Shown: positions 1 to 64,000 of the stretch, in pieces
Layout: each line of letters starts with the position of its first letter
How positions within the stretch are numbered: position 1 is the first letter of the stretch
Assembly (NCBI GenBank): GCA_016706425.1
Contig: JADJJR010000001.1
Coordinates: 701,973-765,972 of the forward strand
Reading direction: 5' to 3'
Source of the DNA: Elusimicrobiota bacterium
Lineage (GTDB): Bacteria > Elusimicrobiota > Elusimicrobia > FEN-1173
Length of the DNA: 64,000 nt
Position numbers and translations under genes: made by a program
Notes under the pieces: model-generated
Databases searched by the model: none
Seen by the model: only the letters and a program-made list of their open reading frames with translations
Told to the model about the DNA's origin: nothing

Positions 1-3000
1 TGAGGACCCAAAGAAAGCGGTTCATTGTATCCGTCGGGATGTCGATCCTTCTGACGGCGCAGGGCGTTTTGACCCACGCCGCCGAAGGGGCCTTTTGGCG
101 TGACCGTCGATCGGCCCGGGCGGTGTTGATGAATTCGCCAGCGGTCGCCACCGGCAGTTCCGCCTGGGCGGAAGAGCGACCCCACCCATCCGTTCAAACG
201 GCCCGCGTGGTCCTAAACCATTCCGTTTTGGTCTCCCCTCAAACTCAAGACATTTTGGCGGACCTCGCGGGTCCCCACGCGACGGTGTCGGACATTCGCG
301 TCGCCCGCCGGCCGGGCGCCCCGTGGGTCATTCACATCCAGGACATTCATGGAAACCGTTCGGCCCAGATGCACATCGCCCGACTGCTGGACCGTTTGTC
401 CGGCGCCGGCCTGACCTGGGTGGGGGTCGAAGGGGCCGAAGGACCTTTTGATCTGGGCGGATTTCGGGACTGGCCGGACCGATCCCTCACGCGCGCCATT
501 GCCGACAGTTTTTTGCATGAGGGATTTTTGACCGGGGTCGAACACGCCGCCATTACATTGTCCCCCCCCATTCGCCTGTGGGGCGTGGAGCGGGATGCGC
601 TTTACCAAGCCAATGTGGATGCGCTTTTGAGAGTGGATGGCCCCGTTCGCCGCCTGCGCGGTCAAATCAATTCCTGGAAAAGCGCGCTGGAGGCCCATAA
701 ACCCCGTGTTTACGGCCCCGCGCTGTCACGGTGGGACCGGGCAAGGCGCGCCTGTCAAGGCGGTGATATGGGGTATGGCGCCTATGCGCGGGTTCTCGCC
801 GGACTCTTAAACGAAGATTTTAAAGATCTGCCGCACATGGCGGCGTTGGCGCGGGCCGCGGTCATGGAATCGCGGTTGGACCCGGGCGCGGCGCGGGCCG
901 AGGCCGAACGGATGGCCCAATCGCTGGGGCGCGCGCTGGACCGCGCGTCGATGCTCCGCTGGGCCCGGCTGGCCGCCGAGCACCGGGCGGGCCGGTTGAA
1001 TGGAAAGGTGTTTCGGGAAATGACCGCCCCATTGATGGCCGCGGCCGGTCTTTCGTGGAGAGAATTCCCTTCCCTGTCGACCGGTTTCGAGTACAACGGT
1101 CTGGCCGAGTCCCTGGACCGACGAGCGCTCCTGCGTGAAATGGCCCGGGCGGAGGAGAGGGTTCGGACCCGTTTGCCCCGAACGGAAGGGGAACGGCGTC
1201 TGGCCCGGATCGATCACGATGTGGACCTGGCGGAGCGAATGGTGTGCCATCGTCTGCGCCTGGAGGATTGGGAACAATACCTGGCCCGCCGCTTGATGAT
1301 CGGCCGATGGGAAACGGCGAATTTTTCCGGCGCGGGCTGGAGGGAGGAGGATCTGGAGGAGGTGGAACAATTCTACCGCCTCGCCCTGGAAAGAAATGAT
1401 GAGTTTGTTAAAAACATCCGGGGGATGGCACCTTCTATCTCGGTGCTGGTGGCCGGGGGGTTCCACACCGACGGCTTGACCCGCCTGTGGCGGGACCAGG
1501 GCGTGTCCTACGTGGTCCTCACTCCCCACGCGGTCGTGGACGGCGTGAACGAGGACCCTGCCCGGTCGCTCTTTTCGCGGGACCCGTTGCCTTTGGACCG
1601 CCTGTTTACGGCGGACCGGATATCCCTGGCGCCGCGGCCTCTCCTGTCGCCATCTCCGTTTGTGGAGAAACATCGCTCTCTTTTACGAACACTTTATTCG
1701 ATGATTCAGATTTGGATGGCGCGCCGGTCGGCGATTGATGAGGCCCCAGGGGGGGACGCCGCGTGGGAGGATGTCCATTGGGAAGAACCTGCGCTCCATA
1801 TGACGCGGGGAGGCGTCGAATATCAACTGGAACCGGCGGGGAAGCAGGAAAAAGCGTCTCTGGAGCTACAAATAAGGAATCAACGGCTGGCCTTCTCGGT
1901 GGTGTCCCACGCGGCCGCGACGGCGACAGGCCGATGGGGGCCGGGTGCCAAAATAACATTGTTTGCGTCGCTCGCGTTCCTCAGTATGCCCGCATGGGCC
2001 GCCACGACCCCCCTGGGCGGATGGATGATGTGGCCCGCGTTGATTTTCGCTTGGCCGATGCGGATCGTGTTGCCCTGGGTGGAAAACGTTTGGCGCACAT
2101 GGACTCGCGCCGATGTCATCGTGGGCGATCCCGGCGGTTTCCGTGTCACATCGGGCCCGGCTGTTTTATGGACCGAGTCGGCCCTCGCCGGGCGTGTCGG
2201 AAACCCTTTTCGGCTGATGGCATTCACCGTGGGTGATGTGGATTGGAATCGATGGTGGTCCCACCTCGATGATATACGCGCGTTGTTGGAGGGGGTTGCC
2301 GGATCCCCCAAAATTCAGTCCCTCCTGACGGGTTTAAATGAATTCTCCCGGGAACCCCTCTTTCCCCAGCGGGCCGGAAAACGCCTCGTGGTTCGGGCGC
2401 TCAATCGACTGGTGGCGGACAGGAATCTGTGGCAACGCCTGCCCATTGAGTTCGAGAGATTGAATATGGAAGCGAGGGACATCCTGGAGCGTGTGCGCGA
2501 GGTCGGGGCGGGAGGAGTCCCATCGCGTGCCATGTTTGCGCTCAATCGCCGGCTGTTGTTGGAGTTTTTTGGCCCGGCGTTGATCCCGGGACGGATCCAC
2601 ATCGTGCTGTTTGACGGCCTGTTGCACTCCGAACATTTCCGCCAACTGCACCGGATACACCCCTTCGCCGAGGCGTTCGTCTCGTCCGAGGGGAGTCCCA
2701 ATCAGCATTCCATTTTGGGGATGCTCAGTCGGTGGCCCCGACTGATGGCCGTGACCGGCGCGGGGGACCTGCATGCGTTGTGGGCGCACCGGCGCGGGGA
2801 GGTCCGGTCGGCCATTGTCGACGAATCGGGGTTGGTGGTGGTCAACCCCACCCCGGACCAAGACCGCTGGGCCCGTCGGCTCGGACTGGACCGGGACACA
2901 ATGAACGCGGCCGCCGGCCTGACGGAATTCAAATCGCGCGGGGCCGCCTCGTCCCCGGTGGATATCTACTTGAACGCCGCCTCCCCCGAAGCCATTCGCG

Positions 3001-4541
3001 AAGGGGTGGCCGGCGGCGCGGTGGGCGTGGGCCTGGTCCGGTTTGAGGATGTGTGGGGCGTGCGGACCCCGTTGACGGATTATGCGTTGGTTCTCACCCA
3101 GGACGAGATGGTCCCCGGCATGATTCGGCCCCTGGAGCCGCTTGTAAAAGCCGCCCTGGACGCAGATCTCCCCATCCATGTCCGAATGTTGGACGCTCAG
3201 GACGATAAATTGGATGGGCTGTTGGATGATATTGAAGAACGCGGGTTGGATTTTTTGCTTCATCATCCCATTGGCCAACGGTTGGCGGTGGCTCAACTTA
3301 TCGCGCTCGCCGAACTAAAAAATCGTTTTCCCGCGACCCGCTTGAGCGTTCTTTTCCCGGAGGTGAAATCCGTCCGAGACGTGGAGGAGATCTTTGAGCT
3401 CATCATGCAGGGCATGGTGGTCCGGCCGGGTCTGGCCGGGGCGTTAAAGCGCATTCCGGTGAGGCTGATGGTGGAGTCTCCTGTGCCGGACGAAGAATTT
3501 GTGCGAATGATTTCCATGGAGGGGGTGTCCGGGATAAGTTTCGGTTCCAATTCCTGGTTGGAGGCTTATTACGGCGTCAAGCGAGGCACACCGGAATCCC
3601 GGGAACACGAGACCCAGTTGAATTTGCCGCTCCTCTTCGACCTGCAACGATATATGGATCTGGTGAGCCGGGTGAACAGTGATCGGTCCCCGGAAACGGA
3701 ATTGAGCGTGCATGTGTGCGGAAATTTCGCCGCCCGGGACGATGCCCTGGGGCTTTGGACGGGGCTGGCGCGACGTTATCCCAATGTGCCCTTGCGGTTG
3801 AGTGTGCCGCCCAAACAGGCCAGACGGATAGGTTTTATTTTGCGCCATGTGCCGGAGGATTTTTCGATGAACTTGCTGGACGACCTATTAACCAAAGCGC
3901 GGACCTACAAGTCCATCGCTGACCGATCCGCCGAAACGGGCGCGGATGTGAATACCCTGGGGGGACAACGCTATGATCAGTTTCGACTCAACGCCTTGCA
4001 TCACTTTGCCCAGCGGCGGGTTGAAGGGTTTTTGAATTGGATCACACTTTTGATTCGAACATCGCCGGACTTTCAACGGTTAAAAGACACGATTGAAAAC
4101 GGTCAACCCCCCTCCCGTTCTCAGAACGGGGCCGACGGGAGGTGGTTGCCGGCTTTCATCCCTGTGGGCGTGGGGATGGGGGAGGGCGCCGGGATATGGG
4201 AGAAAACGGCCCCTCTCTGGTCCGTTCCGGATGCGATGCTGTGGGGGATGGGATTGCTTTTTGCCGTGGGTCTGGCCGCGGTCTATGGAATCCAGCGGGG
4301 GGGCGGGGTCAAAGGGCTTTTGTTAAGCGTCAATCCATGGGCTCGACCCTCTCTGTGGACGAAGGGACTTGGGTTAAGAGGGGGAGATAAGACGGAAGAT
4401 GGCTCCACCGCGCCCGCCACGACGTCATGGAGCGGCGCGACGGCGTTGGACCCTCTCCTGTTGGAGGACCCGCGGTCCCCCCTGGAGGAGTCGCTGGAGC
4501 GTTTTCGACTGATGCGCGCGGCCTTGAACAGGTCCGCGTGA
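1..4541 (+). CDS. PEP-utilising-enzyme family multidomain protein (>1500 aa). Unknown N-terminal ~560 aa, a central phosphohistidine swivel domain, a PEP-utilizer TIM-barrel domain and a C-terminal extension. Probably 5'-partial; the first in-window ATG is at 39.
   Basis: The frame is open from the window edge to 4541. Motifs match the PEP-utilizer mobile His domain (NQHSILGMLSRWPRLMAV..GDLHALWAHRRGEVRSAIVDESGLVVVNP) and the TIM barrel (GLVRFEDVWG...VESPVP). A paralogous N-terminus at 63206-64000 aligns to residues upstream of the first in-window Met, so the real start probably lies before the window. Confidence 0.6.
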   Translation, partial: RTQRKRFIVSVGMSILLTAQGVLTHAAEGAFWRDRRSARAVLMNSPAVATGSSAWAEERPHPSVQTARVVLNHSVLVSPQTQDILADLAGPHATVSDIRVARRPGAPWVIHIQDIHGNRSAQMHIARLLDRLSGAGLTWVGVEGAEGPFDLGGFRDWPDRSLTRAIADSFLHEGFLTGVEHAAITLSPPIRLWGVERDALYQANVDALLRVDGPVRRLRGQINSWKSALEAHKPRVYGPALSRWDRARRACQGGDMGYGAYARVLAGLLNEDFKDLPHMAALARAAVMESRLDPGAARAEAERMAQSLGRALDRASMLRWARLAAEHRAGRLNGKVFREMTAPLMAAAGLSWREFPSLSTGFEYNGLAESLDRRALLREMARAEERVRTRLPRTEGERRLARIDHDVDLAERMVCHRLRLEDWEQYLARRLMIGRWETANFSGAGWREEDLEEVEQFYRLALERNDEFVKNIRGMAPSISVLVAGGFHTDGLTRLWRDQGVSYVVLTPHAVVDGVNEDPARSLFSRDPLPLDRLFTADRISLAPRPLLSPSPFVEKHRSLLRTLYSMIQIWMARRSAIDEAPGGDAAWEDVHWEEPALHMTRGGVEYQLEPAGKQEKASLELQIRNQRLAFSVVSHAAATATGRWGPGAKITLFASLAFLSMPAWAATTPLGGWMMWPALIFAWPMRIVLPWVENVWRTWTRADVIVGDPGGFRVTSGPAVLWTESALAGRVGNPFRLMAFTVGDVDWNRWWSHLDDIRALLEGVAGSPKIQSLLTGLNEFSREPLFPQRAGKRLVVRALNRLVADRNLWQRLPIEFERLNMEARDILERVREVGAGGVPSRAMFALNRRLLLEFFGPALIPGRIHIVLFDGLLHSEHFRQLHRIHPFAEAFVSSEGSPNQHSILGMLSRWPRLMAVTGAGDLHALWAHRRGEVRSAIVDESGLVVVNPTPDQDRWARRLGLDRDTMNAAAGLTEFKSRGAASSPVDIYLNAASPEAIREGVAGGAVGVGLVRFEDVWGVRTPLTDYALVLTQDEMVPGMIRPLEPLVKAALDADLPIHVRMLDAQDDKLDGLLDDIEERGLDFLLHHPIGQRLAVAQLIALAELKNRFPATRLSVLFPEVKSVRDVEEIFELIMQGMVVRPGLAGALKRIPVRLMVESPVPDEEFVRMISMEGVSGISFGSNSWLEAYYGVKRGTPESREHETQLNLPLLFDLQRYMDLVSRVNSDRSPETELSVHVCGNFAARDDALGLWTGLARRYPNVPLRLSVPPKQARRIGFILRHVPEDFSMNLLDDLLTKARTYKSIADRSAETGADVNTLGGQRYDQFRLNALHHFAQRRVEGFLNWITLLIRTSPDFQRLKDTIENGQPPSRSQNGADGRWLPAFIPVGVGMGEGAGIWEKTAPLWSVPDAMLWGMGLLFAVGLAAVYGIQRGGGVKGLLLSVNPWARPSLWTKGLGLRGGDKTEDGSTAPATTSWSGATALDPLLLEDPRSPLEESLERFRLMRAALNRSA

Positions 4542-4577
4542 TTTAAAAGTGGCGCCAACCCGGAGAGGGATGCTGTT

Positions 4578-4784
4578 ATGCCCCGTCGCCTTTTAACGGA
4601 ATGCTGGCGTCCCGCCCCCGCCTTTGGGAGACCAACACCGTGCGCGATCGATGAAATGGGGTGTCCCCCCTGTGGAACGATTTGGAAGGAGGCGTTGTTG
4701 CTGTGTCCCCATTGTCTCGGTTGTTTAGTTAAAGATCGTTTAATGACGAAAGATATCTATCATGATGTCGCTGGAAAATTGTGA
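4578..4784 (+). CDS. hypothetical small Cys-rich protein (two CxxC pairs, zinc-ribbon-like)
   Basis: 68-aa ORF in the intergenic gap before ppx. A GGAGAGGG SD-like sequence precedes the ATG. Motifs CPPCG and CPHC. No homology recognised. Confidence 0.25.
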   Translation: MPRRLLTECWRPAPAFGRPTPCAIDEMGCPPCGTIWKEALLLCPHCLGCLVKDRLMTKDIYHDVAGKL

Positions 4785-4894
4785 TTCCATTTGGATTGGG
4801 TGGGGGGAATTGAAAGCGGTGGATCTTCTGGACCTCGCCCGGCGGGCGCTCAAGGCCGCGCGGGTCGTGGCCCCCAGCGCCCGACCGAATCCGC

Positions 4895-4900
4895 TATAAT
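4895..4900 (+). promoter_or_regulatory. candidate -10 box (TATAAT) upstream of ppx
   Basis: A perfect TATAAT lies 12 nt before the ppx ATG at 4913. No clear -35. This would give a very short leader. Confidence 0.25.
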
Positions 4901-4912
4901 CCCGTCGAGAAC

Positions 4913-6430
4913 ATGCGACTCGCCTTGATTGATTTGGGCACCAACGCGGTGCGTTTCGATGTCGTCGACCTCGGTCCCGGGGGCGAGGCCCGCCGCTTGC
5001 ACCGCGAACGGTTGGCCGTGCGGCTGGGGGAGGGGGTTTTTCAAACCGGACGCCTCGGTCGCGCCGCCATGAACCGCGCGCTGGCGGCTTTTGAAAGTTT
5101 CCAAAAAACCATCCGGGACCTGGGGGTGGAGCGCGTCACGGCTTTCGGCACCAGCGCCCTGCGGGATTCCGCCAACAGCGACATTTTCCTGGCGACGATC
5201 AAGCGGCGGACCGGCATCGACGTCCGCGTGATCTCCGGTCAAGAGGAAGCGCGGCTCATCGCCCAGGGCATCCTCGCCCACGAGGAACGCGACGCGCGCG
5301 ACCGGGTCGCCCTGGTGGACATCGGCGGCGGCAGTGTCGAAGTGACCCTTTGCCGGGGCCGACGCATTCTCCGCTCCACAAGTTTTAAATTGGGCGTGGC
5401 CCGGCTTCAGCAGGTTTTTCTCAAAACGGTTCCCCCGGCCCGCGCCGGCGGCGAGAACGCTCCCCTCGTCAAATTGCGGCGGCACATCCGCAGCCTGCTC
5501 GCCGAAGGGGCTCCCCGGGGCGGTTGGCCCCGGGCCGCCCGGGTCATCGGTTCGGCGGGCACGGTGCGCGCCCTGGACCGCGTCCACCGAGCGGACGGCG
5601 GATCGGTCCTTGACGCCGAGGCCCTCCGCCGTTGGGCGGACCGGTTCGCCCGTCTCGGCCGCGTGGGGCTGGCCCGCGTCCCCGCCATGGATCCCAAACG
5701 GATCGACACCATCCTCGCGGGGGCGGTCGTTCTGGAGGAAATTGTGCGAGCCGTCCGGGCCGACCGTGTCGAAACGACCGATTTCGCCCTCCGGGACGGC
5801 ATGCTGGAAGAGGAGGCCCGGGCCATTCGCGGGGCGGGGTCGGCCCTCGATTTCCACCTGAAGGATGTTTTCGAGCGGGCGGTCCGGTGGGGTTTGCCGT
5901 CCCGGCATCTCCGTCATGTGGAGTCCTTCGCGCGGGCCCTTTTCGACCGTTTGGCGCCTTTGCACCGATTGGCCCGGCCCTGGCGGGATTATTTGGTGGC
6001 CGCGGCGTGGGTTCAAGACGCGGGCGAGGCCGTCAGTCCGGTCCACCACGAGCGGCATTCCTATTACATGGTCAAGAACGGCGACTTGCCGGGACTGGAT
6101 CCCTGGGAACGGGAATTCATCGGGCAATTGGTCCTCTGGCACAAGGGGGGAAAGTTGGATCGCAAAGAAATCCCCCTGGAGGAGACGGTCCGGCGATCGG
6201 CGTTTTTCAAGCTTTTGGCGTTGCTGCGTATTGTGGACGCCCTGGAGAAATCCCGGGCTCACCTGGTCGTGCTTCGTGCGGTCCGACGGGAACGGGGCCG
6301 GGTCCGCTTGGATTTGGGGGGAGAACAATCCGCCGTGGATTTGGCGGTTCTGCGCGTGGAACAGAAAAAAGAGCTCTTCGAAAAGATCTTCGGCCTTTCC
6401 CTCATCGCCCGGTCCGGACGAGCGCGGTAA
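4913..6430 (+). CDS. ppx: exopolyphosphatase / guanosine pentaphosphate phosphohydrolase (Ppx/GppA family, with C-terminal HD domain)
   Basis: N-terminal ALIDLGTNAVRFDVV actin-like ATPase fold motif. C-terminal HD-type region (HHERHSYYMV). The antisense ORF 4850-6328 is rejected. Confidence 0.85.
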   Translation: MRLALIDLGTNAVRFDVVDLGPGGEARRLHRERLAVRLGEGVFQTGRLGRAAMNRALAAFESFQKTIRDLGVERVTAFGTSALRDSANSDIFLATIKRRTGIDVRVISGQEEARLIAQGILAHEERDARDRVALVDIGGGSVEVTLCRGRRILRSTSFKLGVARLQQVFLKTVPPARAGGENAPLVKLRRHIRSLLAEGAPRGGWPRAARVIGSAGTVRALDRVHRADGGSVLDAEALRRWADRFARLGRVGLARVPAMDPKRIDTILAGAVVLEEIVRAVRADRVETTDFALRDGMLEEEARAIRGAGSALDFHLKDVFERAVRWGLPSRHLRHVESFARALFDRLAPLHRLARPWRDYLVAAAWVQDAGEAVSPVHHERHSYYMVKNGDLPGLDPWEREFIGQLVLWHKGGKLDRKEIPLEETVRRSAFFKLLALLRIVDALEKSRAHLVVLRAVRRERGRVRLDLGGEQSAVDLAVLRVEQKKELFEKIFGLSLIARSGRAR

Positions 6431-6881
6431 GGGGGGAGGGGTTCCCCGGTTCGATCCACGCCCAACCGCCCTTGGCGAAGCGGGCCCGGGCGCCGGTTAA
6501 AATCCGCAGGGCCAGGGGCGCCCAATCCCCGTGCGTCGAAAGGACGACCAACCGCCCCGGTCGCCGAGGGAACCCCCGCAGGAAGCCCGCCACCCGGGCT
6601 CGGAATTCCAACGCGGTCTCGTCCGGGTCCCGTTCCCTCAAATCGGCATTCGTCTGAACCGTCCGGCCCAGCCGTTTCGCGAGAGGGGCCAGTGTCTCCA
6701 CGCAGCGCCGTTTGGGGCTGGACAGAAAGCGTGGGCGGGCGTCCGGCCCGAATTCCCGTAGGAAATCCTTTCGAAACCGTTTCGCTTGCTTTTTTCCCTT
6801 CCCACTCAGACCATTGTCCGCCGCGGGGTTTTTTAAAGATCGGTGGGCGTGCCGGAGCAGGATCAGGTTACGTTGAGGCAC
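6402..6881 (-). CDS. histidine phosphatase superfamily protein, SixA-like phosphohistidine phosphatase
   Basis: RHG-type motif LLRHAHRS at the N-terminus and a SixA-like size (159 aa). It overlaps the ppk stop by 14 nt and is co-oriented with ppk. Confidence 0.7.
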   Translation of the reverse strand: MPQRNLILLRHAHRSLKNPAADNGLSGKGKKQAKRFRKDFLREFGPDARPRFLSSPKRRCVETLAPLAKRLGRTVQTNADLRERDPDETALEFRARVAGFLRGFPRRPGRLVVLSTHGDWAPLALRILTGARARFAKGGWAWIEPGNPSPLTALVRTGR

Positions 6882-8964
6882 CGGCGGGGTTCCATTGGAG
6901 CGGTGTGCCGTGGTATCCGCGGCGGGCCATGTCCTCGAAAAAAAATTGCGCGCGCACGCCGTTGGGGCCGGAGGGCCTTTTGCGCCACGTTCCCTGGGGG
7001 GTGAGCTCCCGCGCTTTCACGGTGTCGGCCAGGTAAGTGGGAATCACGACCTCCCGCAGGAACCGCCGCAGACGATCGTCCAACACGGGAAAGGCGATTT
7101 CCAAACGGGAGAAGAAATTGCGCGGCATCCAATCCGCGCTCGACAGATACAACCGGTCCGCGTGACCGAAATAATAAATGCGGCTGTGTTCCAGGTAGCG
7201 ATCGACGATCGACCGCACGCGGATGTTGTCGCTGAGCCCCTTCACCCCCGGGATGAGCGAACAGGCCCCGCGCACCATCAAATCGATTTTGACCCCCGCC
7301 TGCGAGGCGCGGTAAAGGCTTTCAATGAGCCCCTCGTCCACGAGCGCGTTCACCTTGGCGAAGAGCGCCGCCGGGCGCCCCGCCCGGGCGGCGGCCGTTT
7401 CGTTTTCGATCAATTGCAACATCAGCCGGTGCAGGCGCGCCGGCGCGGGGACCAGTGTCTTGAAACCGGCGGGTGTTTCGCCGCGATGGAGGGCATCGAA
7501 AAAGAGGCGGGCGTCCTCCCCCAATTCCGGCCGGGCGCTCAACACCGCCAGGTCCTCGTAGGCGCGGGCGGTCGCGGCGTTGTAGTTGCCTGTCGACAAA
7601 TGGCTGTACAAACGTTCCCCGTCCTCCTCGCGGCGGGTCACCAGCGCGATCTTGGCGTGGACTTTGAGGCGGTTCAGGCCGAAGGCGACGTCCACTTTTT
7701 CCCGGCGCAGTTCCTCGGCCAGCCGCAGGTTGTTCATCTCATCGAAACGCGCGCGCAGTTCGATGACCACCCGGACTTTTTTCCCCGCCCGCGCGGCCGC
7801 CTTGAGCGCCGCGACCACCGGGGACAGCGCGTCCATACGGTAGACGGTTTGTTGGATCGAAGTCACGCGCGGGTCGGCGGCCGCCGCCCGGATGAAGTTG
7901 ACGTACCCCTCGAAACTCTCGTAGGGGTGGTGCAGGAGGATGTCCCGGTTTTTCAATTCCGCGAAAATGCGCTCGGGCGACGCGAGGGAGGTCAACAGGA
8001 AGGGTGTCGGGACGGGGAGGGAGAGGTCGGGGTCCTGTCGGAGGCGTTCCGGCAAACGCCCCAGGACGGACCAGAGTCCCGACAAGAAGAGACTGCCGGG
8101 AGCGGGGTGGACCTGACGCGGCGAGAGGCGCAGGGCGGCCACGCAGTGGTCCAATAGGTCCCGGGGGGTCTCCCCTTCGTATTGCAGGCGGACCGGGCGA
8201 CCCCGGTCCCGCGATCCGACCCCCGAACGGATGATGTCGGGCACGGCGGAGGGGTCCTCCTCCGAGAGTTCCACGGGAATGTCCCCGTCGCGCGTGAGGC
8301 GCAACAGGGTCGGCCCGTCTTTTAATCGAAAAGCCTCCGCCGCGTGGGTCAACAGGAGATCGTCCAAAAAGAAAACCCGGACGACGCCGTCCTCCCCTTC
8401 GTGGAGATGGACCGGCGCCAATCGACGCGAGACGGCGACCCAAAGGCCGGAGGGAAACACCAGGGCGCTTTTCAAATTTTCCAGACCGCCCAATCGGCTG
8501 GGGCGGAACGGTTCGGGCGGGGGGAGGTGGGGGAGGATCTCCCGGTGGAAGAGGTCCCGCCCTTGGAGGAATTCCGGCGTGTTGGCTCCGGCCCGCCGGA
8601 TGAGCCGCAGTCCCTTGGCGTCCAAGGCCCCCGCCAGCAGGTCGAAGGTCTCCGCTTGTTTGGCGGCGAAGGCGGTGACCATTTCCAGCAACGCGTCCCG
8701 CGTCCGCAGCAGGTGCCGCGCGGCCCGCCGGTTCTTCTGACCGCGGATGGACCGGTCCAGGGAAGCGTAGCGGATCATGAAAAATTCATCGAGGTTGGAG
8801 GAGGTGATCGCGAGGAACTTGAGCCGTTCCAGGAGAGGGTTCGAGCTGGTGCGCGCCTCGGCGAGCACGCGCTCGTTGAATTGGAGGGTCCCCAGATCCC
8901 GCTGGATGAAGGGGCGCCCGGGCGAACTCAACAGATGGGGAAGCGTGGGGAGAAAGCGCGGCAC
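6868..8964 (-). CDS. ppk: polyphosphate kinase 1
   Basis: 698 aa. It aligns to PPK1 throughout (QFNERVLAEA..PLLERLKFLAITSSNLDEFFMIR; PLD-like C-terminal domains). Confidence 0.9.
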   Translation of the reverse strand: MPRFLPTLPHLLSSPGRPFIQRDLGTLQFNERVLAEARTSSNPLLERLKFLAITSSNLDEFFMIRYASLDRSIRGQKNRRAARHLLRTRDALLEMVTAFAAKQAETFDLLAGALDAKGLRLIRRAGANTPEFLQGRDLFHREILPHLPPPEPFRPSRLGGLENLKSALVFPSGLWVAVSRRLAPVHLHEGEDGVVRVFFLDDLLLTHAAEAFRLKDGPTLLRLTRDGDIPVELSEEDPSAVPDIIRSGVGSRDRGRPVRLQYEGETPRDLLDHCVAALRLSPRQVHPAPGSLFLSGLWSVLGRLPERLRQDPDLSLPVPTPFLLTSLASPERIFAELKNRDILLHHPYESFEGYVNFIRAAAADPRVTSIQQTVYRMDALSPVVAALKAAARAGKKVRVVIELRARFDEMNNLRLAEELRREKVDVAFGLNRLKVHAKIALVTRREEDGERLYSHLSTGNYNAATARAYEDLAVLSARPELGEDARLFFDALHRGETPAGFKTLVPAPARLHRLMLQLIENETAAARAGRPAALFAKVNALVDEGLIESLYRASQAGVKIDLMVRGACSLIPGVKGLSDNIRVRSIVDRYLEHSRIYYFGHADRLYLSSADWMPRNFFSRLEIAFPVLDDRLRRFLREVVIPTYLADTVKARELTPQGTWRKRPSGPNGVRAQFFFEDMARRGYHGTPLQWNPAGAST

Positions 8965-8978
8965 AGGGCCCCCCGGCC

Positions 8979-9653
8979 TTAAGAGACCGCCGCGTCCTCT
9001 TGGTGGCGAATGTCCTTGCCCAGGACCATGAACACCACGTCTTCGGCGATGTTGGTGGCGTGGTCGCCGATGCGCTCCATGTTTTTGGACAAAAGGATCA
9101 ATTCGACGAAGGCCTCCGAACGCGGTGGATCGGAGCGGATGAGGGAAATAAGGTCCTTCAGCGCTTGCGCCTTGAGCCGGTCTTCCTCGGCGTCCTCGGC
9201 CAGCACGCGTTGGGCCAGATCCACATCGCGGGTGGCGTAGGCCTCGAGGCTGTGGCGCAACATCCTTTGCGCGACTTCGGCCATGTTTTGCACCATGGCG
9301 ATTTGGGGCACCGGCGGCTCCTTGAAAAGGTGATAAAAGGCGGTTTGGGAGGCGTTGACCGCCATGTCGGCGATGCGCTCGAGGTCGTTGTTGATCTTCA
9401 TGGCGGCGGCCAAAAAGCGGAGGTCCCCGGCCATGGGTTGGTGCAGGGCGATGAGCTTGATGGCGATGTCGTCGATCTCGATGTGGAAGCGGTTGGCCTC
9501 CTCCTCGTGTCGAAACACCTCCTGCGTCAGCTCCGGATTGCGGTCGATGAGGGCCTTCACCGCTTTTTGGATCATCGTTTCGCAGAGGGCGCCCATGGCC
9601 AACAGGCGCCGGTCCAGGTCCTTTAAATCTCCGTCAAAATGTCGCTCGCTCAT
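8979..9653 (-). CDS. phoU: phosphate signalling complex protein PhoU
   Basis: PhoU two-repeat architecture ([15 protein letters not shown]; ERIADMAVN). Start set at the internal Met MSERHF, whose ATG overlaps the pstB stop (ATGA). The upstream part of the tracked ORF is an arginine- and histidine-rich low-complexity artefact. Confidence 0.85.
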
Positions 9654-10447
9654 CCGAATCTCCCCGTGATGTAATCCTCGGTCAATTTGTTGGAAGGGTT
9701 GGTGAAAACCCGCTCGGTCCGGTTGAACTCCGCCAATTCGCCCAGGTACATGAAGCCCGTGAAATCCGACACCCGCGCGGCCTGCTGCATGTTGTGGGTG
9801 ACGATGAGGATGGTCACGCGCTGTTTGAGCTCGGCCACCAGTTCCTCCACCTTGCCGGTGGCGATGGGGTCCAGGGCGCTGGTGGGCTCGTCGAACAGGA
9901 TGATCTCCGGGTCGGTCACGAGCGCGCGCGCGATGCACAGGCGCTGTTGCTGTCCGCCGGAAAGGTTGCCGCCCAGGGAGTGCAGGCGGTCTTTCACCTC
10001 ATCGAAAAGGGCCGCCCCGCGCAGGGCGCGCTCCACCCGCTCTTTGACCTCCGATTTTTTCACGTTCCCCCGAACCTTCAGGCCATAGGCGACGTTTTCA
10101 AAAATCGTCTTGGGGAACGGGTTTGCCTTTTGGAACACCATGCTGATGCGCATGCGGACCTCGATGGGGTCGATGACCGGGTCGAGGATGTTGGTGTTCT
10201 CGGGGGAAAGCCGAATGGCCCCGTCGTAGCGGTTCCCCGGGTAGAGGTCGTGCATCCGGTTGAAACAGCGCAGCAGTGTTGTCTTGCCGCAGCCCGAGGG
10301 GCCGATGAGCGCGGTGACTTTTTTTTCGGGGACAGAGAGCGTCACCGATTTAAGCACTTGGTGAGCTCCGTAATAAAAACTCAGTCGGTCGACTTCGGCT
10401 TTGATGGCCAGGCCGGACGTCGGGGGAGCGGTGAGGGTGTCTACCAT
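9650..10447 (-). CDS. pstB: phosphate ABC transporter ATP-binding protein PstB
   Basis: Walker [10 protein letters not shown], signature LSGGQQQRL, Walker [12 protein letters not shown]. Start at MVDTL. The tracked 497-aa ORF is an N-terminal over-extension. The stop overlaps the phoU start. Confidence 0.9.
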
Positions 10448-11355
10448 TTGATCCTCTTTCGGAAACGATATCGGATGGCGATCGCCAGGCCGTTCATGGC
10501 CAGGGTCATGGTCATGAGGACCAGGCCCGCCGCGGCGGCGTTGAGGTGAAAGGCCTTTTGGGGCCGCGAGACCCAGTTGAAAAGCTGAATGGGAAGAACC
10601 GTGTAAGGGGATTTCAACCATTCGAAATTGATGAAGGGAAACGACCCCGTCACGGGGGACGGGGGCAGAAAGGCGATGAAAGTGAGCGCGCCGACGGTGA
10701 TGAGGGGGGCGCTTTCGCCGATGGCCCGGGAGAGACCGATGATCACCCCGGTCAAAATCCCGCCCGCCGAATAGGGCAGGATGTGGTGGCGCACCATTTG
10801 CCATTTCGTGGCGCCCACCGCGAAGGCCGCTTCCCGGATGGAGGACGGGATGGCGCGAATGGACTCCCGCGTGGCCATGATCACGATGGGCAGAATCAAA
10901 AGCGCCAAAGTGAGCCCCGCCGTGATCACGCTTTGGCCCAGGTTGAATTTGTAAACGAAAATACCCAGGGCCATCAGCCCGTACACGATGGACGGCACGC
11001 CCGCCAGGTTGGCGATGTTGATTTCGATGAGGGACGTGAGGCGGTTTTTGGGGGCGTATTCTTCCAAATAAACGCCGGCCGCCACGCCCAGGGGCACCGC
11101 CGAAAGGGCCGTCACGAACATGACGATCGCCGTGCCCACCCAAGCGGACAGGATCCCGGCCTTGTCCGGAAAGCGCGAGGGGAAATTGGAAAGAAACCCG
11201 GGGTTGATGCGGCCGACGCCGTCGATGGCCAGGTCGATGAGCAACGCCAGGAGCGTGATCAGCCCCACCAGGGTGGCCGCGAGCCCGACGAGGGCGAAAA
11301 GCGCGTCCTTCTTTTTTCGCCGCACGATGCCGCGGCGGAGGGCGGCGGCGTCCAT
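10441..11355 (-). CDS. pstA: phosphate ABC transporter permease PstA
   Basis: 304-aa permease with an EAA-like loop ([14 protein letters not shown]). Start MDAAALRRG, 1-nt ATGA overlap with the pstC stop. The tracked 544-aa ORF is over-extended. Confidence 0.85.
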
Positions 11356-12377
11356 CAGTACACCTCCCGAAACTTTTTGCGCAACAGGTGACCGGCCACG
11401 TTGAAGACCAAGGTCATGAGCATCAGGGTCAGGCCCGCGGCGAAGATGGTTTGGTACCCGATGCTGCCGTGGGGCAGGTCTCCCAGGGCCACTTGAACGA
11501 TGTAGGCGGTGATCGTGGCGGCCGGTTCCAGGGGGTTCGCCGTCAGCCGGGGTTGCATGCCGGCGGCGATGGCCACCACCATGGTCTCCCCGATGGCGCG
11601 GGAGAAGGCGAGCACGTAGGCCGAGGCGATGCCGCTGAAAGCCGCGGGGGTCACGACCCGCACCGACGTTTGAAACCGCGTGGCTCCCATGGCGTAGCTC
11701 GCTTCCCTCAAATGCATGGGCACGGCCCGCATGGCGTCTTCCGAAAGCGAGCTCACGTAGGGGATGATCATGACGCCGATCACCAGCCCCGCCGAGAGCA
11801 TGTTGAAGCCCGGGAGGGAGGGAATCAGCTTTTGCAGGAGGGGGGTGACGAAAAGAAGGGCGAAATAACCGAACACCACCGTGGGCACCGCGGTCAACAA
11901 TTCCAGAAAGGGCTTGACGATCTCCCGGACCCGGTGGGGGGCGTATTCCGACAGGTAGATGGCGGTGATGGTGCCCACGGGCAGGGCCAGGGCCAGGGCC
12001 ACCGCGGCCACCACCAGAGTGCCGGTCACCAGGGGGCGAATGCCGTAATGGGCGTCGTCGAAAAGGGGCGTCCACTGGGTGTCCGTGAGAAAATCCATGA
12101 GTGGGACATGACGAAAAAAGCCGAAGGACTCGTAGGCCAGGATCCAGACGATGCCGAGGGTGATGGCGATCGAAGAGGCGGCGGCGAGGAAGAGAAGGAA
12201 CTGGATGGCCTTTTCCTGAAAACGGCGAAAACCCCGCGTGGAGGACCGCGGCGGCAACGGCGGCAAGGGGGAAAGGGCCGCCGGATGGTCCGCGTCCGGC
12301 GACACGGACTCCTTCCGCTTCTTCGCAAGGAAGATGCGGGTAAAAGGGGTGATTTTCTCTTCCGTTTGCATTTCCAT
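11355..12377 (-). CDS. pstC: phosphate ABC transporter permease PstC
   Basis: 340-aa polytopic permease ([14 protein letters not shown]). A GAGGG SD lies 5 nt upstream. Confidence 0.85.
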
Positions 12378-12461
12378 GTTAACCCTCGCGGCGTTCCCCG
12401 ATGAGAAACGCCGCGAGGGCCCCGCGCCCCGGGCCGGAACCCGGGGGCGGGACCTCGGTGT

Positions 12462-13451
12462 TTAGAGTTTCGGGCGACGGTTCAGCAGGTCGCCGACTTT
12501 GACGCCGATTTCGGCCTTGCCGCCGAAGGCGGTGCCGGTCTGGCCCTTTTGAAACCGTTCCGCGATCGCGGCGTATTCGTTGGCCGGGAGCGGAATGTAT
12601 TTCACTTCTTCCACGAGCGCCGCGGCGTTTTGCAGATAAAAGTCCACGAACGCCTTGACCTCGGGTTTGCGCGCCGATTTCTTCGAAACGTAGATGAAGA
12701 TGGGGCGCGCGAGCGGCTGGTAGGAGCCGTCCTTGACGGTCGCCATGGAGGGAAGAACCCCGCCCTTGCCGCCGTCAACGGCGACGGCCTTCAGCTTGTC
12801 GGCGTTCTCTTCGTAGTAGGCGAACCCGAAATAGCCGAGCGCCGTTTCATCGGACGCGATGCCCTGCACCAGGACGTTGTCGTCCTCGGAGGCCGTGAAA
12901 TCGCCCCGGCTGGACTTCGCCTTGCCCACAATGGCTTCGGTGAAGTAGTCGAAGGTCCCCGAATCGGAGCCGGCGCCGTAGAGTTTCAGCGGTTTCTCCG
13001 GCCAACCGGCGCGGACCTGGCTCCATTTGGTGACGTTCCCTTGGGCCGCCGGCTCCCAGATTTTCTTGAGTTCGGCGACGGTCATGGTGTCGGCCCAATT
13101 GTTCTTGGGGTTGATCATGACGGTCAAGGCGTCGAAGGCCACCGGCAGTTCGTAATACTGGATGCCGGCGTCCAAGCAGGCGTCCATTTCCTTGCGGAGG
13201 ATGGGGCGCGAAGCGTCGGAGATGTCGGTTTCCCCGCGGCAGAACTTCTTGAACCCGCCGCCGGTCCCCGAGATGCCCACCGTGACCTGGGTGTCGCTGT
13301 TGGCCTTCATGAACTCCTCGGCCACGGCCTCGGTGATGGGGTAGACGGTGCTGGAGCCGTCGATTTTGACGATCTTTTTTTCGGCGGCCGCCGGCAGGGC
13401 GCCCAACAGCAGGGCGAAGGCCGCGAGACCGCGCAGAGTGGATTTCAACAT
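12462..13451 (-). CDS. pstS: phosphate-binding periplasmic protein PstS
   Basis: PBP fold motifs (GSSTVYP; SGTGGG). Start placed at Met7 (MLKSTLRG..), which has an AGGAGA SD and a signal peptide. The tracked start at 13469 has no SD. Confidence 0.8.
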
Positions 13452-13527
13452 GTTTTTCTCCTGTGTCATTATATTAAGTCTTCAATGTGACGTTTGTGTG
13501 ACGGCCGCGTGAGCGGCGCGTGACGTA

Positions 13528-14697
13528 TTAGAACTTCACCTGCCAGTCGAGTTGAAGGGTGTCGATGTCCTTTTCCGCCCCTTCGATGATCGACGTCTGG
13601 AACAGTTTCACCTTCACCTGTTGGTTCTTCCAAGGCGCGTAGGCCACCCAGAAGATGTTGCCTTTCCGGTTCGTGCCGGGGAAGTCCGAGTCGGAGGCGT
13701 CCGAAACCACGGCGTCCTGGTCCACGCTCTTGTTGAAGTAGGCGATTTCCCAGGAGTTGGGGTTGCTGGCGCTGCCGAGAATGGCCCCCACTTGGTGGCC
13801 GGTGTCGCGCTTGTCGTTGTTGGCGAACAAGTTGTCCCGGTGCGCGGTGTTCTTGACGAAGGCGCCCTGGATCGACAAAGGCAGGTCGACGCCGGGGATC
13901 GTGGTGAACCATTCGGCGTCAATGTGAATGACGCGGAAATCGTTCGCCAACTTGTCGGTGGTGGTGGATATAAGGAGGTTGGTCGAACCGCTCACTCCAT
14001 CGCCGAACGCCCGATCGGTTTCGTTCACCCAGTCATGGATCGACCCCGCCAAGGTGAAGCGGGAATCCATCGGGGCGGGCAGGATGACCCCGGCTTGGGT
14101 CGAAAACACGTACTGGGGACGGTTCCCAGCGAGCGAGGCGGAGTCCGCGACTTTTTTCTTTTCGTTCACCACCCATTGGGAGGCGTTCACGAACACGCGG
14201 CCAAAGCCCGCCAAGGACAACTTGACGTTTTCGCCGAGGCCTTCGGGGTTGAGGTCCGAATCCCACACCAAGTCGGAACTGTAGGTCTGCCACAGGGGGT
14301 TTTTCATCCGACCGCCGCTGACCACGAGGGTGTCCGCGTGGGCGCCCGGCAGGGGTTTCAGTTCCAAATACGCCAGGTCCAGGAAGATGCCCTTCGGTTT
14401 GGAGAGGCTGTCCAGGGTTTGGTTGGTGGACGTCTGTTCGGCGCCGCCGGTGGCGAACTGGGTTTTCACGGCCAGCATGGGATTGACCGTGTAGTTCATG
14501 CCGAGGCGCAGGCGGATGCGTTGCCGGTCGCGGTTGGAATTGGCGGTCTCCTCGTTGGTCTGGTGGCGCAGGCGCAAATCGCCCTTGATTTCGAGCTTGT
14601 CGCTGCTGATGGTGATTTCTCCCGCCCGGGCGGACGTCGCGGTGATCGCCGCGGCGAAGGCCATCAAGACGGCTGTGGATCGTTTCGTGAAGTGCAT
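13528..14697 (-). CDS. outer-membrane porin, candidate phosphate/anion-selective (OprO/OprP-like position)
   Basis: Signal peptide MHFTKRSTAVLMAFAAAITATSARA, amphipathic beta-strand-like composition, C-terminal Phe. Start at Met18 with an AGGAGG SD. First gene of the pst operon. Confidence 0.7.
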   Translation of the reverse strand: MHFTKRSTAVLMAFAAAITATSARAGEITISSDKLEIKGDLRLRHQTNEETANSNRDRQRIRLRLGMNYTVNPMLAVKTQFATGGAEQTSTNQTLDSLSKPKGIFLDLAYLELKPLPGAHADTLVVSGGRMKNPLWQTYSSDLVWDSDLNPEGLGENVKLSLAGFGRVFVNASQWVVNEKKKVADSASLAGNRPQYVFSTQAGVILPAPMDSRFTLAGSIHDWVNETDRAFGDGVSGSTNLLISTTTDKLANDFRVIHIDAEWFTTIPGVDLPLSIQGAFVKNTAHRDNLFANNDKRDTGHQVGAILGSASNPNSWEIAYFNKSVDQDAVVSDASDSDFPGTNRKGNIFWVAYAPWKNQQVKVKLFQTSIIEGAEKDIDTLQLDWQVKF

Positions 14698-14718
14698 GGA
14701 ACTTCCTCCTTTAGTGGT

Positions 14719-14740
14719 CCGGACCTGTGTCCGGTTTTTT
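14719..14740. promoter_or_regulatory. stable hairpin (CCGGAC-CTGT-GTCCGG) plus T6 in the 5' leader of the porin-pst operon
   Basis: Perfect 6-bp stem followed by TTTTTT on the plus strand. It lies 20 nt upstream of the porin start codon on the minus-strand mRNA. There is no plus-strand gene to terminate. Confidence 0.3.
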
Positions 14741-15079
14741 CGTTCCACCCCCCGCCGACCTCCCCGAGCCTGGAAAATCCGTGCGTCGGCGAGAGGGACT
14801 TTGTGGGTCCGGAACGAAGTTTGGGGTTGCCCAAATCGATGATCGAAAGAACGGCGCTCCGTTGAGTCCTTGGATGTCCCCCGGTGGCGGCGGAACGCGG
14901 CGCGGGTGCGTCTCGTTCCGGCTCGTCCACTTTATCCCACCGCCGCCCCGCAAGGGAATTGTGGGGCCGTCAATTGTGTGTGACGGCGGCGTGACGGGGG
15001 TCTTCGACGGAAAAGCGGGCCGGGCTTTTTGGGGCGCTCGGGGCGGGGGGCCCTCAAGCGCCCGAAGAAGCCCCGCGCG

Positions 15080-15322
15080 CTACACGAGCACTTCCCGGCG
15101 GCCGGCCCCGGCCAGGGCGGGGCGGATGGTGGGCAACCGAAAGAATCCCGCGGGCAATCGGCGGGTGCGGTTCCAATAATGAATGACGTCCTCCTGGAGG
15201 CCGCGCGCCGACAGGCGCGCCACCAGGCGCCCCAGTTGGGGGTTGCGGGGACGCATTTTTTCCAACACGGCGATTGCCGACAGGGGGGCCGCGGTCGTTT
15301 CCGAGTCCCGGGTCACGGTCAA
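15080..15322 (-). CDS. hypothetical small protein (80 aa), candidate toxin-like partner
   Basis: ATGA overlap with the upstream 57-aa ORF. No homology recognised. Confidence 0.25.
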   Translation of the reverse strand: MTVTRDSETTAAPLSAIAVLEKMRPRNPQLGRLVARLSARGLQEDVIHYWNRTRRLPAGFFRLPTIRPALAGAGRREVLV

Positions 15323-15492
15323 GCCGCCGGCGCCAACCGGCGCAGGTCCTGTCCGATTTGCCTCAACCGTTCGGCCACGGCGGCGTCGTCCATGTCGTTG
15401 GATTCCAGGTCTTTTAACGTCTCCGCCAGGCGTCGTTCGGCGGTTCTCAGCGCGGCGCGCACGGCGTCCGCGTTGAACTTTGTGGGGCTCAT
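15319..15492 (-). CDS. hypothetical small protein (57 aa), candidate antitoxin-like
   Basis: GGAG SD 7 nt upstream. Helical basic/acidic sequence. 4-nt overlap with the following small ORF. Confidence 0.3.
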   Translation of the reverse strand: MSPTKFNADAVRAALRTAERRLAETLKDLESNDMDDAAVAERLRQIGQDLRRLAPAA

Positions 15493-15653
15493 GGGGTTTC
15501 TCCTTGGGTTCTCGGCCTTTTTTATTATTGTTGACGCCATGTTAACCCGGGGATCGCCCGAAAGCCATTGCGCGGCGGTAAATTGATTGTGACCGTCGCG
15601 TGACGGAGAAAGCGCTTGCGCTTTGCCCGCGCTTTTTCTACATAAACGCATCG

Positions 15654-16133
15654 ATGCCCACGATCCCCCGCGACGCCGTCCTCTCCTCCCTCGAATGGCC
15701 GTTTCTTTTGTCGGTATTGGCTTTGGCGTTTTTTTGGGCCAAATTGGAAATTGAAATCGAGGGGCCCGACGGGTGGGCGGCGCGTTTGCCGACGTGGCGG
15801 GTGAAAAAGCCGGCCTTCGCGGATGTCGTTTTGGGCGGGGGGGACATCACCGGTTACCACGTGTGGGCCTTTGCGGCCACCCTGGCGTTCTTCCATTTGA
15901 AGGTGTTGGGCCGTTGGACCTGGGCGTCCGAAACGCGGGTTTTGGGGGCGTTTGTTCTGTTTTGGTTGTTGGAAGATGTGCTGTGGTTTGCTTTAAACCC
16001 CCATTACGGCTGGCGGGCATTGACCCCCGGCCGCGCGGGCTGGCACCGGCGCTGGTTCTGCGGGCTTCCCGTGCCCTACTGGATCATGGGCCCGTTGGGC
16101 GTGTTTTTTTACGTCCTGCCCTCTCTCCTTTAA
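15654..16133 (+). CDS. hypothetical integral membrane protein
   Basis: About four hydrophobic helices (FLLSVLALAFFW; VWAFAATLAFFHL; LGAFVLFWLL; IMGPLGVFFYVL). Start chosen at the first ATG. Confidence 0.45.
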   Translation: MPTIPRDAVLSSLEWPFLLSVLALAFFWAKLEIEIEGPDGWAARLPTWRVKKPAFADVVLGGGDITGYHVWAFAATLAFFHLKVLGRWTWASETRVLGAFVLFWLLEDVLWFALNPHYGWRALTPGRAGWHRRWFCGLPVPYWIMGPLGVFFYVLPSLL

Positions 16134-16213
16134 AACCCCCCGTCACGCCGCCGCAACACCGAATTTACCGTGGCTCCATGGCCCGGCAGGGCCTTCCCGG
16201 GTAAGATGAAGCC

Positions 16214-17005
16214 ATGAAAACGCGATATCACCGGGCGCTGTGGATCTCCGATGTGCATCTGGGCACCTGGGGTTCCAAGGCCCATTTCCTGTTGGACTTT
16301 CTCAAACACAACGAATCCGAATACCTCTATCTCGTGGGGGATATCGTCGACGGTTGGTGGTTGCGGCGGGTGTGGCATTGGCCCCAGGCCCACAACGACG
16401 TCATTCAAAAAATTCTCCGAAAGGCGCGCAAAGGCACGCGCGTCGTCTTCCTGCCGGGGAACCACGACGAAATGGCGCGGGATTTCCTCGGCACGTCCTT
16501 CGGCGGAATACGAATCCACGACCGGGTGATCCACCGCTTGGCCGATGGCCGCCGCCTGCTGGTGTTGCACGGGGATCAATTCGACGGTATTTTGAATCAC
16601 GCGCCGTGGCTGTCGATGATGGGGTCCGGCGCCTACGAAGCGGCTCTGGCGGTGAACAACCTGCTGAATTGGTCGCGGCGGAAGATGGGGTTGCCCTACT
16701 GGTCCTTGGCCTCGTTCTTAAAGCAAAAAACCAAAAAAGCGTTGGGCTACGTGACGCGTTTCGAGGACACGGTGGTTCGGGAAGTCCGGCGCCTGGGGGT
16801 GGACGGCGTCGTTTGCGGCCACATCCACCGGCCGGAGATTCGAACGATCGACGGAATCCTCTACGCCAACGACGGGGATTGGGTGGAAAATTGCACGGCC
16901 CTGGCCGAGGACGCCGCCGGGCGTTTGGAAATCCTCTCGTGGGCGCGGACGGAAAACCCCTCCATCGAAACGGTTCGGCCGGCGCGGGACCTGGCCTATG
17001 CTTGA
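16214..17005 (+). CDS. LpxH-family calcineurin-like metallophosphoesterase, candidate phospholipase C PlcP (lipid remodelling) or UDP-2,3-diacylglucosamine hydrolase
   Basis: Metallophosphoesterase motifs ISDVHLG, GDIVDGWW, GNHDE, HGD, GHIH. Overlaps and co-orients with the downstream glycosyltransferase. Sits between the pst and phoRB loci. Confidence 0.75.
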   Translation: MKTRYHRALWISDVHLGTWGSKAHFLLDFLKHNESEYLYLVGDIVDGWWLRRVWHWPQAHNDVIQKILRKARKGTRVVFLPGNHDEMARDFLGTSFGGIRIHDRVIHRLADGRRLLVLHGDQFDGILNHAPWLSMMGSGAYEAALAVNNLLNWSRRKMGLPYWSLASFLKQKTKKALGYVTRFEDTVVREVRRLGVDGVVCGHIHRPEIRTIDGILYANDGDWVENCTALAEDAAGRLEILSWARTENPSIETVRPARDLAYA

Positions 17006-18164
17006 GGGCGCGCGGGTCCTCGTCCTTTACGCCTCGGTGGGGGGCGGCCACGGCAGCGCCGCCAACGCCGTCGCCGCGGCCTTGCGGGAACTCGCTCCCG
17101 CCGTGGCGGTGGAGACCGCCGACCTATTGGATTTCACCAACCGGGCTTTCCGGCACCTTTATGGGAAAGCCTATTTCCAGGTTTACGCGAAGGCGCCGCA
17201 CCTCCTGGGGTACCTCTACGACCGATTGGACAAGGCGGGGGAGGCCAAAGGGGGCGTGGCCGAAAGGTTGCGGCGGGTCGTCCAAAAAGCCAACTTAAAG
17301 AAATTCGACGCGTTCCTTCGGTCGGGCCGCTGGGACGTGATCGTGAACACCCATTTTTTGCCGGCCGACATTCTCGCGGGCTTGAAAAAGCGGGGGGAGG
17401 TTCGCGTCCCCCAAATCACCGTCGTGACGGATTTCGAAGCCCATCGCCTTTGGGTCAATGAGCCGACGGATTTTTACTGTGTCGCCAGTCCCGAGGCCCG
17501 GTCCACCCTGCGGCACGTCGGGGTGTCGCCGGCGCGGGTCCGCGTGACGGGCATTCCGATCGCTCCCGTGTTCGCCCTGCCCTTCGATAAGCGCGACTTG
17601 CGCCGAAACCTGGGTTTTCCGGAGGGGCGCCCCCTCGTTTTGCAATTGGCGGGCGGGTTGGGGGTGGGGCCGGTGGAGTCGGTGCACCGCGCTCTTCTCA
17701 ACATCCGCATCCCTTTAAGCGTCGTCGTTGTCACGGGAACGAACGCGCTCGTCGCCGAGCGGTTGCGTTCCGTGCCCAATCCGTCGCGGCACGCCGTGCG
17801 GGTGCTCGGGTTCACCCGGGAGATGGAGCGGTGGATGGGGGCGGCCGATTTGGTCATTTCCAAGCCGGGGGGGTTGACCTCTTCGGAATGCCTGGCGCGC
17901 GGCGTCCCGATGGCCATCGTCCACCCGATCCCCGGCCAGGAAAGCCGGAACAGCGACTATCTGTTGGAGGCGGGCGCGGCCGTTAAAATCAACGATCTTT
18001 CCGTTCTGACCCACAAACTGGCGCGCCTGTTGTTTTCCCCCGCGCGCCTCGCGAATCTTGCCGATAACGCCCGGCGAGCCGCCCGTCCCTGGGCGGCTTT
18101 CGAAGTCGCCGAAAAGGCGCTCGAGCTGGCCCGCGGACGCCTTCCCGTCGCCGTCCCCGACTGA
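16998..18164 (+). CDS. diacylglycerol glycosyltransferase (GT28, MGDG-synthase/UgtP-like)
   Basis: 388 aa. N-terminal LVLYASVGGGHGSAANAV and C-terminal GT-B fold motifs (ADLVISKPGGLTSSECLARGVPMAIV). 8-nt overlap with the upstream gene. Confidence 0.75.
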   Translation: MLEGARVLVLYASVGGGHGSAANAVAAALRELAPAVAVETADLLDFTNRAFRHLYGKAYFQVYAKAPHLLGYLYDRLDKAGEAKGGVAERLRRVVQKANLKKFDAFLRSGRWDVIVNTHFLPADILAGLKKRGEVRVPQITVVTDFEAHRLWVNEPTDFYCVASPEARSTLRHVGVSPARVRVTGIPIAPVFALPFDKRDLRRNLGFPEGRPLVLQLAGGLGVGPVESVHRALLNIRIPLSVVVVTGTNALVAERLRSVPNPSRHAVRVLGFTREMERWMGAADLVISKPGGLTSSECLARGVPMAIVHPIPGQESRNSDYLLEAGAAVKINDLSVLTHKLARLLFSPARLANLADNARRAARPWAAFEVAEKALELARGRLPVAVPD

Positions 18165-19262
18165 TCACTCGCCCGCGGGCGAAGGCAACGCCACCTCGAA
18201 GAGACTTCCTTCGCCGAGGCGGCTCTCCAATCGAAGGGCGCCGCCCCGGTTTTCCACGATGTGCTTGACGATGGCCAGGCCGAGTCCCGTTCCGCCGGTT
18301 TCTTTGGAGCGCGCCTTGTCCGCCCGGTAAAACCGCTCGAAGACGCGGGGTTGGTCCTCGGGAGCGATGCCGACCCCCGTGTCCCGAATTCTCAGAAAAA
18401 CGCGGTTTTCCTTCGCCTCCAGGGCGAAGGCCACCGTGCCGCCGGGCCGGTTGAACTTGATGGCGTTGTCGAACAGGTTCATCAACACCTGGGTCAACTC
18501 ATCGGCCGAAATCGCCGCGGGGAGGGCGGCCGTTGTCGTCGTCGGGTGAATCGTCACGTTGTGTTTGGCCGCCACGGGCGTCAGGGCGGCCAGCACCCGC
18601 CGCCCCACCTCGGCCGCGTCGCAGGCGGCGGCCGGGGCCGCGCCGGATTTCTCAAGCCGGGACAGGGCCAGCAGATCGTCGATCAGGCGTTGCAAGCGCT
18701 CGACTTGGTCCAGGGCGGTGGCGAGGAAATCGCGGGCGTGGACTTTGTCGTCCAGGGCGCCGTCCAGGAGGGTTTCGAGGGACGCCCGCAGGGCGGTGAG
18801 CGGGGTTTTGAGCTCGTGCGACACGTTGGCGACGAAATCCTTGCGGGCGGCCTCCAACCGCCGGGTGAGGGTGAGGTCGGCGAAGGTGAGGAGGACGGCG
18901 GGGCCCCCGGCCGCGCCCAGTCCCGTCACGGTCACGCGGAACAGGCGCTCCCCGTCGGCGGCCATGGGGATTTCCGCGGTCTCCGCGGGGCGGCCGCCCA
19001 GCACCCGGTCGACCATCTCGGTGATTTCCCGCTGACGGAACATTTCCCAAAGCGGTTTCCCCGGCGCGTTGCGGGACGGGTGTCCGAGCAACGGCGTCAT
19101 CCGTCGGTTGGCGAGCACGATGCGCTTCGCGGCGTCCAGCGCCAGGACGCCCTCTTCCAAAAGATCGAACAAGGCGGTCCAATCGGTGTCGGGAGGCGGC
19201 GGGGGGGGTGGGTCGGGCGGCGGAGGCGGCGGCGCGCCGAAGAATCCGCGAAGGGGGCTCAT
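18165..19262 (-). CDS. phoR: sensor histidine kinase, PhoR-like (PAS-HisKA-HATPase), with no predicted transmembrane segment
   Basis: H-box VANVSHELKTPLTAL, N/G boxes (NLFDNAIKF; RDTGVGIAPEDQ; GGTGLGLAIV). Start at MSPLRGFF (ATGA overlap with the phoB stop), followed by a polyproline tract. The upstream 160 aa of the tracked ORF overlap phoB and are rejected. Confidence 0.8.
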   Translation of the reverse strand: MSPLRGFFGAPPPPPPDPPPPPPPDTDWTALFDLLEEGVLALDAAKRIVLANRRMTPLLGHPSRNAPGKPLWEMFRQREITEMVDRVLGGRPAETAEIPMAADGERLFRVTVTGLGAAGGPAVLLTFADLTLTRRLEAARKDFVANVSHELKTPLTALRASLETLLDGALDDKVHARDFLATALDQVERLQRLIDDLLALSRLEKSGAAPAAACDAAEVGRRVLAALTPVAAKHNVTIHPTTTTAALPAAISADELTQVLMNLFDNAIKFNRPGGTVAFALEAKENRVFLRIRDTGVGIAPEDQPRVFERFYRADKARSKETGGTGLGLAIVKHIVENRGGALRLESRLGEGSLFEVALPSPAGE

Positions 19263-19948
19263 TCGACGCTGAAGCAGTAGCCCACGCTCTTGACGGTGCG
19301 CAACCGTTTCTTTTCGGCCCCCAGCTTGGCGCGAATCCGCGCCACGTGCTGGTCGACGGTGCGGGTGTCGATGTCCGCCGCCCGGTCGATGCCCCACACC
19401 CGTTCCAGGACGTCTTCGCGGGAAAGGACCTTGCCCCGCGCGGACCACAGGATTTTGAGGAGCTCGAACTCCTTGCCCGTCAGGGCCACCGGCTTCTTGT
19501 TGAGCCGCAGCTCGTAGCGTTCCGCGTCCAATTCCAAGGCGCCGGCCGTCATCGCGCCCGCCAAGGGGGCCGTGCCCGCCGCCGCGCGCCGCAACAACGC
19601 CTTGACCCGCGTCATGACTTCCCGCACCGAAAAGGGTTTCGTCACGTAATCGTCCGCGCCCATTTCGAGGCCCACGATTTTGTCGACCTCGGTGCTTTTG
19701 GCGGTCAACATCAAAATGGGGACTTGCTTGTCGTCCTGCCGGATCAGGCGGCAAATTTCCAGCCCGTCCACTTTCGGCAGCATCAGGTCGAGCAGGACGA
19801 GGCGGGGTTTTTCGCGGCGGAAGAGGGCCACGGCGGCGTCGCCGTCCGCCGCCAGGAGGGGTTGGTGGCCTTCCTTTTCGAGGTTGTAGCGGAGGATTTT
19901 GGCGATGTCGCGGTCGTCCTCGACCACCAGGACTTTCGCGCCGGCCAT
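19259..19948 (-). CDS. phoB: OmpR/PhoB-family response regulator
   Basis: Receiver domain (VLVVEDD..D) plus winged-helix C-terminus (VWG..TRTVDQHVARIRAKL). Confidence 0.85.
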   Translation of the reverse strand: MAGAKVLVVEDDRDIAKILRYNLEKEGHQPLLAADGDAAVALFRREKPRLVLLDLMLPKVDGLEICRLIRQDDKQVPILMLTAKSTEVDKIVGLEMGADDYVTKPFSVREVMTRVKALLRRAAAGTAPLAGAMTAGALELDAERYELRLNKKPVALTGKEFELLKILWSARGKVLSREDVLERVWGIDRAADIDTRTVDQHVARIRAKLGAEKKRLRTVKSVGYCFSVE

Positions 19949-19952
19949 TGGT

Positions 19953-20333
<381 letters not shown>

Positions 20334-20340
20334 GGGGGCC

Positions 20341-20943
20341 TCAAGTCCAGGCCCGGCGGCCGGTGACGGCCTGGGCCAGGGTGTGTTCATCGGCGTATTG
20401 GATGACCGCGCCGGCCGGCAGTCCCGCCGCCAGGCGCGTGACGCGCACGTTCATCGTTTTCAAGAGGTCGGCCAGGTAGGCCGCGGTGGTTTCGCCTTCG
20501 ACGGTGGGGTTGGTGGCCAAAATCACTTCGTCCGCGCCGTCCCGGTGGACGCGCTGCAGCAAAGGCTCGACCCGCAGTTCCTCGGGCCCGATGCCGTCCA
20601 AAGCGGACAGAGCGCCGCCCAGGACGTGGTAGCGGCCCCGGTAGGCCCCGCTGCGCTCCAAGGCCGCCAGATCGGGCACGTCCTCCACCACGCAGAGCAA
20701 CCGGCCGTCCCGAAGGGGGTCGCGGCAGCGGGCGCAAAGTTCCGGCGGGCCGTCGGTCTCGATCAAGTCCCCGCAAAGGGGGCAACGTTTCATGCGCGCC
20801 CGCGCCTCGGTCAGAACGGCGGACAGGGCGTCGGCGTCTTTTTCGTGCCGGACGAGGTGAAGGGCGATGCGTTCGGCCATTTTGGGGCCGACTCCGGGCA
20901 GGCCCAAAATGGCCGTGACCAAATTGTCCCAGGTGCGACGCAC
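20341..20943 (-). CDS. recR: recombination protein RecR
   Basis: HhH motif ILGLPGVGPKMAERIALHL, C4 zinc finger CPLCGDL..CARC, Toprim. A GTG start 4 nt after the dnaX stop. The tracked 282-aa ORF is over-extended into dnaX. Confidence 0.8.
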   Translation of the reverse strand: MRRTWDNLVTAILGLPGVGPKMAERIALHLVRHEKDADALSAVLTEARARMKRCPLCGDLIETDGPPELCARCRDPLRDGRLLCVVEDVPDLAALERSGAYRGRYHVLGGALSALDGIGPEELRVEPLLQRVHRDGADEVILATNPTVEGETTAAYLADLLKTMNVRVTRLAAGLPAGAVIQYADEHTLAQAVTGRRAWT

Positions 20944-20947
20944 TACA

Positions 20948-22657
20948 CTAACGCTCCACCCGGCGCACCTTGCCGGGGAATTTCTCCAAGACCTTCCGTA
21001 CGCCCGGGTCCTGGGCGGCCTGGGCGCGGGCGTCTTCGTCGGCCCCCTCCACCACGGGGCCCTCGGTTTCGGTCTCCGGTGCGGCGTCGTCCACGACCTC
21101 CGCTTCCTCGGCGGGTTCCGGGGTCGGGGCGGGGGGGGCGGGCCGGGCGGCGGGGCGGACCGCCGGGGCCACCGCCCATTGGATCGCAAAGGGGCCGATC
21201 TGTTTATGGAGGGCCTCGCTCCAAAGGCGTTCGTGTCCGGCCAACTGGCCCTTTTGGAAATCGTTGTCGCAGAGAACGCGCAGAACCCCGGGAGCGACCC
21301 ATTCCGGCCGCGCCGCGGCGAGAAGCGCTTCCAAAGAGGGTTTGGTCCGGCCCATTTCGGCGGTCAGACGGGACCAAGCGCTCGTCAAGTCCGCGTTTCC
21401 GTCGGTTTCAGCGCGGGGCGCGGGCGTGGCCAAAACGGGGGCGACCGCCGCCGGCGTCGCCGAGGCGGGGGGGGGGGCGACGCGCGGGGGCGCGACCGGG
21501 GCGGTTCGGGCCGGCAAGGGGCTTCCGCCCGCGAGGGATTTTTCGAGGGATTCCAACCGCTCGAGCAACTCGCGCACGGGCACGGGGTCCTGGGCCAATT
21601 CCAGGCAGGCCAATTCGAAAGTCACCCGGGGCGATTCGCTCCGGCGGAGGTCCGCCACCGCCCGGGCAAGAACCGCGACCGAACGCTCCAACCCCTCCAA
21701 AGAAACGTTGCTTGTTTCCGCGTCCAGTTCGGCCGCGTCGGGGGCGTGGGGGTCGCGGACCCCGGCTTGCCAGAGGAGAAGCCGGTGGTGGCGCTCCAAA
21801 AGGTCTTCGGCCAGTTGGGAGAGATCGAACCCGTCCTCCAGGGCCTTTTGAACGGACTGAAGAATTTCGGGGGGCGATCCCTTCCTGAGGGTGGCCGCGA
21901 AACCGCGCACGAACTCTTTGGGCAAGAGACCCAGCAGGCCCCGCACGTCGGCCGCCGTGGCCCCGCCCGGGGCGAAGGCCAGCACCTGGTCCAAGAGCGA
22001 AAGGGCGTCGCGGAGGGAGCCGCGGCCCGCCCGCGCCACCTCGTGCAGCGTTTCGTCGGAAAGGGCGATGTTTTCTTTCGTCAAAATGTGTTTGAGCCGG
22101 CCCACGATGTCCGCCGGGGCGATGGCCCGCACCTGAAACCGTTGGCACCGGGACAGGATGGTCTCGGGGATCTTTTGCGCCTCGGTGGTGGCCATCATGA
22201 AGACCACGTGGGGCGGCGGTTCCTCGAGGGTTTTCAGAAGAGCGTTGAATCCGTCCTTGGAAATTTGGTGGGCTTCGTCGATGATGATCACCCGGTACCG
22301 GGAGCGGGCGGGGGCGTATTTCACGGTGTCGCGCAGTTCGCGGATCTGGTCGATGCCGCGGTTGGAGGCGCCGTCGATTTCGAGAACGTCGTCGGTGGAA
22401 CTGCCGGCCGCGATGTCCCGGCACTGGGGGCATTCCCCGCAGGGGGACGCCGTGGGCCCCTTGACGCAATTGAGGGCCTTGGCCAGGATGCGCGCGGTGG
22501 TGGTTTTGCCGCAGCCGCGCGGCCCGGAGAAAACGTAGGCGTGGGCCAGGCGTTTGGCCTCCAACGCGTTGGTGAGCGTTTTGGCGATGTGTTCCTGGCC
22601 GACCAGATCGTCGAAAGTTTGGGGGCGGTATTTCCGGGCGAGGACGAGGTAACCCAT
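20948..22657 (-). CDS. dnaX: DNA polymerase III subunits gamma/tau
   Basis: AAA+ motifs (LARKYRPQTFDDLVGQ; GPRGCGKTT; zinc module CGECPQC). Start placed at the first ATG (Met7, MGYLV); the tracked start is GTG. Confidence 0.85.
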   Translation of the reverse strand: MGYLVLARKYRPQTFDDLVGQEHIAKTLTNALEAKRLAHAYVFSGPRGCGKTTTARILAKALNCVKGPTASPCGECPQCRDIAAGSSTDDVLEIDGASNRGIDQIRELRDTVKYAPARSRYRVIIIDEAHQISKDGFNALLKTLEEPPPHVVFMMATTEAQKIPETILSRCQRFQVRAIAPADIVGRLKHILTKENIALSDETLHEVARAGRGSLRDALSLLDQVLAFAPGGATAADVRGLLGLLPKEFVRGFAATLRKGSPPEILQSVQKALEDGFDLSQLAEDLLERHHRLLLWQAGVRDPHAPDAAELDAETSNVSLEGLERSVAVLARAVADLRRSESPRVTFELACLELAQDPVPVRELLERLESLEKSLAGGSPLPARTAPVAPPRVAPPPASATPAAVAPVLATPAPRAETDGNADLTSAWSRLTAEMGRTKPSLEALLAAARPEWVAPGVLRVLCDNDFQKGQLAGHERLWSEALHKQIGPFAIQWAVAPAVRPAARPAPPAPTPEPAEEAEVVDDAAPETETEGPVVEGADEDARAQAAQDPGVRKVLEKFPGKVRRVER

Positions 22658-22705
22658 AGGGGGCCAATTTACCACTTTTCGGGGGGGGCTGTCCCCCTTG
22701 AGGGT

Positions 22706-23212
22706 TTAAAGGGCGAGGGCGCGGAGGGTCTGCCCGGCGGCGGCTTCGATGGGATCAAGGCCCTCGGGCAGGCGCGCCGCGATCTTTTGGTATTCGGTCG
22801 CCAACCGTTCGTCGGGGTGCGACCAGGGGTCGAGGTAACAGACCCGGCGGATTTTGGCCTGGATCATTTCCTTGAGGCAGCCGAAACAGGGCTGGAGCGT
22901 GGTGTACACGGTGCCGCCCGCCACGGGGATGCCGAAACGCGCCGCGGCCAAAACCGCGTTTTGTTCCGCGTGGACGCAGATGCACAGGTCGTAGCCCGTG
23001 CCCTTGGGGTATTTTTCGCGGTTGGCGCAACGGTCGCAGCCGCCGTCCGTGCAATTGGCCATGCCTTCGGCGGTGCCGTTGTAGCCGGTGGAGACGATGC
23101 GCCGGTCGACCACGATCACCGCGCCGACGCGGCTGCCCCGGCAATCCGCCCGGCGGCGGACCGCCAGGGCGATGCCCATGAAGTAATCGTCGAAACCGGG
23201 TCGGGAAGTCAT
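22706..23212 (-). CDS. dCMP/cytidine deaminase family protein (ComEB-like)
   Basis: CDA zinc motifs HAEQNA and PCFGCLKEM. Confidence 0.8.
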
Positions 23213-23613
23213 GGTTTTTTCTCCGCTTTCTTAAAAGTCAACGCCGCCGAGTTGATGCAGTAGCGCAGTCCCGTCGGCCGGGGCCCGTCTTCGAACACGT
23301 GCCCGAGGTGCGAACGGCACCGGGCGCAGAGGACCTCGGTGCGCACCATCCCGTGGTCTCCGTCGGTTTCGGTGGCCACGCGGTCGCCCGCGGCCGACTC
23401 CCAAAAGCTGGGCCAGCCCGTGCCGGAATCGAATTTGGCCTTGGAGGAAAACAGGGCTTGCCCGCACCCCGCGCAGTGGTACATCCCCTCCGCGTGGTGG
23501 TTCCAATAGGCGTTGTCGAAGGGCGCTTCGGTGCCCTTCTGGCGCATCACGCAAAACTGCGCGGGCGTCAATTTTTTCTTCCAGTCGGACTCGTTCTTCG
23601 GCGTGTCGTTCAT
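23209..23613 (-). CDS. msrB: peptide-methionine (R)-S-oxide reductase MsrB
   Basis: SelR motifs ([11 protein letters not shown]; [12 protein letters not shown]). Start at Met20 with a GGAGG SD. ATGA overlap with the downstream gene. Confidence 0.8.
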
Positions 23614-23654
23614 GGGTCCTCCCCAAAGCGGAACGGCCAAAAGCAGAAAGGCCG

Positions 23655-23978
23655 TTATTCGAAACTGCACAGGTACTCCGCGAGATTCTCGTCCACCGCG
23701 ATGTCGAAGGCGGATTGCCCGGGAACCCGGAACGACTCCCCGGCGGACACCGTCCGCTCGGTTTTTTCGTCGGCCACTTTCACCCGGCAGCGTCCGGCCA
23801 GGATTTCCATTTTTTCCGGGCCGTCCGTTTTGAAATGGTATTTCCCCGGGTAAATCACGCCCACGGTTTTGCGTTGGCCCTCGGGGAAGACGAGGCTGTG
23901 GCTCACCACTTTTCCGTCGAAGTAGACGTTGGCTTTCAGTTTGACGGCGACGTTGACGATCTGTTCGGGGACGGCCAC
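23655..23978 (-). CDS. ppnP: pyrimidine/purine nucleoside phosphorylase PpnP (DUF1255/YaiE family)
   Basis: 107 aa. [13 protein letters not shown]...[12 protein letters not shown] cupin-like pattern. Confidence 0.7.
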
Positions 23979-23988
23979 GGGCGGCTCC

Positions 23989-25779
23989 TCACTTTTTCTT
24001 GAACAACTTTTGAATCGAATCCGGCAACGCCTGGACGCCGGTCTTGCCGGTCAAATCGCGCAGGGCCTTTTCGAGGCGCTCGTCCAAACCGCCCAAATCC
24101 TTTTCGCCCAGGCCGATTTTCGCCAGGGCGTCGCCCGCGCGCTCGTTCACGAGGGCGGCGAGCTTGTCGGTCTCCTTGTCCAGAAGGGCGGCCACGCTTT
24201 TTTCCGCGTCGGCCCGGAGCTTGGCGACCTCCTGGTCCAGGGCGCCTTTGACCGCTCCGCGGAGTTGGTCGTCCAGGGTGCTGTTAAGGCTGAAGCGGGG
24301 GGATTTCAACGTCCCGCCCAGACCCACGCCGATGGACGCTTCCTTGACGCGGCCCAACACCGCGTGCAGGCTTTGGGTGAGACGGTCGGCGTCGGCGGGG
24401 AGTTCGTGCCGCACGCTCAAGCCGTCGCCTTTTAGGTCCACGCGGCCGCCCAGGGCGGTCCCCGTCACCGTGATGTTCGCCCGGACGGCCCCGGTTCCCC
24501 CCCCGAGGGCGACCGGGCCTTTTAGATCGCCCAGGGGCAGACCCCCCAGGGGCAGCCCCGCGTATTTCGCGAGGACCGATTGTTTCGGGGTCGGTGTGGT
24601 GAAATCAAAAACCCCTTTGACGTCGAGCGATCGGTTGTCCGTCGACCCCGCCGCCGTCAAAACCGCCGGTCGGCCCAGCAACACGGGGTCGGAGGCCGCG
24701 TCGCGAATTTCGCCTTTGTAGGTCAATCCATCGGGGGTTTCCCCGGAAAAAACGGCGTGCTTTAAATGGAACACCGGCCAGCGATGGTGAAAAGGAAAAT
24801 CGATGTTCCGCCCTTGGGGGAAAGCGACCTTGGGTTCGGGGGGCGGCGCGTTTTCAGGGGACCCCGAAAGGCGGCGGGTTTTCTCGAACAAGCCGAGGGC
24901 CTTGTCGAGTTTCGCCGTCCAGGCCGGTCCCAACAATCCTTTCAAAGCCCCTTCCGCCGATAGGGCGCCTTTGACGTCGCCCACCAAGCGTTGGATGTCC
25001 TCCCGGCGGAGCCGGTCGATTTCTTTCAGAACCGTCCGGGATTGCCCGATTTCGCTGGTCAAGGAATTTTTTAATTCCTTGACGGTGTTGCGGGCGGCCT
25101 TGAGCTCGGCGCGCAGGTCCTTGGCTTCCTTGAGGTGGGCCTGGGCCTTGGCCACGCCCTCGAGGCCGGAATAGGTGTCCCCCTGGGCTTTCTTGATGAA
25201 ATCCCGGGTTTTGACGGAAAGATTTTTTACGTCGAGACTATCCGCCCGGGACCGCCATTGATCCGCCAGGGTCGTCAACCGCGCGCGCTTTTCTTCGAGG
25301 TAAACGTAGGCCGTGAGGGACCCCGTGGATATCCGTCGCGACGGGTCGTAGGCGGTCTTGATGTTGCCGACCGCGGCGTCGGCGATTTCCCGGGTTTTCT
25401 CGGCGGCGGGGCTCCCCCGGCGGGGCAGGGCGCCGGACACCCGGCGCTTCGTCCCGGTGCGGACGCCCGTGATCGCGGCTTCCTCCATGATGAACCGGCG
25501 CCAGAAAAGGGGTTTCGGGGCCATTTTAAATCGCATCGCCTCGATTTCGACGATGTTGGTCATGGGCGCGTCGGCGTCCGCCACGGCGAGCCCGCGGACG
25601 TCGAGGGACAGCCGCCAAAATCGCGTGGTCAAACCGCGCACATCGACCCGGGCGCCGTTGGCGGCAGAGCCGAACTGTTCGACGGCGATTTTTAAGCCGC
25701 GGTCCAGAAAAAAGTGCCCCGCGGCCCAGAGCAGGACCAGCGGCGTGGCCAGGAGGAAGAAGCGGTTCCAGCGGATCAC
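23989..25779 (-). CDS. AsmA-like / DUF748-type membrane-anchored outer-membrane assembly protein
   Basis: N-terminal TM anchor (WNRFFLLATPLVLLWAAGHFF) followed by a long periplasmic region with coiled-coil. Start taken as the GTG overlapping the upstream stop (GTGA). An alternative ATG lies at 25839. Confidence 0.5.
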   Translation of the reverse strand: MIRWNRFFLLATPLVLLWAAGHFFLDRGLKIAVEQFGSAANGARVDVRGLTTRFWRLSLDVRGLAVADADAPMTNIVEIEAMRFKMAPKPLFWRRFIMEEAAITGVRTGTKRRVSGALPRRGSPAAEKTREIADAAVGNIKTAYDPSRRISTGSLTAYVYLEEKRARLTTLADQWRSRADSLDVKNLSVKTRDFIKKAQGDTYSGLEGVAKAQAHLKEAKDLRAELKAARNTVKELKNSLTSEIGQSRTVLKEIDRLRREDIQRLVGDVKGALSAEGALKGLLGPAWTAKLDKALGLFEKTRRLSGSPENAPPPEPKVAFPQGRNIDFPFHHRWPVFHLKHAVFSGETPDGLTYKGEIRDAASDPVLLGRPAVLTAAGSTDNRSLDVKGVFDFTTPTPKQSVLAKYAGLPLGGLPLGDLKGPVALGGGTGAVRANITVTGTALGGRVDLKGDGLSVRHELPADADRLTQSLHAVLGRVKEASIGVGLGGTLKSPRFSLNSTLDDQLRGAVKGALDQEVAKLRADAEKSVAALLDKETDKLAALVNERAGDALAKIGLGEKDLGGLDERLEKALRDLTGKTGVQALPDSIQKLFKKK

Positions 25780-26285
25780 GAGAATTTCTCGTACAGCTCG
25801 TAAAATTTGGAAGCCCGCAGGATTTGGAACACACGCCATTTCGCGGCGACCGCGACCACCCGGTCCCGGTAGCGTTGAACGCCCCACGTCGCGCTTAAAA
25901 AAATCGGGACAAAGAGCGTCGCGCCGACCGCCAGGCCGCCCAGGACGACCGTGTTGTTGAATCGGGTCCAGGGCAGGACGGGGGTGTTGAAGAGCGCGGT
26001 CCAGAGGCCTTGCAACGCGGGGGCCGTGAGCAGGGCGTAACCCAGTCGGTCAAACAGGCCGCCGAGCGGCCACGTCAACGCCCCAAAGGCCAAGGCCGCC
26101 ACCACCGACGCGCTCTTGTTCACCGGCAACAGGAAAATCAACAGGAGAAAGAGGATGTTTTGAACGCCCCCCGTGGGGGAGAGGCCGATCAGGGCGCCCA
26201 GGGCGACCCCGCCGGCGATGGCCCGGGGGGTGGCCTTGGCGTTCAGCGCCTGAAGGAACCCGGCAAAAATTTTAAGAATCAACAT
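25776..26285 (-). CDS. DUF2062-family small membrane protein
   Basis: 169 aa, three hydrophobic helices. Typical genomic partner of AsmA-like proteins. Confidence 0.55.
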   Translation of the reverse strand: MLILKIFAGFLQALNAKATPRAIAGGVALGALIGLSPTGGVQNILFLLLIFLLPVNKSASVVAALAFGALTWPLGGLFDRLGYALLTAPALQGLWTALFNTPVLPWTRFNNTVVLGGLAVGATLFVPIFLSATWGVQRYRDRVVAVAAKWRVFQILRASKFYELYEKFS

Positions 26286-26412
26286 GGAAGCATTTTAGGT
26301 CATCTCCGAAGCTCGGGTCAAATGGGTCTGCCCCTTGAACGAATGGGATTCGGGGGTTACCCTAATTAGTAAGAGGTCACGAGAAAAGTCACCCCATCGA
26401 GGTAATGCGGCC

Positions 26413-26739
26413 ATGATACTGTTCCCCAACGGCAAGTGCCCCAAATGCGCCGGGGTCGTCTCTTTCACGGACGTTCTCAGCATCGTCACCCCCTTCCAAT
26501 GCATTTATTGTGCCTGTTGCGGGGCGATGATTTTCCTCAAAAGGAAATGGCGTTTGACCTTGATTGCCTTCGGGTTGTCGGTCGTGGTCCTTTTTACGGG
26601 ACTTACGCTGGTCCTGTACGCCGGCTGGAGCCAATTTACCGCCTACATGGCCGCGGCTCTCTTTTTGATCTTAATGGAGTGGGTGACCACTGTCCACATT
26701 ATCCGCCACCAGGGACTGGTGGTTCGGCGGGAAAGCTAG
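26413..26739 (+). CDS. hypothetical small membrane protein with N-terminal C4 zinc-ribbon (CPKC...CACC)
   Basis: Start at Met27 of the tracked ORF, with a GAGG SD. Two C-terminal TM helices. Confidence 0.4.
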   Translation: MILFPNGKCPKCAGVVSFTDVLSIVTPFQCIYCACCGAMIFLKRKWRLTLIAFGLSVVVLFTGLTLVLYAGWSQFTAYMAAALFLILMEWVTTVHIIRHQGLVVRRES

Positions 26740-27656
26740 TTGTTTCGGGATTGGAGCCAGGCGACGTAGTCGGCGACGCCGGCCTCGGGGGTGTGCGCGG
26801 CTTTCCAGCCCAAAACAGTGGACGACCGCGTGGTGTCGGCTTGGGTGGCGTCCTGGTAGAACCCGTAGGGGTTGTCGAAATATTCCGTCGCTAATTGGCG
26901 GTTAAACGCTTTGTTGATCCACCCGATCACTTCGTTAAACGTCGTCCCCCGGCCCGTCCCGACGTTGAAGACGCCGTTGTCGGGGTGTTGATAAGACGCC
27001 TCATTGGCCGCCACCACGTCCTTCACGTAAATAAAATCCCTGTACTGTTCGCCCCATTTGAAGACCCGGGGGCCTTTGCCCGATGCGATTTGCCGGTACA
27101 ACTGGTAGACCATGCTGGCGGCGGATTGTTTGTGAAATTCCAAAGGGCCGTAAACATTGAAATACCGCAACCCCACGGCTTTGACCGCGGGGTGGGCGTC
27201 CGTGAAGCGGCGGGCGGCCACTTCCATTTCCGCTTTGCTCACGCCGTAAATGTTGGCCGGTTGAGGGGGGGTGTCCTCGCGGTGGGGGGGGGGGCCTTTG
27301 CCGTAGGTCGCCGCGCTCGAGGCGTAGACCACCTTGGGACAACCCGAAATCCGGGCGAATTCCAAGAGCCGGACGAACGCCTCGACGTTGACGGATCGCA
27401 TGAGCTTTTCGTCCATCACCGTCGTGTCGGTGATGGCCGCCTGGTGGAAGATCCCGTCCAACCGGCCCAGGGGGGCGTAATCGAAATCGCGGATGTCGCC
27501 GGCGTGCACGACCCCGCGGAACGCCGCCAGATTGTCGCGCGTGCCAACCGCGAAGTGGTCCAACGCGTGGACCTCGTGCCCCTGGGCCTCCAGGTGGAGG
27601 GCCAAGTTGGCGCCGATCAAGCCGCCCGCGCCGGTGACCAAAAAACGTTTTTTCAT
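26736..27656 (-). CDS. hldD: ADP-L-glycero-D-manno-heptose 6-epimerase
   Basis: Rossmann motif VTGAGGLIGANL. Catalytic YGVSK. Strong colinear match to RfaD/HldD (ASSAATYG; RYFNVYGP; FTQADTT). Confidence 0.85.
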   Translation of the reverse strand: MKKRFLVTGAGGLIGANLALHLEAQGHEVHALDHFAVGTRDNLAAFRGVVHAGDIRDFDYAPLGRLDGIFHQAAITDTTVMDEKLMRSVNVEAFVRLLEFARISGCPKVVYASSAATYGKGPPPHREDTPPQPANIYGVSKAEMEVAARRFTDAHPAVKAVGLRYFNVYGPLEFHKQSAASMVYQLYRQIASGKGPRVFKWGEQYRDFIYVKDVVAANEASYQHPDNGVFNVGTGRGTTFNEVIGWINKAFNRQLATEYFDNPYGFYQDATQADTTRSSTVLGWKAAHTPEAGVADYVAWLQSRNN

Positions 27657-27759
27657 AGGGAGGAATTCTACAAAGGAAATTGACAGGGAGCCAAGGGAAT
27701 TCCATAATAGCCTCCCATCGCACCATCGGATTCATTTCTCATCCCCACGGAGGTCTTTC

Positions 27760-28335
27760 ATGTTGTTGGACGCGAAGAACAAGGTATTGGGATTGGCTCT
27801 TTTGTCGTTGTTGGCGGCCTGCGCGAAGCCGCCCAAGATGGAAATGGCGGACGCCGAGAACGCTTTGAACGCCGCCGAGCAGGCCGGCGCCGCGGAGTAC
27901 GCCGATGTGGAATTCGCCGCCGCGCGGGAGGCCTTCGCCGACGCCCAGGCCAAAATCGAAGCCAAGAATTACAAGGCCGCGCGGGAGGCCGCGATCCTGT
28001 CCCGGACCAAAGCCGAGGAAGCCGCCGCCGCCGTGACGGCCGGCAAGGAAGCGGCCAAAGAGCAATCCGGCCAACTGATTGTGAGCGTCGAGGAAAAGCT
28101 GAAGACCATCAAGGAAAGCGCCGCGAAGGTGAAAGGGGCGGCGGCCAAGGACATCAACGACGCCCTCAAATCGTTCGACGACGCTTGGACCACCGTGAAA
28201 GAAGACAATTTGAAGGAAAACTTCGCGAACGTCGCGCGGCGATCCGAGGAATTCACGACCCGCGTCGATGAGCTCGCCGCGACGGTGGCCGAAAAGGCCA
28301 AGGCCGCTCTGGCCGCCGTGAAAAAGAAGCGGTAG
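27760..28335 (+). CDS. alanine/lysine-rich lipoprotein (coiled-coil)
   Basis: Lipobox LLAAC, with a GGAGG SD. Start at Met90 of the tracked ORF. Confidence 0.55.
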   Translation: MLLDAKNKVLGLALLSLLAACAKPPKMEMADAENALNAAEQAGAAEYADVEFAAAREAFADAQAKIEAKNYKAAREAAILSRTKAEEAAAAVTAGKEAAKEQSGQLIVSVEEKLKTIKESAAKVKGAAAKDINDALKSFDDAWTTVKEDNLKENFANVARRSEEFTTRVDELAATVAEKAKAALAAVKKKR

Positions 28336-28350
28336 GGTTTCCTCGCCCCC

Positions 28351-28779
28351 ATGAAAAAGAGCGCCATCGTTTTCCTCGCGGGGGTTTGGGCGGCGAGCGC
28401 CCCGGTGGTCGCCGCCGTTCCGGCCACGTTGGCCGCCGCGGAGGACGCCCTGGCCCGGGGGGATCACCGGACGGCGGAGCGGGCCGCCCGGGCGGCCTTG
28501 AAAGCCCAGGGGCCTTCCGCACCGGCCTATGTCGTTTTGGGCGAAGCGGCCCTGAATCGCGGACGACGAGCCCGGGCCCGGGGCTATTTCCGACGCGCCC
28601 TCAAGAGGGACGGCCGCTGTGCCCCCGCCTATTGGGGATTGGGCCGCCTGCAGGAAAAACGCGGCCGGCTGGACGAGGCCGCGAACGAATACCGGGCCGC
28701 GGTTTTGGCGGACCCGTCGCATACCGCCGCGACGGAGGCCTTGGCCCGCTTGAAAGACCAGACGGTTTCTTCGGAATGA
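28351..28779 (+). CDS. secreted TPR-repeat protein
   Basis: Signal peptide, then tetratricopeptide-like repeats (ALNRGRRARARGYFRRALKRD; AANEYRAAVLADP). Confidence 0.55.
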   Translation: MKKSAIVFLAGVWAASAPVVAAVPATLAAAEDALARGDHRTAERAARAALKAQGPSAPAYVVLGEAALNRGRRARARGYFRRALKRDGRCAPAYWGLGRLQEKRGRLDEAANEYRAAVLADPSHTAATEALARLKDQTVSSE

Positions 28780-28795
28780 AAGGGGTCCTCACACC

Positions 28796-28879
28796 GCGCG
28801 GGTGGTGGAATTGGCAGACACGTAAGCCTCAGGAGCTTATGGCCGCAAGGCTGTGCAGGTTCAAATCCTGTCCCGCGCA
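28796..28879 (+). tRNA. tRNA-Leu(CAG), type II with long variable arm
   Basis: Acceptor GCGCGGG/CCCGCGC, anticodon loop CTCAGGA (anticodon CAG), T-arm AGGTTCAAATCCT. Flanked by an inverted repeat forming a processing stem. Confidence 0.8.
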
Positions 28880-28900
28880 GTGTGAGGATCCCCTCCGAAC

Positions 28901-29359
28901 GTGACGACCGTCGCCCGCAACCGGCGGGCGCACCACAAATACGCCATTCTGGAAACGTTTGACGGCGGCCTCGCGCTGACGGGGCCGGAAGTCAAATCGG
29001 TCCGCGCCGGAGAGCTTCATCTGGAGGACGGGTTCGGTCGTGTGGAGAACGGCGAGATCTTCCTTTGGAACGTGCACATCAACCCGTACCGGGCGGGTTC
29101 CCTGCACGTGACCCAGGAACCCACGCGCAAGCGGAAGATCCTCCTCCACAAAACCGAGATCGGACGGATCTTGGGGAAGTTGACGACCAAAGGCTTGACC
29201 CTGGTGCCGTTGGAAGTCTATTTTTCAAAAACGGGTTTCGCGAAGGTGAAGCTCGGCCTCGCCAAGGGGAAAAACGCCCCGGACCAACGCGAGGACCTCA
29301 AGCGAAAGGACCTGTCGCGGGAAATGCGGCGGCAGTTTTCGGGGAAACACCGGGTTTAA
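28901..29359 (+). CDS. smpB: SsrA-binding protein SmpB
   Basis: 152 aa, GTG start. Motifs KYAILETFDGGLALTGPEVKS and C-terminal basic tail. No tmRNA gene follows. Confidence 0.85.
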   Translation: MTTVARNRRAHHKYAILETFDGGLALTGPEVKSVRAGELHLEDGFGRVENGEIFLWNVHINPYRAGSLHVTQEPTRKRKILLHKTEIGRILGKLTTKGLTLVPLEVYFSKTGFAKVKLGLAKGKNAPDQREDLKRKDLSREMRRQFSGKHRV

Positions 29360-29376
29360 TTTTTGGGGCATCCCGC

Positions 29377-29514
29377 GGAGGGATGGGAGAGCGGGCGCCG
29401 TGTGCCAGTGGCACACGTTTGGCGCGGGTCGACAGACCCCGGGTTTGCCTCCTGGCCCGACATTTTCGGGCCGAGGCAAACAATCCGCCGCACGTTATTA
29501 GCGTGCCAATTTTT
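29377..29514 (+). pseudogene. disrupted tRNA-Ser 5' fragment. It shares the first 18 nt and the AATCCGCCGCAC segment with the adjacent intact tRNA-Ser, is interrupted by an ~87-nt insertion, and has no 3' half.
   Basis: GGAGGGATGGGAGAGCGG is repeated verbatim 138 nt upstream of the intact gene. The insertion is the GTGTGCC-hairpin repeat element. Confidence 0.5.
29395..29481 (+). repeat. structured repeat element, copy 1 (GCGCC-[GTGTGCC-AGT-GGCACAC]-GGCGC closing stem, then GGGTC-GACA-GACCC and a long hairpin GTTTGCCTC..GAGGCAAAC)
   Basis: The second copy at 41497-41580 conserves the GTGTGCC/GGCACAC hairpin and the CCGAC..TTTT..CCGAGG loop motif. The closing stem covaries (GCGCC/GGCGC versus GTCCC/GGGAC). 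Confidence 0.55.
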
Positions 29515-29604
29515 GGAGGGATGGGAGAGCGGTTGAATCCGCCGCACTCGAAATGCGGTAGGGGCGCAAGCTCCTCGTGAGTTCAAATCTCACTCCCTCC
29601 GCCA
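29515..29604 (+). tRNA. tRNA-Ser(CGA), type II
   Basis: Colinear with E. coli tRNA-Ser(CGA): acceptor GGAGGGA/TCCCTCC, discriminator G, anticodon loop CTCGAAA, long variable arm, T-arm GTGAGTTCAAATCTCAC, encoded CCA. Confidence 0.8.
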
Positions 29605-31178
29605 TATGTGAAACCCCCCTCGGGGGAAGAAAGGCCCAACGGCGAATCGTCGTTGGGCCTTTCGCTTGTACGGGCGGAGTCGTCCGACAGCGTCCGAGTC
29701 GTCGTCCCCGGTCGAAATCCAACCCTCAAAGCGGTCGAATTCTTTCTATTTCCCGCGCTCCGCGCGGCGGTGGCGGAGTCCAACACCATCGGACTTTTAC
29801 CGTCGAGCGGACGGGCGGAGTCCCCGTCCCGCCCGGTCGTCCTCCCCGCGTCAACCTCCGGGGCGGGACCGTCCACAACGAAGTCCACACCGATGCTCTT
29901 TTTCGAATAGCGGACCCTTTCGATCCACTTCCGAACCAAAAGGGATTTCTCGATTCCGGTTGTGCGCGCACATGCCTTTACAAATGCTTTGAGGTTTTTT
30001 TGGAGCAATTCGGGGGTAAAGTTGTAAACATCTGGTAGCGGTTCAACACCACTCCCCCTGGGGCGAGTGGTTTGATTTTGATGGGAATTCACCAAGTTTT
30101 TCAAATATTCGGTGTCCTCCGAAATCCGTAGGAGGTTGGAATAGACCGCGTCATGGAGGCGCTCCGCGCCGATTTGGCGGGTGCCGCAAGCGTCCTTTCC
30201 ACTGTGTCCCACCTTCGAACATCGGTAATAGTAGTACTTGTGCCCGTTTTTCTTGAGCTTGCTTGAAAACGCCACGCCCATGACGGAACCACATTCCCCG
30301 CATTTGATGATCCCGGCGAAAGGAAGGTGGGAATGGGTTTCCGTATGGAAGCGGGGCGATTCGGTCATGAGCTTTTGAACGTGGTTGAACAAGTCCTCCG
30401 AAATAAGGGGCGGGTGCTGGCCGGGATGAATTTTCCCCTTATGGACGATCTTCCCGGTGTAGACGTTTTTCCTCAACATTTGCCAAATGGCTGAATCCCC
30501 GAAAGGCTTCCCACGGCGGGAGAGAATCCCCTTTTCCTTAAGCATCCGGAGGATCGCCCGGATGGAGCGGGTTTTGACGTAGGTTTCAAAGATTTGTTTG
30601 ACGATCTGGTCGCGCGGCGGGTCGATGACGAGGGCGGCGTTTTCCGCCTTGTATCCATAAGGAGGTTGGCCGCCATGATAGAGGCCGCGCTTGACCCGCT
30701 GGATCACCTTATCTTTCACGCGCTCGGAAGCGAGCTCCCGCTCGAACTGAGCGAAGGTCAGCATGATGTTGCGAAGGAGACGGCCCGAGGGCGTGGAGGT
30801 GTCGAACCGCTCCGTCACCGAAATGAAAGAAGCCTGATACTTTTCAAGGAATTCGATCATCTGATAGAAGTCGCGGGGGGAGCGGGTTAGACGGTCGATC
30901 TTGTAAGTGATGACAAGCTGGATTTGCCCGGCCCGGATATCATCGATCATCCGTTTGAGGGCCGGGCGGTTCATGTTGGCCCCGGTGAAACCGGGGTCGG
31001 AATAGACATTAAAGATTTCAAACCCCTCCTGGCTGGCGATGAAGGAGCGGATGCGGTCCTCTTGGGCCTCGCAAGAATTGAACTCGACCTCGGCTTGGGC
31101 GTCGGTGCTTACGCGGGTGTAGATGGCGCAACGGGTGATTTTCCGTTCATTTTCCGTCGGGGTGGTTAAAGCTTGCAT
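29583..31178 (-). CDS. large serine recombinase (resolvase catalytic domain + recombinase domain + zinc-ribbon). The C-terminal ~120 codons run through the inverted repeat into tRNA-Ser and are probably not genuine.
   Basis: Catalytic AIYTRVSTDAQ, recombinase-domain motifs, zinc ribbon CGECG..C..C. GGAGG SD. The body is lower in GC than the flanks. Confidence 0.8.
   Translation of the reverse strand: MQALTTPTENERKITRCAIYTRVSTDAQAEVEFNSCEAQEDRIRSFIASQEGFEIFNVYSDPGFTGANMNRPALKRMIDDIRAGQIQLVITYKIDRLTRSPRDFYQMIEFLEKYQASFISVTERFDTSTPSGRLLRNIMLTFAQFERELASERVKDKVIQRVKRGLYHGGQPPYGYKAENAALVIDPPRDQIVKQIFETYVKTRSIRAILRMLKEKGILSRRGKPFGDSAIWQMLRKNVYTGKIVHKGKIHPGQHPPLISEDLFNHVQKLMTESPRFHTETHSHLPFAGIIKCGECGSVMGVAFSSKLKKNGHKYYYYRCSKVGHSGKDACGTRQIGAERLHDAVYSNLLRISEDTEYLKNLVNSHQNQTTRPRGSGVEPLPDVYNFTPELLQKNLKAFVKACARTTGIEKSLLVRKWIERVRYSKKSIGVDFVVDGPAPEVDAGRTTGRDGDSARPLDGKSPMVLDSATAARSAGNRKNSTALRVGFRPGTTTRTLSDDSARTSERPNDDSPLGLSSPEGGFTYGGGSEI
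29601..29957. repeat. left copy of a ~357-bp inverted repeat. It begins at the tRNA-Ser 3' end and contains the 3' end of the serine recombinase ORF.
   Basis: The reverse complement recurs at 31863-32205. Identical spurious ORFs are translated from both copies. Confidence 0.8.
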
Positions 31179-31262
31179 AGCGGGCCTCCAATGGTTAGAA
31201 TCTCAATAGCCTATTATGAACTACATATTAGATAATACTCTAATTTATATTATACCGTCAAG

Positions 31263-31490
31263 ATGAATACCAGCCTTTCGGAAAGCCTTAAGCGGTTGCG
31301 GAAGGCCCACGGCCTGACGCAACAAAAGCTCGCCCAAGAGGCGGGCGTCTCGCTGATCGTCGTCACCAAGGTGGAGCAAGGCTTCACCAAAGATCCCGCC
31401 ATGTCCTCCCTCGTCAAAATCGCCGATGTCCTGGGCGTCTCCATTGACGAACTGATCGGGCGGACCGTTCCCCACAAGTCAAAAAATTAA
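31263..31490 (+). CDS. XRE-family helix-turn-helix transcriptional regulator (Cro/CI-like)
   Basis: HTH LTQQKLAQEAGVSLIVVTKVEQG. Divergent from the recombinase across an AT-rich promoter region. Confidence 0.75.
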   Translation: MNTSLSESLKRLRKAHGLTQQKLAQEAGVSLIVVTKVEQGFTKDPAMSSLVKIADVLGVSIDELIGRTVPHKSKN

Positions 31491-31862
31491 ACCATGACAG
31501 CCGCGTCAATGGGCCGCCATGTGGCCCGTTGGCGCGGCTGTTTTAATGGGGCCGTTCTTCAGCCGGGCCGGAAGGCGGGCCGATGAAAGGGGTAAGCGGG
31601 CCTCTGGATTTCGGGCGCGAAAAAGGGGTGGCTTAGCGGGCCTTGGGTTTCCGGGCGCGAAAGCTTTTCCCGCTTTTGACCCTGCTTGGGGCTTTGAATC
31701 AGCGTGGGTCACACCTTTTTTATTTTCTCCTCTTCCCGACGGGGAGAGGCCGGGAGAGAGGTTCCGGCTGTCCCTTCCCCCCAGACGGGGGAAGGGAGGC
31801 AGGGAAGGGGGCTCCTCCTGGGGGTGGGTGTGCGCGCGGTGTTGGAATCGAGAAATCCCTTT

Positions 31863-32205
31863 TGGTTCGGAAGTGGATCGAAAGGGTCCGCTATTCGAAA
31901 AAGAGCATCGGTGTGGACTTCGTTGTGGACGGTCCCGCCCCGGAGGTTGACGCGGGGAGGACGACCGGGCGGGACGGGGACTCCGCCCGTCCGCTCGACG
32001 GTAAAAGTCCGATGGTGTTGGACTCCGCCACCGCCGCGCGGAGCGCGGGAAATAGAAAGAATTCGACCGCTTTGAGGGTTGGATTTCGACCGGGGACGAC
32101 GACTCGGACGCTGTCGGACGACTCCGCCCGTACAAGCGAAAGGCCCAACGACGATTCGCCGTTGGGCCTTTCTTCCCCCGAGGGGGGTTTCACATATGGC
32201 GAGAT
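31863..32205. repeat. right copy of the ~357-bp inverted repeat. Its outer end is a degenerate tRNA T-arm/acceptor remnant (GGGATTTCAAATATCTCGCCA, in reverse orientation).
   Basis: Reverse complement of 29601-29957. Confidence 0.8.
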
Positions 32206-33719
32206 ATTTGAAATCCCGCGAAATAAGGCCCGACTTCTCTTCCCAAATATAACACATAGCTACTGGGGAACCTATCGTCAAACCGGGCAATACTACCTCC
32301 GCCCTTCTAAATTGTCGGTTGATGATGAACTCACGACCATATAGCGCCCCTTGGGTTGCCGTTCCCCTCGCCCGCGTGCGGGAGAGGGTGCCCGGACGGG
32401 GCCGGAGAGGGCGGACGTTTCCCTCGCCCCTTGGGAGAGGGTGGCCGAAGGCCGGGTGAGGGGCCGAATTTTCCGTCGGGAATTCATCCTTCACCTTTCA
32501 ATAATGAATTTGTGACGGTTATACCCGCCGCCTTCCAGCGCGGGACACACCGCGCCGCGTCGTCTTCGCTGATCACCATGACGAGAAGGGACGGCGTTCC
32601 GCGCCTCGCGTTCCCGTCGGTCACATCGCCGCATCGTCGTCACTGGCGAAGTGTGACGAGAGGATGGACAACGCCGCCGCGTCCCGTTGTCCATCCGACA
32701 TCCCGCCGCGTCGTCGTCCCTGAGTGGCGGCGTCATCGTTGGCGGGGACAGCACCCGCCGCCATGTCACGGCGGGAAGGAATCCACAGCCACACGCCGAC
32801 ATGATCCCGCCGCCCGTCCTCGTCGTCCCGCCGGATGGATGGACACCGCCGCCGGGCTTCGTCTTTGTCCCGGCCGGAGGGATAACGGCCCCGGCTGTCG
32901 TCCCCTGGAAAACCGGAAGCCACCGCCGCCGGGAGAAAACCCCCGCCCTGTTTCGTGAATCGGGGACCGGGGATCGTGATCCGGCCGCGTGGGGATGATC
33001 CCGCCCGGTGTCGTTTTCCCGACGGATGGACGCCGCCCGCCGCGAAAACCAGAAGAAGCCACCCCCCGGAAAGAAGCGAGTCCCGCGCCCGGAAAGAAAA
33101 CCCGGGCGCTTGAACATGGCCGGGGAAAAGGCGGGGCGACCGTGGCGCTCCGCCGGAAAACCCCGGCGCTGTGTCGCTGGCGGGGGAAGGGGATCATCGC
33201 CCGGGCGCTCGGACAGAAACCCCCGCCCTGTGTCGTCCGGGGGAGAGACGGGGGCGCGGCCCGGCCCGGCACGAGAGACGTGCGCCGGTCCAGGCCGCTC
33301 GGTCGTCGCTGACGGTTAAACGTCCGGTCCGGCGGAGTGACGGCACCCGCTCCGGCCTTCGGAGAAAAACCGCACCGGCCGCCGCCACGAAAAACGGGCG
33401 GCGTCGGCCGGTGCCCCGCTTCCCTCGCCGCGTCGGCGGCAGAGAACGCCGCCGCCGCACCTCGGCCCGCTGTGCTGGCGGACGGACGCCCGGCGCGCCG
33501 CACGAAAAACTTGCGCGGCGCACCTCCTCGGGGCGACTGTTTCGTTTCCGCTCCGGTCTTCGGCCAAACCAAACCACCCCCCCGCAGAGTGTCGCCCTCC
33601 CGGACTTGACCCGCCGTCGCCCGGTGCAGGTCACGCCCCCGCCCGCCGTTGGCGGGCCCGCTGTCCGGGCCGGGGGGCCGGGTCGTTGGCCGGTGGCCTT
33701 TTGGGGGGGCGCGCGCACA
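32192..33719. repeat. 1.5-kb non-coding GC-rich structured repeat, copy A (island-left). It consists of many short hairpins whose loops carry GAAAAC / GAAAACCCC-type motifs.
   Basis: Near-identical inverted copy at 50478-51996. Every ORF inside is low-complexity (R/G/P-rich) and matches its twin, so the region is judged non-coding. Confidence 0.8.
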
Positions 33720-33917
33720 TAGGCCTTACCCTTCCTTTTATGATTTCCTTCAAATGGCGTCCGTCGTTGGGGGGCTTGGGCTCACCTCGCGGGAGCCAGG
33801 CCCCCCGCCTTTGGACATCCTTTAAAGGCGGTCTTGCGTGGCCATGAGGTTCGGCCGCCAAGTCCGCCGGGTTTTCCCGCCGCCGGGAGAGATTCCCCCT
33901 TCCGGCGGCGGGCGCGA

Positions 33918-34112
33918 TTATTCCGACCAACCAACGATTTTGACCTGATGACCATCGATCCATGTTTTCCCATGTCCAGCCGTGGGTTCGATGAGGTAGT
34001 CCACCGCGTTTGGCTTCGGACGCACGTCCCGGATGATGACGGAGACTTCCAAGCCTCCTGTCTGAATCATGCCCTCTCGCCCAACTGCCCGCTGCTCGTC
34101 GCTCAAAGACAT
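33918..34112 (-). CDS. hypothetical small protein (64 aa), divergent from the XRE gene
   Basis: Strong GAGGAGG SD 5 nt upstream of the internal Met MSLSDEQ. Confidence 0.4.
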   Translation of the reverse strand: MSLSDEQRAVGREGMIQTGGLEVSVIIRDVRPKPNAVDYLIEPTAGHGKTWIDGHQVKIVGWSE

Positions 34113-34189
34113 TTTAGCCTCCTCGGTAAAACCCTTATTACATTCCAATTTGGCATATGACATTATGGAAACTATCTTATCAGAACACT

Positions 34190-34411
34190 ATGAAAAAGAC
34201 TATCTATTCGCGGGAACATAAAGGATTGATCGCCCGGCTTAAGAAGGCACGGGAAGCTGCGGGACTTCAACAACAGGATGTCGCCCGACTGTTGAAGCGT
34301 ACCCAGTCTTATGTGTCAAAACTCGAATCTGGGCAGCGCCGGGTTGACGTAGTCCAGCTTAAAACGCTGGCAAGAATTTATAAGAAGCCTTTAGAACACT
34401 TCATTGGATAA
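34190..34411 (+). CDS. XRE-family HTH transcriptional regulator
   Basis: HTH LQQQDVARLLKRTQSYVSKLESGQ. First gene of the low-GC defence block. Confidence 0.65.
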   Translation: MKKTIYSREHKGLIARLKKAREAAGLQQQDVARLLKRTQSYVSKLESGQRRVDVVQLKTLARIYKKPLEHFIG

Positions 34412-34435
34412 AAGACCTTATTCTCAGGTTATCAC

Positions 34436-35422
34436 ATGACCACTACCACCCTTTCCCCCGGACTCAAAGAAGCCTTTGATAAACTAGTTCGAGGAACACC
34501 TGAAGACATAAAGGCCTATCTCACAAACATCGAAACATCCCTACCGTTAGCCGGCACAAAGGCCAATATTCATTGCCATACCATCGCACTGGACGGTCAG
34601 AAATTCCCCCGGATTAAAGATTTGGCCAAGTTCCTTTCTTTTAAAATCATCGATTATTCCATCCCCAGAAAAGAGATCGATCGTGCGAAAGAACACTTGA
34701 CCAAGACAGGATCAGCAGCAAAAGTTGCCGAGCTTCAAAAGAAAGCCGCCTCACTTTTCTCTAGCTTGGAGAAAAGTGGGGAGGGTGGTGAGCTGCTCTT
34801 GTATCTTCTGGTCGAATATTTTCTTCAACTCCCACAAGTGATGTGTAAGATGCCACTAAAGACAAATTCAGAAGTCCACTACCACGGTATTGATGGCATC
34901 CATGCATCCGTGGATAAGGACACAAATAATCTCGCGCTCTATTGGGGGGAATCGAAGCTCTATAAAGACGTGAATGCCGCGATATCTGCCTGCATTTCTA
35001 GTATCCAACCTTTCCTTGTTCCGAAAGGAGGCTCGGGCGATCCACGCGAAAGGGACCTTCAGCTCATGCGGGACAACCTGGACCTAAGTGACCCGGCACT
35101 TGAGACCGCCCTATTCAAGTATCTTGACCCTGACGATCCTATGTATAAGAAACTTGAGTACCGGGGCGCCTGCCTCATTGGATTCGATCACAAGGCATAT
35201 CCCAATACTCCGAATTCAAAGACTGAAGAGGTTGTTTGTGCGGAAATAAAAACGGGTCTTGCCGATCAAATTGCCTTTCTAAAAGAGCAAGCAATCTCTG
35301 CCTCCCTTGCCTCCTTTTCTCTCGAAGTTTTTTTCGTCCCGTTTCCGTCCGTTCAGGAATTTCGTGACGCCTTTGCTGAGGAGATAGGGACGCGTGAGCC
35401 TCCAAGATCGCCTTCTAAATAG
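34436..35422 (+). CDS. hamA: HamA-like protein (Hachiman effector candidate, DUF1837-like) with a PD-(D/E)xK-like motif
   Basis: 328 aa, low GC. Contains SGEGGELLLYLLVEYF and IDGIHASVDKD...YWGESKLYKD (D...ESK). Immediately followed by, and overlapping, a large SF2 helicase gene. Confidence 0.5.
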   Translation: MTTTTLSPGLKEAFDKLVRGTPEDIKAYLTNIETSLPLAGTKANIHCHTIALDGQKFPRIKDLAKFLSFKIIDYSIPRKEIDRAKEHLTKTGSAAKVAELQKKAASLFSSLEKSGEGGELLLYLLVEYFLQLPQVMCKMPLKTNSEVHYHGIDGIHASVDKDTNNLALYWGESKLYKDVNAAISACISSIQPFLVPKGGSGDPRERDLQLMRDNLDLSDPALETALFKYLDPDDPMYKKLEYRGACLIGFDHKAYPNTPNSKTEEVVCAEIKTGLADQIAFLKEQAISASLASFSLEVFFVPFPSVQEFRDAFAEEIGTREPPRSPSK

Positions 35423-37934
35423 CCCGGGCTTCCGTCGTCAAATGCATGCACTGACCCTTGAGTCGGTGCGTGGGAGCTTTGCAAATCTGAAACCCCCAGC
35501 CGATGCCCAGCCAGTATCACATGATTGGCAACACTTACTCCTCACAGCAAGCCTAATGGCTCAGGCTCCCAAAGAGCGACCACAAGCGACGGCACTCCGT
35601 ATCGCTCACCATTGTCTCAACTCCACAACAAATGGAACTAACCACCGCGTGGCCGCAGCAATCGTTTTGGATTTATTGACCAATAGTCCATCTATTAAGC
35701 TTGCGATAGAAAAAAACCTCCTAGACGAGGGTTTTATGGAGCGAGTTCCAGCCCCCCTACGCCTTGATGTATTTAAACGGGCCGCCGAATTTTCGGTTTA
35801 TCGCGGTGACAAAGTAATTCATCTCAATCGGTTTCAAAAAGACGTCCATAATGCCCTTGAGTCGGCAGAATGCGTCAGCATATCAGCGCCAACGTCCGCT
35901 GGAAAATCGTTTATCCTCGAAAATCATGTGAGAGAGTATGTAACTGACTCTGGGAAAAAGAACATCGTATTTGTGGTTCCCACCAGGGCACTCATACAAC
36001 AGGTCGAGACGGACTTACAATCCATTTTCTCTGATTCATCTATTAAACCGATAATCACCTCTGTCCCTCAGCTTCCACCGAACTGGGATCAACAATCGAA
36101 TATTCTTGTCTACACCCAGGAAAGACTTCAGTGGCTAATGAATGATGCTCCGGACGAGTTTAAACTTGACCTACTCATTATTGACGAAGCACAAAAGGTC
36201 GGCGATGGTGCCCGTGGGGTTCTTTTACAGCAAGCGATTGAATTGGCCACTTCAAGATGGACGAGCTGCAAGGTTATATTCTCTAGTCCCATGTCTAGCA
36301 ATCCAGAAATGTTATTTCGCCACACAGGAAAAACTGGCGTCCGAGTAATTTCAGAATTAGTCACCGTGAATCAAAATCTCATATGGGTCTCGCAGGTTCC
36401 CCGTGACCCCAAACAATGGACCGCAGAGCTTTGTGTGCATGATGGAAAGTCATTGCTTGGGACAATTTCGTTAGAACAGCGTCCGACTGACCCTCGGAAA
36501 AGGTTGGCCTTTATCGCCCAGGCCATGTCTGACGCCAGTGGCGGAACTTTAATTTATGCTAGTGGACAAGCAGATGCCGAAAAGATGGCAATCTTGCTGG
36601 CCAATTCAATTTTAGAAGATGTTATAGACTCGGGAATATCGGACTTAATAGATCTAGTTGCCAAGACCATTCATCCAAAGTATGCGCTAGTAAGCACTCT
36701 GGCTCGTGGCGTTGCTTTCCATTACGGCAATATCCCTCTTTTAATTCGCACTGAGATCGAGCGACTATTTAAGGAGGGCAAGATACGATACTTGGTTTGC
36801 ACATCAACACTCATTGAGGGGGTGAACCTCCCTGCCCGCTCAATATTTGTTCGCCGCCCAACCAAGGGGCCAGGCAGACCTATGAGTGAAATTGATTTCT
36901 GGAATATGGCGGGGAGAGCGGGAAGGCTCGGCAAGGAATTCCAGGGAAATATTATCTGTGTTGATCCTGATAACTGGGAAGAACCACCGCCACAAAAACG
37001 CGTCCGATACAAAATAGAGAGGACACTGGATAAAGTGACTTCTCAAGCCACATCACTTATAAATTTCATTGACTCCGGAAAGACGATGAAAGGGGGGCCG
37101 AGTAAAGCTGAGCTTGAGCATACTCTCGCATACCTCTTCCTTCAACACTCTCGCCATGGGTCTATTAGCAAAGGCCCCTCTGCCCCCGAGTGCGATCTGG
37201 CTATCTTGCAACAGATTGACGCCAGCCTAAAATCCGTAAGTGACAAAGTCACTTTGCCGATAGAAATCCTTACTCGCAACCCTGGGGTAAATCCATTGGG
37301 TCAACAAAGCCTTCTCAAATACTTTCTGGAATATGACGATCAAGCCACGGAGCTTATCCCCACCCTTCCTGAAAGCGACGATGCTTTTACCTCCTATGTT
37401 CGCCTTCTTAACCGCATTTGCACCCACCTGTCTGGGGACCCCACGCAGCTCAGTCCATATTTTGCGGTATTGGCAATTAACTGGATGCGTGGTTATCCGC
37501 TGTCAAGAATCATTGCCGACAATATCAAGTATTGGGGAAAGCATCCCGAGAAGAAGAAGACAGTGCCGGTGATTATTCGAGACTCAATGCGTGACGTGGA
37601 GGAGTTCGCGAGGTTTAAATTTGTGAAATATTCGGCATGCTATGTTGACATCCTGCGCTTCTATTTCCGAACAACTGGACATGCCGCCCATTTAGGACAA
37701 ATTCCAGATCTGAATATCTGGCTCGAATTTGGTGCGTCTCAGCAAACCCAGATTTCTCTGATGGGAATAGGCCTCTCTCGTCAAACAGCAATTTCTATTT
37801 CTGAGCTTATTCCGCAACATAACATGGATAGGGATGCCGCCATCGCATGGCTCAAACAATTAGATTGTGACAGCCTAGATCTCTCCCCGATCGTCATTGC
37901 GGAGTTAAAAAAGGCCCGCAGCGCTTTGTTGTAA
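35394..37934 (+). CDS. hamB: HamB-like superfamily-2 DExH/DEAQ-box helicase (Hachiman helicase candidate)
   Basis: 846 aa. Motif I APTSAGKS, motif II LIIDEAQ, motif III-like SSPMSS, motif VI MAGRAGRLG, CTSTLIEGVNLP. The GTG start overlaps the hamA end by 29 nt; an alternative ATG lies at 35442. Confidence 0.6.
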   Translation: MSLQDRLLNSPGFRRQMHALTLESVRGSFANLKPPADAQPVSHDWQHLLLTASLMAQAPKERPQATALRIAHHCLNSTTNGTNHRVAAAIVLDLLTNSPSIKLAIEKNLLDEGFMERVPAPLRLDVFKRAAEFSVYRGDKVIHLNRFQKDVHNALESAECVSISAPTSAGKSFILENHVREYVTDSGKKNIVFVVPTRALIQQVETDLQSIFSDSSIKPIITSVPQLPPNWDQQSNILVYTQERLQWLMNDAPDEFKLDLLIIDEAQKVGDGARGVLLQQAIELATSRWTSCKVIFSSPMSSNPEMLFRHTGKTGVRVISELVTVNQNLIWVSQVPRDPKQWTAELCVHDGKSLLGTISLEQRPTDPRKRLAFIAQAMSDASGGTLIYASGQADAEKMAILLANSILEDVIDSGISDLIDLVAKTIHPKYALVSTLARGVAFHYGNIPLLIRTEIERLFKEGKIRYLVCTSTLIEGVNLPARSIFVRRPTKGPGRPMSEIDFWNMAGRAGRLGKEFQGNIICVDPDNWEEPPPQKRVRYKIERTLDKVTSQATSLINFIDSGKTMKGGPSKAELEHTLAYLFLQHSRHGSISKGPSAPECDLAILQQIDASLKSVSDKVTLPIEILTRNPGVNPLGQQSLLKYFLEYDDQATELIPTLPESDDAFTSYVRLLNRICTHLSGDPTQLSPYFAVLAINWMRGYPLSRIIADNIKYWGKHPEKKKTVPVIIRDSMRDVEEFARFKFVKYSACYVDILRFYFRTTGHAAHLGQIPDLNIWLEFGASQQTQISLMGIGLSRQTAISISELIPQHNMDRDAAIAWLKQLDCDSLDLSPIVIAELKKARSALL

Positions 37935-37969
37935 TGCTCCCCATTAGTCAAGCGGCGACGAAGTGAGAA

Positions 37970-38025
37970 TTGTGGCTACCTATCCCCTTGGAGTCCAAAA
38001 AACGGTACGGGCCTCCCGAGATGAG
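37970..38025 (+). repeat. direct repeat DR1 (ATTGTGGC...CCTTGGAGTCCAAAAA.CGGGCCTCCCGA.GATGA) upstream of the CHAT gene
   Basis: The same ~57-bp sequence recurs at 40290-40438, with a palindromic element inserted. Confidence 0.6.
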
Positions 38026-38079
38026 TTGACAGGCCGAAGATCTCCAAGAAAATCTAGAAAATAGCTTGGAAGGACGCAT

Positions 38080-40290
38080 ATGAAAAAAATGGGCCATTTT
38101 ATGGGCCGATCGATTCTCCGCATCCCATACCGGTATATTGGTCCCCGTGTTCCAAATACTTGGCGCCCCCCTTTCCTCTCCGACAGATGGCTATTAACTT
38201 TAGGCGCATTTCCTCAGAATTTACTTTCCTTGGTCAATCCCACCGTTGCCTTCAAGATGATATCTCAACTTGCCAATACTGGCGGGCATGACTTCGGCGT
38301 TATCTATGATGAAAATGTGGCTGATTGTGTTGAAAACCAGATTGAGAACCACCATCCGATAGGCATACTGATCGTAGACACACATAAAAAAGAGGTTTTT
38401 CAGCATCTAGCGAAGATGTTTCGTAAAACCTTTATTACCGCATTTGATGATAATGTGGCTAAAGAACTAAAGGCTGATCCTGTCTGCAATGATAAATTTT
38501 TAGATTTCGATCCAATTGTTGTCGCAGATGAAATACGACGACATCTTCCAATGGCCCTAAGAATGTGTGGGGAACTGATGGGGGACCCATTCCCTGATGA
38601 AATAATTGCAAGAATGACAGCGCAATCTGAGTTGATTAAACGCGGCGATCAGAAAATGTTTTATGACTTCGCGCCATGCTATCCAAATTACTTAAACATT
38701 GCCCAGATAAAGGGGTGGGGCTGGAACGCTACCCATTTACCTAAAAAGGTTGAACATCATCGACGGATTAGGGCGGCGATAAGATCTGTCAAAAAGCTAG
38801 ACATCAATCATTGGGTTATAAACCAAGAGTCTCCCCCCCTAATCCTGACCTTTCCATTTATTAATCGTCGTGAAGAGTCGATCAAATTGCGGCGCATTCG
38901 AAACGAGATCCCTGCCAAAGCCAAGCCAGAAATTTTCAAACTAATGCGTGGCTTTAAAATCGAGCAATCAAAAGACTATCTGTGGTATTTTGACCAAGAG
39001 CTAGAATCCATCTCTGGCTTGATTATTCGAGAGAGGAGCAAACATCTTGCATTCCTCGATAACATGCAGTTCCTTCATTCAGGGTTTAGATGTTCTCCCT
39101 CTCTCCGGGTTCCGGCCAAAGGAGCCTCAATCTATGACTGTTTGGCCCCTTTTGAACCTCGGGAGTTTCGACGGAATTATTCGCCCAAAGGCGTTTTTGA
39201 AAACATTTCAAAGCTTGGTGAGAAATTGGCGGAATCGATCCCATCTGAATACTTGGATATTCTCAGGCAGGCCAAAAGACAGATGGTCGTGATAAGTGAT
39301 TTGCCAATTGAGTGGTTGATGATTGACGGAGTTCCATTGGGGTTTAAGAATGACGTATGTAGGTTGCCGGAAAATCCAGGCGCCACCGTTATGACTCAGT
39401 TCGCAGTAAACAGCCAAGTTTTCTTTTCAATTCCTTCCGAGATTTTAAAAAAGACTCTTGTCGTGTGCCTTTCGCCAGGGGACGATGAAATCTTACGCGC
39501 ATTTCAGAATATCAAACGGACGCACGAATCCAGTGGTGTGAGGTTTGAAACTTGCAGAAGCATGGAGCATCTCAAGCAGGTGGCAAACGAATCTGATTGG
39601 GACCTAATCATTTACTTCTCCCATGGATCATCAAGGAAAGACAGGTCGGACTCCGTTCTCTTAATGGATGGGGTTGAGATATCCGGTCAAGAGATTATTG
39701 ATAACGGCCTGTCTGCCCCGCTCGTTGTGCTGTTCGCCTGTGAAATGGCCCCACTGTTCGGTTATCTCAACCCCATTCCCCAGGCATTTTTCGAAGCTGG
39801 GGCCATGTCCGTGGTAACAACAATTCTTCCGATTTCAATCAATAGTGCCTTTTTGTTATGTAATCGAATACTCATCAATCTTTCGACGGCAGCAAAAACA
39901 AAGATCCATCATAATTGGCTAGATTTCGTCAGCCACAACCTCAGAACTTCACTTTTCGAGGACATGATCCATAGAATCCTCGACAGCAATAAGCTTTCCT
40001 ATTTGATCCCCAAGATGGATTATGAAAAAAAAGCGCCTTGGCTTGGAAAGGCGATGAATCCCCTGACCCGTGTTGCCGCGTATAAGGAACTATCAGAATC
40101 GGTCTCCAGATGTTTTCCAGTGGAATCGAGGCCCCGGGTCAAAGATGTGCTGGATAAGAACGAATTCTTACCAGAGGGCCTTTTCTTCAGCATATGGGGA
40201 AGAGCTGATCTAATCCCATTTGACTCATGGAGCAACAAGCTCAATATAGAACAGAACTCCGGGTATGATTCATCACAAGTTCGCGAATGA
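38080..40290 (+). CDS. CHAT-domain (caspase-like cysteine protease) protein. The N-terminal ~390 aa have no recognisable homology.
   Basis: 736 aa, low GC, GGAAGGA SD. CHAT hallmarks: DLPIEWLMIDGVPLGF, catalytic His in DLIIYFSHGSS, catalytic Cys in PLVVLFACEMA. Confidence 0.75.
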   Translation: MKKMGHFMGRSILRIPYRYIGPRVPNTWRPPFLSDRWLLTLGAFPQNLLSLVNPTVAFKMISQLANTGGHDFGVIYDENVADCVENQIENHHPIGILIVDTHKKEVFQHLAKMFRKTFITAFDDNVAKELKADPVCNDKFLDFDPIVVADEIRRHLPMALRMCGELMGDPFPDEIIARMTAQSELIKRGDQKMFYDFAPCYPNYLNIAQIKGWGWNATHLPKKVEHHRRIRAAIRSVKKLDINHWVINQESPPLILTFPFINRREESIKLRRIRNEIPAKAKPEIFKLMRGFKIEQSKDYLWYFDQELESISGLIIRERSKHLAFLDNMQFLHSGFRCSPSLRVPAKGASIYDCLAPFEPREFRRNYSPKGVFENISKLGEKLAESIPSEYLDILRQAKRQMVVISDLPIEWLMIDGVPLGFKNDVCRLPENPGATVMTQFAVNSQVFFSIPSEILKKTLVVCLSPGDDEILRAFQNIKRTHESSGVRFETCRSMEHLKQVANESDWDLIIYFSHGSSRKDRSDSVLLMDGVEISGQEIIDNGLSAPLVVLFACEMAPLFGYLNPIPQAFFEAGAMSVVTTILPISINSAFLLCNRILINLSTAAKTKIHHNWLDFVSHNLRTSLFEDMIHRILDSNKLSYLIPKMDYEKKAPWLGKAMNPLTRVAAYKELSESVSRCFPVESRPRVKDVLDKNEFLPEGLFFSIWGRADLIPFDSWSNKLNIEQNSGYDSSQVRE

Positions 40291-40438
40291 TTGTGGCATT
40301 GAACCTAGGCGCGTAGGGGACGTTGTCAACTTAGAAACTTATCCCCACCCCTTCACCTCAATTAAATTGACAACGTCCCCTACACCGCTTAGAATCCCAC
40401 TCCTTGGAGTCCAAAAATAGGGGCGGGCCTCCCGATGA
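40290..40438 (+). repeat. direct repeat DR2, starting at the CHAT stop codon. It is the DR1 sequence split by a 71-bp palindromic MITE-like element (40313-40383, 17-bp perfect inverted repeat GTAGGGGACGTTGTCAA / TTGACAACGTCCCCTAC).
   Basis: ATTGTGGC and CCTTGGAGTCCAAAAATAGGGGCGGGCCTCCCGATGA match DR1. Confidence 0.6.
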
Positions 40439-40459
40439 TCTGGGAGACCCGCCCTTTTG
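40421..40459. terminator. bidirectional intrinsic terminator (GGGCGGGCCTCCC-loop-GGGAGACCCGCCC, T-tract on both sides) between the convergent CHAT gene and the 135-aa gene
   Basis: 13-bp GC-rich stem, then TTTTG downstream and an A-tract upstream. Confidence 0.6.
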
Positions 40460-40462
40460 CCG

Positions 40463-40870
40463 CTAATCTTCATCAAGTTCTAGGACGGTAATGACTGCCT
40501 CCGCATCATCGCCGGGGCCGCAGAGGGCCTTGAGCGTGACGAGCGGCGGCGTGCCTGCCTTGTTATCGTTGCGGACGTGGAGACTGAAGCGGATGTAATC
40601 CCCGCCATCGGACTGGCGGATGGCGTGGCGTAACATGAACAGAAGATCAAACAGCCGCCCCTTGGAATCCTGACAGGGGACACCTGCCGGGACCTCGACA
40701 TACCGATCCCACACCGCCCGAGTGAGCGCGATGGGGAAGCGGAACCGAAGCTCCTTGTATTCCGACGAATCAGACACGTCAACCAAGAACCCATCCTCAA
40801 TGGCCTGGGCGCGAGTGTATCGGCTGATGACCGGCGCGTCACTGAACAATCCCTGCTTTTGCGTGTGCAT
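40463..40870 (-). CDS. conserved hypothetical protein (135 aa), high GC
   Basis: AAGGAGG SD 5 nt upstream of Met38 of the tracked ORF. No homology recognised. Confidence 0.45.
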   Translation of the reverse strand: MHTQKQGLFSDAPVISRYTRAQAIEDGFLVDVSDSSEYKELRFRFPIALTRAVWDRYVEVPAGVPCQDSKGRLFDLLFMLRHAIRQSDGGDYIRFSLHVRNDNKAGTPPLVTLKALCGPGDDAEAVITVLELDED

Positions 40871-41496
40871 GTGTTTCCTCCTTAAGCCGCTTTCCGCGGT
40901 GTTTGGGAGAAAAGGAACAACGAGCCTGGGAGGTCCGTCACGCCGGGAGGGGTTGGATCGAAGGAAGGGGACGGGCCTCACCTTAGGCCCCGCACCATCG
41001 AGCCCCGGCGCGAAGTGGAGCGAAGCGACCGTAGAGGGTCCGGCCAGGAATAAATGGCCGAAGGCCGTTTCTTTTATGCCTGGGCCGGAGCCCTTGACGT
41101 GACCACCTCAGGCCGTTGTTAAACTGAAAAGACACAGGACGGAAAGCGCAATATCAGGATCGACCGGGCTACCGGGCGTCCTCTCCGGGAGTTTCCCCCC
41201 CGGAAAGGATTCCCACAAATCGGGAACACGGCCATGACTCCGGCCGTGAAACCTTTAAAGGTCGCGGCTGATTGTGCCTTGGGGCCCACGGGCATGGAGT
41301 CCGTGCCTTCTGCGGCGCAATGGGACCCAAGACCCAATCCGAGAGACGGTCCCTTTTCCATCTGGAGGCCGCCGGAGGCGGACCCGAAGGAAAAGCCGCA
41401 GTATGAAGCCGCCGGTTTGTGGCGGCCGACGGCCGGGCGGAACCCCGGGCCGTCCTGGGTGAGGGCTCGCAACCGAATTCTGTGGCCGGATCGAGG

Positions 41497-41580
41497 GTCC
41501 CGTGTGCCGGTGGCACACGAATGGGACGCCCGGTTGAAACCGGGCCGGTTCCGACGAGTTTTACCGAGGAGGAACAGCCG
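41497..41580 (+). repeat. structured repeat element, copy 2 (GTCCC-[GTGTGCC-GGT-GGCACAC]-GGGAC, then GCCCGG-TTGAAA-CCGGGC and a hairpin carrying CCGAC..TTTT..CCGAGG)
   Basis: Paralogue of 29395-29481, with compensatory changes in the closing stem. Confidence 0.55.
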
Positions 41581-41679
41581 CGACCGGGTTTCGCAGGTGA
41601 TGGGGTGGTGGAAGTATCCCGATATCAGCGCCACCGACGTAAATTTGCGAGAGAAGAGCATTGATGTTACACTTGTGTT

Positions 41680-41946
41680 ATGAAACGTGGTCGCCGTTGG
41701 TTCTTTATGTTCGCCTTGAGCCTGTTCCTCTTCGGAATGGTTCAAGACGCTTCGAGTTCCTGCGCATCGGGCGAAGTGACGACCGATGTTTGCCACGCCT
41801 GCGTATGCGGGCCTCACATCGTTCCCATGTTGATCGACGGGGACGGCGTTGCGGCCAAGGAATACCCGGCTCACTTTGAGCGGTCCGTTTTTTCTTCGTT
41901 CCTCACCGCAAAAGATATTTTTCACCCTCCTAAAACCTCCGTCTAA
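41680..41946 (+). CDS. hypothetical small secreted Cys-rich protein (signal peptide; CASGEVTTDVCHACVCGPH)
   Basis: 88 aa, immediately upstream of the czcCBA-like operon. Possible metal-binding periplasmic protein. Weak SD. Confidence 0.3.
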   Translation: MKRGRRWFFMFALSLFLFGMVQDASSSCASGEVTTDVCHACVCGPHIVPMLIDGDGVAAKEYPAHFERSVFSSFLTAKDIFHPPKTSV

Positions 41947-42114
41947 AACGCGCCTGTAACGGATTTTCCCGGCCCACTGTTTATTTATCGCCGGGGAAAG
42001 CCCGTTTTTTAAACAAACCACCAATCAAGGGACAGTCCATCCGTCCCTAAAACCATACGGATTTATTCCCGGCGCATGAAGCGTTTGGGATCGATCCATT
42101 GAATGGAGTGAAAA

Positions 42115-43353
42115 ATGAGCAAATCGCTGTTTTTCCTTATTCTCCTGACCCTTTTGTCCCCCGTTCTCGTTCGGGGTTTGGAAGGGCCGGGGGAGGACGG
42201 ACTGACCTTGTCCGGCGTCATCGCAGAAGTAAAAGAAAAGAACCCGTCATTATCATCGGCCCGGTGGCGCTTGGGCCTGTTGGAGGCGGATGTGGCCGTC
42301 AACTCGGCGTTTCCCAATCCGAGTTTGGAAATGGAGAAATCCGCTTCCGGCGATACCGACGGGTATGAGGTGAAAGCCTCTCAGCCCGTGCCGTTGACGC
42401 GCAGGGCGGGCACGGCCCGCTCGGCGGCCCTGGCCGAATTTGAGGCGGGGAAATTGGAACTGGAAGCCCTGGAGACTGTGATCCTTGCCGAGGCCCGCAA
42501 AGCCTGGTACGCGTTGCGCATTTCCAAAGAACGCCGCCGTTTCGAGGAGACGAACCTTAAATTCTCCATGGACCTCCTCAACAAGATCGAAATGAGGATG
42601 CAGACCGGGGAGGCGGGCAACTCGGACTTGGCCCGGTCCAAGGTGGAAGTCACCCGCAGCAGGCTCCACCTTCAGGAAGCGGAGACGATGGTGAGCCGCG
42701 CGGCGGGTGAATTGAACAGTCTCATGGGCCGACGGCCGGACGCGACGGTGGCCGTGTCGGAAAACGGCGGTTTCAGCTTGGCACCCGTTCCTCCGACCCT
42801 GGAACCGTTGGAACATTACACGGCCCAGGCCCTGACCGCTCGCGCCGAGCCGCGCGCTTTGGCCTTCAGCGAAAAAGCGGCGGACCTGACCGTGAAGCTT
42901 GAAAAGGGAAAGCGCTTGCCCGTACCGGAAGTGGGGTTCATACGCGGGGTTGACGGCGGGGAGGGATATTCCAAGCTGTCTTTGGGTTTGGAACTGCCGC
43001 TCTGGTACAACAACAAGGGCGAAATTAAAATGGCGCTGGCCCGCAAAGCCTCGCTGGGTTACGAGGGAAAACGCCTGGAACTGGACATCCGGCGGGAGGT
43101 CCATGGTGCTTGGCTGGAGATGGGGCTGGCGCAAAAGCGTCTGGCCGCCGCGCGGGAAACCGTGTTCATGCTCAACGACCTCCGACGAACGGCGGCGCAG
43201 GAATATCTGTCCGGGAAAATCGGCCTGACGTCCTTTTACGAAACCAATCGGGTGTTCCTTGAGGAAAACATCAGCTATCTGGACGCATTAAAAGAATTCT
43301 ATGAGAGGACCGCGCAGTTGGATGCCGTGGTCAATAAAGGAGACGAGAAATGA
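42115..43353 (+). CDS. outer-membrane efflux protein (CzcC/CusC, TolC family)
   Basis: Signal peptide, two TolC-like repeats, 412 aa. First gene of a three-gene RND operon. Confidence 0.8.
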   Translation: MSKSLFFLILLTLLSPVLVRGLEGPGEDGLTLSGVIAEVKEKNPSLSSARWRLGLLEADVAVNSAFPNPSLEMEKSASGDTDGYEVKASQPVPLTRRAGTARSAALAEFEAGKLELEALETVILAEARKAWYALRISKERRRFEETNLKFSMDLLNKIEMRMQTGEAGNSDLARSKVEVTRSRLHLQEAETMVSRAAGELNSLMGRRPDATVAVSENGGFSLAPVPPTLEPLEHYTAQALTARAEPRALAFSEKAADLTVKLEKGKRLPVPEVGFIRGVDGGEGYSKLSLGLELPLWYNNKGEIKMALARKASLGYEGKRLELDIRREVHGAWLEMGLAQKRLAAARETVFMLNDLRRTAAQEYLSGKIGLTSFYETNRVFLEENISYLDALKEFYERTAQLDAVVNKGDEK

Positions 43354-44294
43354 AAACGTTCATCCATGTTTTGATGTCTGCGGCCTTCATCGGCCTTGTG
43401 GGTTGCGGCGGCGGAACCTCCGGCGCATCGGAGGAGCACGCCGCCGAAGCGGGAGAAAGCGGCTCGCACAACGCGGGAACCATCGAGGTGTCCGTCGAGG
43501 CGCAGAAGGAGGGCGGCATCATGACGGAAACGGTGAAACAATCCTCCGTGCCGGAAACCTTCCAGGCCATGGGCCGCGTCCTTCAGGACGCGCAAAAGCC
43601 CCACCACGTGACGGCCGGCGGACCCGGCCGGATTGAAACCCTCGCCGTTTCCCTGGGGCAGGCGGTGAACCCGGGCGACGTGCTGGCGGCCATCAAATCC
43701 CCCGCCGGGGGCCTGTCGAACGTGACCGCCCCTCACAAGGGCATCGTGACGGCGTTGCACGTCGGCGAAGGGGACTCTGTCGACGAAATGACGTTCCTTT
43801 TCACGTTGACCGACGTGGACCCGCTTTGGGGAGTGTTGGACATTCCCGAGCGAAGCCTTGGACAGGTGCGGCCGGGGCAAAAGGTTGAAATACGGACCAC
43901 GGCCTATCCGCGTGAAGTGTTCAAAGGGAAGGTCGCCTTTATTTCCCCCGAAATCGATACGGTCAGCCGCACGGTCAAAACGCGGGTGGCGATCGAGAAC
44001 CCCGCCGGGCTCATGAAGTTCGGCATGTTCATCGACGCCGCCGTGCACACCGGCGGGCATTTTCAAGGGGCCTCGGTTCGCGCCGACGCCGTGCAGAACG
44101 GCCCCACCGGGCCTTTTGTTTTCGTCAAGACGGGAGAGTCTTCGTTCGTTCCGAGGCCTGTTGAAATCGGCCGGGAGAAAGACGGCTTGGTGGAGATACT
44201 CAAGGGCGTCGCCCCCGGGGACAGCGTGGCGGTGGAAGGGTCCTTCCTGTTGAAATCGGAAATGATGAAGGAGCAGATGGGGGAGGGACATTGA
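43350..44294 (+). CDS. RND efflux periplasmic adaptor (CzcB/CusB family), lipoprotein
   Basis: Lipobox LVGCGG. HlyD-like beta-barrel and lipoyl motifs. AAGGAG SD. ATGA overlap with the upstream gene. Confidence 0.8.
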   Translation: MKTFIHVLMSAAFIGLVGCGGGTSGASEEHAAEAGESGSHNAGTIEVSVEAQKEGGIMTETVKQSSVPETFQAMGRVLQDAQKPHHVTAGGPGRIETLAVSLGQAVNPGDVLAAIKSPAGGLSNVTAPHKGIVTALHVGEGDSVDEMTFLFTLTDVDPLWGVLDIPERSLGQVRPGQKVEIRTTAYPREVFKGKVAFISPEIDTVSRTVKTRVAIENPAGLMKFGMFIDAAVHTGGHFQGASVRADAVQNGPTGPFVFVKTGESSFVPRPVEIGREKDGLVEILKGVAPGDSVAVEGSFLLKSEMMKEQMGEGH

Positions 44295-44295
44295 C

Positions 44296-47200
44296 ATGTT
44301 GAACAACATGATCGCTTTTTCCATCCGGCACAAATGGTTGGTGCTGGCGGCCGCGTTTCTGGTGGCCTGCGTGGGGGCGGCTTCTCTGCGTTCCCTTCCC
44401 ATCGACGCTTTTCCCGACGTGACCAGCGTGCAGGTGGAAATCGTCTCTACGGCGGCGGGCAAGTCCCCCCTCGAAGTGGAAAAACTGGTGACCTATCCGG
44501 TGGAGAACGTGTTGCGCGGCCTGCCGGGCCTCACGCAATTGCGTTCGGCGTCTAAATACGGGATTTCGGTGGTGACTGTCGTCTTTAAGGACGGCACGGA
44601 CCTGTACTTCGCCCGGCAACAGGTGTCCGAGCGGTTGACGGAGGCGCGCGAGAAGCTGGGGGAGGGCATTGAAATCGCCATGGGTCCGCCCGCCACGGCC
44701 ATGGGTGAAATCTACCAATACACCCTCGACACGGGACGGGAGACGGAGACGCCCGCCCAATTGACCGAGATGCGCACCCTGCAGGATTGGGTGGTGTCGC
44801 CGATCCTGAAAAGCGTGGCGGGCGTGGGCGACATCAATTCGTTCGGCGGTTTCATCAAGGAATATCAAGTGGTGGCTCTGCCGGACTTGATGACGCAGTA
44901 CAACGTGAGCCTGAAGGAGCTTTACGACGCCATCGGCCGCAACAACTCCAACGTGGGAGGCGGGTTGCTGGAATCGTCGGGGGAACAGCTCCTCATACGC
45001 GGGTTGGGGCTGATTAAAAGCGCGGCGGAGCTGGGCGACATCGTGGTGGCGGATCGCGGCGGATCGCCCGTGCTGGTGAAAGACGTCGCCCGCGTGCGGG
45101 AAGGCCATGCCGTGCGCCAGGGGGCGTCGTTCATCGACGGAAAGAAAGAGGCCGTGGGCGGCGTGGTCATGATGCTCAAGGGCGAGAACAGCCGGAAAGT
45201 GGTGGGCCGGGTTTCGGAAAAAGTGGCCGAGATCAACGCGTCCGGGGTGTTGCCCGCCGGAATGAAGATGAAAGCGTTCTACACGCGGGACACCGTGATC
45301 AACAGCAGCGTGGCCACCATCGTCAAGGCGCTGGCGGAGGGCTCCGCCATCGTGGTGGTGGTTCTCTATCTGTTCCTGCTGAGTTTCCGGGGATCGTTCG
45401 TCACCATCATGGCGCTGCCTCTGGCGTCGCTTTTGACCTTCCTGGCCATGCGGCGATTCGGGATTTCCGGCAACCTCATGTCCTTGGGCGGCCTGGCCAT
45501 ATCCATCGGCATGATCATCGATTCGACCATCATCCAGGTGGAGAACGTCTTGCACCACCTGGGCTCCCGCCGGGAGGCCGAGCACAGGGACAAGGCCGTG
45601 GCCGATGCCATCATCGAGGTGAGGAAACCGAGCATCTTCGGCGAGTTGATCATCGCGCTGACGTTCATTCCCATCCTCGCGCTGGAGGGCATCGAGGGAA
45701 AAATGTTCGGGCCGCTGGCGTTGACGGTGATGCTGGCCCTCTTCGCTTCTCTGCTTTTGTCATTGACCGTCATTCCGGCTTTGTGCGCGACGGCGTTGCG
45801 CCCCGCGCCGGACAAGGAAAGTCCGCTCTTGACCTTGGCCGGGCGTTTGTATCGCCCGACCTTGGCGTGGAGCATGGCGCACCCGAGGAAGGTGCTTTTG
45901 GCGGGAGGGCTTCTGCTGGCCGGGTGCCTGGCGCTGGTGCCGCGATTGGGGACGGAGTTCGTGCCGGTGATGGACGAAGGGTCTTTCGATATGGACACCG
46001 GCATTTTGCCCGGAGCCTCCTTGGAAACATCCGCCGGAGCGGCGAAGAAGATTGAACGGATACTCATGGAATTCCCGGAGCTCGAGACGGTGGTTTCCAA
46101 AACGGGCTGGACCGGACGGGCCATCGAGGCGCGCGGGGTGGAGAAGACGGGGTTCCTGGGCGTGCTCAAGCCGCGCAAGGAATGGAAGACGGCGAAAACA
46201 CGGGAGGAGCTTTTCGAGAAGATGCGGGAAGCCTTGGCCGTCATCCCCGGCGTGGTGATCGGTTTCAGCCAGCCGATCCAATGCCGCATCGACGAACTGG
46301 TGGCCGGGACGCGGTCGCAGTTGGCCGTGAGGCTCTTCGGCGACGACCTGGACGTGCTCACCCAAAAAGCCGCCGCCATCGCCGCCGTCCTTGGCGGAGT
46401 GCGGGGCGCGACGGACGTGGCGTTGGAACGGCAGGGCGGGCAGTCCTACGTGAACATCGAGATGAACCGGGGCATGATCTCACGCTACGGGCTGAACGTG
46501 TCCGACATCAACGACGTCATCGAAACCGCGCTGGGCGGTAAATCCGCCGGAGTGGTGTATGAGGGAGACCGGGCCTTCGACATCACCGTGAGGCTGCCGG
46601 AGACCGAAAGGAACTCCCTCACGGCGTTGGGCGAGATCGTGATCGCCTCGCCATCGGGCGCGCGGGTGCCGCTTTCCGTTTTGGCGAGCATCAAGCGCGT
46701 GGAGGGGCCGGTGCAGATCGGGCGGGAATCCGGCAAAAGGCGCATCCTGGTGGAGGCCAACGTGAGCGGCCGGGACCTGGGGGGATTCGTGGCCGAGGCG
46801 CAGGAAAAAATCCGGAAGGCCGTGCCTCTGCCGGAAGGCTATTACCTGACGTGGGGCGGGCAATTCGAGAATCAGCAGAGGGCCATGAAGACGCTGGCCG
46901 TCATCGTTCCGGCGACCATCCTGCTGATTTTTCTTCTGTTGGCCATGACGTTCAACTCCCTGCGGCAAGCCGTGTTGGTCCTTTTGAACTTGCCGCTGGC
47001 GATGGCCGGAGGCATCGCGGCGCTGTTCATCTCCGGGCTGTACCTGTCGGTTCCGGCGGCGGTGGGGTTCATCGCGTTGTTCGGGGTGGCCGTTCTTAAC
47101 GGCGTGGTGCTGGTGACGTACATCAATCAATTGCGCGCCAAAGGCATGCCCATGGAGGAGGCAATCCCCGAAGGGTGCAAACGACGGATGCGTCCCGTGC

Positions 47201-47385
47201 TCATGACCGCGCTCATCACCGTGGCGAGCCTGACGCCGATGCTCTTCGCCGTCGGCCCCGGTTCCGAAGTTCAAAGGCCGTTGGCCGTGGTGGTGATCGG
47301 CGGATTATTGACGTCCACCGCGCTGACGCTGATCATCCTGCCGGTGTTGTACGCCTATTTCTCCCGAGGGGAGAGACCGGCGTGA
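44296..47385 (+). CDS. heavy-metal efflux RND permease (CzcA/CusA family)
   Basis: 1029 aa, 12-TM RND architecture. N-terminal IAFSIRHKWLVL...AFPDVT typical of HME-RND. GGAGGG SD. Confidence 0.9.
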   Translation: MLNNMIAFSIRHKWLVLAAAFLVACVGAASLRSLPIDAFPDVTSVQVEIVSTAAGKSPLEVEKLVTYPVENVLRGLPGLTQLRSASKYGISVVTVVFKDGTDLYFARQQVSERLTEAREKLGEGIEIAMGPPATAMGEIYQYTLDTGRETETPAQLTEMRTLQDWVVSPILKSVAGVGDINSFGGFIKEYQVVALPDLMTQYNVSLKELYDAIGRNNSNVGGGLLESSGEQLLIRGLGLIKSAAELGDIVVADRGGSPVLVKDVARVREGHAVRQGASFIDGKKEAVGGVVMMLKGENSRKVVGRVSEKVAEINASGVLPAGMKMKAFYTRDTVINSSVATIVKALAEGSAIVVVVLYLFLLSFRGSFVTIMALPLASLLTFLAMRRFGISGNLMSLGGLAISIGMIIDSTIIQVENVLHHLGSRREAEHRDKAVADAIIEVRKPSIFGELIIALTFIPILALEGIEGKMFGPLALTVMLALFASLLLSLTVIPALCATALRPAPDKESPLLTLAGRLYRPTLAWSMAHPRKVLLAGGLLLAGCLALVPRLGTEFVPVMDEGSFDMDTGILPGASLETSAGAAKKIERILMEFPELETVVSKTGWTGRAIEARGVEKTGFLGVLKPRKEWKTAKTREELFEKMREALAVIPGVVIGFSQPIQCRIDELVAGTRSQLAVRLFGDDLDVLTQKAAAIAAVLGGVRGATDVALERQGGQSYVNIEMNRGMISRYGLNVSDINDVIETALGGKSAGVVYEGDRAFDITVRLPETERNSLTALGEIVIASPSGARVPLSVLASIKRVEGPVQIGRESGKRRILVEANVSGRDLGGFVAEAQEKIRKAVPLPEGYYLTWGGQFENQQRAMKTLAVIVPATILLIFLLLAMTFNSLRQAVLVLLNLPLAMAGGIAALFISGLYLSVPAAVGFIALFGVAVLNGVVLVTYINQLRAKGMPMEEAIPEGCKRRMRPVLMTALITVASLTPMLFAVGPGSEVQRPLAVVVIGGLLTSTALTLIILPVLYAYFSRGERPA

Positions 47386-47431
47386 TCGGTCTTGGGCGCG
47401 GCGGTTTAAAATTGATCCATAGGAGGCTTAT

Positions 47432-47861
47432 CATGAAACGCAACGGAATAATCATCGGCGCGGCCGTTCTATTTTTATCGGCCTGCGCGGGTTTTCAGAA
47501 ACGGGCGGCCGGGACGCCGGTGTCGGATATCCTGTTGGAGCCGGTAAGCGCGGACCGCATCGCCCTGGCCGACGTGAAGGTGTTGCGGGATGAAAAAGGG
47601 GTCTACGTAGAAGGGTGGGCCGTCGACAGCAACTTCGGACGGCGACGCCATCCGGGCCACATCGACATGAGCCTGTTCGGCCCGGACGGGGAAGTCGTGA
47701 CGACGGGGACGTTCGAGGTCAAAGCCTGGATGAGCACCCTGGTCGGGCGGCGGTTCCGTTTCGAGTCGCGCTTGCCGGAGGACCTGAAACCGGGGTCCAA
47801 AGTGCGCGTCCGCTTCCACGATACCGCGAAGGTCTTGCGTTCATCCCCTCACGAATTCTAG
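47432..47861 (+). CDS. hypothetical lipoprotein
   Basis: GGAGG SD. Lipobox LSAC. 143 aa. Start at the internal Met of the tracked ORF. Confidence 0.5.
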
Positions 47862-47906
47862 ATTGTTCCTCATGTGGCATCGATTTATTGTCGGAAAGGG
47901 ATGGTC

Positions 47907-48569
47907 ATGCCTGACAATTGGAAGGGCAGGATAGATCGGAAATTCCGTTGGATGAGTTTGTTTTATGACGCGTTCGACCTTGTTTTCATAACCGCGCCAT
48001 CCCGGAACCCCCGCCGCATTCTGGCCGAGGCGGTTCCGCCGGACGCACGCCGCATTTTGGACGTGTGCGCGGGAACCGGGCGGGGCGCGCTGGCGGTGGC
48101 GGCGCACCGTCCGGGGGCGCAAGTCATCGGGATCGACCTGTCCGTCCCCATGTTGGCCGTGGCGGAGCGCAAGGTTCCTCCGAAGGACCGAGGGCGCGTG
48201 ACGTTCCGCGCGATGGACGCCGCCCGACTGGAATTCGAGGACGGGTCATTCGACGCCGCCATGATCTCGCTGGCTCTGCACGAACTGCCGCCGGACCTTC
48301 GCGCCCGCGTCCTGGATGAGATGGTCCGCGTCGTGAAACCCGGCGGGCGGATTTACGTGGCGGACTACGACTGGCCGTCCGCCGCCGTAGGGAGGCTCCT
48401 CCTCCGGCTTTTCTTCCTGGTGTTCGAGCCGCCGCACGTTTTGGAATTCATGCGGACGGATTGGCCTGTTGAGTTTGATCGACGGGGATGCGTGCTCCAG
48501 GAGGAGAAGAAGGCCCTCTACACCCGTATTCTCGTTGGAAATAAACAAAGGGAAGCGCAGGAAAAATGA
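47907..48569 (+). CDS. class I SAM-dependent methyltransferase (Methyltransf_11/UbiE-like, small-molecule type)
   Basis: Motif I ILDVCAGTGRGA, motif post-I VIGIDLS. No DNA-methyltransferase DPPY/NPPY motif. Confidence 0.7.
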   Translation: MPDNWKGRIDRKFRWMSLFYDAFDLVFITAPSRNPRRILAEAVPPDARRILDVCAGTGRGALAVAAHRPGAQVIGIDLSVPMLAVAERKVPPKDRGRVTFRAMDAARLEFEDGSFDAAMISLALHELPPDLRARVLDEMVRVVKPGGRIYVADYDWPSAAVGRLLLRLFFLVFEPPHVLEFMRTDWPVEFDRRGCVLQEEKKALYTRILVGNKQREAQEK

Positions 48570-48812
48570 TCCTCCCCCCCCATGGATAAAACCCGTTTGG
48601 TCAAAAAGGCCTTCATTTACCAGTACGTCCTCGTCGGATGGAACGTTTTGGAGGCCTGCATCGCCTTCGTTTCCGGGAAGGCGCTCTGGTTGAAAGAGGC
48701 TCCCCGTGAGAGCCTGGTGGGGATATCTCTCTCGGGACAATGCCGGGCCGGAGCCCCAGAGGGGCAAGGCGGCGGAGCCCCCCCGAGAATCCGAACGAAG
48801 TGAGGAGGCGAG

Positions 48813-49643
48813 ATGCCTAAAGATTCCGTGTTGACGACGACGGGTTACAACAAGCTCGTCGATGATTTGAACAAGATCATCAACGAGGGGCGGGCGCGGG
48901 TGAAGTCCGCCGCGAACATGGAACTTGTGCGGACCTATTGGGCCGTCGGCCGCCGGATTGAAGATGAAGGCCTGACGGAGACCGCCGGTTACGGCGACGC
49001 CGTCATGGAAAAATTGGCGGTCGCTCTGAAAACGGACCGCTCCACTCTGGTCCGGTGCATCCAGTTCTATAACGACTATCCGAAAAGCGCGCCGGAATAC
49101 TCCATCCCTTGGACATCGTGGCGGCTCCTCTTGACCGTCGGGAACGAGAAGGAGCGGGGCTACTACATCGAGAAGGTGGAGAAAGAACATTGGAGCTACG
49201 AAAAACTTGTGGAGGCTGTCCGGGACGATAGCGCCGTCACCCCGTCGGGGAAGGGCGGAAAGAAGTTGACGCGCCCGACGGGCGGACCCTTTACCTATGT
49301 CGCCACCATTCTGCGGGTTGTGGACGGGGACACTCTGCTTGTGATGGCCGACCTTGGGTTTGAGGTCTGGAAGGAACAGCGGCTCCGGCTGGCCTGTTTG
49401 GACGCCCCGGCGTTGGGCGAGGACGGCGGGCCGGAGGCCCAAGAGTATGTCCTGAGCCAACTGGCGAAGGCCAAGAGGGTGGTCATTCGGACGGGGAAGG
49501 TGGACGCTCACGGGCGGTACGTGGCGCATGTGTTCTATACCTTGGACCCGGAGATGGAGCGGGAGAAAGTTTTTACCGACGGGAACTGGCTGAACCAGGA
49601 GCTTATCAACCGGGGGTTGGCGAGAGCGGTTTCGGGTTTCTGA
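48813..49643 (+). CDS. nuclease fusion: DUF1016 (YhcG) N-terminal domain + staphylococcal-nuclease-like (SNase/thermonuclease) domain
   Basis: GAGGAGG SD. N-terminal ELVRTYWAVGRRIEDEG..GYGDAVMEKLAVAL. C-terminal VVDGDTLLV...RLACLDAPAL...GRYVAHV SNase pattern. Confidence 0.65.
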   Translation: MPKDSVLTTTGYNKLVDDLNKIINEGRARVKSAANMELVRTYWAVGRRIEDEGLTETAGYGDAVMEKLAVALKTDRSTLVRCIQFYNDYPKSAPEYSIPWTSWRLLLTVGNEKERGYYIEKVEKEHWSYEKLVEAVRDDSAVTPSGKGGKKLTRPTGGPFTYVATILRVVDGDTLLVMADLGFEVWKEQRLRLACLDAPALGEDGGPEAQEYVLSQLAKAKRVVIRTGKVDAHGRYVAHVFYTLDPEMEREKVFTDGNWLNQELINRGLARAVSGF

Positions 49644-49676
49644 TTTTCGGGCGAGAGCCCGGAGAAAATCAGGGGT

Positions 49677-49720
49677 GGACGCCGGTGAGGAGAGGGTTTC
49701 CCCACCGGCGTCTTGTTTTT
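49677..49720 (+). terminator. intrinsic terminator after the nuclease gene (GACGCCGGTG...CACCGGCGTC + T8)
   Basis: 10-bp perfect stem followed by TTGTTTTTT. Confidence 0.7.
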
Positions 49721-50388
49721 TGGCCGTCGCGCGGGGTTGGCGCGGGCGGCGAGGCCGGCGCGCTGAAGGCGCGAGGGTGAGCCGGACGGGCGAGCTCCGC
49801 GAGGCCGGGGTGGGTTTCCCCGGCGAGAGGTTCGGCCGGGACTCGGGCGGGGTGAAGCCACGAGACGCGGCGCTCCGGCGCAGGGTTTCCGCGCCTGGAT
49901 GCGCCCAAGGCCGACAGGCCGGGCGCGTCGAGGGCGGGACGCGCGAATTTTGCGCGCGGCCTCTGGCCGGGATTGTCGTGGGGTGGGCGCGGGGGAGGGG
50001 GGTTGCCCCCCGGTGGGCTGCGCCCCCGCCCCGTGCGCGGCGGTTTTTGCCGCGCACCTGGCCGGGCCGTTGGTGACGGAGCGGAGACGGACGAAAGCGG
50101 ATGAGACGAACCCAAACCCACCGACGGAACTACGGAGCAAAGCCCGGGGGGAGGGGGCGCGTTTAGACCACCGCATATAGCTCCGAGCTTGCGATGGGAA
50201 CCACTTCTGATTTTGTTGTGAAGCGAACCCCTCCCTCCAGACGAAATACCCCCCCAGGGTATTCCACGCCCCCCCCCGGCTGAGTTTGGCACATGGCTCC
50301 GGCGGGTTGGGCCGCACCTTTTGGGAGCCGTGAAGAGAAACCCACCTGGAAGACAGGGGCAAAAACACCGGACAAATAGTGCCTGACA

Positions 50389-50413
50389 GGCACAACTAAA
50401 CGCCCCCTGGCGG
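50389..50413. terminator. terminator-like hairpin (AACGCCCC-CTGGC-GGGGCGTT + TTT) just inside the island, before repeat B
   Basis: 8-bp stem plus a T-tract. Lies in an 830-bp non-coding stretch. Confidence 0.4.
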
Positions 50414-50477
50414 GGCGTTTTTCAGCCCCGACACCGATGGCCGGGCCGGGGGGCCGCAACCTTTTCGATTTTAGGTT

Positions 50478-51996
50478 TGCGCGCGCCCCCCCAAAAGGCC
50501 ACCGGCCAACGACCCGGCCCCCCGGCCCGGACAGCGGGCCCGCCAACGGCGGGCGGGGGCGTGACCTGCACCGGGCGACGGCGGGTCAAGTCCGGGAGGG
50601 CGACACTCTGCGGGGGGTGGTTTGGTTTGGCCGAAGACCGGAGCGGAAACGAAACAGTCGCCCCGAGGAGGTGCGCCGCGCAAGTTTTTCGTGCGGCGCG
50701 CCGGGCGTCCGTCCGCCAGCACAGCGGGCCGAGGTGCGGCGGCGGCGTTCTCTGCCGCCGACGCGGCGAGGGAAGCGGGGCACCGGCCGACGCCGCCCGT
50801 TTTTCGTGGCGGCGGCCGGTGCGGTTTTTCTCCGAAGGCCGGAGCGGGTGCCGTCACTCCGCCGGACCGGACGTTTAACCGTCAGCGACGACCGAGCGGC
50901 CTGGACCGGCGCACGCTCTCGTGCCGGGCCGGGCCGCGCCCCCGTCTCTCCCCGGACGACACAGGGCGGGGGTTTCTGTCCGAGCGCCCGGGCGATGATC
51001 CCCTTCCCCCGCCAGCGACACAGCGCCGGGGTTTTCCGGCGGAGCGCCACGGTCGCCCCGCCTTTTCCCCGGCCATGTTCAAGCGCCCGGGTTTTCTTTC
51101 CGGGCGCGGGACTCGCTTCTTCCGGGGGGTGGCTTCTTCTGGTTTTCGCGGCGGGCGGCGTCCATCCGTCGGGAAAACGACACCGGGCGGGATCATCCCC
51201 ACGCGGCCGGATCACGATCCCCGGTCCCCGATTCACGAAACAGGGCGGGGGTTTTCTCCCGGCGGCGGTGGCTTCCGGTTTTCCAGGGGACGACAGCCGG
51301 GGCCGTTATCCCTCCGGCCGGGACAAAGACGAAGCCCGGCGGCGGTGTCCATCCATCCGGCGGGACGACGAGGACGGGCGGCGGGATCATGTCGGCGTGT
51401 GGCTGTGGATTCCTTCCCGCCGTGACATGGCGGCGGGTGCTGTCCCCGCCAACGATGACGCCGCCACTCAGGGACGACGACGCGGCGGGATGTCGGATGG
51501 ACAACGGGACGCGGCGGCGTTGTCCATCCTCTCGTCACACTTCGCCAGTGACGACGATGCGGCGATGTGACCGACGGGAACGCGAGGCGCGGAACGCCGT
51601 CCCTTCTCGTCATGGTGATCAGCGAAGACGACGCGGCGCGGTGTGTCCCGCGCTGGAAGGCGGCGGGTATAACCGTCACAAATTCATTATTGAAAGGTGA
51701 AGGATGAATTCCCGACGGAAAATTCGGCCCCTCACCCGGCCTTCGGCCACCCTCTCCCAAGGGGCGAGGGAAACGTCCGCCCTCTCCGGCCCCGTCCGGG
51801 GCACCCTCTCCCGCACGCGGGCGAGGGGAACGGCAACCCAAGGGGCGCTATATGGTCGTGAGTTCATCATCAACCGACAATTTAGAAGGGCGGAGGTAGT
51901 ATTGCCCGGTTTGACGATAGGTTCCCCAGTAGCTATGTGTTATATTTGGGAAGAGAAGTCGGGCCTTATTTCGCGGGATTTCAAATATCTCGCCAT
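50478..51996. repeat. 1.5-kb non-coding GC-rich structured repeat, copy B (island-right, inverted). Its outer end carries the tRNA-like remnant GGGATTTCAAATATCTCGCCA followed by unique chromosomal DNA.
   Basis: Reverse complement of 32192-33719 with a few indels. Confidence 0.8.
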
Positions 51997-52109
51997 TTGT
52001 CCCGGGGCCTTGTGGCCCGCACGACGCCCCGGGCCCCGTTGGTGAATCCAAGGGCCTTTCCCGGGGGCGGTGGGCGCACGGTCCAGAACGCTCTCAACCT
52101 CACGGCCAG

Positions 52110-52157
52110 AAACGAAACCATGACCCGACGGCGACGCCGTTGGGTTTCGTTTTTTTG
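52110..52157. terminator. intrinsic terminator (AAACGAAACC...GGTTTCGTTT + T7) between repeat B and the TonB-dependent receptor 3' end
   Basis: 10-bp stem, A-tract upstream and T-tract downstream, so it can act bidirectionally. Confidence 0.5.
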
Positions 52158-52171
52158 GGGGGGGAGGGACC

Positions 52172-52729
52172 TCAGCGCGTTTTTAGGGTGACCTGGGCGT
52201 AAACGGAACGGGGAACCTGGCCGGCGGCGTCGAAGATGATGGTGCCGTATTCGGGGTGGCGGGGATCAAGCAGGTTCCGTCCGGCCACAAGGAATTCGAC
52301 GGTGGGGGCGGGCCGCCAACTCAAAGCCAGATCGACCCGCCAATAGGCGTCGATGCGGAAGGCCCGATCGGCGTGTTTTAAATCGATGGTCGAATAATAA
52401 AGCGCGGTGTTCGTCATACCCAGCGTGGGTGTCATGTCCCAATAAGATTGCAGGCGCCCCATGTGTTTGGGGTAGGAGGCTTCGAACCGGTCGGCGGTGC
52501 GAAGATGCTCCTGGTAAAAGGAGTAGGCTGACGACAACGTCCACACCCGGCTCGGGTTCCATCGCCCGCTCGCCTCGCCGCCGTAAACGCAACCGGGGTC
52601 GCTGTTGGTCCAGGGCAGGGGTTTTTCCAGGGGGGCGAAGGTCAAGGGCGCGGTGCGGTCGATGTTGATCAGCCGTTCGTAGCGATTGTAAAAGCCCACG
52701 ATGTCCAGCCCGGTCCGTGGCGTGGGGCC
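52172..52729 (-). pseudogene. TonB-dependent receptor, C-terminal beta-barrel fragment (gene split by an IS3-family insertion)
   Basis: Barrel-like sequence is continuous with the N-terminal fragment at 53943-55373 once the IS is removed. The first ~25 codons of the tracked ORF derive from the IS. Confidence 0.6.
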
Positions 52730-52745
52730 GACGTTCCCCCGCTTT

Positions 52746-53532
52746 TCAGGCCATTGGCAATTGGTATTTCTCGGGTGCTGAATCCGTCTTGTGCTTCTCT
52801 GCAAACTCGCTGGGCGTGAGCCCATTCAGCGAGCCATGCGGCCGTTTCTCATTGTAATCTTTTCTCCACGCCTCGATGACCGTCTGCGCCTCGACCATTG
52901 TCAAGAACTGGTTATCGTTAAGGCACTCCTCCGTAACCGCCCGTTGAAACTTTCGATGAAGGCATTCTCGTTCGGCTTGCCCGGACGGATGAAGTCCAAC
53001 CGCACGCCCTTTCGTAAGCCCAACCGTCCAGCGCGTTGCCCGTAAATTCGGGGCCGTTGTCGCAGCGAATCCCGCCGACCTTCCGGGATTCCATCAACCC
53101 TTCCAGCGTTTGCGCCACCCGGCGGCCATTGATCCCAAAGTCAACCTCGATGGCCAGGCACTCCCGGGTAAAATCGTCCACCACCGTCAGCATCTTCACC
53201 CGTCTTCCGTTTCTCAGCATGTCCCATACGAAGTCCATCGACCACGCCTGATTTGGCCCGGTCGGTTTCGCCAAAGGCACACGAACCACCGCCGCTTGCT
53301 TCTTGCGCCTTTTCAACCTCAAAGAGAGCCGTTCTTCGACGTAAATCCGATGCACCCGCTTATGGTTGACCTTCCAACCCTGCCGATCCAGCATGAGCCA
53401 TATCCGCGGCGCTCCGAACCGCCGCCTCTGCGCCGCCAGTTCCCGTATCCGCGCGCGAAGCGCCACGTTTTCAGCCGATTCAGGCTCGGCACATATTGCC
53501 ACGTCGCTCGGCACAATCGCGTCAACCGGCAC
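52746..53532 (-). pseudogene. IS3 transposase OrfB (DDE integrase core), frameshifted
   Basis: rve-domain sequence in two frames: 204-aa ORF 52918-53532 (WSMDFV..) and C-terminal ESFNGRLREECLN..PHGSLNGLTPSEF in another frame down to 52746. Confidence 0.6.
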
Positions 53533-53599
53533 GCTCGTCTTCCCGTCAGGCCCAAGACTTCCACCGCGTGTTTCGCCGCCGCACGCCTTGCCTTGGGCC

Positions 53600-53866
53600 T
53601 TACCAGTTTTTTGAGAGCAGCTCCTTTGCCGCGTCCAGGTCCATCGTCAATTCCCCGATTTTCCGCTTGAGCTTCAGATTCTCATCCTCAAGGGATCGGA
53701 GTTTCCTCACGTCCGGGACCGTCATCCCGGTGAATTTCGTCCGCCACGCGTAGAACGTATTGCGGTTGACCCCGTACTGCCGGCAAATATCGTCTGTCTT
53801 CGCGCCCGCCGCCGCTTCCTTCAGAATCGCTACGATCTGCTCTTCGGTGTATCGCTTCCGAGCCAT
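53600..53866 (-). CDS. IS3 transposase OrfA (HTH)
   Basis: ARKRYTEEQIVAILKEAAAGAKTDDICRQYGVNRNTFYAWR plus leucine zipper. Confidence 0.8.
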   Translation of the reverse strand: MARKRYTEEQIVAILKEAAAGAKTDDICRQYGVNRNTFYAWRTKFTGMTVPDVRKLRSLEDENLKLKRKIGELTMDLDAAKELLSKNW

Positions 53867-53942
53867 TTTTGGGCCTCCATTTGGTCTATACTAGCACCTA
53901 GGAATCCCAATTGCGTTTGGCCTGGTTTACCGGGGGAACGTC

Positions 53943-55373
53943 GGGGCGGCCCCGGTAGCCCACTTCATAGGCCATAAGAGTTTCCGCCTTCAATTCCGAG
54001 TCCCCCCGGATCACCCCGAAGACCGTGGCGGGGAACGTGGCGACGAGCAGATAGCGGAAGGCGCCGGTGTCTTCCACCTGGGAGGGTGTCCGCACCGCCC
54101 GGGACACAGCGCCCCAAACGGTGTGGTCGTCGTTCAATGACAGGGCGGTGTTCAAGCGGGGTTGGATTTCGGTGCCGGTGAAATCATTCCATTCCAGTTT
54201 TGACCCCGCGGTGACGGACCAGCGTCGGGGCACAATTTTTATTTCATCCTGCAGAAAAGCGCTGTAGGTGCGGTGCGTGTGGGAAGGTTGATCGGCGGTG
54301 CCCACCGTTGAGCCGAGGGAATGGTCCTGCCACCAACGGAACCCCGCGCCCCACACCACCCCGTGCCGGTCCCCGTCGTAGGTGTGTTGGGTTTGGGCGT
54401 CCAGGGTGTCGTAGGTGGGTTGGATGTAGGACTGCGTGCGTTCGGCCCGGTCGTAATACACCCGAAGACCCAGCCGATTCCGGGCGCCGATTCTTCGCTG
54501 GGCGTCGACCAAGGCGTGCCCGCCCCGGGACACAAAATCATCCTGCCACAGGGTGACCCCTCCCGGCGCCAATTCGGCCACACGGTAGGTGTTCCGGGCG
54601 GGGTGGTTGTAGATTTCGGCTTGGGCCATCACGGACCCGTCCTCGGAGGATCTGTCGAAACGCATTCCACCGCGGTAGGCGCGGCGCGCGTCGTTGCGGT
54701 CTTCCCCGTCGTTGTCCACGGTGTTGTTGAACGCGGCCCCCTGGCCGTACACGCGCAGGGCACCGCCGGCCGCTTTGCCCCCCCAACGCAACGCCCCGTG
54801 GGATTGCTCGAAAGTGCCGCCCCCCGCCTGTAAAAATCCGCCTTGGGTTTGATGGGCGGATTTCGTGACGATGTTGATCACCCCGTTCACGGCGTTGGCG
54901 CCCCAAATGGTGCCGCCCGGTCCCCGGATCACTTCGATCCGCTCGATGTCATCGATGAGCGTGTCCTGGAGGTCCCAATAGGTCCCCGCGAAAAACGGGC
55001 TGTAGAGGCTTCGGCCATCGCGCAGCACGAGCATCTTGTTGTTGTAGCGGTCGGCGAAACCACGGGCGCTCACCGCCCAACCGCCCCCGTCGATTTGGGC
55101 CACGTAGAGGCCGGGGACCAACCGCAACAGGTCCGGCACGGACCGGGCCCCCGATTGGCGGATTTCCTCGGCGGTCAAAACGTGGATGGCGGCGGCGGCC
55201 CGGCCGAGGGATTCTTCTTTGTTGGAAACGGAAGTCACGGTGATGTCCGTTTTGAGCAACTGTTCCAAATCGAGGGAAAACACGTCCACTTCCGCGGCCG
55301 CGGGGAAAGCGGCACTGAAAAGGAGGGCCGACAAAGTTCGGGACCGTCGTAGCAAGGTGGGGATGGACGTCAT
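53943..55373 (-). pseudogene. TonB-dependent receptor, N-terminal fragment (signal peptide, plug, start of barrel). Its last ~17 codons read into the IS.
   Basis: Signal peptide, TonB box-like region, plug motifs (IEVIRGPGGTIWGANAVNGVINIVTK). Confidence 0.65.
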
Positions 55374-55462
55374 TCAAAGCCTCCCGGGGGGTGGTCGTTT
55401 TCGTGCTTTTCATTTATAGGTGATAAACGCCACGGGCGCAAGGGTGGGGGGCCAATTGCCCA

Positions 55463-55491
55463 TTGACAAAAGACCGTCGCGGGCGTATGGT
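55463..55491 (+). promoter_or_regulatory. sigma70-type promoter upstream of the MCP gene (TTGACA-17 nt-TATGGT)
   Basis: Consensus -35, 17-nt spacer, good -10, ~40 nt before the ATG. Confidence 0.45.
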
Positions 55492-55532
55492 GGAGACGGC
55501 CGGGACGTCGGCCCGCATCGTCGAATCACAAC

Positions 55533-56951
55533 ATGAAAACACTGACGGTTTCCAAACGGCTCCACATCATCTCCGTCACCGGGGTGGTTTTTTCCATTGC
55601 GCTCAGCGCGTTCAGCTTGATCGCCGTGTCCTTGGCCCACCAAGGCACGCGGGACCTCGCGCGGATGAACAAAGCCCTCCAGAAGATCATCGACGCCGGC
55701 ACGGCCCGCGAAGCGGTGAGGGAAAACCTCCTGACGCTGTTGTCCGGCGATCTGACGGAGGACGAGCCGGTCCGACGGGAAAACATCAAAAACACGCTCG
55801 AGGAAACACTTCGCCACGTAACCGTGGCCGCCCAGGTTCCCTACGCGCGGCCGGAAACCCGGGATGGGTTCGCCCGGCTCACGCCCGCGTTGGAGGATTT
55901 CGCCGGTAAAACCCGCGAAACAATGGCGCTCGCCGCCACGCACCTTTCCAAAGCGCGCGCCAATTACGACGTCTTCCTTGACAGCCATCAGCGTCTGCAA
56001 TCTCTGATGCGACCTTTGGCGCCCTTGATCGAAGCCGAATTGGTGGACGTGGAGAGAGGGGTTTTCGCCCGCGGCCGGGGATTGCGGGCGCTGACTTACA
56101 CTTTTTGTTTCGTCTCGCTCGTGGGTTTGCTCGCCCTGTCGGCCTGGGCGGGTCGCCGCGTCACGCGGGACTTGACCCGCGCGATGCGTGTGGTCCAGCA
56201 ATTGTCCACGGTCGTCCTGCCCCAAAAGCTCGAAGTGGCCCGCCACAACGCCAAGGAAACCATGAGCCACTCCAACGGCGTTTCCGCCGCGGCGGAGCAG
56301 GCCAGCCGGAGCAATCAATTGGTGGCGGCCGGGGTCCAGGAACTGGCCACCAGCGTCGAGGACGTGGCCCACAACGCCCACGAGGCGGCCCGCGTGGCGA
56401 CCGAGGCGGTCCGCATCGCCGAGGCCACGACCCGGACGGTCACCCGCCTGGGGGAGTCCAGCGGGGACATCGGTCAAATCATTCAAGTGATCGACCGGAT
56501 CGCCGAGCAAACCAATTTGCTGGCCTTGAACGCGACCATCGAGGCCGCCCGGGCCGGCGAGGCGGGCAAGGGGTTCGGGGTGGTGGCCGGGGAAGTCAAG
56601 GACTTGGCCAAAGAAACGGCCAAGGCCACCGAAGAAATTCGCCACAAGGTCGAGACGATTCAAGGGGACACGACCAGCGCGGTCAAGGCCATCGAGGCCA
56701 TCGGCGACATCATCAAGAAAATCAACACCTACCAGGGCAACATCGCCGGGGCCATGGAGGAACAATCCGCGATCACCAAGGAGATCGGCGTCAGCGCGGC
56801 CGAAACGGCGCGGTCCAGCTCCCAAATCGCCCAAAGCATCACGGGGGTCGCCCAAATGGCGCGGAACACTTTCGCGCAAACCGAAGACACCCAAGTGACG
56901 CAAAAGGAAATCCAAGATCACATCGACCAGTTGCAGAGGTTCATCGGATGA
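55533..56951 (+). CDS. methyl-accepting chemotaxis protein
   Basis: Two TM segments flanking a periplasmic region. Highly conserved MCP signalling domain ([33 protein letters not shown]). Confidence 0.85.
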
Positions 56952-57544
56952 GGGAAAACGGAGGGGGGGCCGTCGGCACTGAAAAACCCACCGCGTTCCG
57001 TCCTCTGGGGCGGAGGGCGGCGTTGGGGTTGTTGCTTTTGTCGGCCTGGGGCGCCTTCGCGGCGCCGGCCCGGGTTCCCTCCAAACTGCAGTTGGCCCTC
57101 TTGACGAAAATTTTCGCCCAGGACGATTCCCTCCAGTCCCGCAACCGAATTCGTGTCCAAATCGTGTTCGACCCGGCCGGGGCCGACTCGGCGTGGTTAA
57201 AAACCGAAGTGTCCGAATTGGCGCGTGGGGCGGCGGCTCTGGCGGTCGGCGGGCGCGGTGTGGAAACGGAAGTGGTGAGGGTGGACGAAATCAAAGACAA
57301 ACCGATCCCGGACATTTACTTTCTTTGCGCCCTCAACGACGCATCGGCGCAGGCCGTTTTTGAAACGGCGCGGACCCGGAAAATCCGTTGCTTCGGCAGC
57401 GAGCCCGGGGACGCCCGCCGGGGGGCGTCCGTCTCCATCGGGGTCGCCGACGGGAAACCGCGGATTCGCATCAACAGGGGCGCGGCCGCGGCCCAAGGGG
57501 CCAAATTTTCCGAAGCCGTCCTTAATCTCGCCGACGTGTTTTAA
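56948..57544 (+). CDS. hypothetical periplasmic protein (DUF4154/YfiR-like?)
   Basis: Signal peptide [18 protein letters not shown]. 4-nt overlap with the MCP stop. Family assignment tentative. Confidence 0.45.
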
Positions 57545-57556
57545 GGGCGCGCCTGT

Positions 57557-57916
57557 TCAAGGGGCCTTCCCCAGGCTTTCCTTTAAGGCCGGGGGTGGCA
57601 AACCGGACCGGCGTTTCGCAAATCCCGCAATCGCCTCCAGAGATTTTTGAAGCAACGCCGCGACGTCGGAAGGAACGCGGCCCGTTTCCATCCAACGGCG
57701 CGCCAGGGGTTCGGCGGCCGCGGCCAACCGCCCCCACTCCGAATGCCCGAGGAGTCCCGCGGTCCCGGCGAGCGTGTGGAAAGCCCGGGCCACCGTCGCG
57801 ATCTCCCCCGGGGAGGGAGGCGCCGATCGACCCGGCGCGAGGGCCTGTTGGGCCACCGCCGTGTTGGTCGCCGTTTCCGCAAAAAAAAGCTCGATCAATT
57901 CCGGATCAGAGGCCAC
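57557..57916 (-). CDS. Hpt-domain (histidine phosphotransfer) protein
   Basis: IATVARAFHTLAGTAGLLG conserved His context. GTG start. Overlaps the cheB end. Confidence 0.55.
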   Translation of the reverse strand: MASDPELIELFFAETATNTAVAQQALAPGRSAPPSPGEIATVARAFHTLAGTAGLLGHSEWGRLAAAAEPLARRWMETGRVPSDVAALLQKSLEAIAGFAKRRSGLPPPALKESLGKAP

Positions 57917-58967
57917 GGGATTCGCCCGGGGCCGACGTCGCCCAGGTCTGGAGTCGGTTGGCCATTCGGTCCAAGGGAACCACTTCGTTCGCCCAACCGG
58001 CCCGCACCACCGCTCCGGGCATCCCCCAGATAAGGGAACTTGACGGATCCTGAGCCAAAATCGCGCCGCCGGCCCCCCGCAAGGCTTCGCAACCGAGGGC
58101 GCCGTCCTGGCCCATGCCGGTGAGGATCACCCCGAGGGCGCGACCGCCCCAGGTTTTGGCCGCGGAACGGAAAAGAACGTCGACCGACGGACGGCAAAAG
58201 TTTTCGGGCGGATCCTCGGTCAGGTGCAGGAACCAGCGCGCCTCCCCCCCGGCCACAGCGAGGTGCCGATCGCCCGGGGCGATCCACGCTTCGCCGGGGC
58301 GGGGCACAACCCCCTCGCGCGCCTCCCGCACGCGCAGGGGGCATTCGGCGGACAACCGTTCGGCCAAGAGGCCGGTGAAAACCGGCGGCATGTGTTGAAC
58401 GATGAGAAGGGGGAGGGGAAAGTCCGCGCGCAACCCGCGCAACAAGACGGAGAGGGCGTTGGGCCCCCCGGTGGACGCGCCGATCAAAACGGCCCGGGGG
58501 GGGCCGCCCTTCCGTTCCCCGGGGGGGCGCGCCGGCGGGGGGAGGCGCTCGCCGCTGGGGGGAGGTCCGGCCAGAGCGTGAATTTTGGCGCGCAACGCCT
58601 CCCCGAAAGCGCGCTGTTCCTCCTCCCGATCGAGATCGGCCGGCTTGAGGACAAAATCCGCGGCCCCCCGGCACAGCGCGGCCAGGGTCGTGCGAGAATC
58701 CGCGTCGGTGAGACGGCTGACCATGATCACCGCCGGACGGGGATCAAACGCCAGGAGGGCGTCCAAAACCTCGATTCCGCCCATCACGGGCATGTCGACG
58801 TCCAGCGTCAAAACGTCGGGGCGCGTGTCCCGCGCCATTTCAATGGCCTGGCGGCCGTCCCGGGCTTCCCCCACGATTTCGACGCGGGGGTCCGCCACCA
58901 ACAGGGCGTAAAGAAATCGACGGAATACCGCGGAGTCGTCGGCCAGAAGGACCCGCCGTTTTTTCAC
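57906..58967 (-). CDS. cheB: chemotaxis response regulator protein-glutamate methylesterase CheB
   Basis: Receiver (RVLLADDS...LTLDVDMP) plus methylesterase (GASTGGP; HMPPVFT; GMGQDG). GTG start overlapping the upstream stop (GTGA). Confidence 0.85.
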   Translation of the reverse strand: MKKRRVLLADDSAVFRRFLYALLVADPRVEIVGEARDGRQAIEMARDTRPDVLTLDVDMPVMGGIEVLDALLAFDPRPAVIMVSRLTDADSRTTLAALCRGAADFVLKPADLDREEEQRAFGEALRAKIHALAGPPPSGERLPPPARPPGERKGGPPRAVLIGASTGGPNALSVLLRGLRADFPLPLLIVQHMPPVFTGLLAERLSAECPLRVREAREGVVPRPGEAWIAPGDRHLAVAGGEARWFLHLTEDPPENFCRPSVDVLFRSAAKTWGGRALGVILTGMGQDGALGCEALRGAGGAILAQDPSSSLIWGMPGAVVRAGWANEVVPLDRMANRLQTWATSAPGESRGL

Positions 58968-59443
58968 GCGGGGTCCACCATCACGCGCGCCTCGATCCAG
59001 CCCGTGGGCATCGCCACGCGGGTGACCGCCAGGGGGGCCGCCCCCTCCGTTGGCGGGGCGTTGTGGGCGCGCGGGCTTTCGACACGGAACAGAGCGCGGG
59101 CGGTGAAAAGATTGGGCAGAACGTGGCAACAAAGGATGTTGGCCAATTCGCCGGCCACGTCGTTGCCGTCGACGGCCTCCACGGGGCCGCCGACCCACCG
59201 GGCGATCAGGTCGCCGTGGGCGCCCCCGTAAAAATCCAATCGGAAATGGCCGGTCTTGTCCCCGTGGAATCCAACGATCACCCCGCGTTCCCACGGGATG
59301 TCCGCGGTCGCGGGGGACGCGCCCGTCGGAAACAAATCGAAAAGGCGCCCCAGGCATTCGCGGGCGGCGGCGTTGAGGCTGTCGTCAGCGGCGGTCACGG
59401 CGGGGGTCCAGGGCCCGTTGCACCTGGGTGTGGAAATCCTCAT
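58964..59443 (-). CDS. CheX/CheC-family chemotaxis phosphatase-like protein
   Basis: 159 aa. GELANILCCHVLPNLF matches the CheX/CheC ELANI motif region. Confidence 0.45.
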   Translation of the reverse strand: MRISTPRCNGPWTPAVTAADDSLNAAARECLGRLFDLFPTGASPATADIPWERGVIVGFHGDKTGHFRLDFYGGAHGDLIARWVGGPVEAVDGNDVAGELANILCCHVLPNLFTARALFRVESPRAHNAPPTEGAAPLAVTRVAMPTGWIEARVMVDPA

Positions 59444-59768
59444 CGGTCCAGGGTTTGTGGATGAAGCCGGCCCGTTGGTCCAGCAGGCTTTCCAGGCGCG
59501 CCGCGCTGGATTCGCTCGACACGATCACGATGGGCAGATCGCGGTGGGAGGGCTCCGCCCGAACCCGGGTCAGGAGGGCTTCTCCGTTCAGCCGCGGCAT
59601 GTGGATGTCGAGAATGGCCAAATCGAAGGGCGCCGCCTGGATTTTGGACCAGGCGTCCTCCCCGTTTTCGGCCTCCACGCAATCCTCGATGGAGAAACCG
59701 TTTTCTTTGAGGCTTTTGAGAATGAGTTTTCGCATCACACGGCTGTCGTCGGCAATCAGGACGCGCAT
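59385..59768 (-). CDS. cheY: chemotaxis response regulator CheY
   Basis: RVLIADDSRVMRKL...DLAILDIHMP...SSE..KPW. Start at Met17 of the tracked ORF. Confidence 0.8.
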   Translation of the reverse strand: MRVLIADDSRVMRKLILKSLKENGFSIEDCVEAENGEDAWSKIQAAPFDLAILDIHMPRLNGEALLTRVRAEPSHRDLPIVIVSSESSAARLESLLDQRAGFIHKPWTDEDFHTQVQRALDPRRDRR

Positions 59769-60604
59769 GGGGCGGTTGTCCTCCCTTCCGTTGTGGGATC
59801 GATGGATTGAAAACAACAGGCGCCCTTGGTTTCCACCGGTCGAAACCGCGGGTCGTCAAAAAGCGCCGCCTCGGGGTTTCCGAGGAACAGGTAGCCGCCC
59901 GGGCGAAGAACCCGGTGGACGTTGTTCAAGATGTTTTTTTTCAACGCCGGTTCGAAATAAATCAGCACGTTGCGAAGGAACACGACGTCCATGGGGGAAA
60001 GGGGCGGCCATTCCCCGGCGAGATTGAGTTTGCGGAAATCGATCGCCTTTCGAATGTCCTCGGCGATCAGCGCCTCATCCTCGTGAATGGTAAAAAAGCG
60101 GTTTTTGATGTCGTCCGGGAGTCCCCGACCGATTTCAAAAAGGGAGTAGGCGCCGCCGCGGGCCCGGGCGAGGGCTTCCTCCGAGACGTCCGTGGCCAAA
60201 AGCCGGAAGCGCGTTTCTTCGGACAATGTCGCGCGGAGGAGGAAGGCCAGCGTGTAGGCCTCCTGGCCGGTCGAACAGGCGGCCGACCACACCCCCAGGG
60301 GGGTTCCCGTCCGGCTCGCCCGCTCGACAAGGCCGGGCAAGAGGGAACGGAACAATTCGAAAACGGGCTCGTCGCGGAAAAAGCGGGTCTCGTGGATCAG
60401 CAGCGCTTCGACGGCCTGCCGATGCAGGCCGATGGTGGGGCGCGCCTTCAAATGTTGAAGAAAAAGGCTGGCCGATGAAAACCCCGCCTGCTCCGCGAGC
60501 GAGCGCAGGCGCAACTCCACCAGGTACGCCTTCCCGGGGTCCATGAGAATGCCCGTCTCCGTGTGGAACAAGGCGCGCATGTACTCGAATTCGCTTTCGT
60601 TCAC
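59756..60604 (-). CDS. cheR: chemotaxis protein methyltransferase CheR
   Basis: ETRFFRD, VWSAACSTGQEAYTLA, DVVFLRNVLIYF. GTG start overlapping the cheW stop (GTGA). Confidence 0.85.
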   Translation of the reverse strand: MNESEFEYMRALFHTETGILMDPGKAYLVELRLRSLAEQAGFSSASLFLQHLKARPTIGLHRQAVEALLIHETRFFRDEPVFELFRSLLPGLVERASRTGTPLGVWSAACSTGQEAYTLAFLLRATLSEETRFRLLATDVSEEALARARGGAYSLFEIGRGLPDDIKNRFFTIHEDEALIAEDIRKAIDFRKLNLAGEWPPLSPMDVVFLRNVLIYFEPALKKNILNNVHRVLRPGGYLFLGNPEAALFDDPRFRPVETKGACCFQSIDPTTEGRTTAPCAS

Positions 60605-61047
60605 TTTCCCGATCCCTCCGCCATCGAACGTTCCGCTTCGAGCACGGCGTCCAAATCCAAGGCCAACATCAGGCGATCCGGCAGTTTGTAAGCCCCCTGG
60701 ATCAAGCTCCGCGCCGGCCCGCGCAGGGTTTCGGGAAGGGGTTCGAAGCTCCCTTCCTCCACCCCGACCACGTCCCCCACGCGGTCGATGCTCAACCCCA
60801 CGGATTCGTCGCCGTCGTCCAGCAAAAGCAAGGCGCCGGGTTCGGCGGAGGGCTTCGGGGCAAGGCCCAGGCGGGACCGGATGTCGAGGACCGTGACGAT
60901 GGCGCCCCGCAGGTTCAGCAGGCCGGCCACGGTGGGCGGGGTCCCCGGAACAGGGGCGACCACGGCTTTTTTCAAGACTTCCCGAACCGATTCAAGGGGA
61001 ACCGAGAAAAAGAAGTCGCCGATATAAAACCCGCAGCGGTGTTTCAA
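60601..61047 (-). CDS. cheW: chemotaxis coupling protein CheW
   Basis: CheW fold (YIGDFFFSVPLESVREVL; GLLNLRGAIVTVLDIRSRLGL). Putative TTG start overlapping the cheA stop (TTGA). The tracked 867-aa ORF in this frame is over-extended and rejected. Confidence 0.65.
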   Translation of the reverse strand: MKHRCGFYIGDFFFSVPLESVREVLKKAVVAPVPGTPPTVAGLLNLRGAIVTVLDIRSRLGLAPKPSAEPGALLLLDDGDESVGLSIDRVGDVVGVEEGSFEPLPETLRGPARSLIQGAYKLPDRLMLALDLDAVLEAERSMAEGSGK

Positions 61048-63122
61048 GACGGCCCTCCGGAGGACGGGAGCGGTTCGAACAAAACGTCCAAATCCAGGAT
61101 CTCGGTGATGCGCCCCCGCGCGATGATCGTGCCGGCGACGCCGTGGCGGCTTCCCGGACGACGGTCCCCCGGGGCGGTGTCCACCATTTCGAGAATGCGG
61201 TGCACCACGAGGCCCCGGCGGTTTCGCGCGTCGCGGCAGACCACCACCGGCAACGCCTCCATCGGTTCCGAAGCGGGGGTGGATCGCGGGCGAACCCGGC
61301 GCTCTTTCAAAAGGTTGGAAAGGCGGTGGAGGGGCAACAATTCGCCCCGGTATTGGATCATCTCCCGGCCGCCCACGCGTTCGATGGCCGCCGTCGAAAT
61401 TTCTTCCACGCGGTCGACCCGATCCAGGGGGATCGCCGCGCGGCTGTCGTCCACGCCGGCGACGAGGAGCAGGACCTCCCGTTTTTCGGCCGGGGGCGCG
61501 GGCGCGGCGGCCGGGGCCAGGCGGTGGGTGCGTTCCAAGGCCGAGATGACGTGGGCGGACTCCGCGAGCCCCATCACATCCAGGATCGGGACGACCCGTC
61601 CGTCCCCCAGAATGGAGGCGCCCTCGTAAAAAGGGAGGCCCTTGAAATGCCGGCCAAGGGGCTTTTCCACGATTTCTTCGGTGTCCTTGGCCCGGTGCAC
61701 CACCAGCCCGAAGGGGCGGGCCCCGGCCCGCAACACCACCAGGGTTTGGGCGGTCGAGGCGGAACGGGGGGGCGGTTCGCGGCGGAGGGCTTGACGCAGA
61801 AACACCAAGGGCAACAAGCGTCCGCGCAAGCGAAAGACAGCGGCGTCCTCCATCCATTCGACATGAGCGGCGCGTTCCCCGCCGAGCCGGACCAATTCGA
61901 TCACGTGGGTTTGGGGGATGGCGAAATCGGTTTGGCCGTCGCTCACAATCAAGGTCGGAACAATGGACAAGGTCAAGGGAATCCGAATTTGAAACGTTGT
62001 TCCCCGCCCGGGGGCGGAAAGGATTTCGATGGCCCCGCCGACTTTTTCGATGTTGTCTTTGACCACGTCCAATCCGATGCCGCGGCCGGACACCTCCGTG
62101 ACTTTTTCGGCGGTGGAGAAACCCGAACGAAAAACGAGAGCCACGGCGTCCCGGTCCTCCAGGCGGCCGGCTTCCTCGGCCGAATGAAGGCCTTTTTGGA
62201 TGGCGCGTTCCCGCAGGCGAGCCGGATCGATGCCCGCGCCGTCGTCGGTGATTTCCAGAAGAACCCAACCGCTCTCGTGCTCCGCCCGAAGGGACACGGT
62301 GCCCTCCGCCGGTTTCCCCAACCGGGCGCGGAGGTCGGGGGGTTCGATCCCGTGGTCGAGCGCGTTGCGAACCAAGTGGGTCAACGGATCCCGGATCGCC
62401 TCCAAAATGGATTTGTCCAATTCCGTATCGGCCCCTTCCATCACGACCCGCGCCTTCTTGCCCAAATGGGCGCACAAATCCCGAACGAGACGCGGGACCT
62501 TGTTCCAGGCTTGCCCGATCGGTTGCAGGCGCATTTGCATCACCTGGTGCTGAATTTCGGTGGTGATCCCGTTGAGCTGTTGGGACCGGAGGGCGATTTC
62601 GGGGTCGCCCCGGCCGGTCGACCATTGCAAAACACGGTTGCGGGTGAGAACCAATTCCCCGACCTCCGCCATCAACCGATCCAGCACGGTGACGTTCACG
62701 CGCAGCGTGTTTTCGGCGATGCCGGACGTCGGCCCCGGATCGGTCGGGGGGGCGGGGGTGTTTAAAAAAACAGGGTCGTCTTCGCCCGGTTCCTCGGCGC
62801 CGGCTTTCTCGATCCCGGCCAAACGCTGACGGAGCGTTCCCACGACGCGGAGCAGCCAGTTCACGTTGTCGGTCGATAAAACGGCTTGCCCGTCCCGAAG
62901 GCGGCTCAGCAAATCCTCCGCCGCGTGGGAAAGTTTTTCCACGCGTCGAAAATCGAACATCCGACTCGTGCCTTTGATGGTGTGGAAGGCCCGGAACACA
63001 TCGGCCAGCGTCTCGGGGGAACGCGGGTCTTTTTCCAGAAGCAGCAACAGCGCTTCGATGCGGTCGAGGTTTTCGTGCCCTTCGAGGACAAATTCCTTGA
63101 TGTATTCGGCGTCGTTGGTCAC
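61044..63122 (-). CDS. cheA: chemotaxis histidine kinase CheA
   Basis: Hpt (FRAFHTIKGTSRMF), dimerisation, HATPase (HLVRNALDHGIE; ITDDGAGID; GRGIGLDVV) and CheW-like domains. 692 aa. Confidence 0.9.
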   Translation of the reverse strand: MTNDAEYIKEFVLEGHENLDRIEALLLLLEKDPRSPETLADVFRAFHTIKGTSRMFDFRRVEKLSHAAEDLLSRLRDGQAVLSTDNVNWLLRVVGTLRQRLAGIEKAGAEEPGEDDPVFLNTPAPPTDPGPTSGIAENTLRVNVTVLDRLMAEVGELVLTRNRVLQWSTGRGDPEIALRSQQLNGITTEIQHQVMQMRLQPIGQAWNKVPRLVRDLCAHLGKKARVVMEGADTELDKSILEAIRDPLTHLVRNALDHGIEPPDLRARLGKPAEGTVSLRAEHESGWVLLEITDDGAGIDPARLRERAIQKGLHSAEEAGRLEDRDAVALVFRSGFSTAEKVTEVSGRGIGLDVVKDNIEKVGGAIEILSAPGRGTTFQIRIPLTLSIVPTLIVSDGQTDFAIPQTHVIELVRLGGERAAHVEWMEDAAVFRLRGRLLPLVFLRQALRREPPPRSASTAQTLVVLRAGARPFGLVVHRAKDTEEIVEKPLGRHFKGLPFYEGASILGDGRVVPILDVMGLAESAHVISALERTHRLAPAAAPAPPAEKREVLLLVAGVDDSRAAIPLDRVDRVEEISTAAIERVGGREMIQYRGELLPLHRLSNLLKERRVRPRSTPASEPMEALPVVVCRDARNRRGLVVHRILEMVDTAPGDRRPGSRHGVAGTIIARGRITEILDLDVLFEPLPSSGGPS

Positions 63123-63214
63123 GGGGCTCCGTGGCGCGCGTCGGTCGCGGCCTCCCTAAGAATAAGGCGAAACCCCGCTTTGTCAAGGACGGGACGCGCC
63201 GCAAAATGAATGGG

Positions 63215-63236
63215 TGTTTACAAAATGTTTACAAAC
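63215..63236. promoter_or_regulatory. tandem direct repeat TGTTTACAAAA-TGTTTACAAAC in the divergent cheA / PEP-utilizer-paralogue promoter region (candidate operator)
   Basis: Two 11-nt copies head-to-tail, AT-rich in a GC-rich genome. Each half is partly palindromic (TGTTTACA / TGTAAACA). Confidence 0.35.
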
Positions 63237-63331
63237 GCTTAATAAGTTCCTCGACCGACGGCGGTTATGATTGGTTCGTGAACCTTTCCCTGGGCCGCGC
63301 TTTCTTAACGGGTGTCTACGCCCTTGTCAAT

Positions 63332-64000
63332 GTGGCCGCGGCGCATTCGGCCGAATCCGCCTTTTGGGCGGAAAGGCGACGGGCGGGCCGGGAAAAACAC
63401 GCGGCCCTGTTGGCGCGAAGCACCGGTCGGGGGGAGGCCTCCCTTTCCGTCCGGTTTGCCCTCCCTCCCCTCCGGCCCGGCCCCGCGGCCCCGGGCTCCC
63501 CCTGGCCCCACGGCGCCCCGGATTTTTCAGACGGACCGTTTGCCGTCCTCACCCCGGACCTGGGAACCGTTCAATCGGTATCACCGAAAACGCGCGCGGA
63601 CCGCCCCGTCGTCCTCTTGGTTCAAGATCTCCATCAAAACGAGGGCGCCCAACGGAACATCGGCAAACTCCTCCACCGCTTGACGGAAACCGGCCGTTTG
63701 GACTGGGTGGCCCTGGAAGGCGCCGCCGGCCCCGTCCGCTTCGATCGATGGCGTTCCTACCCCCGGCGGGACGTGGTCCTGAACGTCGCGGATTTCCTGT
63801 TGGCGAACCACCGCCTGTCCGGACCGGTTCACGCCGTCCTCGTGTCGACGGCCGCTTCTTCCCCTGTCGACGGGGTGGACAGCCTCTCTTTGCACGCGGC
63901 CAACGTCGACGCCTACCGGCGCGCCCGGGACAGGGCGCCCGGACTTCGAAAGGATCTGATCCGCCAAAGGACGGCGCACCGGGAGGGAATCGCCCAACTC
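63332..64000 (+). CDS. paralogue of the N-terminal domain of the first gene (PEP-utilising multidomain family), 3'-partial. The start is uncertain: ATG 63206, GTG 63278 or GTG 63332.
   Basis: The frame is open from 63206 to the window end. HSAESAFWAERRRAGR aligns with HAAEGAFWRDRRSAR, and PVVLLVQDLHQNEGAQ..LDWVALEGAAGP aligns with PWVIHIQDIHGNRSAQ..LTWVGVEGAEGP of ORF 1-4541. Confidence 0.5.
   Translation, partial: MAAAHSAESAFWAERRRAGREKHAALLARSTGRGEASLSVRFALPPLRPGPAAPGSPWPHGAPDFSDGPFAVLTPDLGTVQSVSPKTRADRPVVLLVQDLHQNEGAQRNIGKLLHRLTETGRLDWVALEGAAGPVRFDRWRSYPRRDVVLNVADFLLANHRLSGPVHAVLVSTAASSPVDGVDSLSLHAANVDAYRRARDRAPGLRKDLIRQRTAHREGIAQL

Follow-up and report, generated by a model that had tools for sequence, protein, structure and literature searches.

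The Locus and Its Two Copies

The window, that is, the whole 64-kb stretch of Elusimicrobiota DNA analysed here, contains exactly two copies of a small structured element referred to as the module. Copy 1 (29395-29481) lies between smpB (28901-29359) and a tRNA-Ser(CGA) gene (29515-29604). Copy 2 (41497-41575) lies 618 nt upstream of an OEP/czcC-like gene at 42115, in keeping with an earlier sequence-only reading that had placed it in the leader of a metal-efflux operon. Each copy is a series of three hairpins (H1–H3), the first of which has a closing stem (P1) and an inner stem (P2). The features are as follows.

29377-29394, plus strand: pseudo-tRNA piece A, equal to nt 1-18 of tRNA-Ser(CGA) and a direct repeat of 29515-29532
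29395-29425, plus strand: copy 1 hairpin H1, with P1, P2, loop AGT and 3′ bulge GTTT
29395-29399 / 29421-29425, plus strand: copy 1 P1, GCGCC / GGCGC (direct sequence reading)
29400-29406 / 29410-29416, plus strand: copy 1 P2, GTGTGCC / GGCACAC around loop AGT (direct sequence reading)
29417-29420, plus strand: copy 1 3′ bulge, GTTT (direct sequence reading)
29426-29439, plus strand: copy 1 hairpin H2, GGGTC-GACA-GACCC (direct sequence reading and folding)
29443-29481, plus strand: copy 1 hairpin H3, a long stem in two parts, GTTTGCCTC..GGCCCGA-CATTT-TCGGGCC-GAGGCAAAC
29482-29493, plus strand: pseudo-tRNA piece B, equal to tRNA-Ser nt 22-33
29494-29514, plus strand: 21-nt junction from the pseudo-tRNA 5′ half to the intact tRNA
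29515-29604, plus strand: intact tRNA-Ser(CGA), its 5′ end the second copy of the direct repeat and its 3′ end the attachment point of an island
41497-41527, plus strand: copy 2 hairpin H1, with P1, P2, loop GGT and bulge GAAT
41497-41501 / 41523-41527, plus strand: copy 2 P1, GTCCC / GGGAC (direct sequence reading)
41502-41518, plus strand: copy 2 P2, as in copy 1, the first loop base alone being different
41528-41545, plus strand: copy 2 hairpin H2, GCCCGG-TTGAAA-CCGGGC (direct sequence reading)
41548-41575, plus strand: copy 2 hairpin H3, GTTCC...GGAAC, weak or degenerate

The two-copy structured element described in the sequence-only reading can be read directly from these lines: the hairpin GTGTGCC-NGT-GGCACAC is shared, and the two closing stems differ at two pairs, each change being compensatory. 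The two forms of the second hairpin are likewise found as described, and the H2 type of copy 2 is also present in another Elusimicrobia MAG (L051, position 2158). In copy 1, a CGG linker joins H2 to H3. A CCGAC..TTTT..CCGAGG motif, proposed as a conserved feature, is indeed common to these two copies but is absent from the other family members compared.

Within the 64 kb, the 19-mer CGTGTGCCNGTGGCACACG occurs in the two copies only, against 0.09 occurrences expected from shuffles. A covariance model trained on 61 members of the family scored copy 1 at 58.4 bits and copy 2 at 48.8 bits in a scan of the window. No third copy was detected by the model in the 64 kb, where, apart from the reverse strands of the two palindromic copies (17.7 and 13.1 bits), the next-best match reached 14.4 bits (E 0.39). 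Folding predicts three adjacent hairpins in both copies, on each strand and whether modelled as RNA or as DNA. The DNA fold z-scores of the copies, relative to shuffled controls, range from -3.2 to -8.1, and the RNA fold z-scores of slightly longer stretches around them from -2.6 to -6.0.

The tRNA-Ser Gene and the Adjacent Island

One copy had been described as sitting inside a tRNA fragment, and copy 1 is in fact bracketed by nt 1-18 and nt 22-33 of tRNA-Ser. Since the flanking pieces are contiguous except for nt 19-21, the module replaces only these three nucleotides of the D-loop. The 18-nt direct repeat that flanks copy 1 (tRNA-Ser nt 1-18) recurs at a distance of 120 nt. Piece B and the junction together form a terminator-like hairpin (29490-29506), followed by AATTTTT, which lies outside the module. 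A tmRNA or permuted tmRNA beside smpB was considered and rejected, as ARAGORN detected none and an equal layout occurs elsewhere at tRNA-Pro and tRNA-Arg.

An exact look-up of SmpB recovered ten loci of this Elusimicrobiota species, nine from NCBI MAGs and one from a Logan contig. All 10 contain copy 1, with nine identical and one slightly lower-scoring. Downstream of tRNA-Ser, the 10 loci differ. Three of them (L113, L116, L122) are island-free and have a TonB-dependent receptor gene in this position, while the others carry different cargo. The island-free flank, TTGTCCCGGGG, is found again in the window at 51997, and the island of the window therefore extends from 29605 to about 52000. Its boundaries are thus at 29604/29605 and about 52000, and the island (~22 kb) carries a large serine recombinase, Hachiman HamA with a helicase, a CHAT protein, DUF6573 and czcCBA. 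Copy 2 is internal to the island, in non-coding DNA, and is found in every contig that bears the czcC gene together with sufficient upstream sequence.

Copy 1 is retained with or without the island, including in all three island-free strains. The idea that the two copies are attL and attR of the island was rejected on this ground, and because the island ends at about 52000 and not at copy 2; the window copies do not show the island-dependence and boundary positions of att sites. No present/absent polymorphism was seen among these sequences at the site of either copy. Both window copies look like old, immobile and fixed relics.

The flanks of copy 2 share only an imperfect 10-nt complementarity (CCGGATCGAGG / CCGCGACCGG). 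One flank, TGG-CCGGATC-GAGGG, resembles a tRNA 3′ end read in reverse complement; this is a lead only, and no Rfam match supports a tRNA-like flank of copy 2. Two metagenome contigs stop 25 nt short of copy 2, and repeats of the module may break contigs in assembly.

A Dispersed Family in Two Phyla

The search for more copies that the sequence-only reading had recommended returned many, in Elusimicrobiota MAGs, Lachnospiraceae and gut metagenomes. When one genome from each species was scanned for the exact 19-mer (596 Gb in all), 112 loci emerged, about 78 of which are true members with the full architecture. By our own arithmetic for 18 specified bases in 596 Gb, ~17 matches are expected by chance, in agreement with the unrelated matches that lack the bulged closing stem. 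The Elusimicrobia MAG JADJZR01 alone possesses at least 26 copies. Another four Elusimicrobiota MAGs also contain members, as do many Lachnospiraceae, among them the isolate Sporofaciens musculi (L010). Wastewater, fen, groundwater and EBPR reactors are the sources of the Elusimicrobia/Elusimicrobiota MAGs; the other members come from Lachnospiraceae and related gut Clostridia.

A second pattern, CCAGTGG-N5-GTTT-N5-SGRCCGAA, leaves all stem positions open. It was found in at least 120 metagenome contigs, with the human gut accounting for most of the named matches listed, and in 16 IMG/VR contigs. Altogether, the module is a non-coding, dispersed element of 65-90 nt with at least 200 loci.

The order of parts is H1 (closing stem, 4-nt 3′ bulge, 7-bp stem and CC-NGT-GG cap), H2 directly thereafter, a YGG linker, and H3, a hairpin whose sequence is variable between members. 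Four features do not vary: the CC-NGT-GG cap, a T-rich bulge of 4 nt whose first base is G, a GG that precedes P1, and the CCGAA with which H2 begins. The 5′ flank of the module consists of (N)GG only. Inverted or tandem doublets are also seen (L038, L016).

At gathering score, an Rfam search of the whole window returned two tRNAs only, and at E up to 10 nothing relevant was returned for either copy. Literature searches on the module sequence and on Lachnospiraceae MITEs found nothing. The module is best filed as an uncatalogued, dispersed, non-autonomous structured repeat of Elusimicrobiota and gut Clostridia, and it adds a cross-phylum structured-repeat family that is absent from Rfam.

Covariation of the Stems

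Compensatory changes in only two copies had been taken as suggestive of selection on structure, and this is borne out by over 100 additional copies, in which P1, P2 and H2 covary. In a set of 61 distinct sequences, pre-filtered to require at least 4/5 P1 pairs, P1 is 97.7% paired, with double changes in four of the five pairs, and its pairing exceeds that of all shuffles and all slid controls. When sequences were instead selected on the downstream CCGAA only, a re-count showed 5/5 P1 pairs in 53 of 68 and 4/5 in another 7.

P2 variants among covariance-model members keep their pairing (GAGCG/CGCTC, GGGTG/CACCC, GGGCG/CGCCC, GCCTG/CAGGC and GAACGT/ACGTTC). The stem-free metagenome matches listed comprise 47 unique sequences. 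Of these, 39 form all five P2 pairs, using ten or more different stem sequences, and 38 form four or five of the P1 pairs. Pairing of both stems in this set lies above all 500 shuffles. H2 also covaries (GGGCC/GGCCC, GCCCC/GGGGC, GGCCC/GGGCC, GGGCGC/GCGCCC and GCCCGG/CCGGGC). The module is thus a structure with covariation. For annotation, a caution applies: covariation by itself does not prove that a hairpin element is an RNA gene.

Two more specific structures were tried and rejected. A self-cleaving ribozyme or K-turn has no Rfam match, and the tandem G·A pairs after the bulge are absent. For a pseudoknot between the GUUU bulge and CCGAA or AAAC segments, inspection revealed bulge and loop variants without covariation.

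Filled and Empty Sites

In JADJZR01, the module is carried by a MITE of roughly 170 bp with 23-bp terminal inverted repeats (TIRs) starting with GTAA (GTAACTRCTCAGG..) and 8-bp target-site duplications (TSDs), for example GAAAACTT, AAAGGAAA and GATGTGGA. GTAA-type ends and 8-bp repeats are the signature of IS66 (PMC11946415). Copies of the MITE without the module also exist (L002, L033, L061, L111). The empty MITE reads ...GCCCCTTCGGGGCACCTTCCCCC..., and in the filled version ~65 nt (H1-H2-H3) replaces CAC after the hairpin GCCCCTTCGGGG.

Several carriers in Lachnospiraceae are of another kind. They pass the Rfam model Clostridiales-1 (RF01699) with 72.5, 60.3 and 58.6 bits, versus a gathering score of 48, and are near-identical repeats present in multiple copies in one MAG. 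Relative to the RF01699 consensus, the module/H1 is a 54-nt insertion between model hairpins two and three. Clostridiales-1 was listed as a candidate non-cis-regulatory RNA (Weinberg 2010, PMC2864571). The present data suggest that at least part of this family, a "candidate sRNA" in Rfam, behaves as a dispersed repeat. Finally, in a tandem repeat (L049), one unit contains a 108-nt version of the module and the adjacent unit is empty. Three independent comparisons of filled with empty sites show the module to be an insertion.

Like a MITE, the module is small, non-coding and present in many dispersed copies. It is nevertheless no plain MITE, since it lacks TIRs of its own (copy 1 has none) and a short, fixed-length TSD of its own. 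TSDs around the window copies had been named as a sign of a MITE; neither copy has one, and the 8-bp TSDs are a property of the IS66-like carrier alone.

Duplicated tRNA Ends

The arrangement at tRNA-Ser is not unique, a recurrence that the sequence-only reading had not picked up. Direct repeats of tRNA ends are laid out in this way at six Elusimicrobiota loci (the window included) and one gut contig. In the window, the order is tRNA-Ser nt 1-18, module, nt 22-33, the 21-nt junction and the intact tRNA. At tRNA-Pro(CGG) of another species (L051), it is leader plus nt 1-19, module, nt 22-35, a 16-nt junction, and leader plus intact tRNA. At a tRNA-Arg gene (L078), nt 1-19 are followed by two modules, nt 20-24 and the intact tRNA, and at another tRNA-Pro (L112) a truncated module is preceded by nt 1-19. 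The gut metagenome contig (L172) has a like arrangement at tRNA-Gly.

Cases on the 3′ side are also known, in which oppositely oriented modules abut the tRNA 3′ end in reverse complement, as far as the T-stem. Units of trailer plus tRNA end can occur in tandem: tRNA-Pro has three such units in L051 and two in L112, and tRNA-Trp has three (L012). Every tRNA-linked junction immediately follows GG(G), where the D-loop or T-loop begins, and each locus keeps an intact tRNA. Of about 45 Elusimicrobia copies, about 9 lie within 400 nt of a tRNA gene, compared with our own estimates of ~1% for random genomic positions and ~10% for random intergenic positions.

Three candidate origins may each account for part of these data. 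The module may have inserted in a process coupled to a long staggered cut; it may have inserted into one member of a pre-existing tandem tRNA duplicate, that member later decaying; or a small circle carrying a tRNA end may have been recombined by an integrase-type enzyme. A retroelement-type primer-binding site was rejected as an explanation, because the duplicated pieces include genomic leader or trailer and are therefore DNA-derived. A bolder proposal, which we regard as doubtful, is that the module homes to whichever loop comes first from either end of a tRNA gene (D-loop or T-loop), as well as to other stem-loops, with coupled duplication of the terminus so that the intact tRNA survives, and that this process is active in Elusimicrobiota and Firmicutes. 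To our knowledge, tRNA-loop insertion coupled to terminus duplication is undescribed for bacterial IS, MITE, REP or integrase-borne elements. The association with tRNA ends (Ser, Pro and Arg, with related cases at Trp and Gly) hints at an undescribed form of tRNA-gene insertion that spares the gene; so far, insertion into tRNA loops with duplication is a pattern in search of a mechanism.

DNA Element or RNA

Copies are intergenic in nearly all cases that could be resolved. Crude ORF calls at two length thresholds placed the module between co-directional genes in sense orientation in 24-27 cases and in antisense orientation in 13-17, between convergent genes in 12-13, and between divergent genes in 13-14. 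The sense excess (27 vs 13, p = 0.04) appears at one ORF-length threshold and is gone at the other. Clustering of ORFs from 214 loci detected no protein family recurrent near the module other than orthologous housekeeping genes. In addition, about 1.8 Mb of flanking DNA contained no transposase, integrase or RAYT-like gene near the copies and no recurrent small ORF next to them.

Transcribed structures usually tolerate G·U pairs on their own strand. Of 720 stem pairs of the module, 95% are Watson-Crick, and G·T (13) and A·C (8) mismatches display no strand asymmetry, with G·U at 1.8%. No sigma-70-type promoter was matched near either window copy, and no terminator-like site lies within the module proper, those found being outside. 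In short, the module has neither a consistent strand and position relative to genes nor a promoter and terminator of its own. The mix of orientations, the absence of a recurrent neighbour, the G·U data, folding on both strands and the lack of promoter and terminator together point to folded DNA, or both strands, as the object of selection, as in REP and IS200/IS605-type elements, and we infer that selection has acted at the DNA level and not the RNA level. On the other hand, the two phyla share conserved loop and bulge bases, and one strand has loops of UUCG and GAA type; this conservation, together with nesting in a curated candidate sRNA family, keeps an RNA role open.

Most probably, though with considerable room for doubt, the module is a selfish, non-autonomous mobile DNA hairpin and not a dedicated regulatory RNA. 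It would insert directly 3′ of GG, at or beside stem-loops, the sites found occupied being tRNA gene copies, at their D-loop or T-loop, and the hairpins of other repeats; a preference for GG and stem-loops is what the junctions suggest. Once in place, it could be carried and amplified passively by a host element such as the IS66-like MITE, the Clostridiales-1 elements or the tRNA-Ser genomic island. A trans-acting enzyme would recognise the folded single-stranded DNA of the module, and it is from the covarying stems with fixed loop and bulge bases that such a folded-DNA-recognising, mobilising enzyme is presumed to exist. The flanks of about 1.8 Mb, which contain no transposase, integrase or RAYT-like gene near a copy, the missing TIR and TSD, and the absence of a polymorphic site for the window copies weigh against this reading. 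Of the two candidates put forward by the sequence-only reading, a REP/MITE-like mobile repeat fits the multiple copies, filled and empty sites, nesting, presence in all orientations and lack of a linked gene, while a small ncRNA is little supported.

The chief rival holds that the module is a functional structured RNA domain, either part of an sRNA or a cis-acting element for stability, processing or protein binding, that is read from the plus strand and selected as RNA, with the repeats as mere carriers. All of its hairpins covary while the CCAGUGG loop, the GUUU bulge and CCGAA are invariant, and the fold z-scores are strong, but the reverse strand folds as well, and G·U pairs, at only 1.8%, show no surplus over A·C. 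Both window copies are co-oriented with their downstream genes, and a weak sense-orientation excess exists at one threshold; against this, all four gene-orientation classes are represented, the bias is not robust, and the window copies have no sigma-70-type promoter match nearby and no terminator in the module. That Lachnospiraceae copies lie within Clostridiales-1 matches above the gathering score also speaks for RNA, yet the module is inserted into the Clostridiales-1 consensus and does not belong to it, is nested elsewhere in a MITE and in broken tRNA halves, and in the window matches no Rfam family at E up to 10. An RNA domain is accordingly judged unlikely.

Two other explanations are less probable still. 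The copies could be what is left of miniature integrative elements that a tRNA-targeting site-specific recombinase moved in trans, the module being an att-site arm, the tRNA-end repeats att cores, and the tandem units products of accretion. Direct repeats of tRNA termini (11-36 nt, with or without flank) do bracket inserts at seven tRNA genes; the triple units downstream of tRNA-Pro (L051) and at tRNA-Trp (L012) look like accretion, a T-loop-to-end repeat around a 226-nt insert (L112, 2501-2814) follows the classical pattern, and the tRNA-Ser gene of the window is itself a recombinase hot spot. Most copies, however, are far from any tRNA, and others reside inside a DDE-type MITE and Clostridiales-1 elements. 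Copy 1 is independent of the island, whose serine recombinase joins the tRNA 3′ end and not the D-loop. The 5′-side units would require an element that carries the 5′ part of a tRNA and crosses over in the D-loop, and we know of no integrative element with a crossover in this 5′ sublocation. As the repeats also follow the local tRNA (Ser, Pro, Arg, Trp or Gly) and no integrase lies beside the tRNA-linked units, this origin is improbable. Far less credible is the view that a dimeric regulator binds the shared 19-bp near-palindrome as double-stranded DNA, or that it is a sigma-54-type promoter element, with the window copies as operators. The sequence CGTGTGCCAGTGGCACACG is a near-perfect palindrome, and copy 2 lies upstream of an efflux operon, but the stem sequences vary freely with pairing kept, which is unexpected for an operator read by sequence, and an asymmetric 4-nt bulge and two further hairpins are conserved as well. 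The sigma-54 -24/-12 consensus is TGGCAC-N5-TTGC, which TGGCAC-N5-TGGC of copy 1 resembles; the -12 GC has no counterpart in copy 2 and, in most Elusimicrobia copies, lies one base off. On direct reading, neither spacing nor the -12 GC is conserved, and a sigma-54 promoter was rejected. Dozens of copies per genome in unrelated contexts also argue against operators.

Comparison with Known Systems

In kind, the module comes nearest to REP/REPIN and PATE-type hairpin repeats, and its carriers resemble modular MITEs. As with REPs, H1 is an imperfect, bulged palindrome (~31 nt, within the 20-40 nt typical of the class) that is extragenic and high in copy number. The module occurs in either orientation and sometimes as tandem or inverted doublets, has no TIR or TSD, and keeps its stems by compensatory change, which is compatible with recognition of folded ssDNA. 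In contrast to REPs, it has no GTAG-type 5′ tetranucleotide, its unit comprises three hairpins and not one, and no RAYT (Y1 HUH) gene is flanked by module copies in the flanking DNA covered (about 1.8 Mb). As a rule, a REP family is confined to one species, whereas the core of the module is found in two phyla and is often nested in repeats and tRNA gene fragments.

PATEs, the miniature derivatives of IS200/IS605, are similarly non-coding, ~100 nt long, and equipped with subterminal hairpins instead of TIRs, and they cause no target duplication. They also share with the module a short, fixed target, the latter being always directly 3′ of GG. Unlike PATEs, the module has no TnpA/TnpB partner that could be found and no sign of the guide-tetranucleotide logic of IS200/IS605, and its long tRNA-end direct repeats are foreign to that family.

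With modular MITEs (IS66-derived in this case, with BOX, Correia, ERIC and Nezha as general parallels), the module shares the theme of a mosaic of short hairpin modules. It differs in being cargo and not the MITE itself, and the window copies have no GTAA TIRs or 8-bp TSD. RF01699 is, like the module, hairpin-rich, found in gut Clostridia and of no known function, but the window copies, even at E up to 10, and the Elusimicrobia copies compared (L067) give no match to it.

Integrative elements that target tRNA genes, and their cis-mobilisable miniatures, are likewise flanked by terminal tRNA repeats, leave an intact tRNA and accrete in tandem. Module inserts, however, measure only 100-230 nt and carry no recombinase, the 5′-side cases duplicate the tRNA 5′ end up to the D-loop, and the module occurs at five tRNA species and also far from tRNAs. 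Set beside all of these systems, the module illustrates how a small element can be nested inside other mobile elements, and two traits stand out as unusual: this nesting in other repeats, and the association with duplicated tRNA termini in two phyla.

MITE and RNA Units Outside the Window

The MITE recovered from Elusimicrobia MAGs occurs with and without the three-hairpin module, measuring ~170 bp in the former case (filled) and ~105 bp in the latter (empty). Its terminal inverted repeats, which begin GTAA, together with 8-bp target duplications, make it IS66-like. Mosaic variants are also found, and these carry additional 48-nt inserts or alternative right halves. In Lachnospiraceae, Clostridiales-1 RNA (RF01699) is present as near-identical, multi-copy units of ~250 nt inside single MAGs, such that a curated “candidate sRNA” behaves like a dispersed repeat. 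Sub-threshold hits to GA-cis (RF02987) adjoin the RF01699 units in loci of this family.

Recovered loci with MITE or RF01699 units
Filled MITE copies: L023, L011, L061, L012, L033
Empty MITE copies: L002 (5806), L033 (2544), L061 (4764), L111 (3161)
RF01699 units: L076 (4710-4992), L020 (149-369 and 7048-7264), L034, L056, L066 and other Lachnospiraceae

A GC-rich, tandemly repeated region lies at 4560-5340 of L049, a locus of the module-rich MAG JADJZR01, and the module occurs in one of its units. Translation of the repeat resembles two ORFs of the window at 55% and 51% identity across 70-80 aa, namely the island recombinase ORF (in its C-terminal part) and an ORF at 31709-32494.

The tRNA-Ser Island

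The 3′ end of tRNA-Ser(CGA) is the integration point of a 22.4-kb genomic island (window 29605-52000), and the sequence running up to the junction reads ...CTCCGCCAT. The island is lacking in recovered loci L113, L116 and L122, while L118, L120 and L121 hold different cargo at the same site.

Genes of the island
29583-31178, minus strand: large serine recombinase
34436-37934: Hachiman HamA and helicase
38080-40290: CHAT protein
42115-47385: czcCBA
Further cargo: HTH gene, DUF6573, methyltransferase, DUF1016

The serine recombinase gene is bracketed by a 373-nt inverted repeat (29600-29972 and 31829-32201; 98%), and a near-100% inverted repeat of 1.5 kb (32192-33717 and 50478-52000) links the recombinase-adjacent region with the island's distal end. 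There are three copies of the att-like sequence TTCAAAT(C/A)TC..CGCCAT, and the efflux genes are in reversed orientation in strain L120. The inverted repeats and att-like copies suggest recombinase-driven inversion or nested insertion. A 34-nt direct repeat (37986-38019 and 40402-40435; 88%) flanks the CHAT-domain gene, giving it the look of a distinct cassette inside the island.

Upstream of the island, 29490-29514 holds a terminator-like hairpin, GCACGTTATTAGCGTGC, with CAATTTTT on its 3′ side. Part of its sequence is supplied by the anticodon stem of the pseudo tRNA-Ser half, and it directly precedes the start of the intact tRNA-Ser. A further site of this type lies at 29338-29354 and overlaps the end of smpB.

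Surroundings of Copy 2

Two independent metagenome contigs with the same czcC gene, L127 and L128 (position 1-72 in each), both start 25 nt upstream of copy 2 of the module, as would be expected if the assembly had broken at a repeat. The H3 (third hairpin) region of copy 2 (41558-41572) has an exact 15-nt inverted match, CCTCCTCGGTAAAAC / GTTTTACCGAGGAGG, to 34118-34132, which lies upstream of the Hachiman genes; the match may be due to chance.

The left flank of copy 2 (41484-41500) gave neither a matching tRNA nor an Rfam hit. It reads TGG-CCGGATC-GAGGG, which has the form of a reverse-complemented tRNA 3′ end, comprising CCA, a 7-nt acceptor strand and a 5-nt T-stem strand, and is like that observed at the tRNA-Trp units of Elusimicrobia locus L012.

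Follow-up and report, generated by a model that had tools for sequence, protein, structure and literature searches.

A Hachiman gene pair beside a BovA-like CHAT protease gene in a low-GC block of an Elusimicrobiota genome

Overview

A low-GC block in an Elusimicrobiota genome probably carries two known, mechanistically independent abortive-infection systems side by side, behind an XRE-type regulator. The 6.3-kb block comprises four co-oriented genes, encoding an XRE regulator, HamA, HamB, and a 736-aa CHAT protein, and lies within the 64,000-nt stretch of DNA that was analysed (the window). Because the Hachiman genes stand beside a Borvo-like gene of a known family, we interpret the block as two known systems and not as a new three-part system. 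Hachiman and Borvo are reportedly the systems of Doron 2018 and Millman 2022, respectively.

Composition and organization of the block

The G+C content is 0.43–0.51 over positions 34000–40500, compared with 0.58–0.74 in the flanks, and it climbs to 0.61 past 40500. The drop reported in an earlier note on this DNA was thus confirmed, whereas its background value of 0.67 was too high; the window-wide background is about 0.63. The three large plus-strand genes (328, 846, and 736 aa) and the upstream XRE gene described in that note are present as open reading frames, and all of the HamA, HamB, and CHAT motifs quoted in it were found. Its assignments (DUF1837/HamA, an SF2 helicase of the HamB type, and the His and Cys residues of a CHAT domain) agree with the results of our PADLOC and Pfam searches. 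In the neighbourhood of the block, a Pfam scan identified genes for XRE, HamAB, DUF6573, and RND efflux.

The GC3 values are 0.47–0.49 in the four block genes versus 0.69–0.84 in nine host genes. Codon usage and GC3 are indistinguishable among the XRE, hamA, hamB, and CHAT genes, and the codon-usage distance between hamB and the CHAT gene (0.052) is smaller than that between hamA and hamB (0.065). Because one foreign codon usage is common to all four genes, they probably arrived together. The block (approximately 34,120–40,460) is probably a small defence island that the Elusimicrobiota genome gained by horizontal transfer. The four genes are linked in all 10 of the recovered contigs of the same species, and this linkage is a matter of shared ancestry only.

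The gene for the XRE-family HTH regulator (34157..34411, plus strand) encodes 84 aa from the first ATG, or 73 aa from the ATG at 34190 in the NCBI form, and ends 24 nt 5' of hamA. Its GC3 (0.486) is the same as that of the hamAB and CHAT genes. The protein matches HTH_3 (2.1e-12) and HTH_31 (5.4e-12) in Pfam and HTH_VI, capH, and Control_protein-like in PADLOC. By analogy with characterised homologues, it probably controls transcription of the block. An XRE-like ORF is located 5' of hamA in just one of 66 related loci; XRE is not a conserved component of Hachiman, nor is it conserved with BovA-like genes. The region upstream of the XRE gene and the gap between hamB and the CHAT gene share no 9-mer or longer word, so no common operator is evident.

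The hamB and CHAT genes are on the same strand and are separated by 145 nt. No intrinsic terminator was found in this gap by a terminator scan and RNA folding; transcription may therefore run on from hamAB into the CHAT gene. A promoter-like site (TTGACA, 16 nt, GAAAAT; 38026..38053, plus strand), located 27 nt 5' of the CHAT start codon, is a consensus match only, and the 12 such sites in the region are not clearly above the number in shuffled sequences (7.6 ± 2.6). By inspection, the start codon is also preceded by a Shine-Dalgarno-like GGAAGGA.

The Hachiman pair

The hamA gene (34436..35422, plus strand) encodes a 328-aa protein with a DUF1837/HamA domain, the predicted effector nuclease of Hachiman. 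The protein matches PF08878 HamA in Pfam (1.6e-61, residues 61–303 against positions 1–230 of the 230-position profile) and HamA1 PDLC00163 in PADLOC (3.4e-121, residues 10–319 against positions 5–313 of 314). Its length and the Pfam result indicate a single HamA domain with no protease fusion. The D-GEXK nuclease motif is intact (D153 and G171-E172-S173-K174), and residues 114–125 read SGEGGELLLYLL.

The hamB gene (35394..37934, plus strand, GTG start) has hamA directly 5' on the same strand, with an overlap of 29 nt, and encodes an 846-aa SF2 helicase, the predicted Hachiman sensor. It matches HamB1 PDLC00186 in PADLOC (6.4e-292, residues 2–842 against positions 5–858 of 864) and DEAD, ResIII, and Helicase_C in Pfam. 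Motif I (APTSAGKS, residues 165–172), the DEAQ box (264–267), and motif VI (AGRAGR, 506–511) are all intact. More than 4255 HamB homologues were found at E ≤ 1e-30, and no HamB sequence in the searched databases is more than 65% identical to it. The closest relatives, with 65% and 57% identity, belong to plain hamA-hamB pairs. The order hamA-then-hamB also occurs in the related loci L026–L028, and the two-gene layout is found in 78 of the 83 related loci.

Judged by sequence, hamAB is a canonical type I Hachiman system. As in that type, a DUF1837/HamA gene with D-GEXK comes first and overlaps the next gene, which encodes an SF2 helicase of approximately 850 aa; nothing essential differs, and the XRE gene upstream is an unusual feature of the window pair. 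Hachiman degrades DNA in a process triggered by DNA damage (Tuck et al. 2024, PMC12278908). HamA and HamB of the window would, by homology, form a heterodimer, in which the helicase HamB may survey DNA as its characterised homologues do.

The BovA-like CHAT protein

The bovA-like CHAT protease gene (38080..40290, plus strand) encodes a 736-aa protein of the Borvo family with the predicted catalytic dyad H515/C554. The two residues are located in the motifs YFSHGSS (H515) and LVVLFACEMA (C554) and are invariant across a 24-sequence alignment. BovA (PDLC03831) is the sole PADLOC match (1.1e-52, 177.6 bits), covering residues 225–713 against positions 215–711 of the 720-position profile, and Pfam detects CHAT (1.4e-8). 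All nine relatives tested likewise have BovA as their sole match. Two members of the clade (P0002 and P0003) cover nearly the whole profile, and these and a Leptospira protein match it from positions 7–40. The family is populous: 549 representatives at 50% identity reach E ≤ 1e-30, with lengths of approximately 700–770 aa and collinearity over the full length. Its taxonomic spread is patchy, a pattern typical for mobile defence genes.

On the BovA model, canonical Klebsiella BovA reaches 736 bits, compared with 177.6 for the window protein, and the two proteins share 24% identity over 257 aa. Alignment of the clade with canonical BovA by hhalign (probability 99.6%, E 7e-25) extends over columns 345–732 only, and it identifies the C-terminal approximately 390 residues of the window protein as homologous. 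Residues 1–224 lie outside the BovA profile match, and approximately 320 N-terminal residues are left unaligned by hhalign. This divergent region is predicted to contain an alpha/beta domain (approximately residues 13–136) followed by helices. If it is a sensor, the trigger of the window protein may differ from that of canonical BovA.

Borvo is a rare single-gene system (PMC10975372) that acts by abortive infection, with phage DNA polymerase as the trigger, as studied in E. coli 403116 (10.1101/2022.08.27.505566). Like BovA, the window protein is a single protein (approximately 700–750 aa) that carries the CHAT His/Cys domain at its C-terminus, and its relatives share no partner gene and lie in variable defence-island neighbourhoods; it differs in belonging to a distant clade and in its N-terminal approximately 320 aa, which could not be aligned with canonical BovA. 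"Borvo" as used here denotes, for the window protein, a divergent clade related to canonical BovA by sequence. On this basis, the gene is classified as a new, divergent representative of the already known single-gene Borvo family. We found no experimentally tested member of the window clade in the literature. The CHAT domain is presumably kept inactive by the N-terminal alpha/beta and helical region. Sensing of a phage cue, which is phage DNA polymerase for the E. coli Borvo, would release the protease, and its cleavage of cell targets would stop growth. We infer the biochemical mechanisms of both systems, including the trigger and the N-terminal autoinhibition, from characterised homologues.

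Structure prediction and a fold search of the 736-aa protein gave an AF2 model with a pLDDT of 74.5 and a pTM of 0.85, whose best Foldseek matches are Csx29 TPR-CHAT, RgpB, separase, and SAVED-CHAT. The full-length model matches Csx29 of Craspase best (E 3.5e-7, about 700 columns), and Csx29 likewise has its CHAT domain behind a helical N-terminal region. However, the TM-scores are only 0.28–0.31 with 11–13% identity, and no TPR was matched by Pfam in the window protein. Genes for Cas7-11/gRAMP or Csx30/31 were not found near the block, and the stretch from 25 to 50 kb has no tandem or spaced repeats that would indicate a CRISPR array; a type III-E CRISPR Craspase was therefore rejected. A SAVED-CHAT effector of CBASS or type III CRISPR was also rejected because the protein has no SAVED match in Pfam and the fold match is partial (TM 0.16–0.17).

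Linkage of Hachiman and BovA-like genes across genomes

Neither tblastn nor phmmer detected HamA or HamB in 25 genome loci with BovA-like proteins, and no neighbour family is conserved across these loci: among 136 neighbours, the maximum recurrence is three for a PADLOC family and five for a Pfam family. With seven further loci, the set comprises 32 loci, the window locus excluded, and Hachiman is absent from 31 of them. The neighbours of BovA-like homologues include RmrA, CapP/CapH, PD-Lambda-2, a type III methyltransferase, a type ISP restriction-modification enzyme, Lamassu, DUF1156/DUF499, HigBA, and MqsA; some homologues have metabolic neighbours, such as ribonucleotide reductase in locus L122. 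In the lone exception, L124, the BovA-like gene directly adjoins a Hachiman pair in a convergent orientation. This pair is of another Hachiman subfamily, at about 26% identity, and the island also contains Lamassu; the adjacency is ordinary defence-island clustering.

Conversely, a search with 24 BovA-like queries found no BovA-like gene in any of the 83 hamAB loci of the same HamB subfamily, 47 of which have at least 2.5 kb of downstream sequence. The genes downstream of these related hamAB loci are heterogeneous.

The common composition of the block, the fixed linkage within the species, the terminator-free gap, and the adjacency in L124 count against the independence of both systems.

Alternative explanations

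It is conceivable, but improbable, that the two systems are independent yet complementary: XRE would co-regulate them, each would close the escape routes of the other, and they would be transferred as a unit with no molecular coupling. Both would sense phage replication, Hachiman through SSB or DNA damage and Borvo through DNA polymerase, and the published triggers of both do fall within the phage replication machinery. The same donor-like composition and apparent co-transfer, possible read-through transcription, and the second adjacency in L124 are consistent with such a partnership. However, adjacency beyond the ascertained case amounts to one of 32 loci, a number that could arise by chance within defence islands, and XRE is conserved with neither system. 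That the sequence upstream of XRE has no word of at least 9 nt in common with the hamB-CHAT gap also argues against co-regulation.

One of two possibilities raised in the earlier note is an undescribed three-component system, in which the CHAT protease would be an effector or regulatory arm of HamAB. The four genes would then be expressed as a single XRE-hamA-hamB-CHAT operon; for example, HamB could activate CHAT on DNA sensing, or CHAT cleavage could activate or limit HamA. The shared strand and the 145-nt gap without a terminator hairpin, the identical foreign composition, the linkage fixed in every recovered contig of the species, and L124 favour this proposal. There is also a precedent for the recruitment of a protease arm by Hachiman. 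In protease-Hachiman (HamMAB or trypsin-HamAB-MBL), a trypsin-like protease fused to the HamA N-terminus activates a separate MBL-fold nuclease (10.1101/2025.07.28.667249, 10.1101/2025.09.03.673762), and the best PDB relatives of the window HamA and HamB are chains A (6.8e-8) and B (6.9e-50) of such a trypsin-HamAB complex (9wh1).

These points are outweighed by the absence of a BovA-like gene from all 83 related hamAB loci and of Hachiman from 31 of the 32 BovA-like loci, where no partner is conserved; the convergent pair in L124 is of another Hachiman subfamily and lies beside Lamassu, and the linkage within the species merely reflects ancestry. The promoter-like site and the Shine-Dalgarno-like sequence 5' of the CHAT start codon point in the same direction. 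Moreover, the protease-fused variants have lost the HamA D-GEXK motif, as defined in the same source (10.1101/2025.07.28.667249), whereas the unfused window HamA retains it; therefore, a replacement effector is unneeded. The three-component proposal is thus very unlikely, and co-occurrence of the two systems elsewhere is essentially absent. The other possibility raised in that note, an independent single-gene CHAT defence module, is supported, although the module is not new because its protein matches BovA, and Borvo has already been described. Identity with protease-Hachiman itself was rejected: the window also encodes Hachiman and a protease in one block, but its HamA has an intact motif and no trypsin fusion, its protease, a caspase-like CHAT protein, is unrelated and comes from its own gene, and no Lactamase_B match, as expected for an MBL-fold nuclease gene, was present in the ORFs scanned between 29.5 and 48.5 kb.

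There is only a slim chance that BovA-like CHAT proteins and Hachiman have a real, recurrent functional relationship in which CHAT is read through from hamAB and acts with HamAB. In that case, CHAT could, for example, add a proteolytic output to that of HamAB or step in when HamAB is inhibited by phages, and L124 would be a second trace of the relationship instead of chance clustering.

CHAT domains are found in many non-defence contexts. That the CHAT protein is a housekeeping or signalling protease with no defence role, placed beside Hachiman by chance, would accord with this, with its modest BovA score (177.6 bits), and with the metabolic neighbours of some homologues (L122), but is extremely unlikely given its sole PADLOC match to BovA, its location beside a defence system in a low-GC block of foreign composition, the patchy distribution of its family, and the variable neighbours of its homologues, which include many defence and toxin-antitoxin genes.

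Repeats and terminator at the right edge

An inverted repeat (I1, 40313..40383) with 21-nt arms, a 29-nt spacer, and 95% complementarity is located just 3' of the CHAT stop codon. It folds very stably (40305–40392, −38.1 kcal/mol, z −8.8) and has no match in Rfam. Further downstream, a G+C-rich hairpin (40421..40454) of 13 pairs, 11 of them GC, has a T-run on the minus strand and a folding energy of −31.3 kcal/mol (z −2.96). It is probably an intrinsic terminator that acts in both directions, separating the CHAT gene from the DUF6573 gene that converges on it (40463–40870/40981, minus strand). A direct repeat (family D1, copies 88% identical) connects this hairpin with the hamB-CHAT gap. Copy 2 (40402..40435, 34 nt) overlaps the hairpin, and copy 1 in the gap (37986..38019, 34 nt, or about 45 nt in a gapped alignment) is a degenerate left half of the terminator that forms no hairpin (z +0.97). 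The right boundary of the low-GC block is at the terminator hairpin.

The low-GC block

The block at ~34,120–40,460 of the window contains four plus-strand genes: an XRE/HTH_3 gene (34157 or 34190 to 34411), hamA (34436–35422, 328 aa), hamB (35394–37934, 846 aa), which overlaps hamA by 29 nt, and a CHAT gene (38080–40290, 736 aa). We judge the block to be a horizontally acquired mini-island in which two known defence systems lie side by side. The open reading frames, the low-GC block, and the motifs cited in the earlier note were all confirmed at the places given there. The GC content is 0.43–0.51 at 34.0–40.5 kb compared with 0.58–0.74 in the flanks; the contrast described in that note is real, but its background of 67% is too high, as the window-wide value is ~0.63. 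GC3 is 0.47–0.49 in all four genes of the block and 0.69–0.84 in nine host genes. Because the XRE gene, hamA, hamB, and the CHAT gene have the same foreign codon usage, they probably derive from a single donor and were transferred as one block. The codon-usage distance between hamB and the CHAT gene (0.052) is even smaller than that between hamA and hamB (0.065).

The same arrangement was found in all 10 contigs of this Elusimicrobiota species that carry the neighbouring DUF6573 protein (GCA_016702405.1 and relatives), and this linkage within the species reflects common descent only. A strain with an empty site, lacking the CHAT gene or hamAB, was sought among these contigs and not found. In the locus L119 from a MAG of the same species (GCA_016718955.1), the CHAT gene (10581–12790) is broken into two ORFs (204 and 537 aa), owing to a frameshift or to faulty assembly, and the contig end cuts off hamB. 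For this uncultured species from wastewater, the block extends the defence repertoire by a type I Hachiman system and a putative divergent Borvo-like gene, and the two are seen travelling together in one low-GC block.

The Hachiman pair

The assignment of the first two large genes to HamA and HamB, made in the earlier note, was borne out by profile matches and intact motifs. HamA matched the Pfam HamA family (1.6e-61) and PADLOC HamA1 over its full length (3.4e-121), and HamB matched PADLOC HamB1 from end to end (6.4e-292). The D-GEXK motif of HamA is intact (D153, G171-E-S-K174), and HamB retains motifs I, II (DEAQ), and VI. Judged by sequence, the pair is a canonical type I Hachiman system. 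In NCBIfam, neither HamA nor the CHAT protein matched a family model. In Hachiman, a HamAB heterodimer surveys DNA; when DNA is damaged, the nuclease HamA is switched on by the helicase HamB and degrades all cellular DNA (PMC12278908).

The solved structures closest to the window HamA and HamB are the chains of PDB 9wh1 (E 6.8e-8 and 6.9e-50), a 528-aa 'HamA C-terminal domain-containing protein' and an 853-aa helicase, and both proteins are nearer to these than to the canonical HamAB structures 8vx9 and 8zue. Its size and a preprint description indicate that 9wh1 is probably a trypsin-HamAB complex. In the published protease-Hachiman variants, a trypsin-like domain is fused to a HamA without D-GEXK, and an MBL nuclease gene is also present. 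In contrast, the window block has no trypsin-like fusion, no loss of D-GEXK, and no MBL nuclease gene.

The CHAT protein

The Pfam CHAT match of the 736-aa protein is weak (1.4e-8, residues 477–605). Its sole PADLOC match is BovA, which by itself makes up the Borvo system (1.1e-52, residues 225–713 against positions 215–711 of the 720-position profile). BovA is also the sole PADLOC match in nine of nine relatives tested, some of which span nearly the whole profile. A word-indexed search gave 24 homologues of ~690–790 aa that align over the full length, and the dyad residues H515 and C554 are invariant across this alignment. A canonical enterobacterial BovA, from Klebsiella, is encoded beside a pair of genes for an AAA ATPase and a helicase; it scores 736 bits on the BovA model and shares 24% identity with the window protein over 257 aa. 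A profile comparison of the two gave a homology probability of 99.6%, confined to the C-terminal ~390 residues. An exhaustive profile search yielded 549 cluster representatives (50% identity) at E <= 1e-30, and the top matches are mostly collinear from about residue 5 to 735. Because of the profile matches, the populous clade, and an N-terminal half that lies outside the canonical homology, the CHAT gene is predicted to belong to the known Borvo kind as a divergent member whose N-terminal half is distinct. The earlier note had also considered an independent single-gene CHAT module. Its independence is supported, since no conserved partner was found in the loci surveyed, but its newness is not, since its sole PADLOC match belongs to a described system. 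No BovA-like genes were found in a scan of IMG/VR.

With the family alignment as input, AF2 gave a model (pLDDT 74.5, pTM 0.85) whose best Foldseek match was Csx29, the TPR-CHAT protease of the type III-E Craspase (E 3.5e-7, TM ~0.3); gingipain RgpB, separase, and SAVED-CHAT were further fold matches. Type III-E, SAVED-CHAT, and gasdermin-type CHAT systems were rejected as identities because the partner genes or arrays are lacking.

[quoted passage not shown] Borvo occurs in ~0.8% of RefSeq genomes (PMC10975372), and S. thermophilus has an active 'Borvo-like' system (PMC12322248). By analogy, the N-terminal region of the window protein would sense a cue, the H515/C554 protease would then be released, and growth arrest would follow. 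The diverged N-terminal half may recognise a cue other than that of E. coli Borvo. The BovA-like clade of the window protein is large, comprising at least 549 clusters (50% identity) that are collinear along the whole protein, and the N-terminal half of its members differs from that of the E. coli prototype; a comparison of both clades could help to find the sensor domain.

Linkage of BovA-like and Hachiman genes

The earlier note proposed, as one of two readings, that hamA, hamB, and the CHAT gene form a three-component system; a widespread helicase-nuclease system would then have gained a novel effector arm. The common codon usage, the closeness of hamB to the CHAT gene in it, the linkage in 10 of 10 contigs, and the lack of a terminator between the two genes fit this proposal. 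However, the species-wide linkage is explained by shared descent, and co-occurrence fails in both directions.

In the forward direction, 25 genome loci with BovA-like proteins and flanks of up to 10 kb were examined, from Bacteroidota, cyanobacteria, Opitutus, Leptospiraceae, Fibrobacteria, and Acidobacteriota. HamA and HamB were found in none of them, either by tblastn or by phmmer at E <= 1. An all-against-all comparison of four genes per side revealed no common neighbour family, except in one near-identical pair of loci, and among 136 neighbours scanned each PADLOC family occurred in at most three and each Pfam family in at most five. Seven more loci from plasmids and metagenomes brought the total to 32, and Hachiman was present in one, L124 (Logan SRR30894616), a multi-system defence island at 540–12227. 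There, the BovA-like gene (2038–4227, plus strand) is convergent with hamB (4321–6996) and hamA (6999–7940). This Hachiman belongs to another subfamily (PDLC00185/00154, ~26% identity to the window proteins), Lamassu LmuB/LmuC follow it directly, and the island also holds a trypsin-like/CTD4 gene. L124 is the sole other adjacency of this kind among the 32 loci.

The reverse sample comprised 83 loci whose HamB is 40–65% identical to that of the window; HamA was detectable in 78, and at least 2.5 kb of downstream sequence was available in 47. Searching the 83 loci by tblastn with 24 BovA-like queries (E <= 0.01) gave zero matches. The genes 3' of hamB in related loci vary in size, strand, and family, and the CHAT family is absent from the Pfam families listed downstream of related hamB genes. 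HamB is abundant: at E <= 1e-30 it has over 4,255 relatives in the database where the word-indexed search gave 25 BovA-like proteins. Given these two-way tests and the intact D-GEXK motif of HamA, unlike that of the protease-Hachiman variants, we rejected the three-component system, which we regard as very improbable.

Regulator, intergenic gap, and hairpins

The gap between hamB and the CHAT gene is 145 nt long and contains a promoter-like site (TTGACA, 16 nt, GAAAAT), a ribosome-binding site read from the sequence (GGAAGGA), and no terminator. A 34-nt direct repeat flanks the CHAT gene (37986–38019 and 40402–40435; 88% identity, ~45 nt when gapped). Its two copies share an exact core of 16 nt, CCTTGGAGTCCAAAAA. 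The copy 3' of the CHAT gene belongs to a strong hairpin, probably a terminator (−31.3 kcal/mol, z −2.96). Because the copy after hamB is a truncated, non-folding remnant (z +0.97) and the gap lacks a terminator, transcriptional read-through from hamB into the CHAT gene is plausible. The repeat also suggests a cassette-like, modular assembly of two cassettes, possibly in the donor. A separate insertion of the CHAT gene, as the bracketing repeat might imply, was rejected because the identical codon usage of the four genes points to one donor.

No operator of 9 nt or longer is common to the XRE promoter region and the hamB-CHAT gap. An XRE gene lies beside hamAB in 1 of 66 related loci, and two weak matches were found among the BovA-like loci; it is not a conserved companion of Hachiman or BovA-like genes. 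In two BovA-like loci, L128 (640–3657) and L005 (9053–11608), a small, co-oriented HTH_3 gene immediately precedes the BovA-like gene and, in L128, is paired with a Gp49/HigB-like gene; this hints at an occasional recurrence of XRE-type control over Borvo-like genes.

A very stable hairpin with 21-nt arms follows the CHAT stop codon (40305–40395; −38.1 kcal/mol, z −8.8). A near-consensus promoter-like site (TTGACA, 17 nt, TAGAAT; 11/12), whose −35 element lies in the right arm, points into the terminator ~25 nt downstream. The hairpin has no Rfam match, and Rfam scans of the block and the whole window gave nothing beyond two tRNAs.

Surroundings of the block

The block lies within a larger island beside smpB and tRNA-Ser(cga) (29515–29604), with a large serine recombinase gene nearby (29583–31178, minus strand). 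A 373-nt inverted repeat, 98% complementary, has arms at 29600–29972 and 31829–32201; the left arm starts from the 3' end of the tRNA and extends over the coding sequence for the C-terminal part of the recombinase. This repeat may mark an invertible segment, have arisen through duplication by the recombinase, or reflect an assembly artefact. A region of ~2.4 kb at ~31500–33900 (64–74% GC) contains no credible ORF, and its long frames give Arg/Pro/Gly-rich nonsense; NCBI annotates no gene from an HTH gene at ~31267–31494 to ~33918. The region has no Rfam match at E < 0.3, and plasmid DNA matches span only ~60 nt of it. It may consist of decayed pseudogenes, a frameshift-ridden assembly, or a non-coding element. 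On the 3' side, a DUF6573 gene (40463–40981, minus strand; Pfam 1.1e-27) is convergent on the CHAT gene, and an RND efflux operon of the OEP-HlyD/CzcB-AcrB/CzcA type (CzcCBA-like) occupies 42115–47385; both have host-like GC.

Follow-up and report, generated by a model that had tools for sequence, protein, structure and literature searches.

The predicted Borvo-type gene bovA, which adjoins a Hachiman pair in the 64,000-nt stretch of DNA analysed here (the window), lies between two imperfect direct repeats, DR1 and DR2, of which the first is truncated and the second coincides with the distal half of the terminator of a convergent DUF6573 gene. We read this pair as an att-like junction scar of recombination that bounds a 2.4-kb bovA unit, a preference that we hold tentatively and with somewhat less than even confidence. 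The features on which the argument draws are listed in Table 1.

Table 1. Features of the defence islet and of its right border, with positions counted from the first base of the window.
Feature	Position	Strand	Description
Xre-type HTH gene	34157..34411	+	first gene of the islet; Pfam HTH_3 E 2e-12; GC3 0.47
hamA (Hachiman)	34436..35422	+	Pfam HamA E 1.6e-61; PADLOC HamA1 E 3e-121
hamB (Hachiman helicase)	35394..37934	+	PADLOC HamB1 E 6e-292; Pfam DEAD, Helicase_C
DR1	37986..38024	+	terminator distal arm, A-tract and CCTTGGAGTCC; truncated copy, ending at the point of the DR2 hairpin loop
bovA promoter-like site, TTGACA-16-GAAAAT	38026..38053	+	starts 2 nt past DR1
bovA, predicted Borvo-type CHAT protease gene	38080..40290	+	736 aa; PADLOC BovA E 1.1e-52, residues 225-713
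HP1	40305..40392		88-nt imperfect palindrome; inner perfect 17-bp arms at 40313-40329 and 40367-40383; outer 7-bp stem past a bulge
HP1 promoter-like site, TTGACA-17-TAGAAT	40367..40395	+	near-consensus; -35 within the right arm of HP1; points into DR2
DR2	40402..40438	+	full-context repeat; on the minus strand, sequence beyond the T-tract, T-tract and distal arm of the DUF6573 terminator
Rho-independent terminator hairpin	40419..40456	-	common to the convergent genes; minus tail CTATTTTTGG, plus tail TTTTG
DUF6573 gene	40463..40870	-	Pfam DUF6573 E 1e-27; GC3 0.72, host-like; convergent on bovA

The gapless core of the pair (37986-38019 against 40402-40435) is identical at 30 of its 34 nt, and on allowing one 2-nt indel the alignment reaches 38024 and 40438 with 33 of 37 positions matched. 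Its local alignment score of 49 may be compared with 13.9 +/- 2.1 (maximum 24) for 500 shuffles, which places the core about 16 SD above background and answers the concern, raised in the earlier note, that the two copies might align poorly. Direct repeats do bracket the CHAT gene as had been claimed, except that their length is about 38 nt and not 57. The longer extent came from an 8-mer, ATTGTGGC, present at 37969 (34 nt past the hamB stop) and at 40290 (the CHAT stop); by chance alone, two intergenic regions of such lengths would have about 0.4 direct 8-mers in common. Similarity of the left flanks after deletion of the palindrome HP1 is not significant (122 of 500 shuffles reach the score), and the same holds for the right flanks (106 of 500). 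The extension to ATTGTGGC was therefore dropped as being at chance level by both the shuffles and the 8-mer expectation, and the second copy can no longer be said to begin at the CHAT stop, as this 8-mer was its whole basis; the distance of 36 nt after the hamB stop given for the first copy was also off by 1-2 nt. The mismatches in the core are two dinucleotides set between perfect blocks of 16 and 12 nt, and such clustering fits two related versions of an att site better than a once-identical duplication that has drifted. When the 16-mer CCTTGGAGTCCAAAAA was searched in the window with up to 3 mismatches allowed, only two sites were found, both within DR1/DR2, and the 64 kb contain exactly two copies of the repeat, 2.4 kb apart. 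As the repeat, the palindrome and the terminator are identical across 28 loci of the same species, drawn from more than 10 assemblies that were built independently and with different assemblers, they do not represent an assembly artefact.

DR2 consists of the T-tract of the DUF6573 terminator, the distal arm on one side of it and a further 11 nt on the other, and the repeat sequence distal to the hairpin is TTTTTGGACTCCAAGG. The stem (40421-40454) has 13 pairs, 11 of them G-C, with a dG of -31 kcal/mol (z -3.0), and lies 8 nt from the DUF6573 stop codon. A strong bidirectional terminator had been proposed at the end of the second copy; its shape is indeed bidirectional, with the minus strand (TTTTT) better than the plus strand (TTTT). 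In a DUF6573 relative from another organism (L044, 79% nucleotide identity) the stop codon, the 8-nt spacer and the proximal arm are kept at 22 of 23 nt, from which we infer that the terminator travels with DUF6573. The repeat is therefore the distal half of the convergent DUF6573 terminator and not a hamB 3′-UTR, as it had been called. Since the L044 contig ends inside the terminator loop and only the proximal arm is visible, it is the need to pair that suggests the distal arm to be native DUF6573 sequence; the 16-nt block beyond the T-tract would likewise be native target sequence. The contig of another relative (L106) ends at the stop codon, and viral homologues are too diverged for a comparison of the 3′ flank. 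DUF6573 is found at 61 viral loci and as an 87% paralogue within the same genome. The idea that an insertion had altered the 3′ end of the local gene was rejected, as its C-terminus agrees with the consensus of the family, from which the paralogue departs. DR1 has neither the second arm nor the T-run; no terminator is predicted in its intergenic region, and DR1 itself shows no fold in excess of shuffles (z -0.06 and +1.1). A genuine repeat with a truncated DR1 accords with a junction formed by recombination where hamB and bovA meet. HTH-hamAB, having no terminator of its own, would be able to send transcripts into bovA, which keeps a promoter-like site of its own, and the transcripts of both would end at the one hairpin that is common with DUF6573.

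In the assignment of bovA, positions 215-711 of the 720 in the PADLOC BovA profile (PDLC03831) are covered, the CHAT domain is matched in Pfam (E 1.4e-8; 35 bits, cutoff 24), and the translated sequence contains FSHG and FACE motifs. A ribosome-binding site (GGAAGGA) is placed 7 nt ahead of the ATG, and the promoter-like site matches at 10 of 12 positions, which is equalled in 294 of 20000 cases when the intergenic region is shuffled. Borvo (BovA) is described as a single-gene CHAT-protease defence system by Millman et al. (2022), as cited in PMC10952713. Judged from its sequence, bovA is a predicted anti-phage gene forming such a single-gene system. It resembles Borvo in coding for a lone protein of about 730 aa that, over its C-terminal two thirds, matches nearly the whole length of the profile, in possessing a CHAT domain in which His and Cys motifs occur, and in its placement in a defence islet; it differs in that the N-terminal 224 residues fall outside the profile and in that the nearest database homologue is 30% identical, with no closer relative found for comparison at the DNA level. 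The Hachiman pair is typical in that hamA (HamA, DUF1837) adjoins and overlaps the hamB helicase with very strong PADLOC and Pfam matches, and unusual here only in the lack of its own terminator and in the Xre HTH gene in front. Elsewhere the two systems occur independently: a CHAT gene is absent downstream of each of the three closest relatives of HamB (65, 62 and 57% identity), and hamAB is absent from the surroundings of two BovA-like relatives.

The CHAT gene is in this sense the separate module that the earlier note took it to be, whereas its further claim of an acquisition separate from hamAB is weakened by composition. The islet HTH-hamA-hamB-bovA is of low GC from about 34.1 to 40.4 kb (the drop begins at about 34100), and at its right edge, which falls on DR2, GC switches from 0.42-0.49 to 0.62-0.64 at about 40.40-40.46 kb. 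GC3 is 0.47-0.49 in all four islet genes against 0.72-0.80 in host genes, and codon usage does not differ between hamAB and bovA (p 0.23). With identical GC3 (0.47), hamAB and bovA probably share a donor pool. As the two are compositionally indistinguishable, they may have come in jointly, the repeat having formed at an earlier time in another place; in a stepwise arrival, either hamAB or bovA could have been first.

The DR2 core begins 10-18 nt past the end of HP1. The inner part of HP1, 71 bp long (40313-40383), has perfect arms of 17 bp (21 nt at 95%), and the whole 88-nt hairpin folds with a dG of -38.1 kcal/mol (z -8.8). The sequences flanking this part, GGCGC on the left and ACCGC on the right, pair as an outer stem, CTAGGCG/CGCTTAG, and since they are inverted and not direct repeats, there is no target-site duplication. 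The earlier note had described a 71-bp element with 17-bp terminal inverted repeats that interrupts the second copy. The arms are perfect as stated; the pairing extends to 88 nt, and nesting is unproven, because the ATTGTGGC extension that would place HP1 inside the repeat, and not upstream of its core, is not distinguishable from chance on deletion of the palindrome. The window, 108 retrieved loci and viral contigs yielded no second copy of HP1, two single-arm matches inside coding sequence being due to chance. HP1 is like a MITE in being short and non-coding and in its 17-bp perfect terminal inverted repeats, but it has no target-site duplication, pairs past its supposed ends and is single-copy in the data searched, which leaves the MITE label unsupported. 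The locus may also be compared with integron cassettes, and integrons are known to carry defence genes as cargo. The likeness consists in a promoter-proximal, single-gene array with a structured imperfect palindrome after each gene. Unlike attC, the HP1 stem is perfect with no extrahelical bases; neither HP1 nor the terminator has the core sites RYYYAAC or GTTRRRY, no integron integrase is present within 10 kb, and DR1 is a half site only. HP1 as an attC was accordingly rejected, R″ (RYYYAAC) and R′ (GTTRRRY) being absent on inspection of both strands of 40305-40392. The promoter-like site in HP1 matches at 11 of 12 positions (equalled by 15 of 20000 shuffles); its predicted start coincides with the initial base of DR2, about 55 nt ahead of the terminator.

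Under the scar reading, a unit of 2.4 kb consisting of the bovA promoter, bovA and HP1 would have joined the islet border by recombination in a terminator-like att sequence. The integration, of Campbell type or site-specific, would have used an imperfect copy of the site brought by the unit itself, which is equivalent to tandem accretion with one att site, and its outcome would be an attL-like DR1 and an attR-like DR2 around bovA. DR1 is a second, slightly diverged copy, broken off in the hairpin loop just ahead of the bovA promoter-like site. Integrase-less units bounded by attL and attR (CIMEs), and accretion at att by the 3′ end of a target gene, are established (PMC5704250), and CIMEs form by tandem accretion according to Pavlovic et al. 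(2004), as reviewed in PMC5704250. Like these, the bovA unit lacks a recombinase and has at either end an imperfect direct repeat a few tens of nt long, one repeat overlaps the 3′-end structure of a neighbouring gene, and a second foreign module adjoins the same border. It differs in that the target is the terminator of a protein gene and not a tRNA or tmRNA gene, that the unit has 2.4 kb and one gene with no cognate integrase identified, that there are two repeats and not three, and that neither an excision product nor an empty site was observed.

These last points weigh against the scar reading and were followed in several ways. The arrangement is identical on the 21 contigs that carry this HamB and on the 19 that carry this DUF6573, with no bovA-less variant among them, and exact look-ups of the BovA, HamB and DUF6573 proteins for an empty site led to the same arrangement at every place. 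A search of GTDB genomes with OEP gave relatives of 61-71% identity only, with no synteny left of OEP; the sibling assemblies show no variation at the locus, and no circular junction of the bovA unit was seen. The hamAB locus with a single repeat and no CHAT gene, which the proposed cassette insertion called for, was thus not found: every contig that carries this HamB also has bovA, and the sequence that follows hamB in its nearest relatives has no non-coding similarity to this locus. If two elements had accreted in simple tandem, a third repeat would be expected left of hamAB; none was found there or near the tRNA-Ser or the serine recombinase (BLAST-short, and Smith-Waterman against shuffles). 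Among the genes called within 10 kb on either side there is no Phage_integrase or other tyrosine recombinase; the sole recombinase match is a Resolvase/Recombinase, a large serine recombinase of 531 aa at 29583-31178, 8 kb away. Large serine recombinases do not usually leave direct repeats of about 38 nt. The evidence for mobility of the bovA unit is circumstantial.

An alternative that we regard as unlikely is that the block HTH-hamAB-DR1-bovA-HP1 was assembled in a low-GC donor and arrived once. DR1 would then record donor history, a DUF6573-type terminator having stood beside hamB, and DR2 would be donor sequence or the anchor of a homologous integration. The uniform GC3 and codon usage of the four islet genes agree with this, and a donor copy of DUF6573, which is widespread in mobile elements and phages, could supply the homology. 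Against it, the local DUF6573 is host-like and in a relative the terminator is kept with the gene, and the collections searched hold no donor-like locus, the nearest BovA being at 30% and the nearest HamB at 65%.

We consider it improbable that the repeat is a member of a dispersed family of the host or donor (REP-like, a terminator module or possibly of uptake type), of which the first copy was later truncated. Adjacent genes would then each be trailed by a copy by happenstance, and nothing specific would be said about insertion of bovA. A GC-rich terminator arm with an A/T-tract is typical of repeated terminator modules, but a dispersed family accords poorly with two close copies in the window and with none in 16 kb elsewhere in the same genome (L040-L042) or in four related Elusimicrobia loci. 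A 22-base pattern of the repeat is unmatched in 185,579 species representatives, among which this species is absent (best OEP 71%), 241 M JGI metagenome records gave only this same locus, and viral contigs, plasmids and phages gave none.

Equally improbable, in our judgement, is a functional cis-element kept in two copies, either an operator or, in DR2, the body of an sRNA of about 55 nt that spans the HP1 promoter to the terminator. The operator would be an 11-bp palindrome, TTGGAgTCCAA, bound by a regulator such as the Xre HTH protein of the islet, for which TTGGAGTCCAA is a candidate target; in DR1 the palindrome precedes the bovA -35 by about 30 nt, and in DR2 it covers +1 to +13 relative to the HP1 promoter. 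Mismatch-free copies of it are confined to the two repeats, perfect 16-nt and 12-nt blocks surround the clustered mismatches, and the close match of the HP1 promoter-like site, with its start on the first base of DR2 and a terminator soon after, also speaks for such a function. On the other side, no copy of this palindrome is found near the HTH/hamA promoter, where an autoregulated Xre protein is expected to bind, and DR1 is in sense orientation and therefore cannot pair with the DR2 RNA. Rfam gave no match on 37900-40500 at a permissive E-value, no related loci are available for conservation or covariation, and DUF6573 accounts for the terminator half with no further function needed.

A more specific proposal, which taken as a whole we hold to be very unlikely, makes bovA a minimal, recombinase-less defence cassette of 2.4 kb that integrates into the loop or distal arm of a terminator through an att of about 38 nt. 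The outward promoter of HP1 would read through att into bovA in the circle or tandem only, the integrated form would make only an RNA of about 55 nt that equals the repeat, and the cassette would represent a new trans-mobilised, single-gene type distinct from integron cassettes. Chance similarity or assembly artefact, to which the ATTGTGGC portion taken alone does correspond, is next to impossible as an explanation of the pair and is refuted for the 34-38-nt core by the shuffles and the independent assemblies.

The locus is ordinary island mosaicism and neither a new kind of element nor a new mechanism. If the scar reading is true, it would be a clean, small example of the gene-by-gene growth of a defence island, in which Borvo joined the Hachiman pair at one and the same terminator-associated border. 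The terminator upstream would have been decapitated in the process, fusing two independent systems into one transcription unit, and the case would then bear on the origin of co-regulation between neighbouring defence systems.

The CHAT-protein gene bovA is flanked by a direct repeat, copies DR1 (left) and DR2 (right), whose gapless core is identical at 30 of 34 positions and which, with a 2-nt indel, extends over the intervals in the table. The local alignment score is 49 as against 13.9 +/- 2.1 in shuffles, and the 16-mer CCTTGGAGTCCAAAAA is confined to both repeats within the 64 kb with 3 mismatches allowed. An 11-bp palindrome within the core, TTGGAgTCCAA, is mismatch-free only at these two sites. 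The earlier note had described repeats of ~57 bp, the downstream one beginning at the bovA stop codon and carrying an insert nested within it. This extension hangs on one 8-mer, ATTGTGGC, common to both sides (37969 and 40290, the second overlapping the stop), for which ~0.4 common 8-mers are expected by chance in two intergenic regions of such size; similarity of the flanks is at shuffle level (left flank score reached in 122/500 and 162/500 shuffles with and without palindrome removal, right flank score in 106/500). We therefore put the robust repeat at ~38 nt; the bracketing of bovA stands, but neither the start at the stop codon nor the interruption of the second copy is established. The palindrome itself is present with its 17-bp perfect arms, and since beyond a bulge a further 7 bp pair as an outer stem (88-nt hairpin HP1, dG -38, z -8.8), its flanks are inverted and not direct repeats. 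No target-site duplication surrounds it and the label of MITE is unsupported; no two-arm match was found in viral contigs, and two single-arm matches, both within coding sequence, are chance.

Positions of the features in the window
Feature	Position	Remark
tRNA-Ser(cga) 18-nt duplication	29377-29394; 29515-29532	
Large serine recombinase gene	29583-31178	minus strand
GAAAGGCCCAACGGCGAATCGTCGTTGGGCCTTTC, 35-nt hairpin sequence	29629-29663; 32138-32172	second copy exact reverse complement
Xre HTH protein gene	34157-34411	in low-GC block
hamA	34436-35422	PADLOC: Hachiman
hamB	35394-37934	PADLOC: Hachiman
DR1	37986-38024	core 37986-38019
bovA	38080-40290	736-aa CHAT protein; PADLOC BovA, E 1.1e-52
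HP1	40305-40392	inner arms 40313-40329, 40367-40383
Promoter-like site	40367-40395	(+); TTGACA-17-TAGAAT
DR2	40402-40438	core 40402-40435
Terminator stem	40421-40454	13 pairs, 11 G-C, dG -31
DUF6573 gene	40463-40870	convergent on bovA, from right

The terminator said to end the second copy is real, with a T-tail stronger on the minus than on the plus strand. On the minus strand DR2 consists, in this order, of the distal hairpin arm, the TTTTT tail and 11 more nt, and the hairpin starts 8 nt past the DUF6573 stop codon. L044, a DUF6573 relative in another organism with 79% nucleotide identity across the gene, shares the stop codon, the spacer and the proximal arm, CGGCAAA(T)AGGGCGGGTCTCCCA, at 22/23; its contig stops within the loop, before any native sequence past the hairpin. 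As this proximal part is kept with DUF6573 there, the terminator belongs with this gene, and the repeat is the terminator half of this neighbour instead of the hamB 3'-UTR first proposed. Between hamB and bovA this half recurs as DR1, without the second arm or the T-run and with TA for two G's of the DR2 stem pairs; in the hamB-bovA spacer no terminator is predicted, nor any structure above shuffles. A promoter-like site, TTGACA-16-GAAAAT (10/12, p about 0.015), starts 2 nt past DR1, with a ribosome-binding site and the bovA ATG downstream. The block at ~34.1-40.4 kb has ~46% GC as against ~63% in host DNA, and the switch at its right end coincides with DR2; GC3 is 0.72 (host-like) in the DUF6573 gene and 0.47-0.49 in the four islet genes. 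Because 61 viral contigs (IMG/VR) carry DUF6573 homologues, the family of this 'host-like' neighbour is one associated with phages or mobile elements. The gene and ~600 nt upstream also form a 1-kb repeat (40482-41497; 7360-8389 in L040, a region of the same genome ~0.9 Mb apart), 87.6% identical, whose second copy is preceded by genes for a 450-aa reverse transcriptase (RVT_1) and a 169-aa ORF and has a diverged C-terminus; directly past it, 91 nt of the gene's 3' end are repeated in inverted orientation. One MAG (GCA_016716755.1) carries ~1.2 kb of additional DNA, probably an insertion sequence, between DUF6573 and an 88-aa ORF (window ~41000-41680), compared with the window and other MAGs.

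Borvo is among the CHAT-protease systems (PMC10952713). The hamAB loci of the three nearest HamB homologues (65, 62 and 57% identity) are not followed by a CHAT gene, and two BovA-like homologues (28-31%) lack hamAB; since each occurs without the other, Hachiman and Borvo are independent systems, merely neighbours here. Millman et al. (2022) reportedly described Borvo as a single-gene system. One MAG, GCA_016718955.1, has bovA split into two called ORFs of 537 and 204 aa (10581-12790 in its locus L030), owing to a frameshift or else to an indel of long-read assembly.

Our best reading, a tentative one, is that a bovA module joined the islet border by recombination within terminator-like sequence, leaving att-like repeats. 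The module would comprise promoter, bovA and HP1 (2.4 kb), with such repeats on both sides. For a truncated second copy of the border-terminator half immediately in front of a self-sufficient single-gene module, this is the simplest account. The four mismatches between the copies all fall in two dinucleotides bounded by perfect 16-nt and 12-nt blocks, which fits recombination of two related, non-identical sites better than drift of a once-perfect duplication. CIMEs (PMC5704250) provide ample precedent for recombinase-less units bounded by attL and attR and for their accretion beside other elements at a single att site. Against this reading, no empty site or bovA-less variant was found among contigs carrying the same HamB or DUF6573, no third copy left of hamAB and no tyrosine recombinase within 10 kb. 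That the CHAT gene was acquired separately from hamAB holds as to independence of the systems, but both have the same GC3 and codon usage is not different (chi-square p 0.23); they probably have donors of one kind and may have arrived jointly. Assembly of the whole block in a donor, followed by arrival in one step, is rather unlikely.

A dispersed repeat family is less likely again. The 22-specified-base pattern had 0 matches in 185,579 species-representative genomes, among which the host species is not apparent (best OEP match 71%); its genome may be missing there or the window masked. A 1.1-kb contig of this very locus was the sole match among 241 M JGI metagenome records, and viral contigs, plasmids and phages gave none. 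Among 108 fetched loci the repeat occurred only in copies of this locus, always twice where both positions were covered, and was absent from the 16 kb of this set that come from elsewhere in the genome. Just as improbable is a functional cis-element or sRNA. The promoter-like site at 40367-40395, near-consensus sigma-70-type and equalled in 15/20000 shuffles of its intergenic region, has its -35 within the right HP1 arm and its predicted start at the first base of DR2, with only the terminator downstream; it could yield a ~55-nt RNA or, alternatively, would drive bovA only with the repeat-bounded unit circularised. Identical loci occur in >10 assemblies (NCBI, ENA, Logan), and chance or artefact can practically be set aside.

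Upstream, the GAAAGGCCCAACGGCGAATCGTCGTTGGGCCTTTC copies, 2.5 kb apart, bracket the recombinase gene and a 75-aa HTH gene, a segment that could be mobile or able to invert as a module. The recombinase ORF overlaps the 3' end of tRNA-Ser(cga), whose first 18 nt are exactly duplicated 138 nt upstream, just past smpB; the duplication may be left over from an integration at the tRNA. Between the recombinase module and the islet, 31500-34000 is GC-rich (63-82%), has only a few gene calls and contains several families of short repeats (26-50 nt, at spacings of 40-280 nt).

The observation as a whole is partly confirmed, and the modular interpretation is supported in part, re-anchored to the neighbour's terminator half. 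In this Elusimicrobia MAG lineage, repeatedly recovered from activated sludge, the feature is a further case of a known kind, a repeat of junction or att-like type within a mosaic defence islet.
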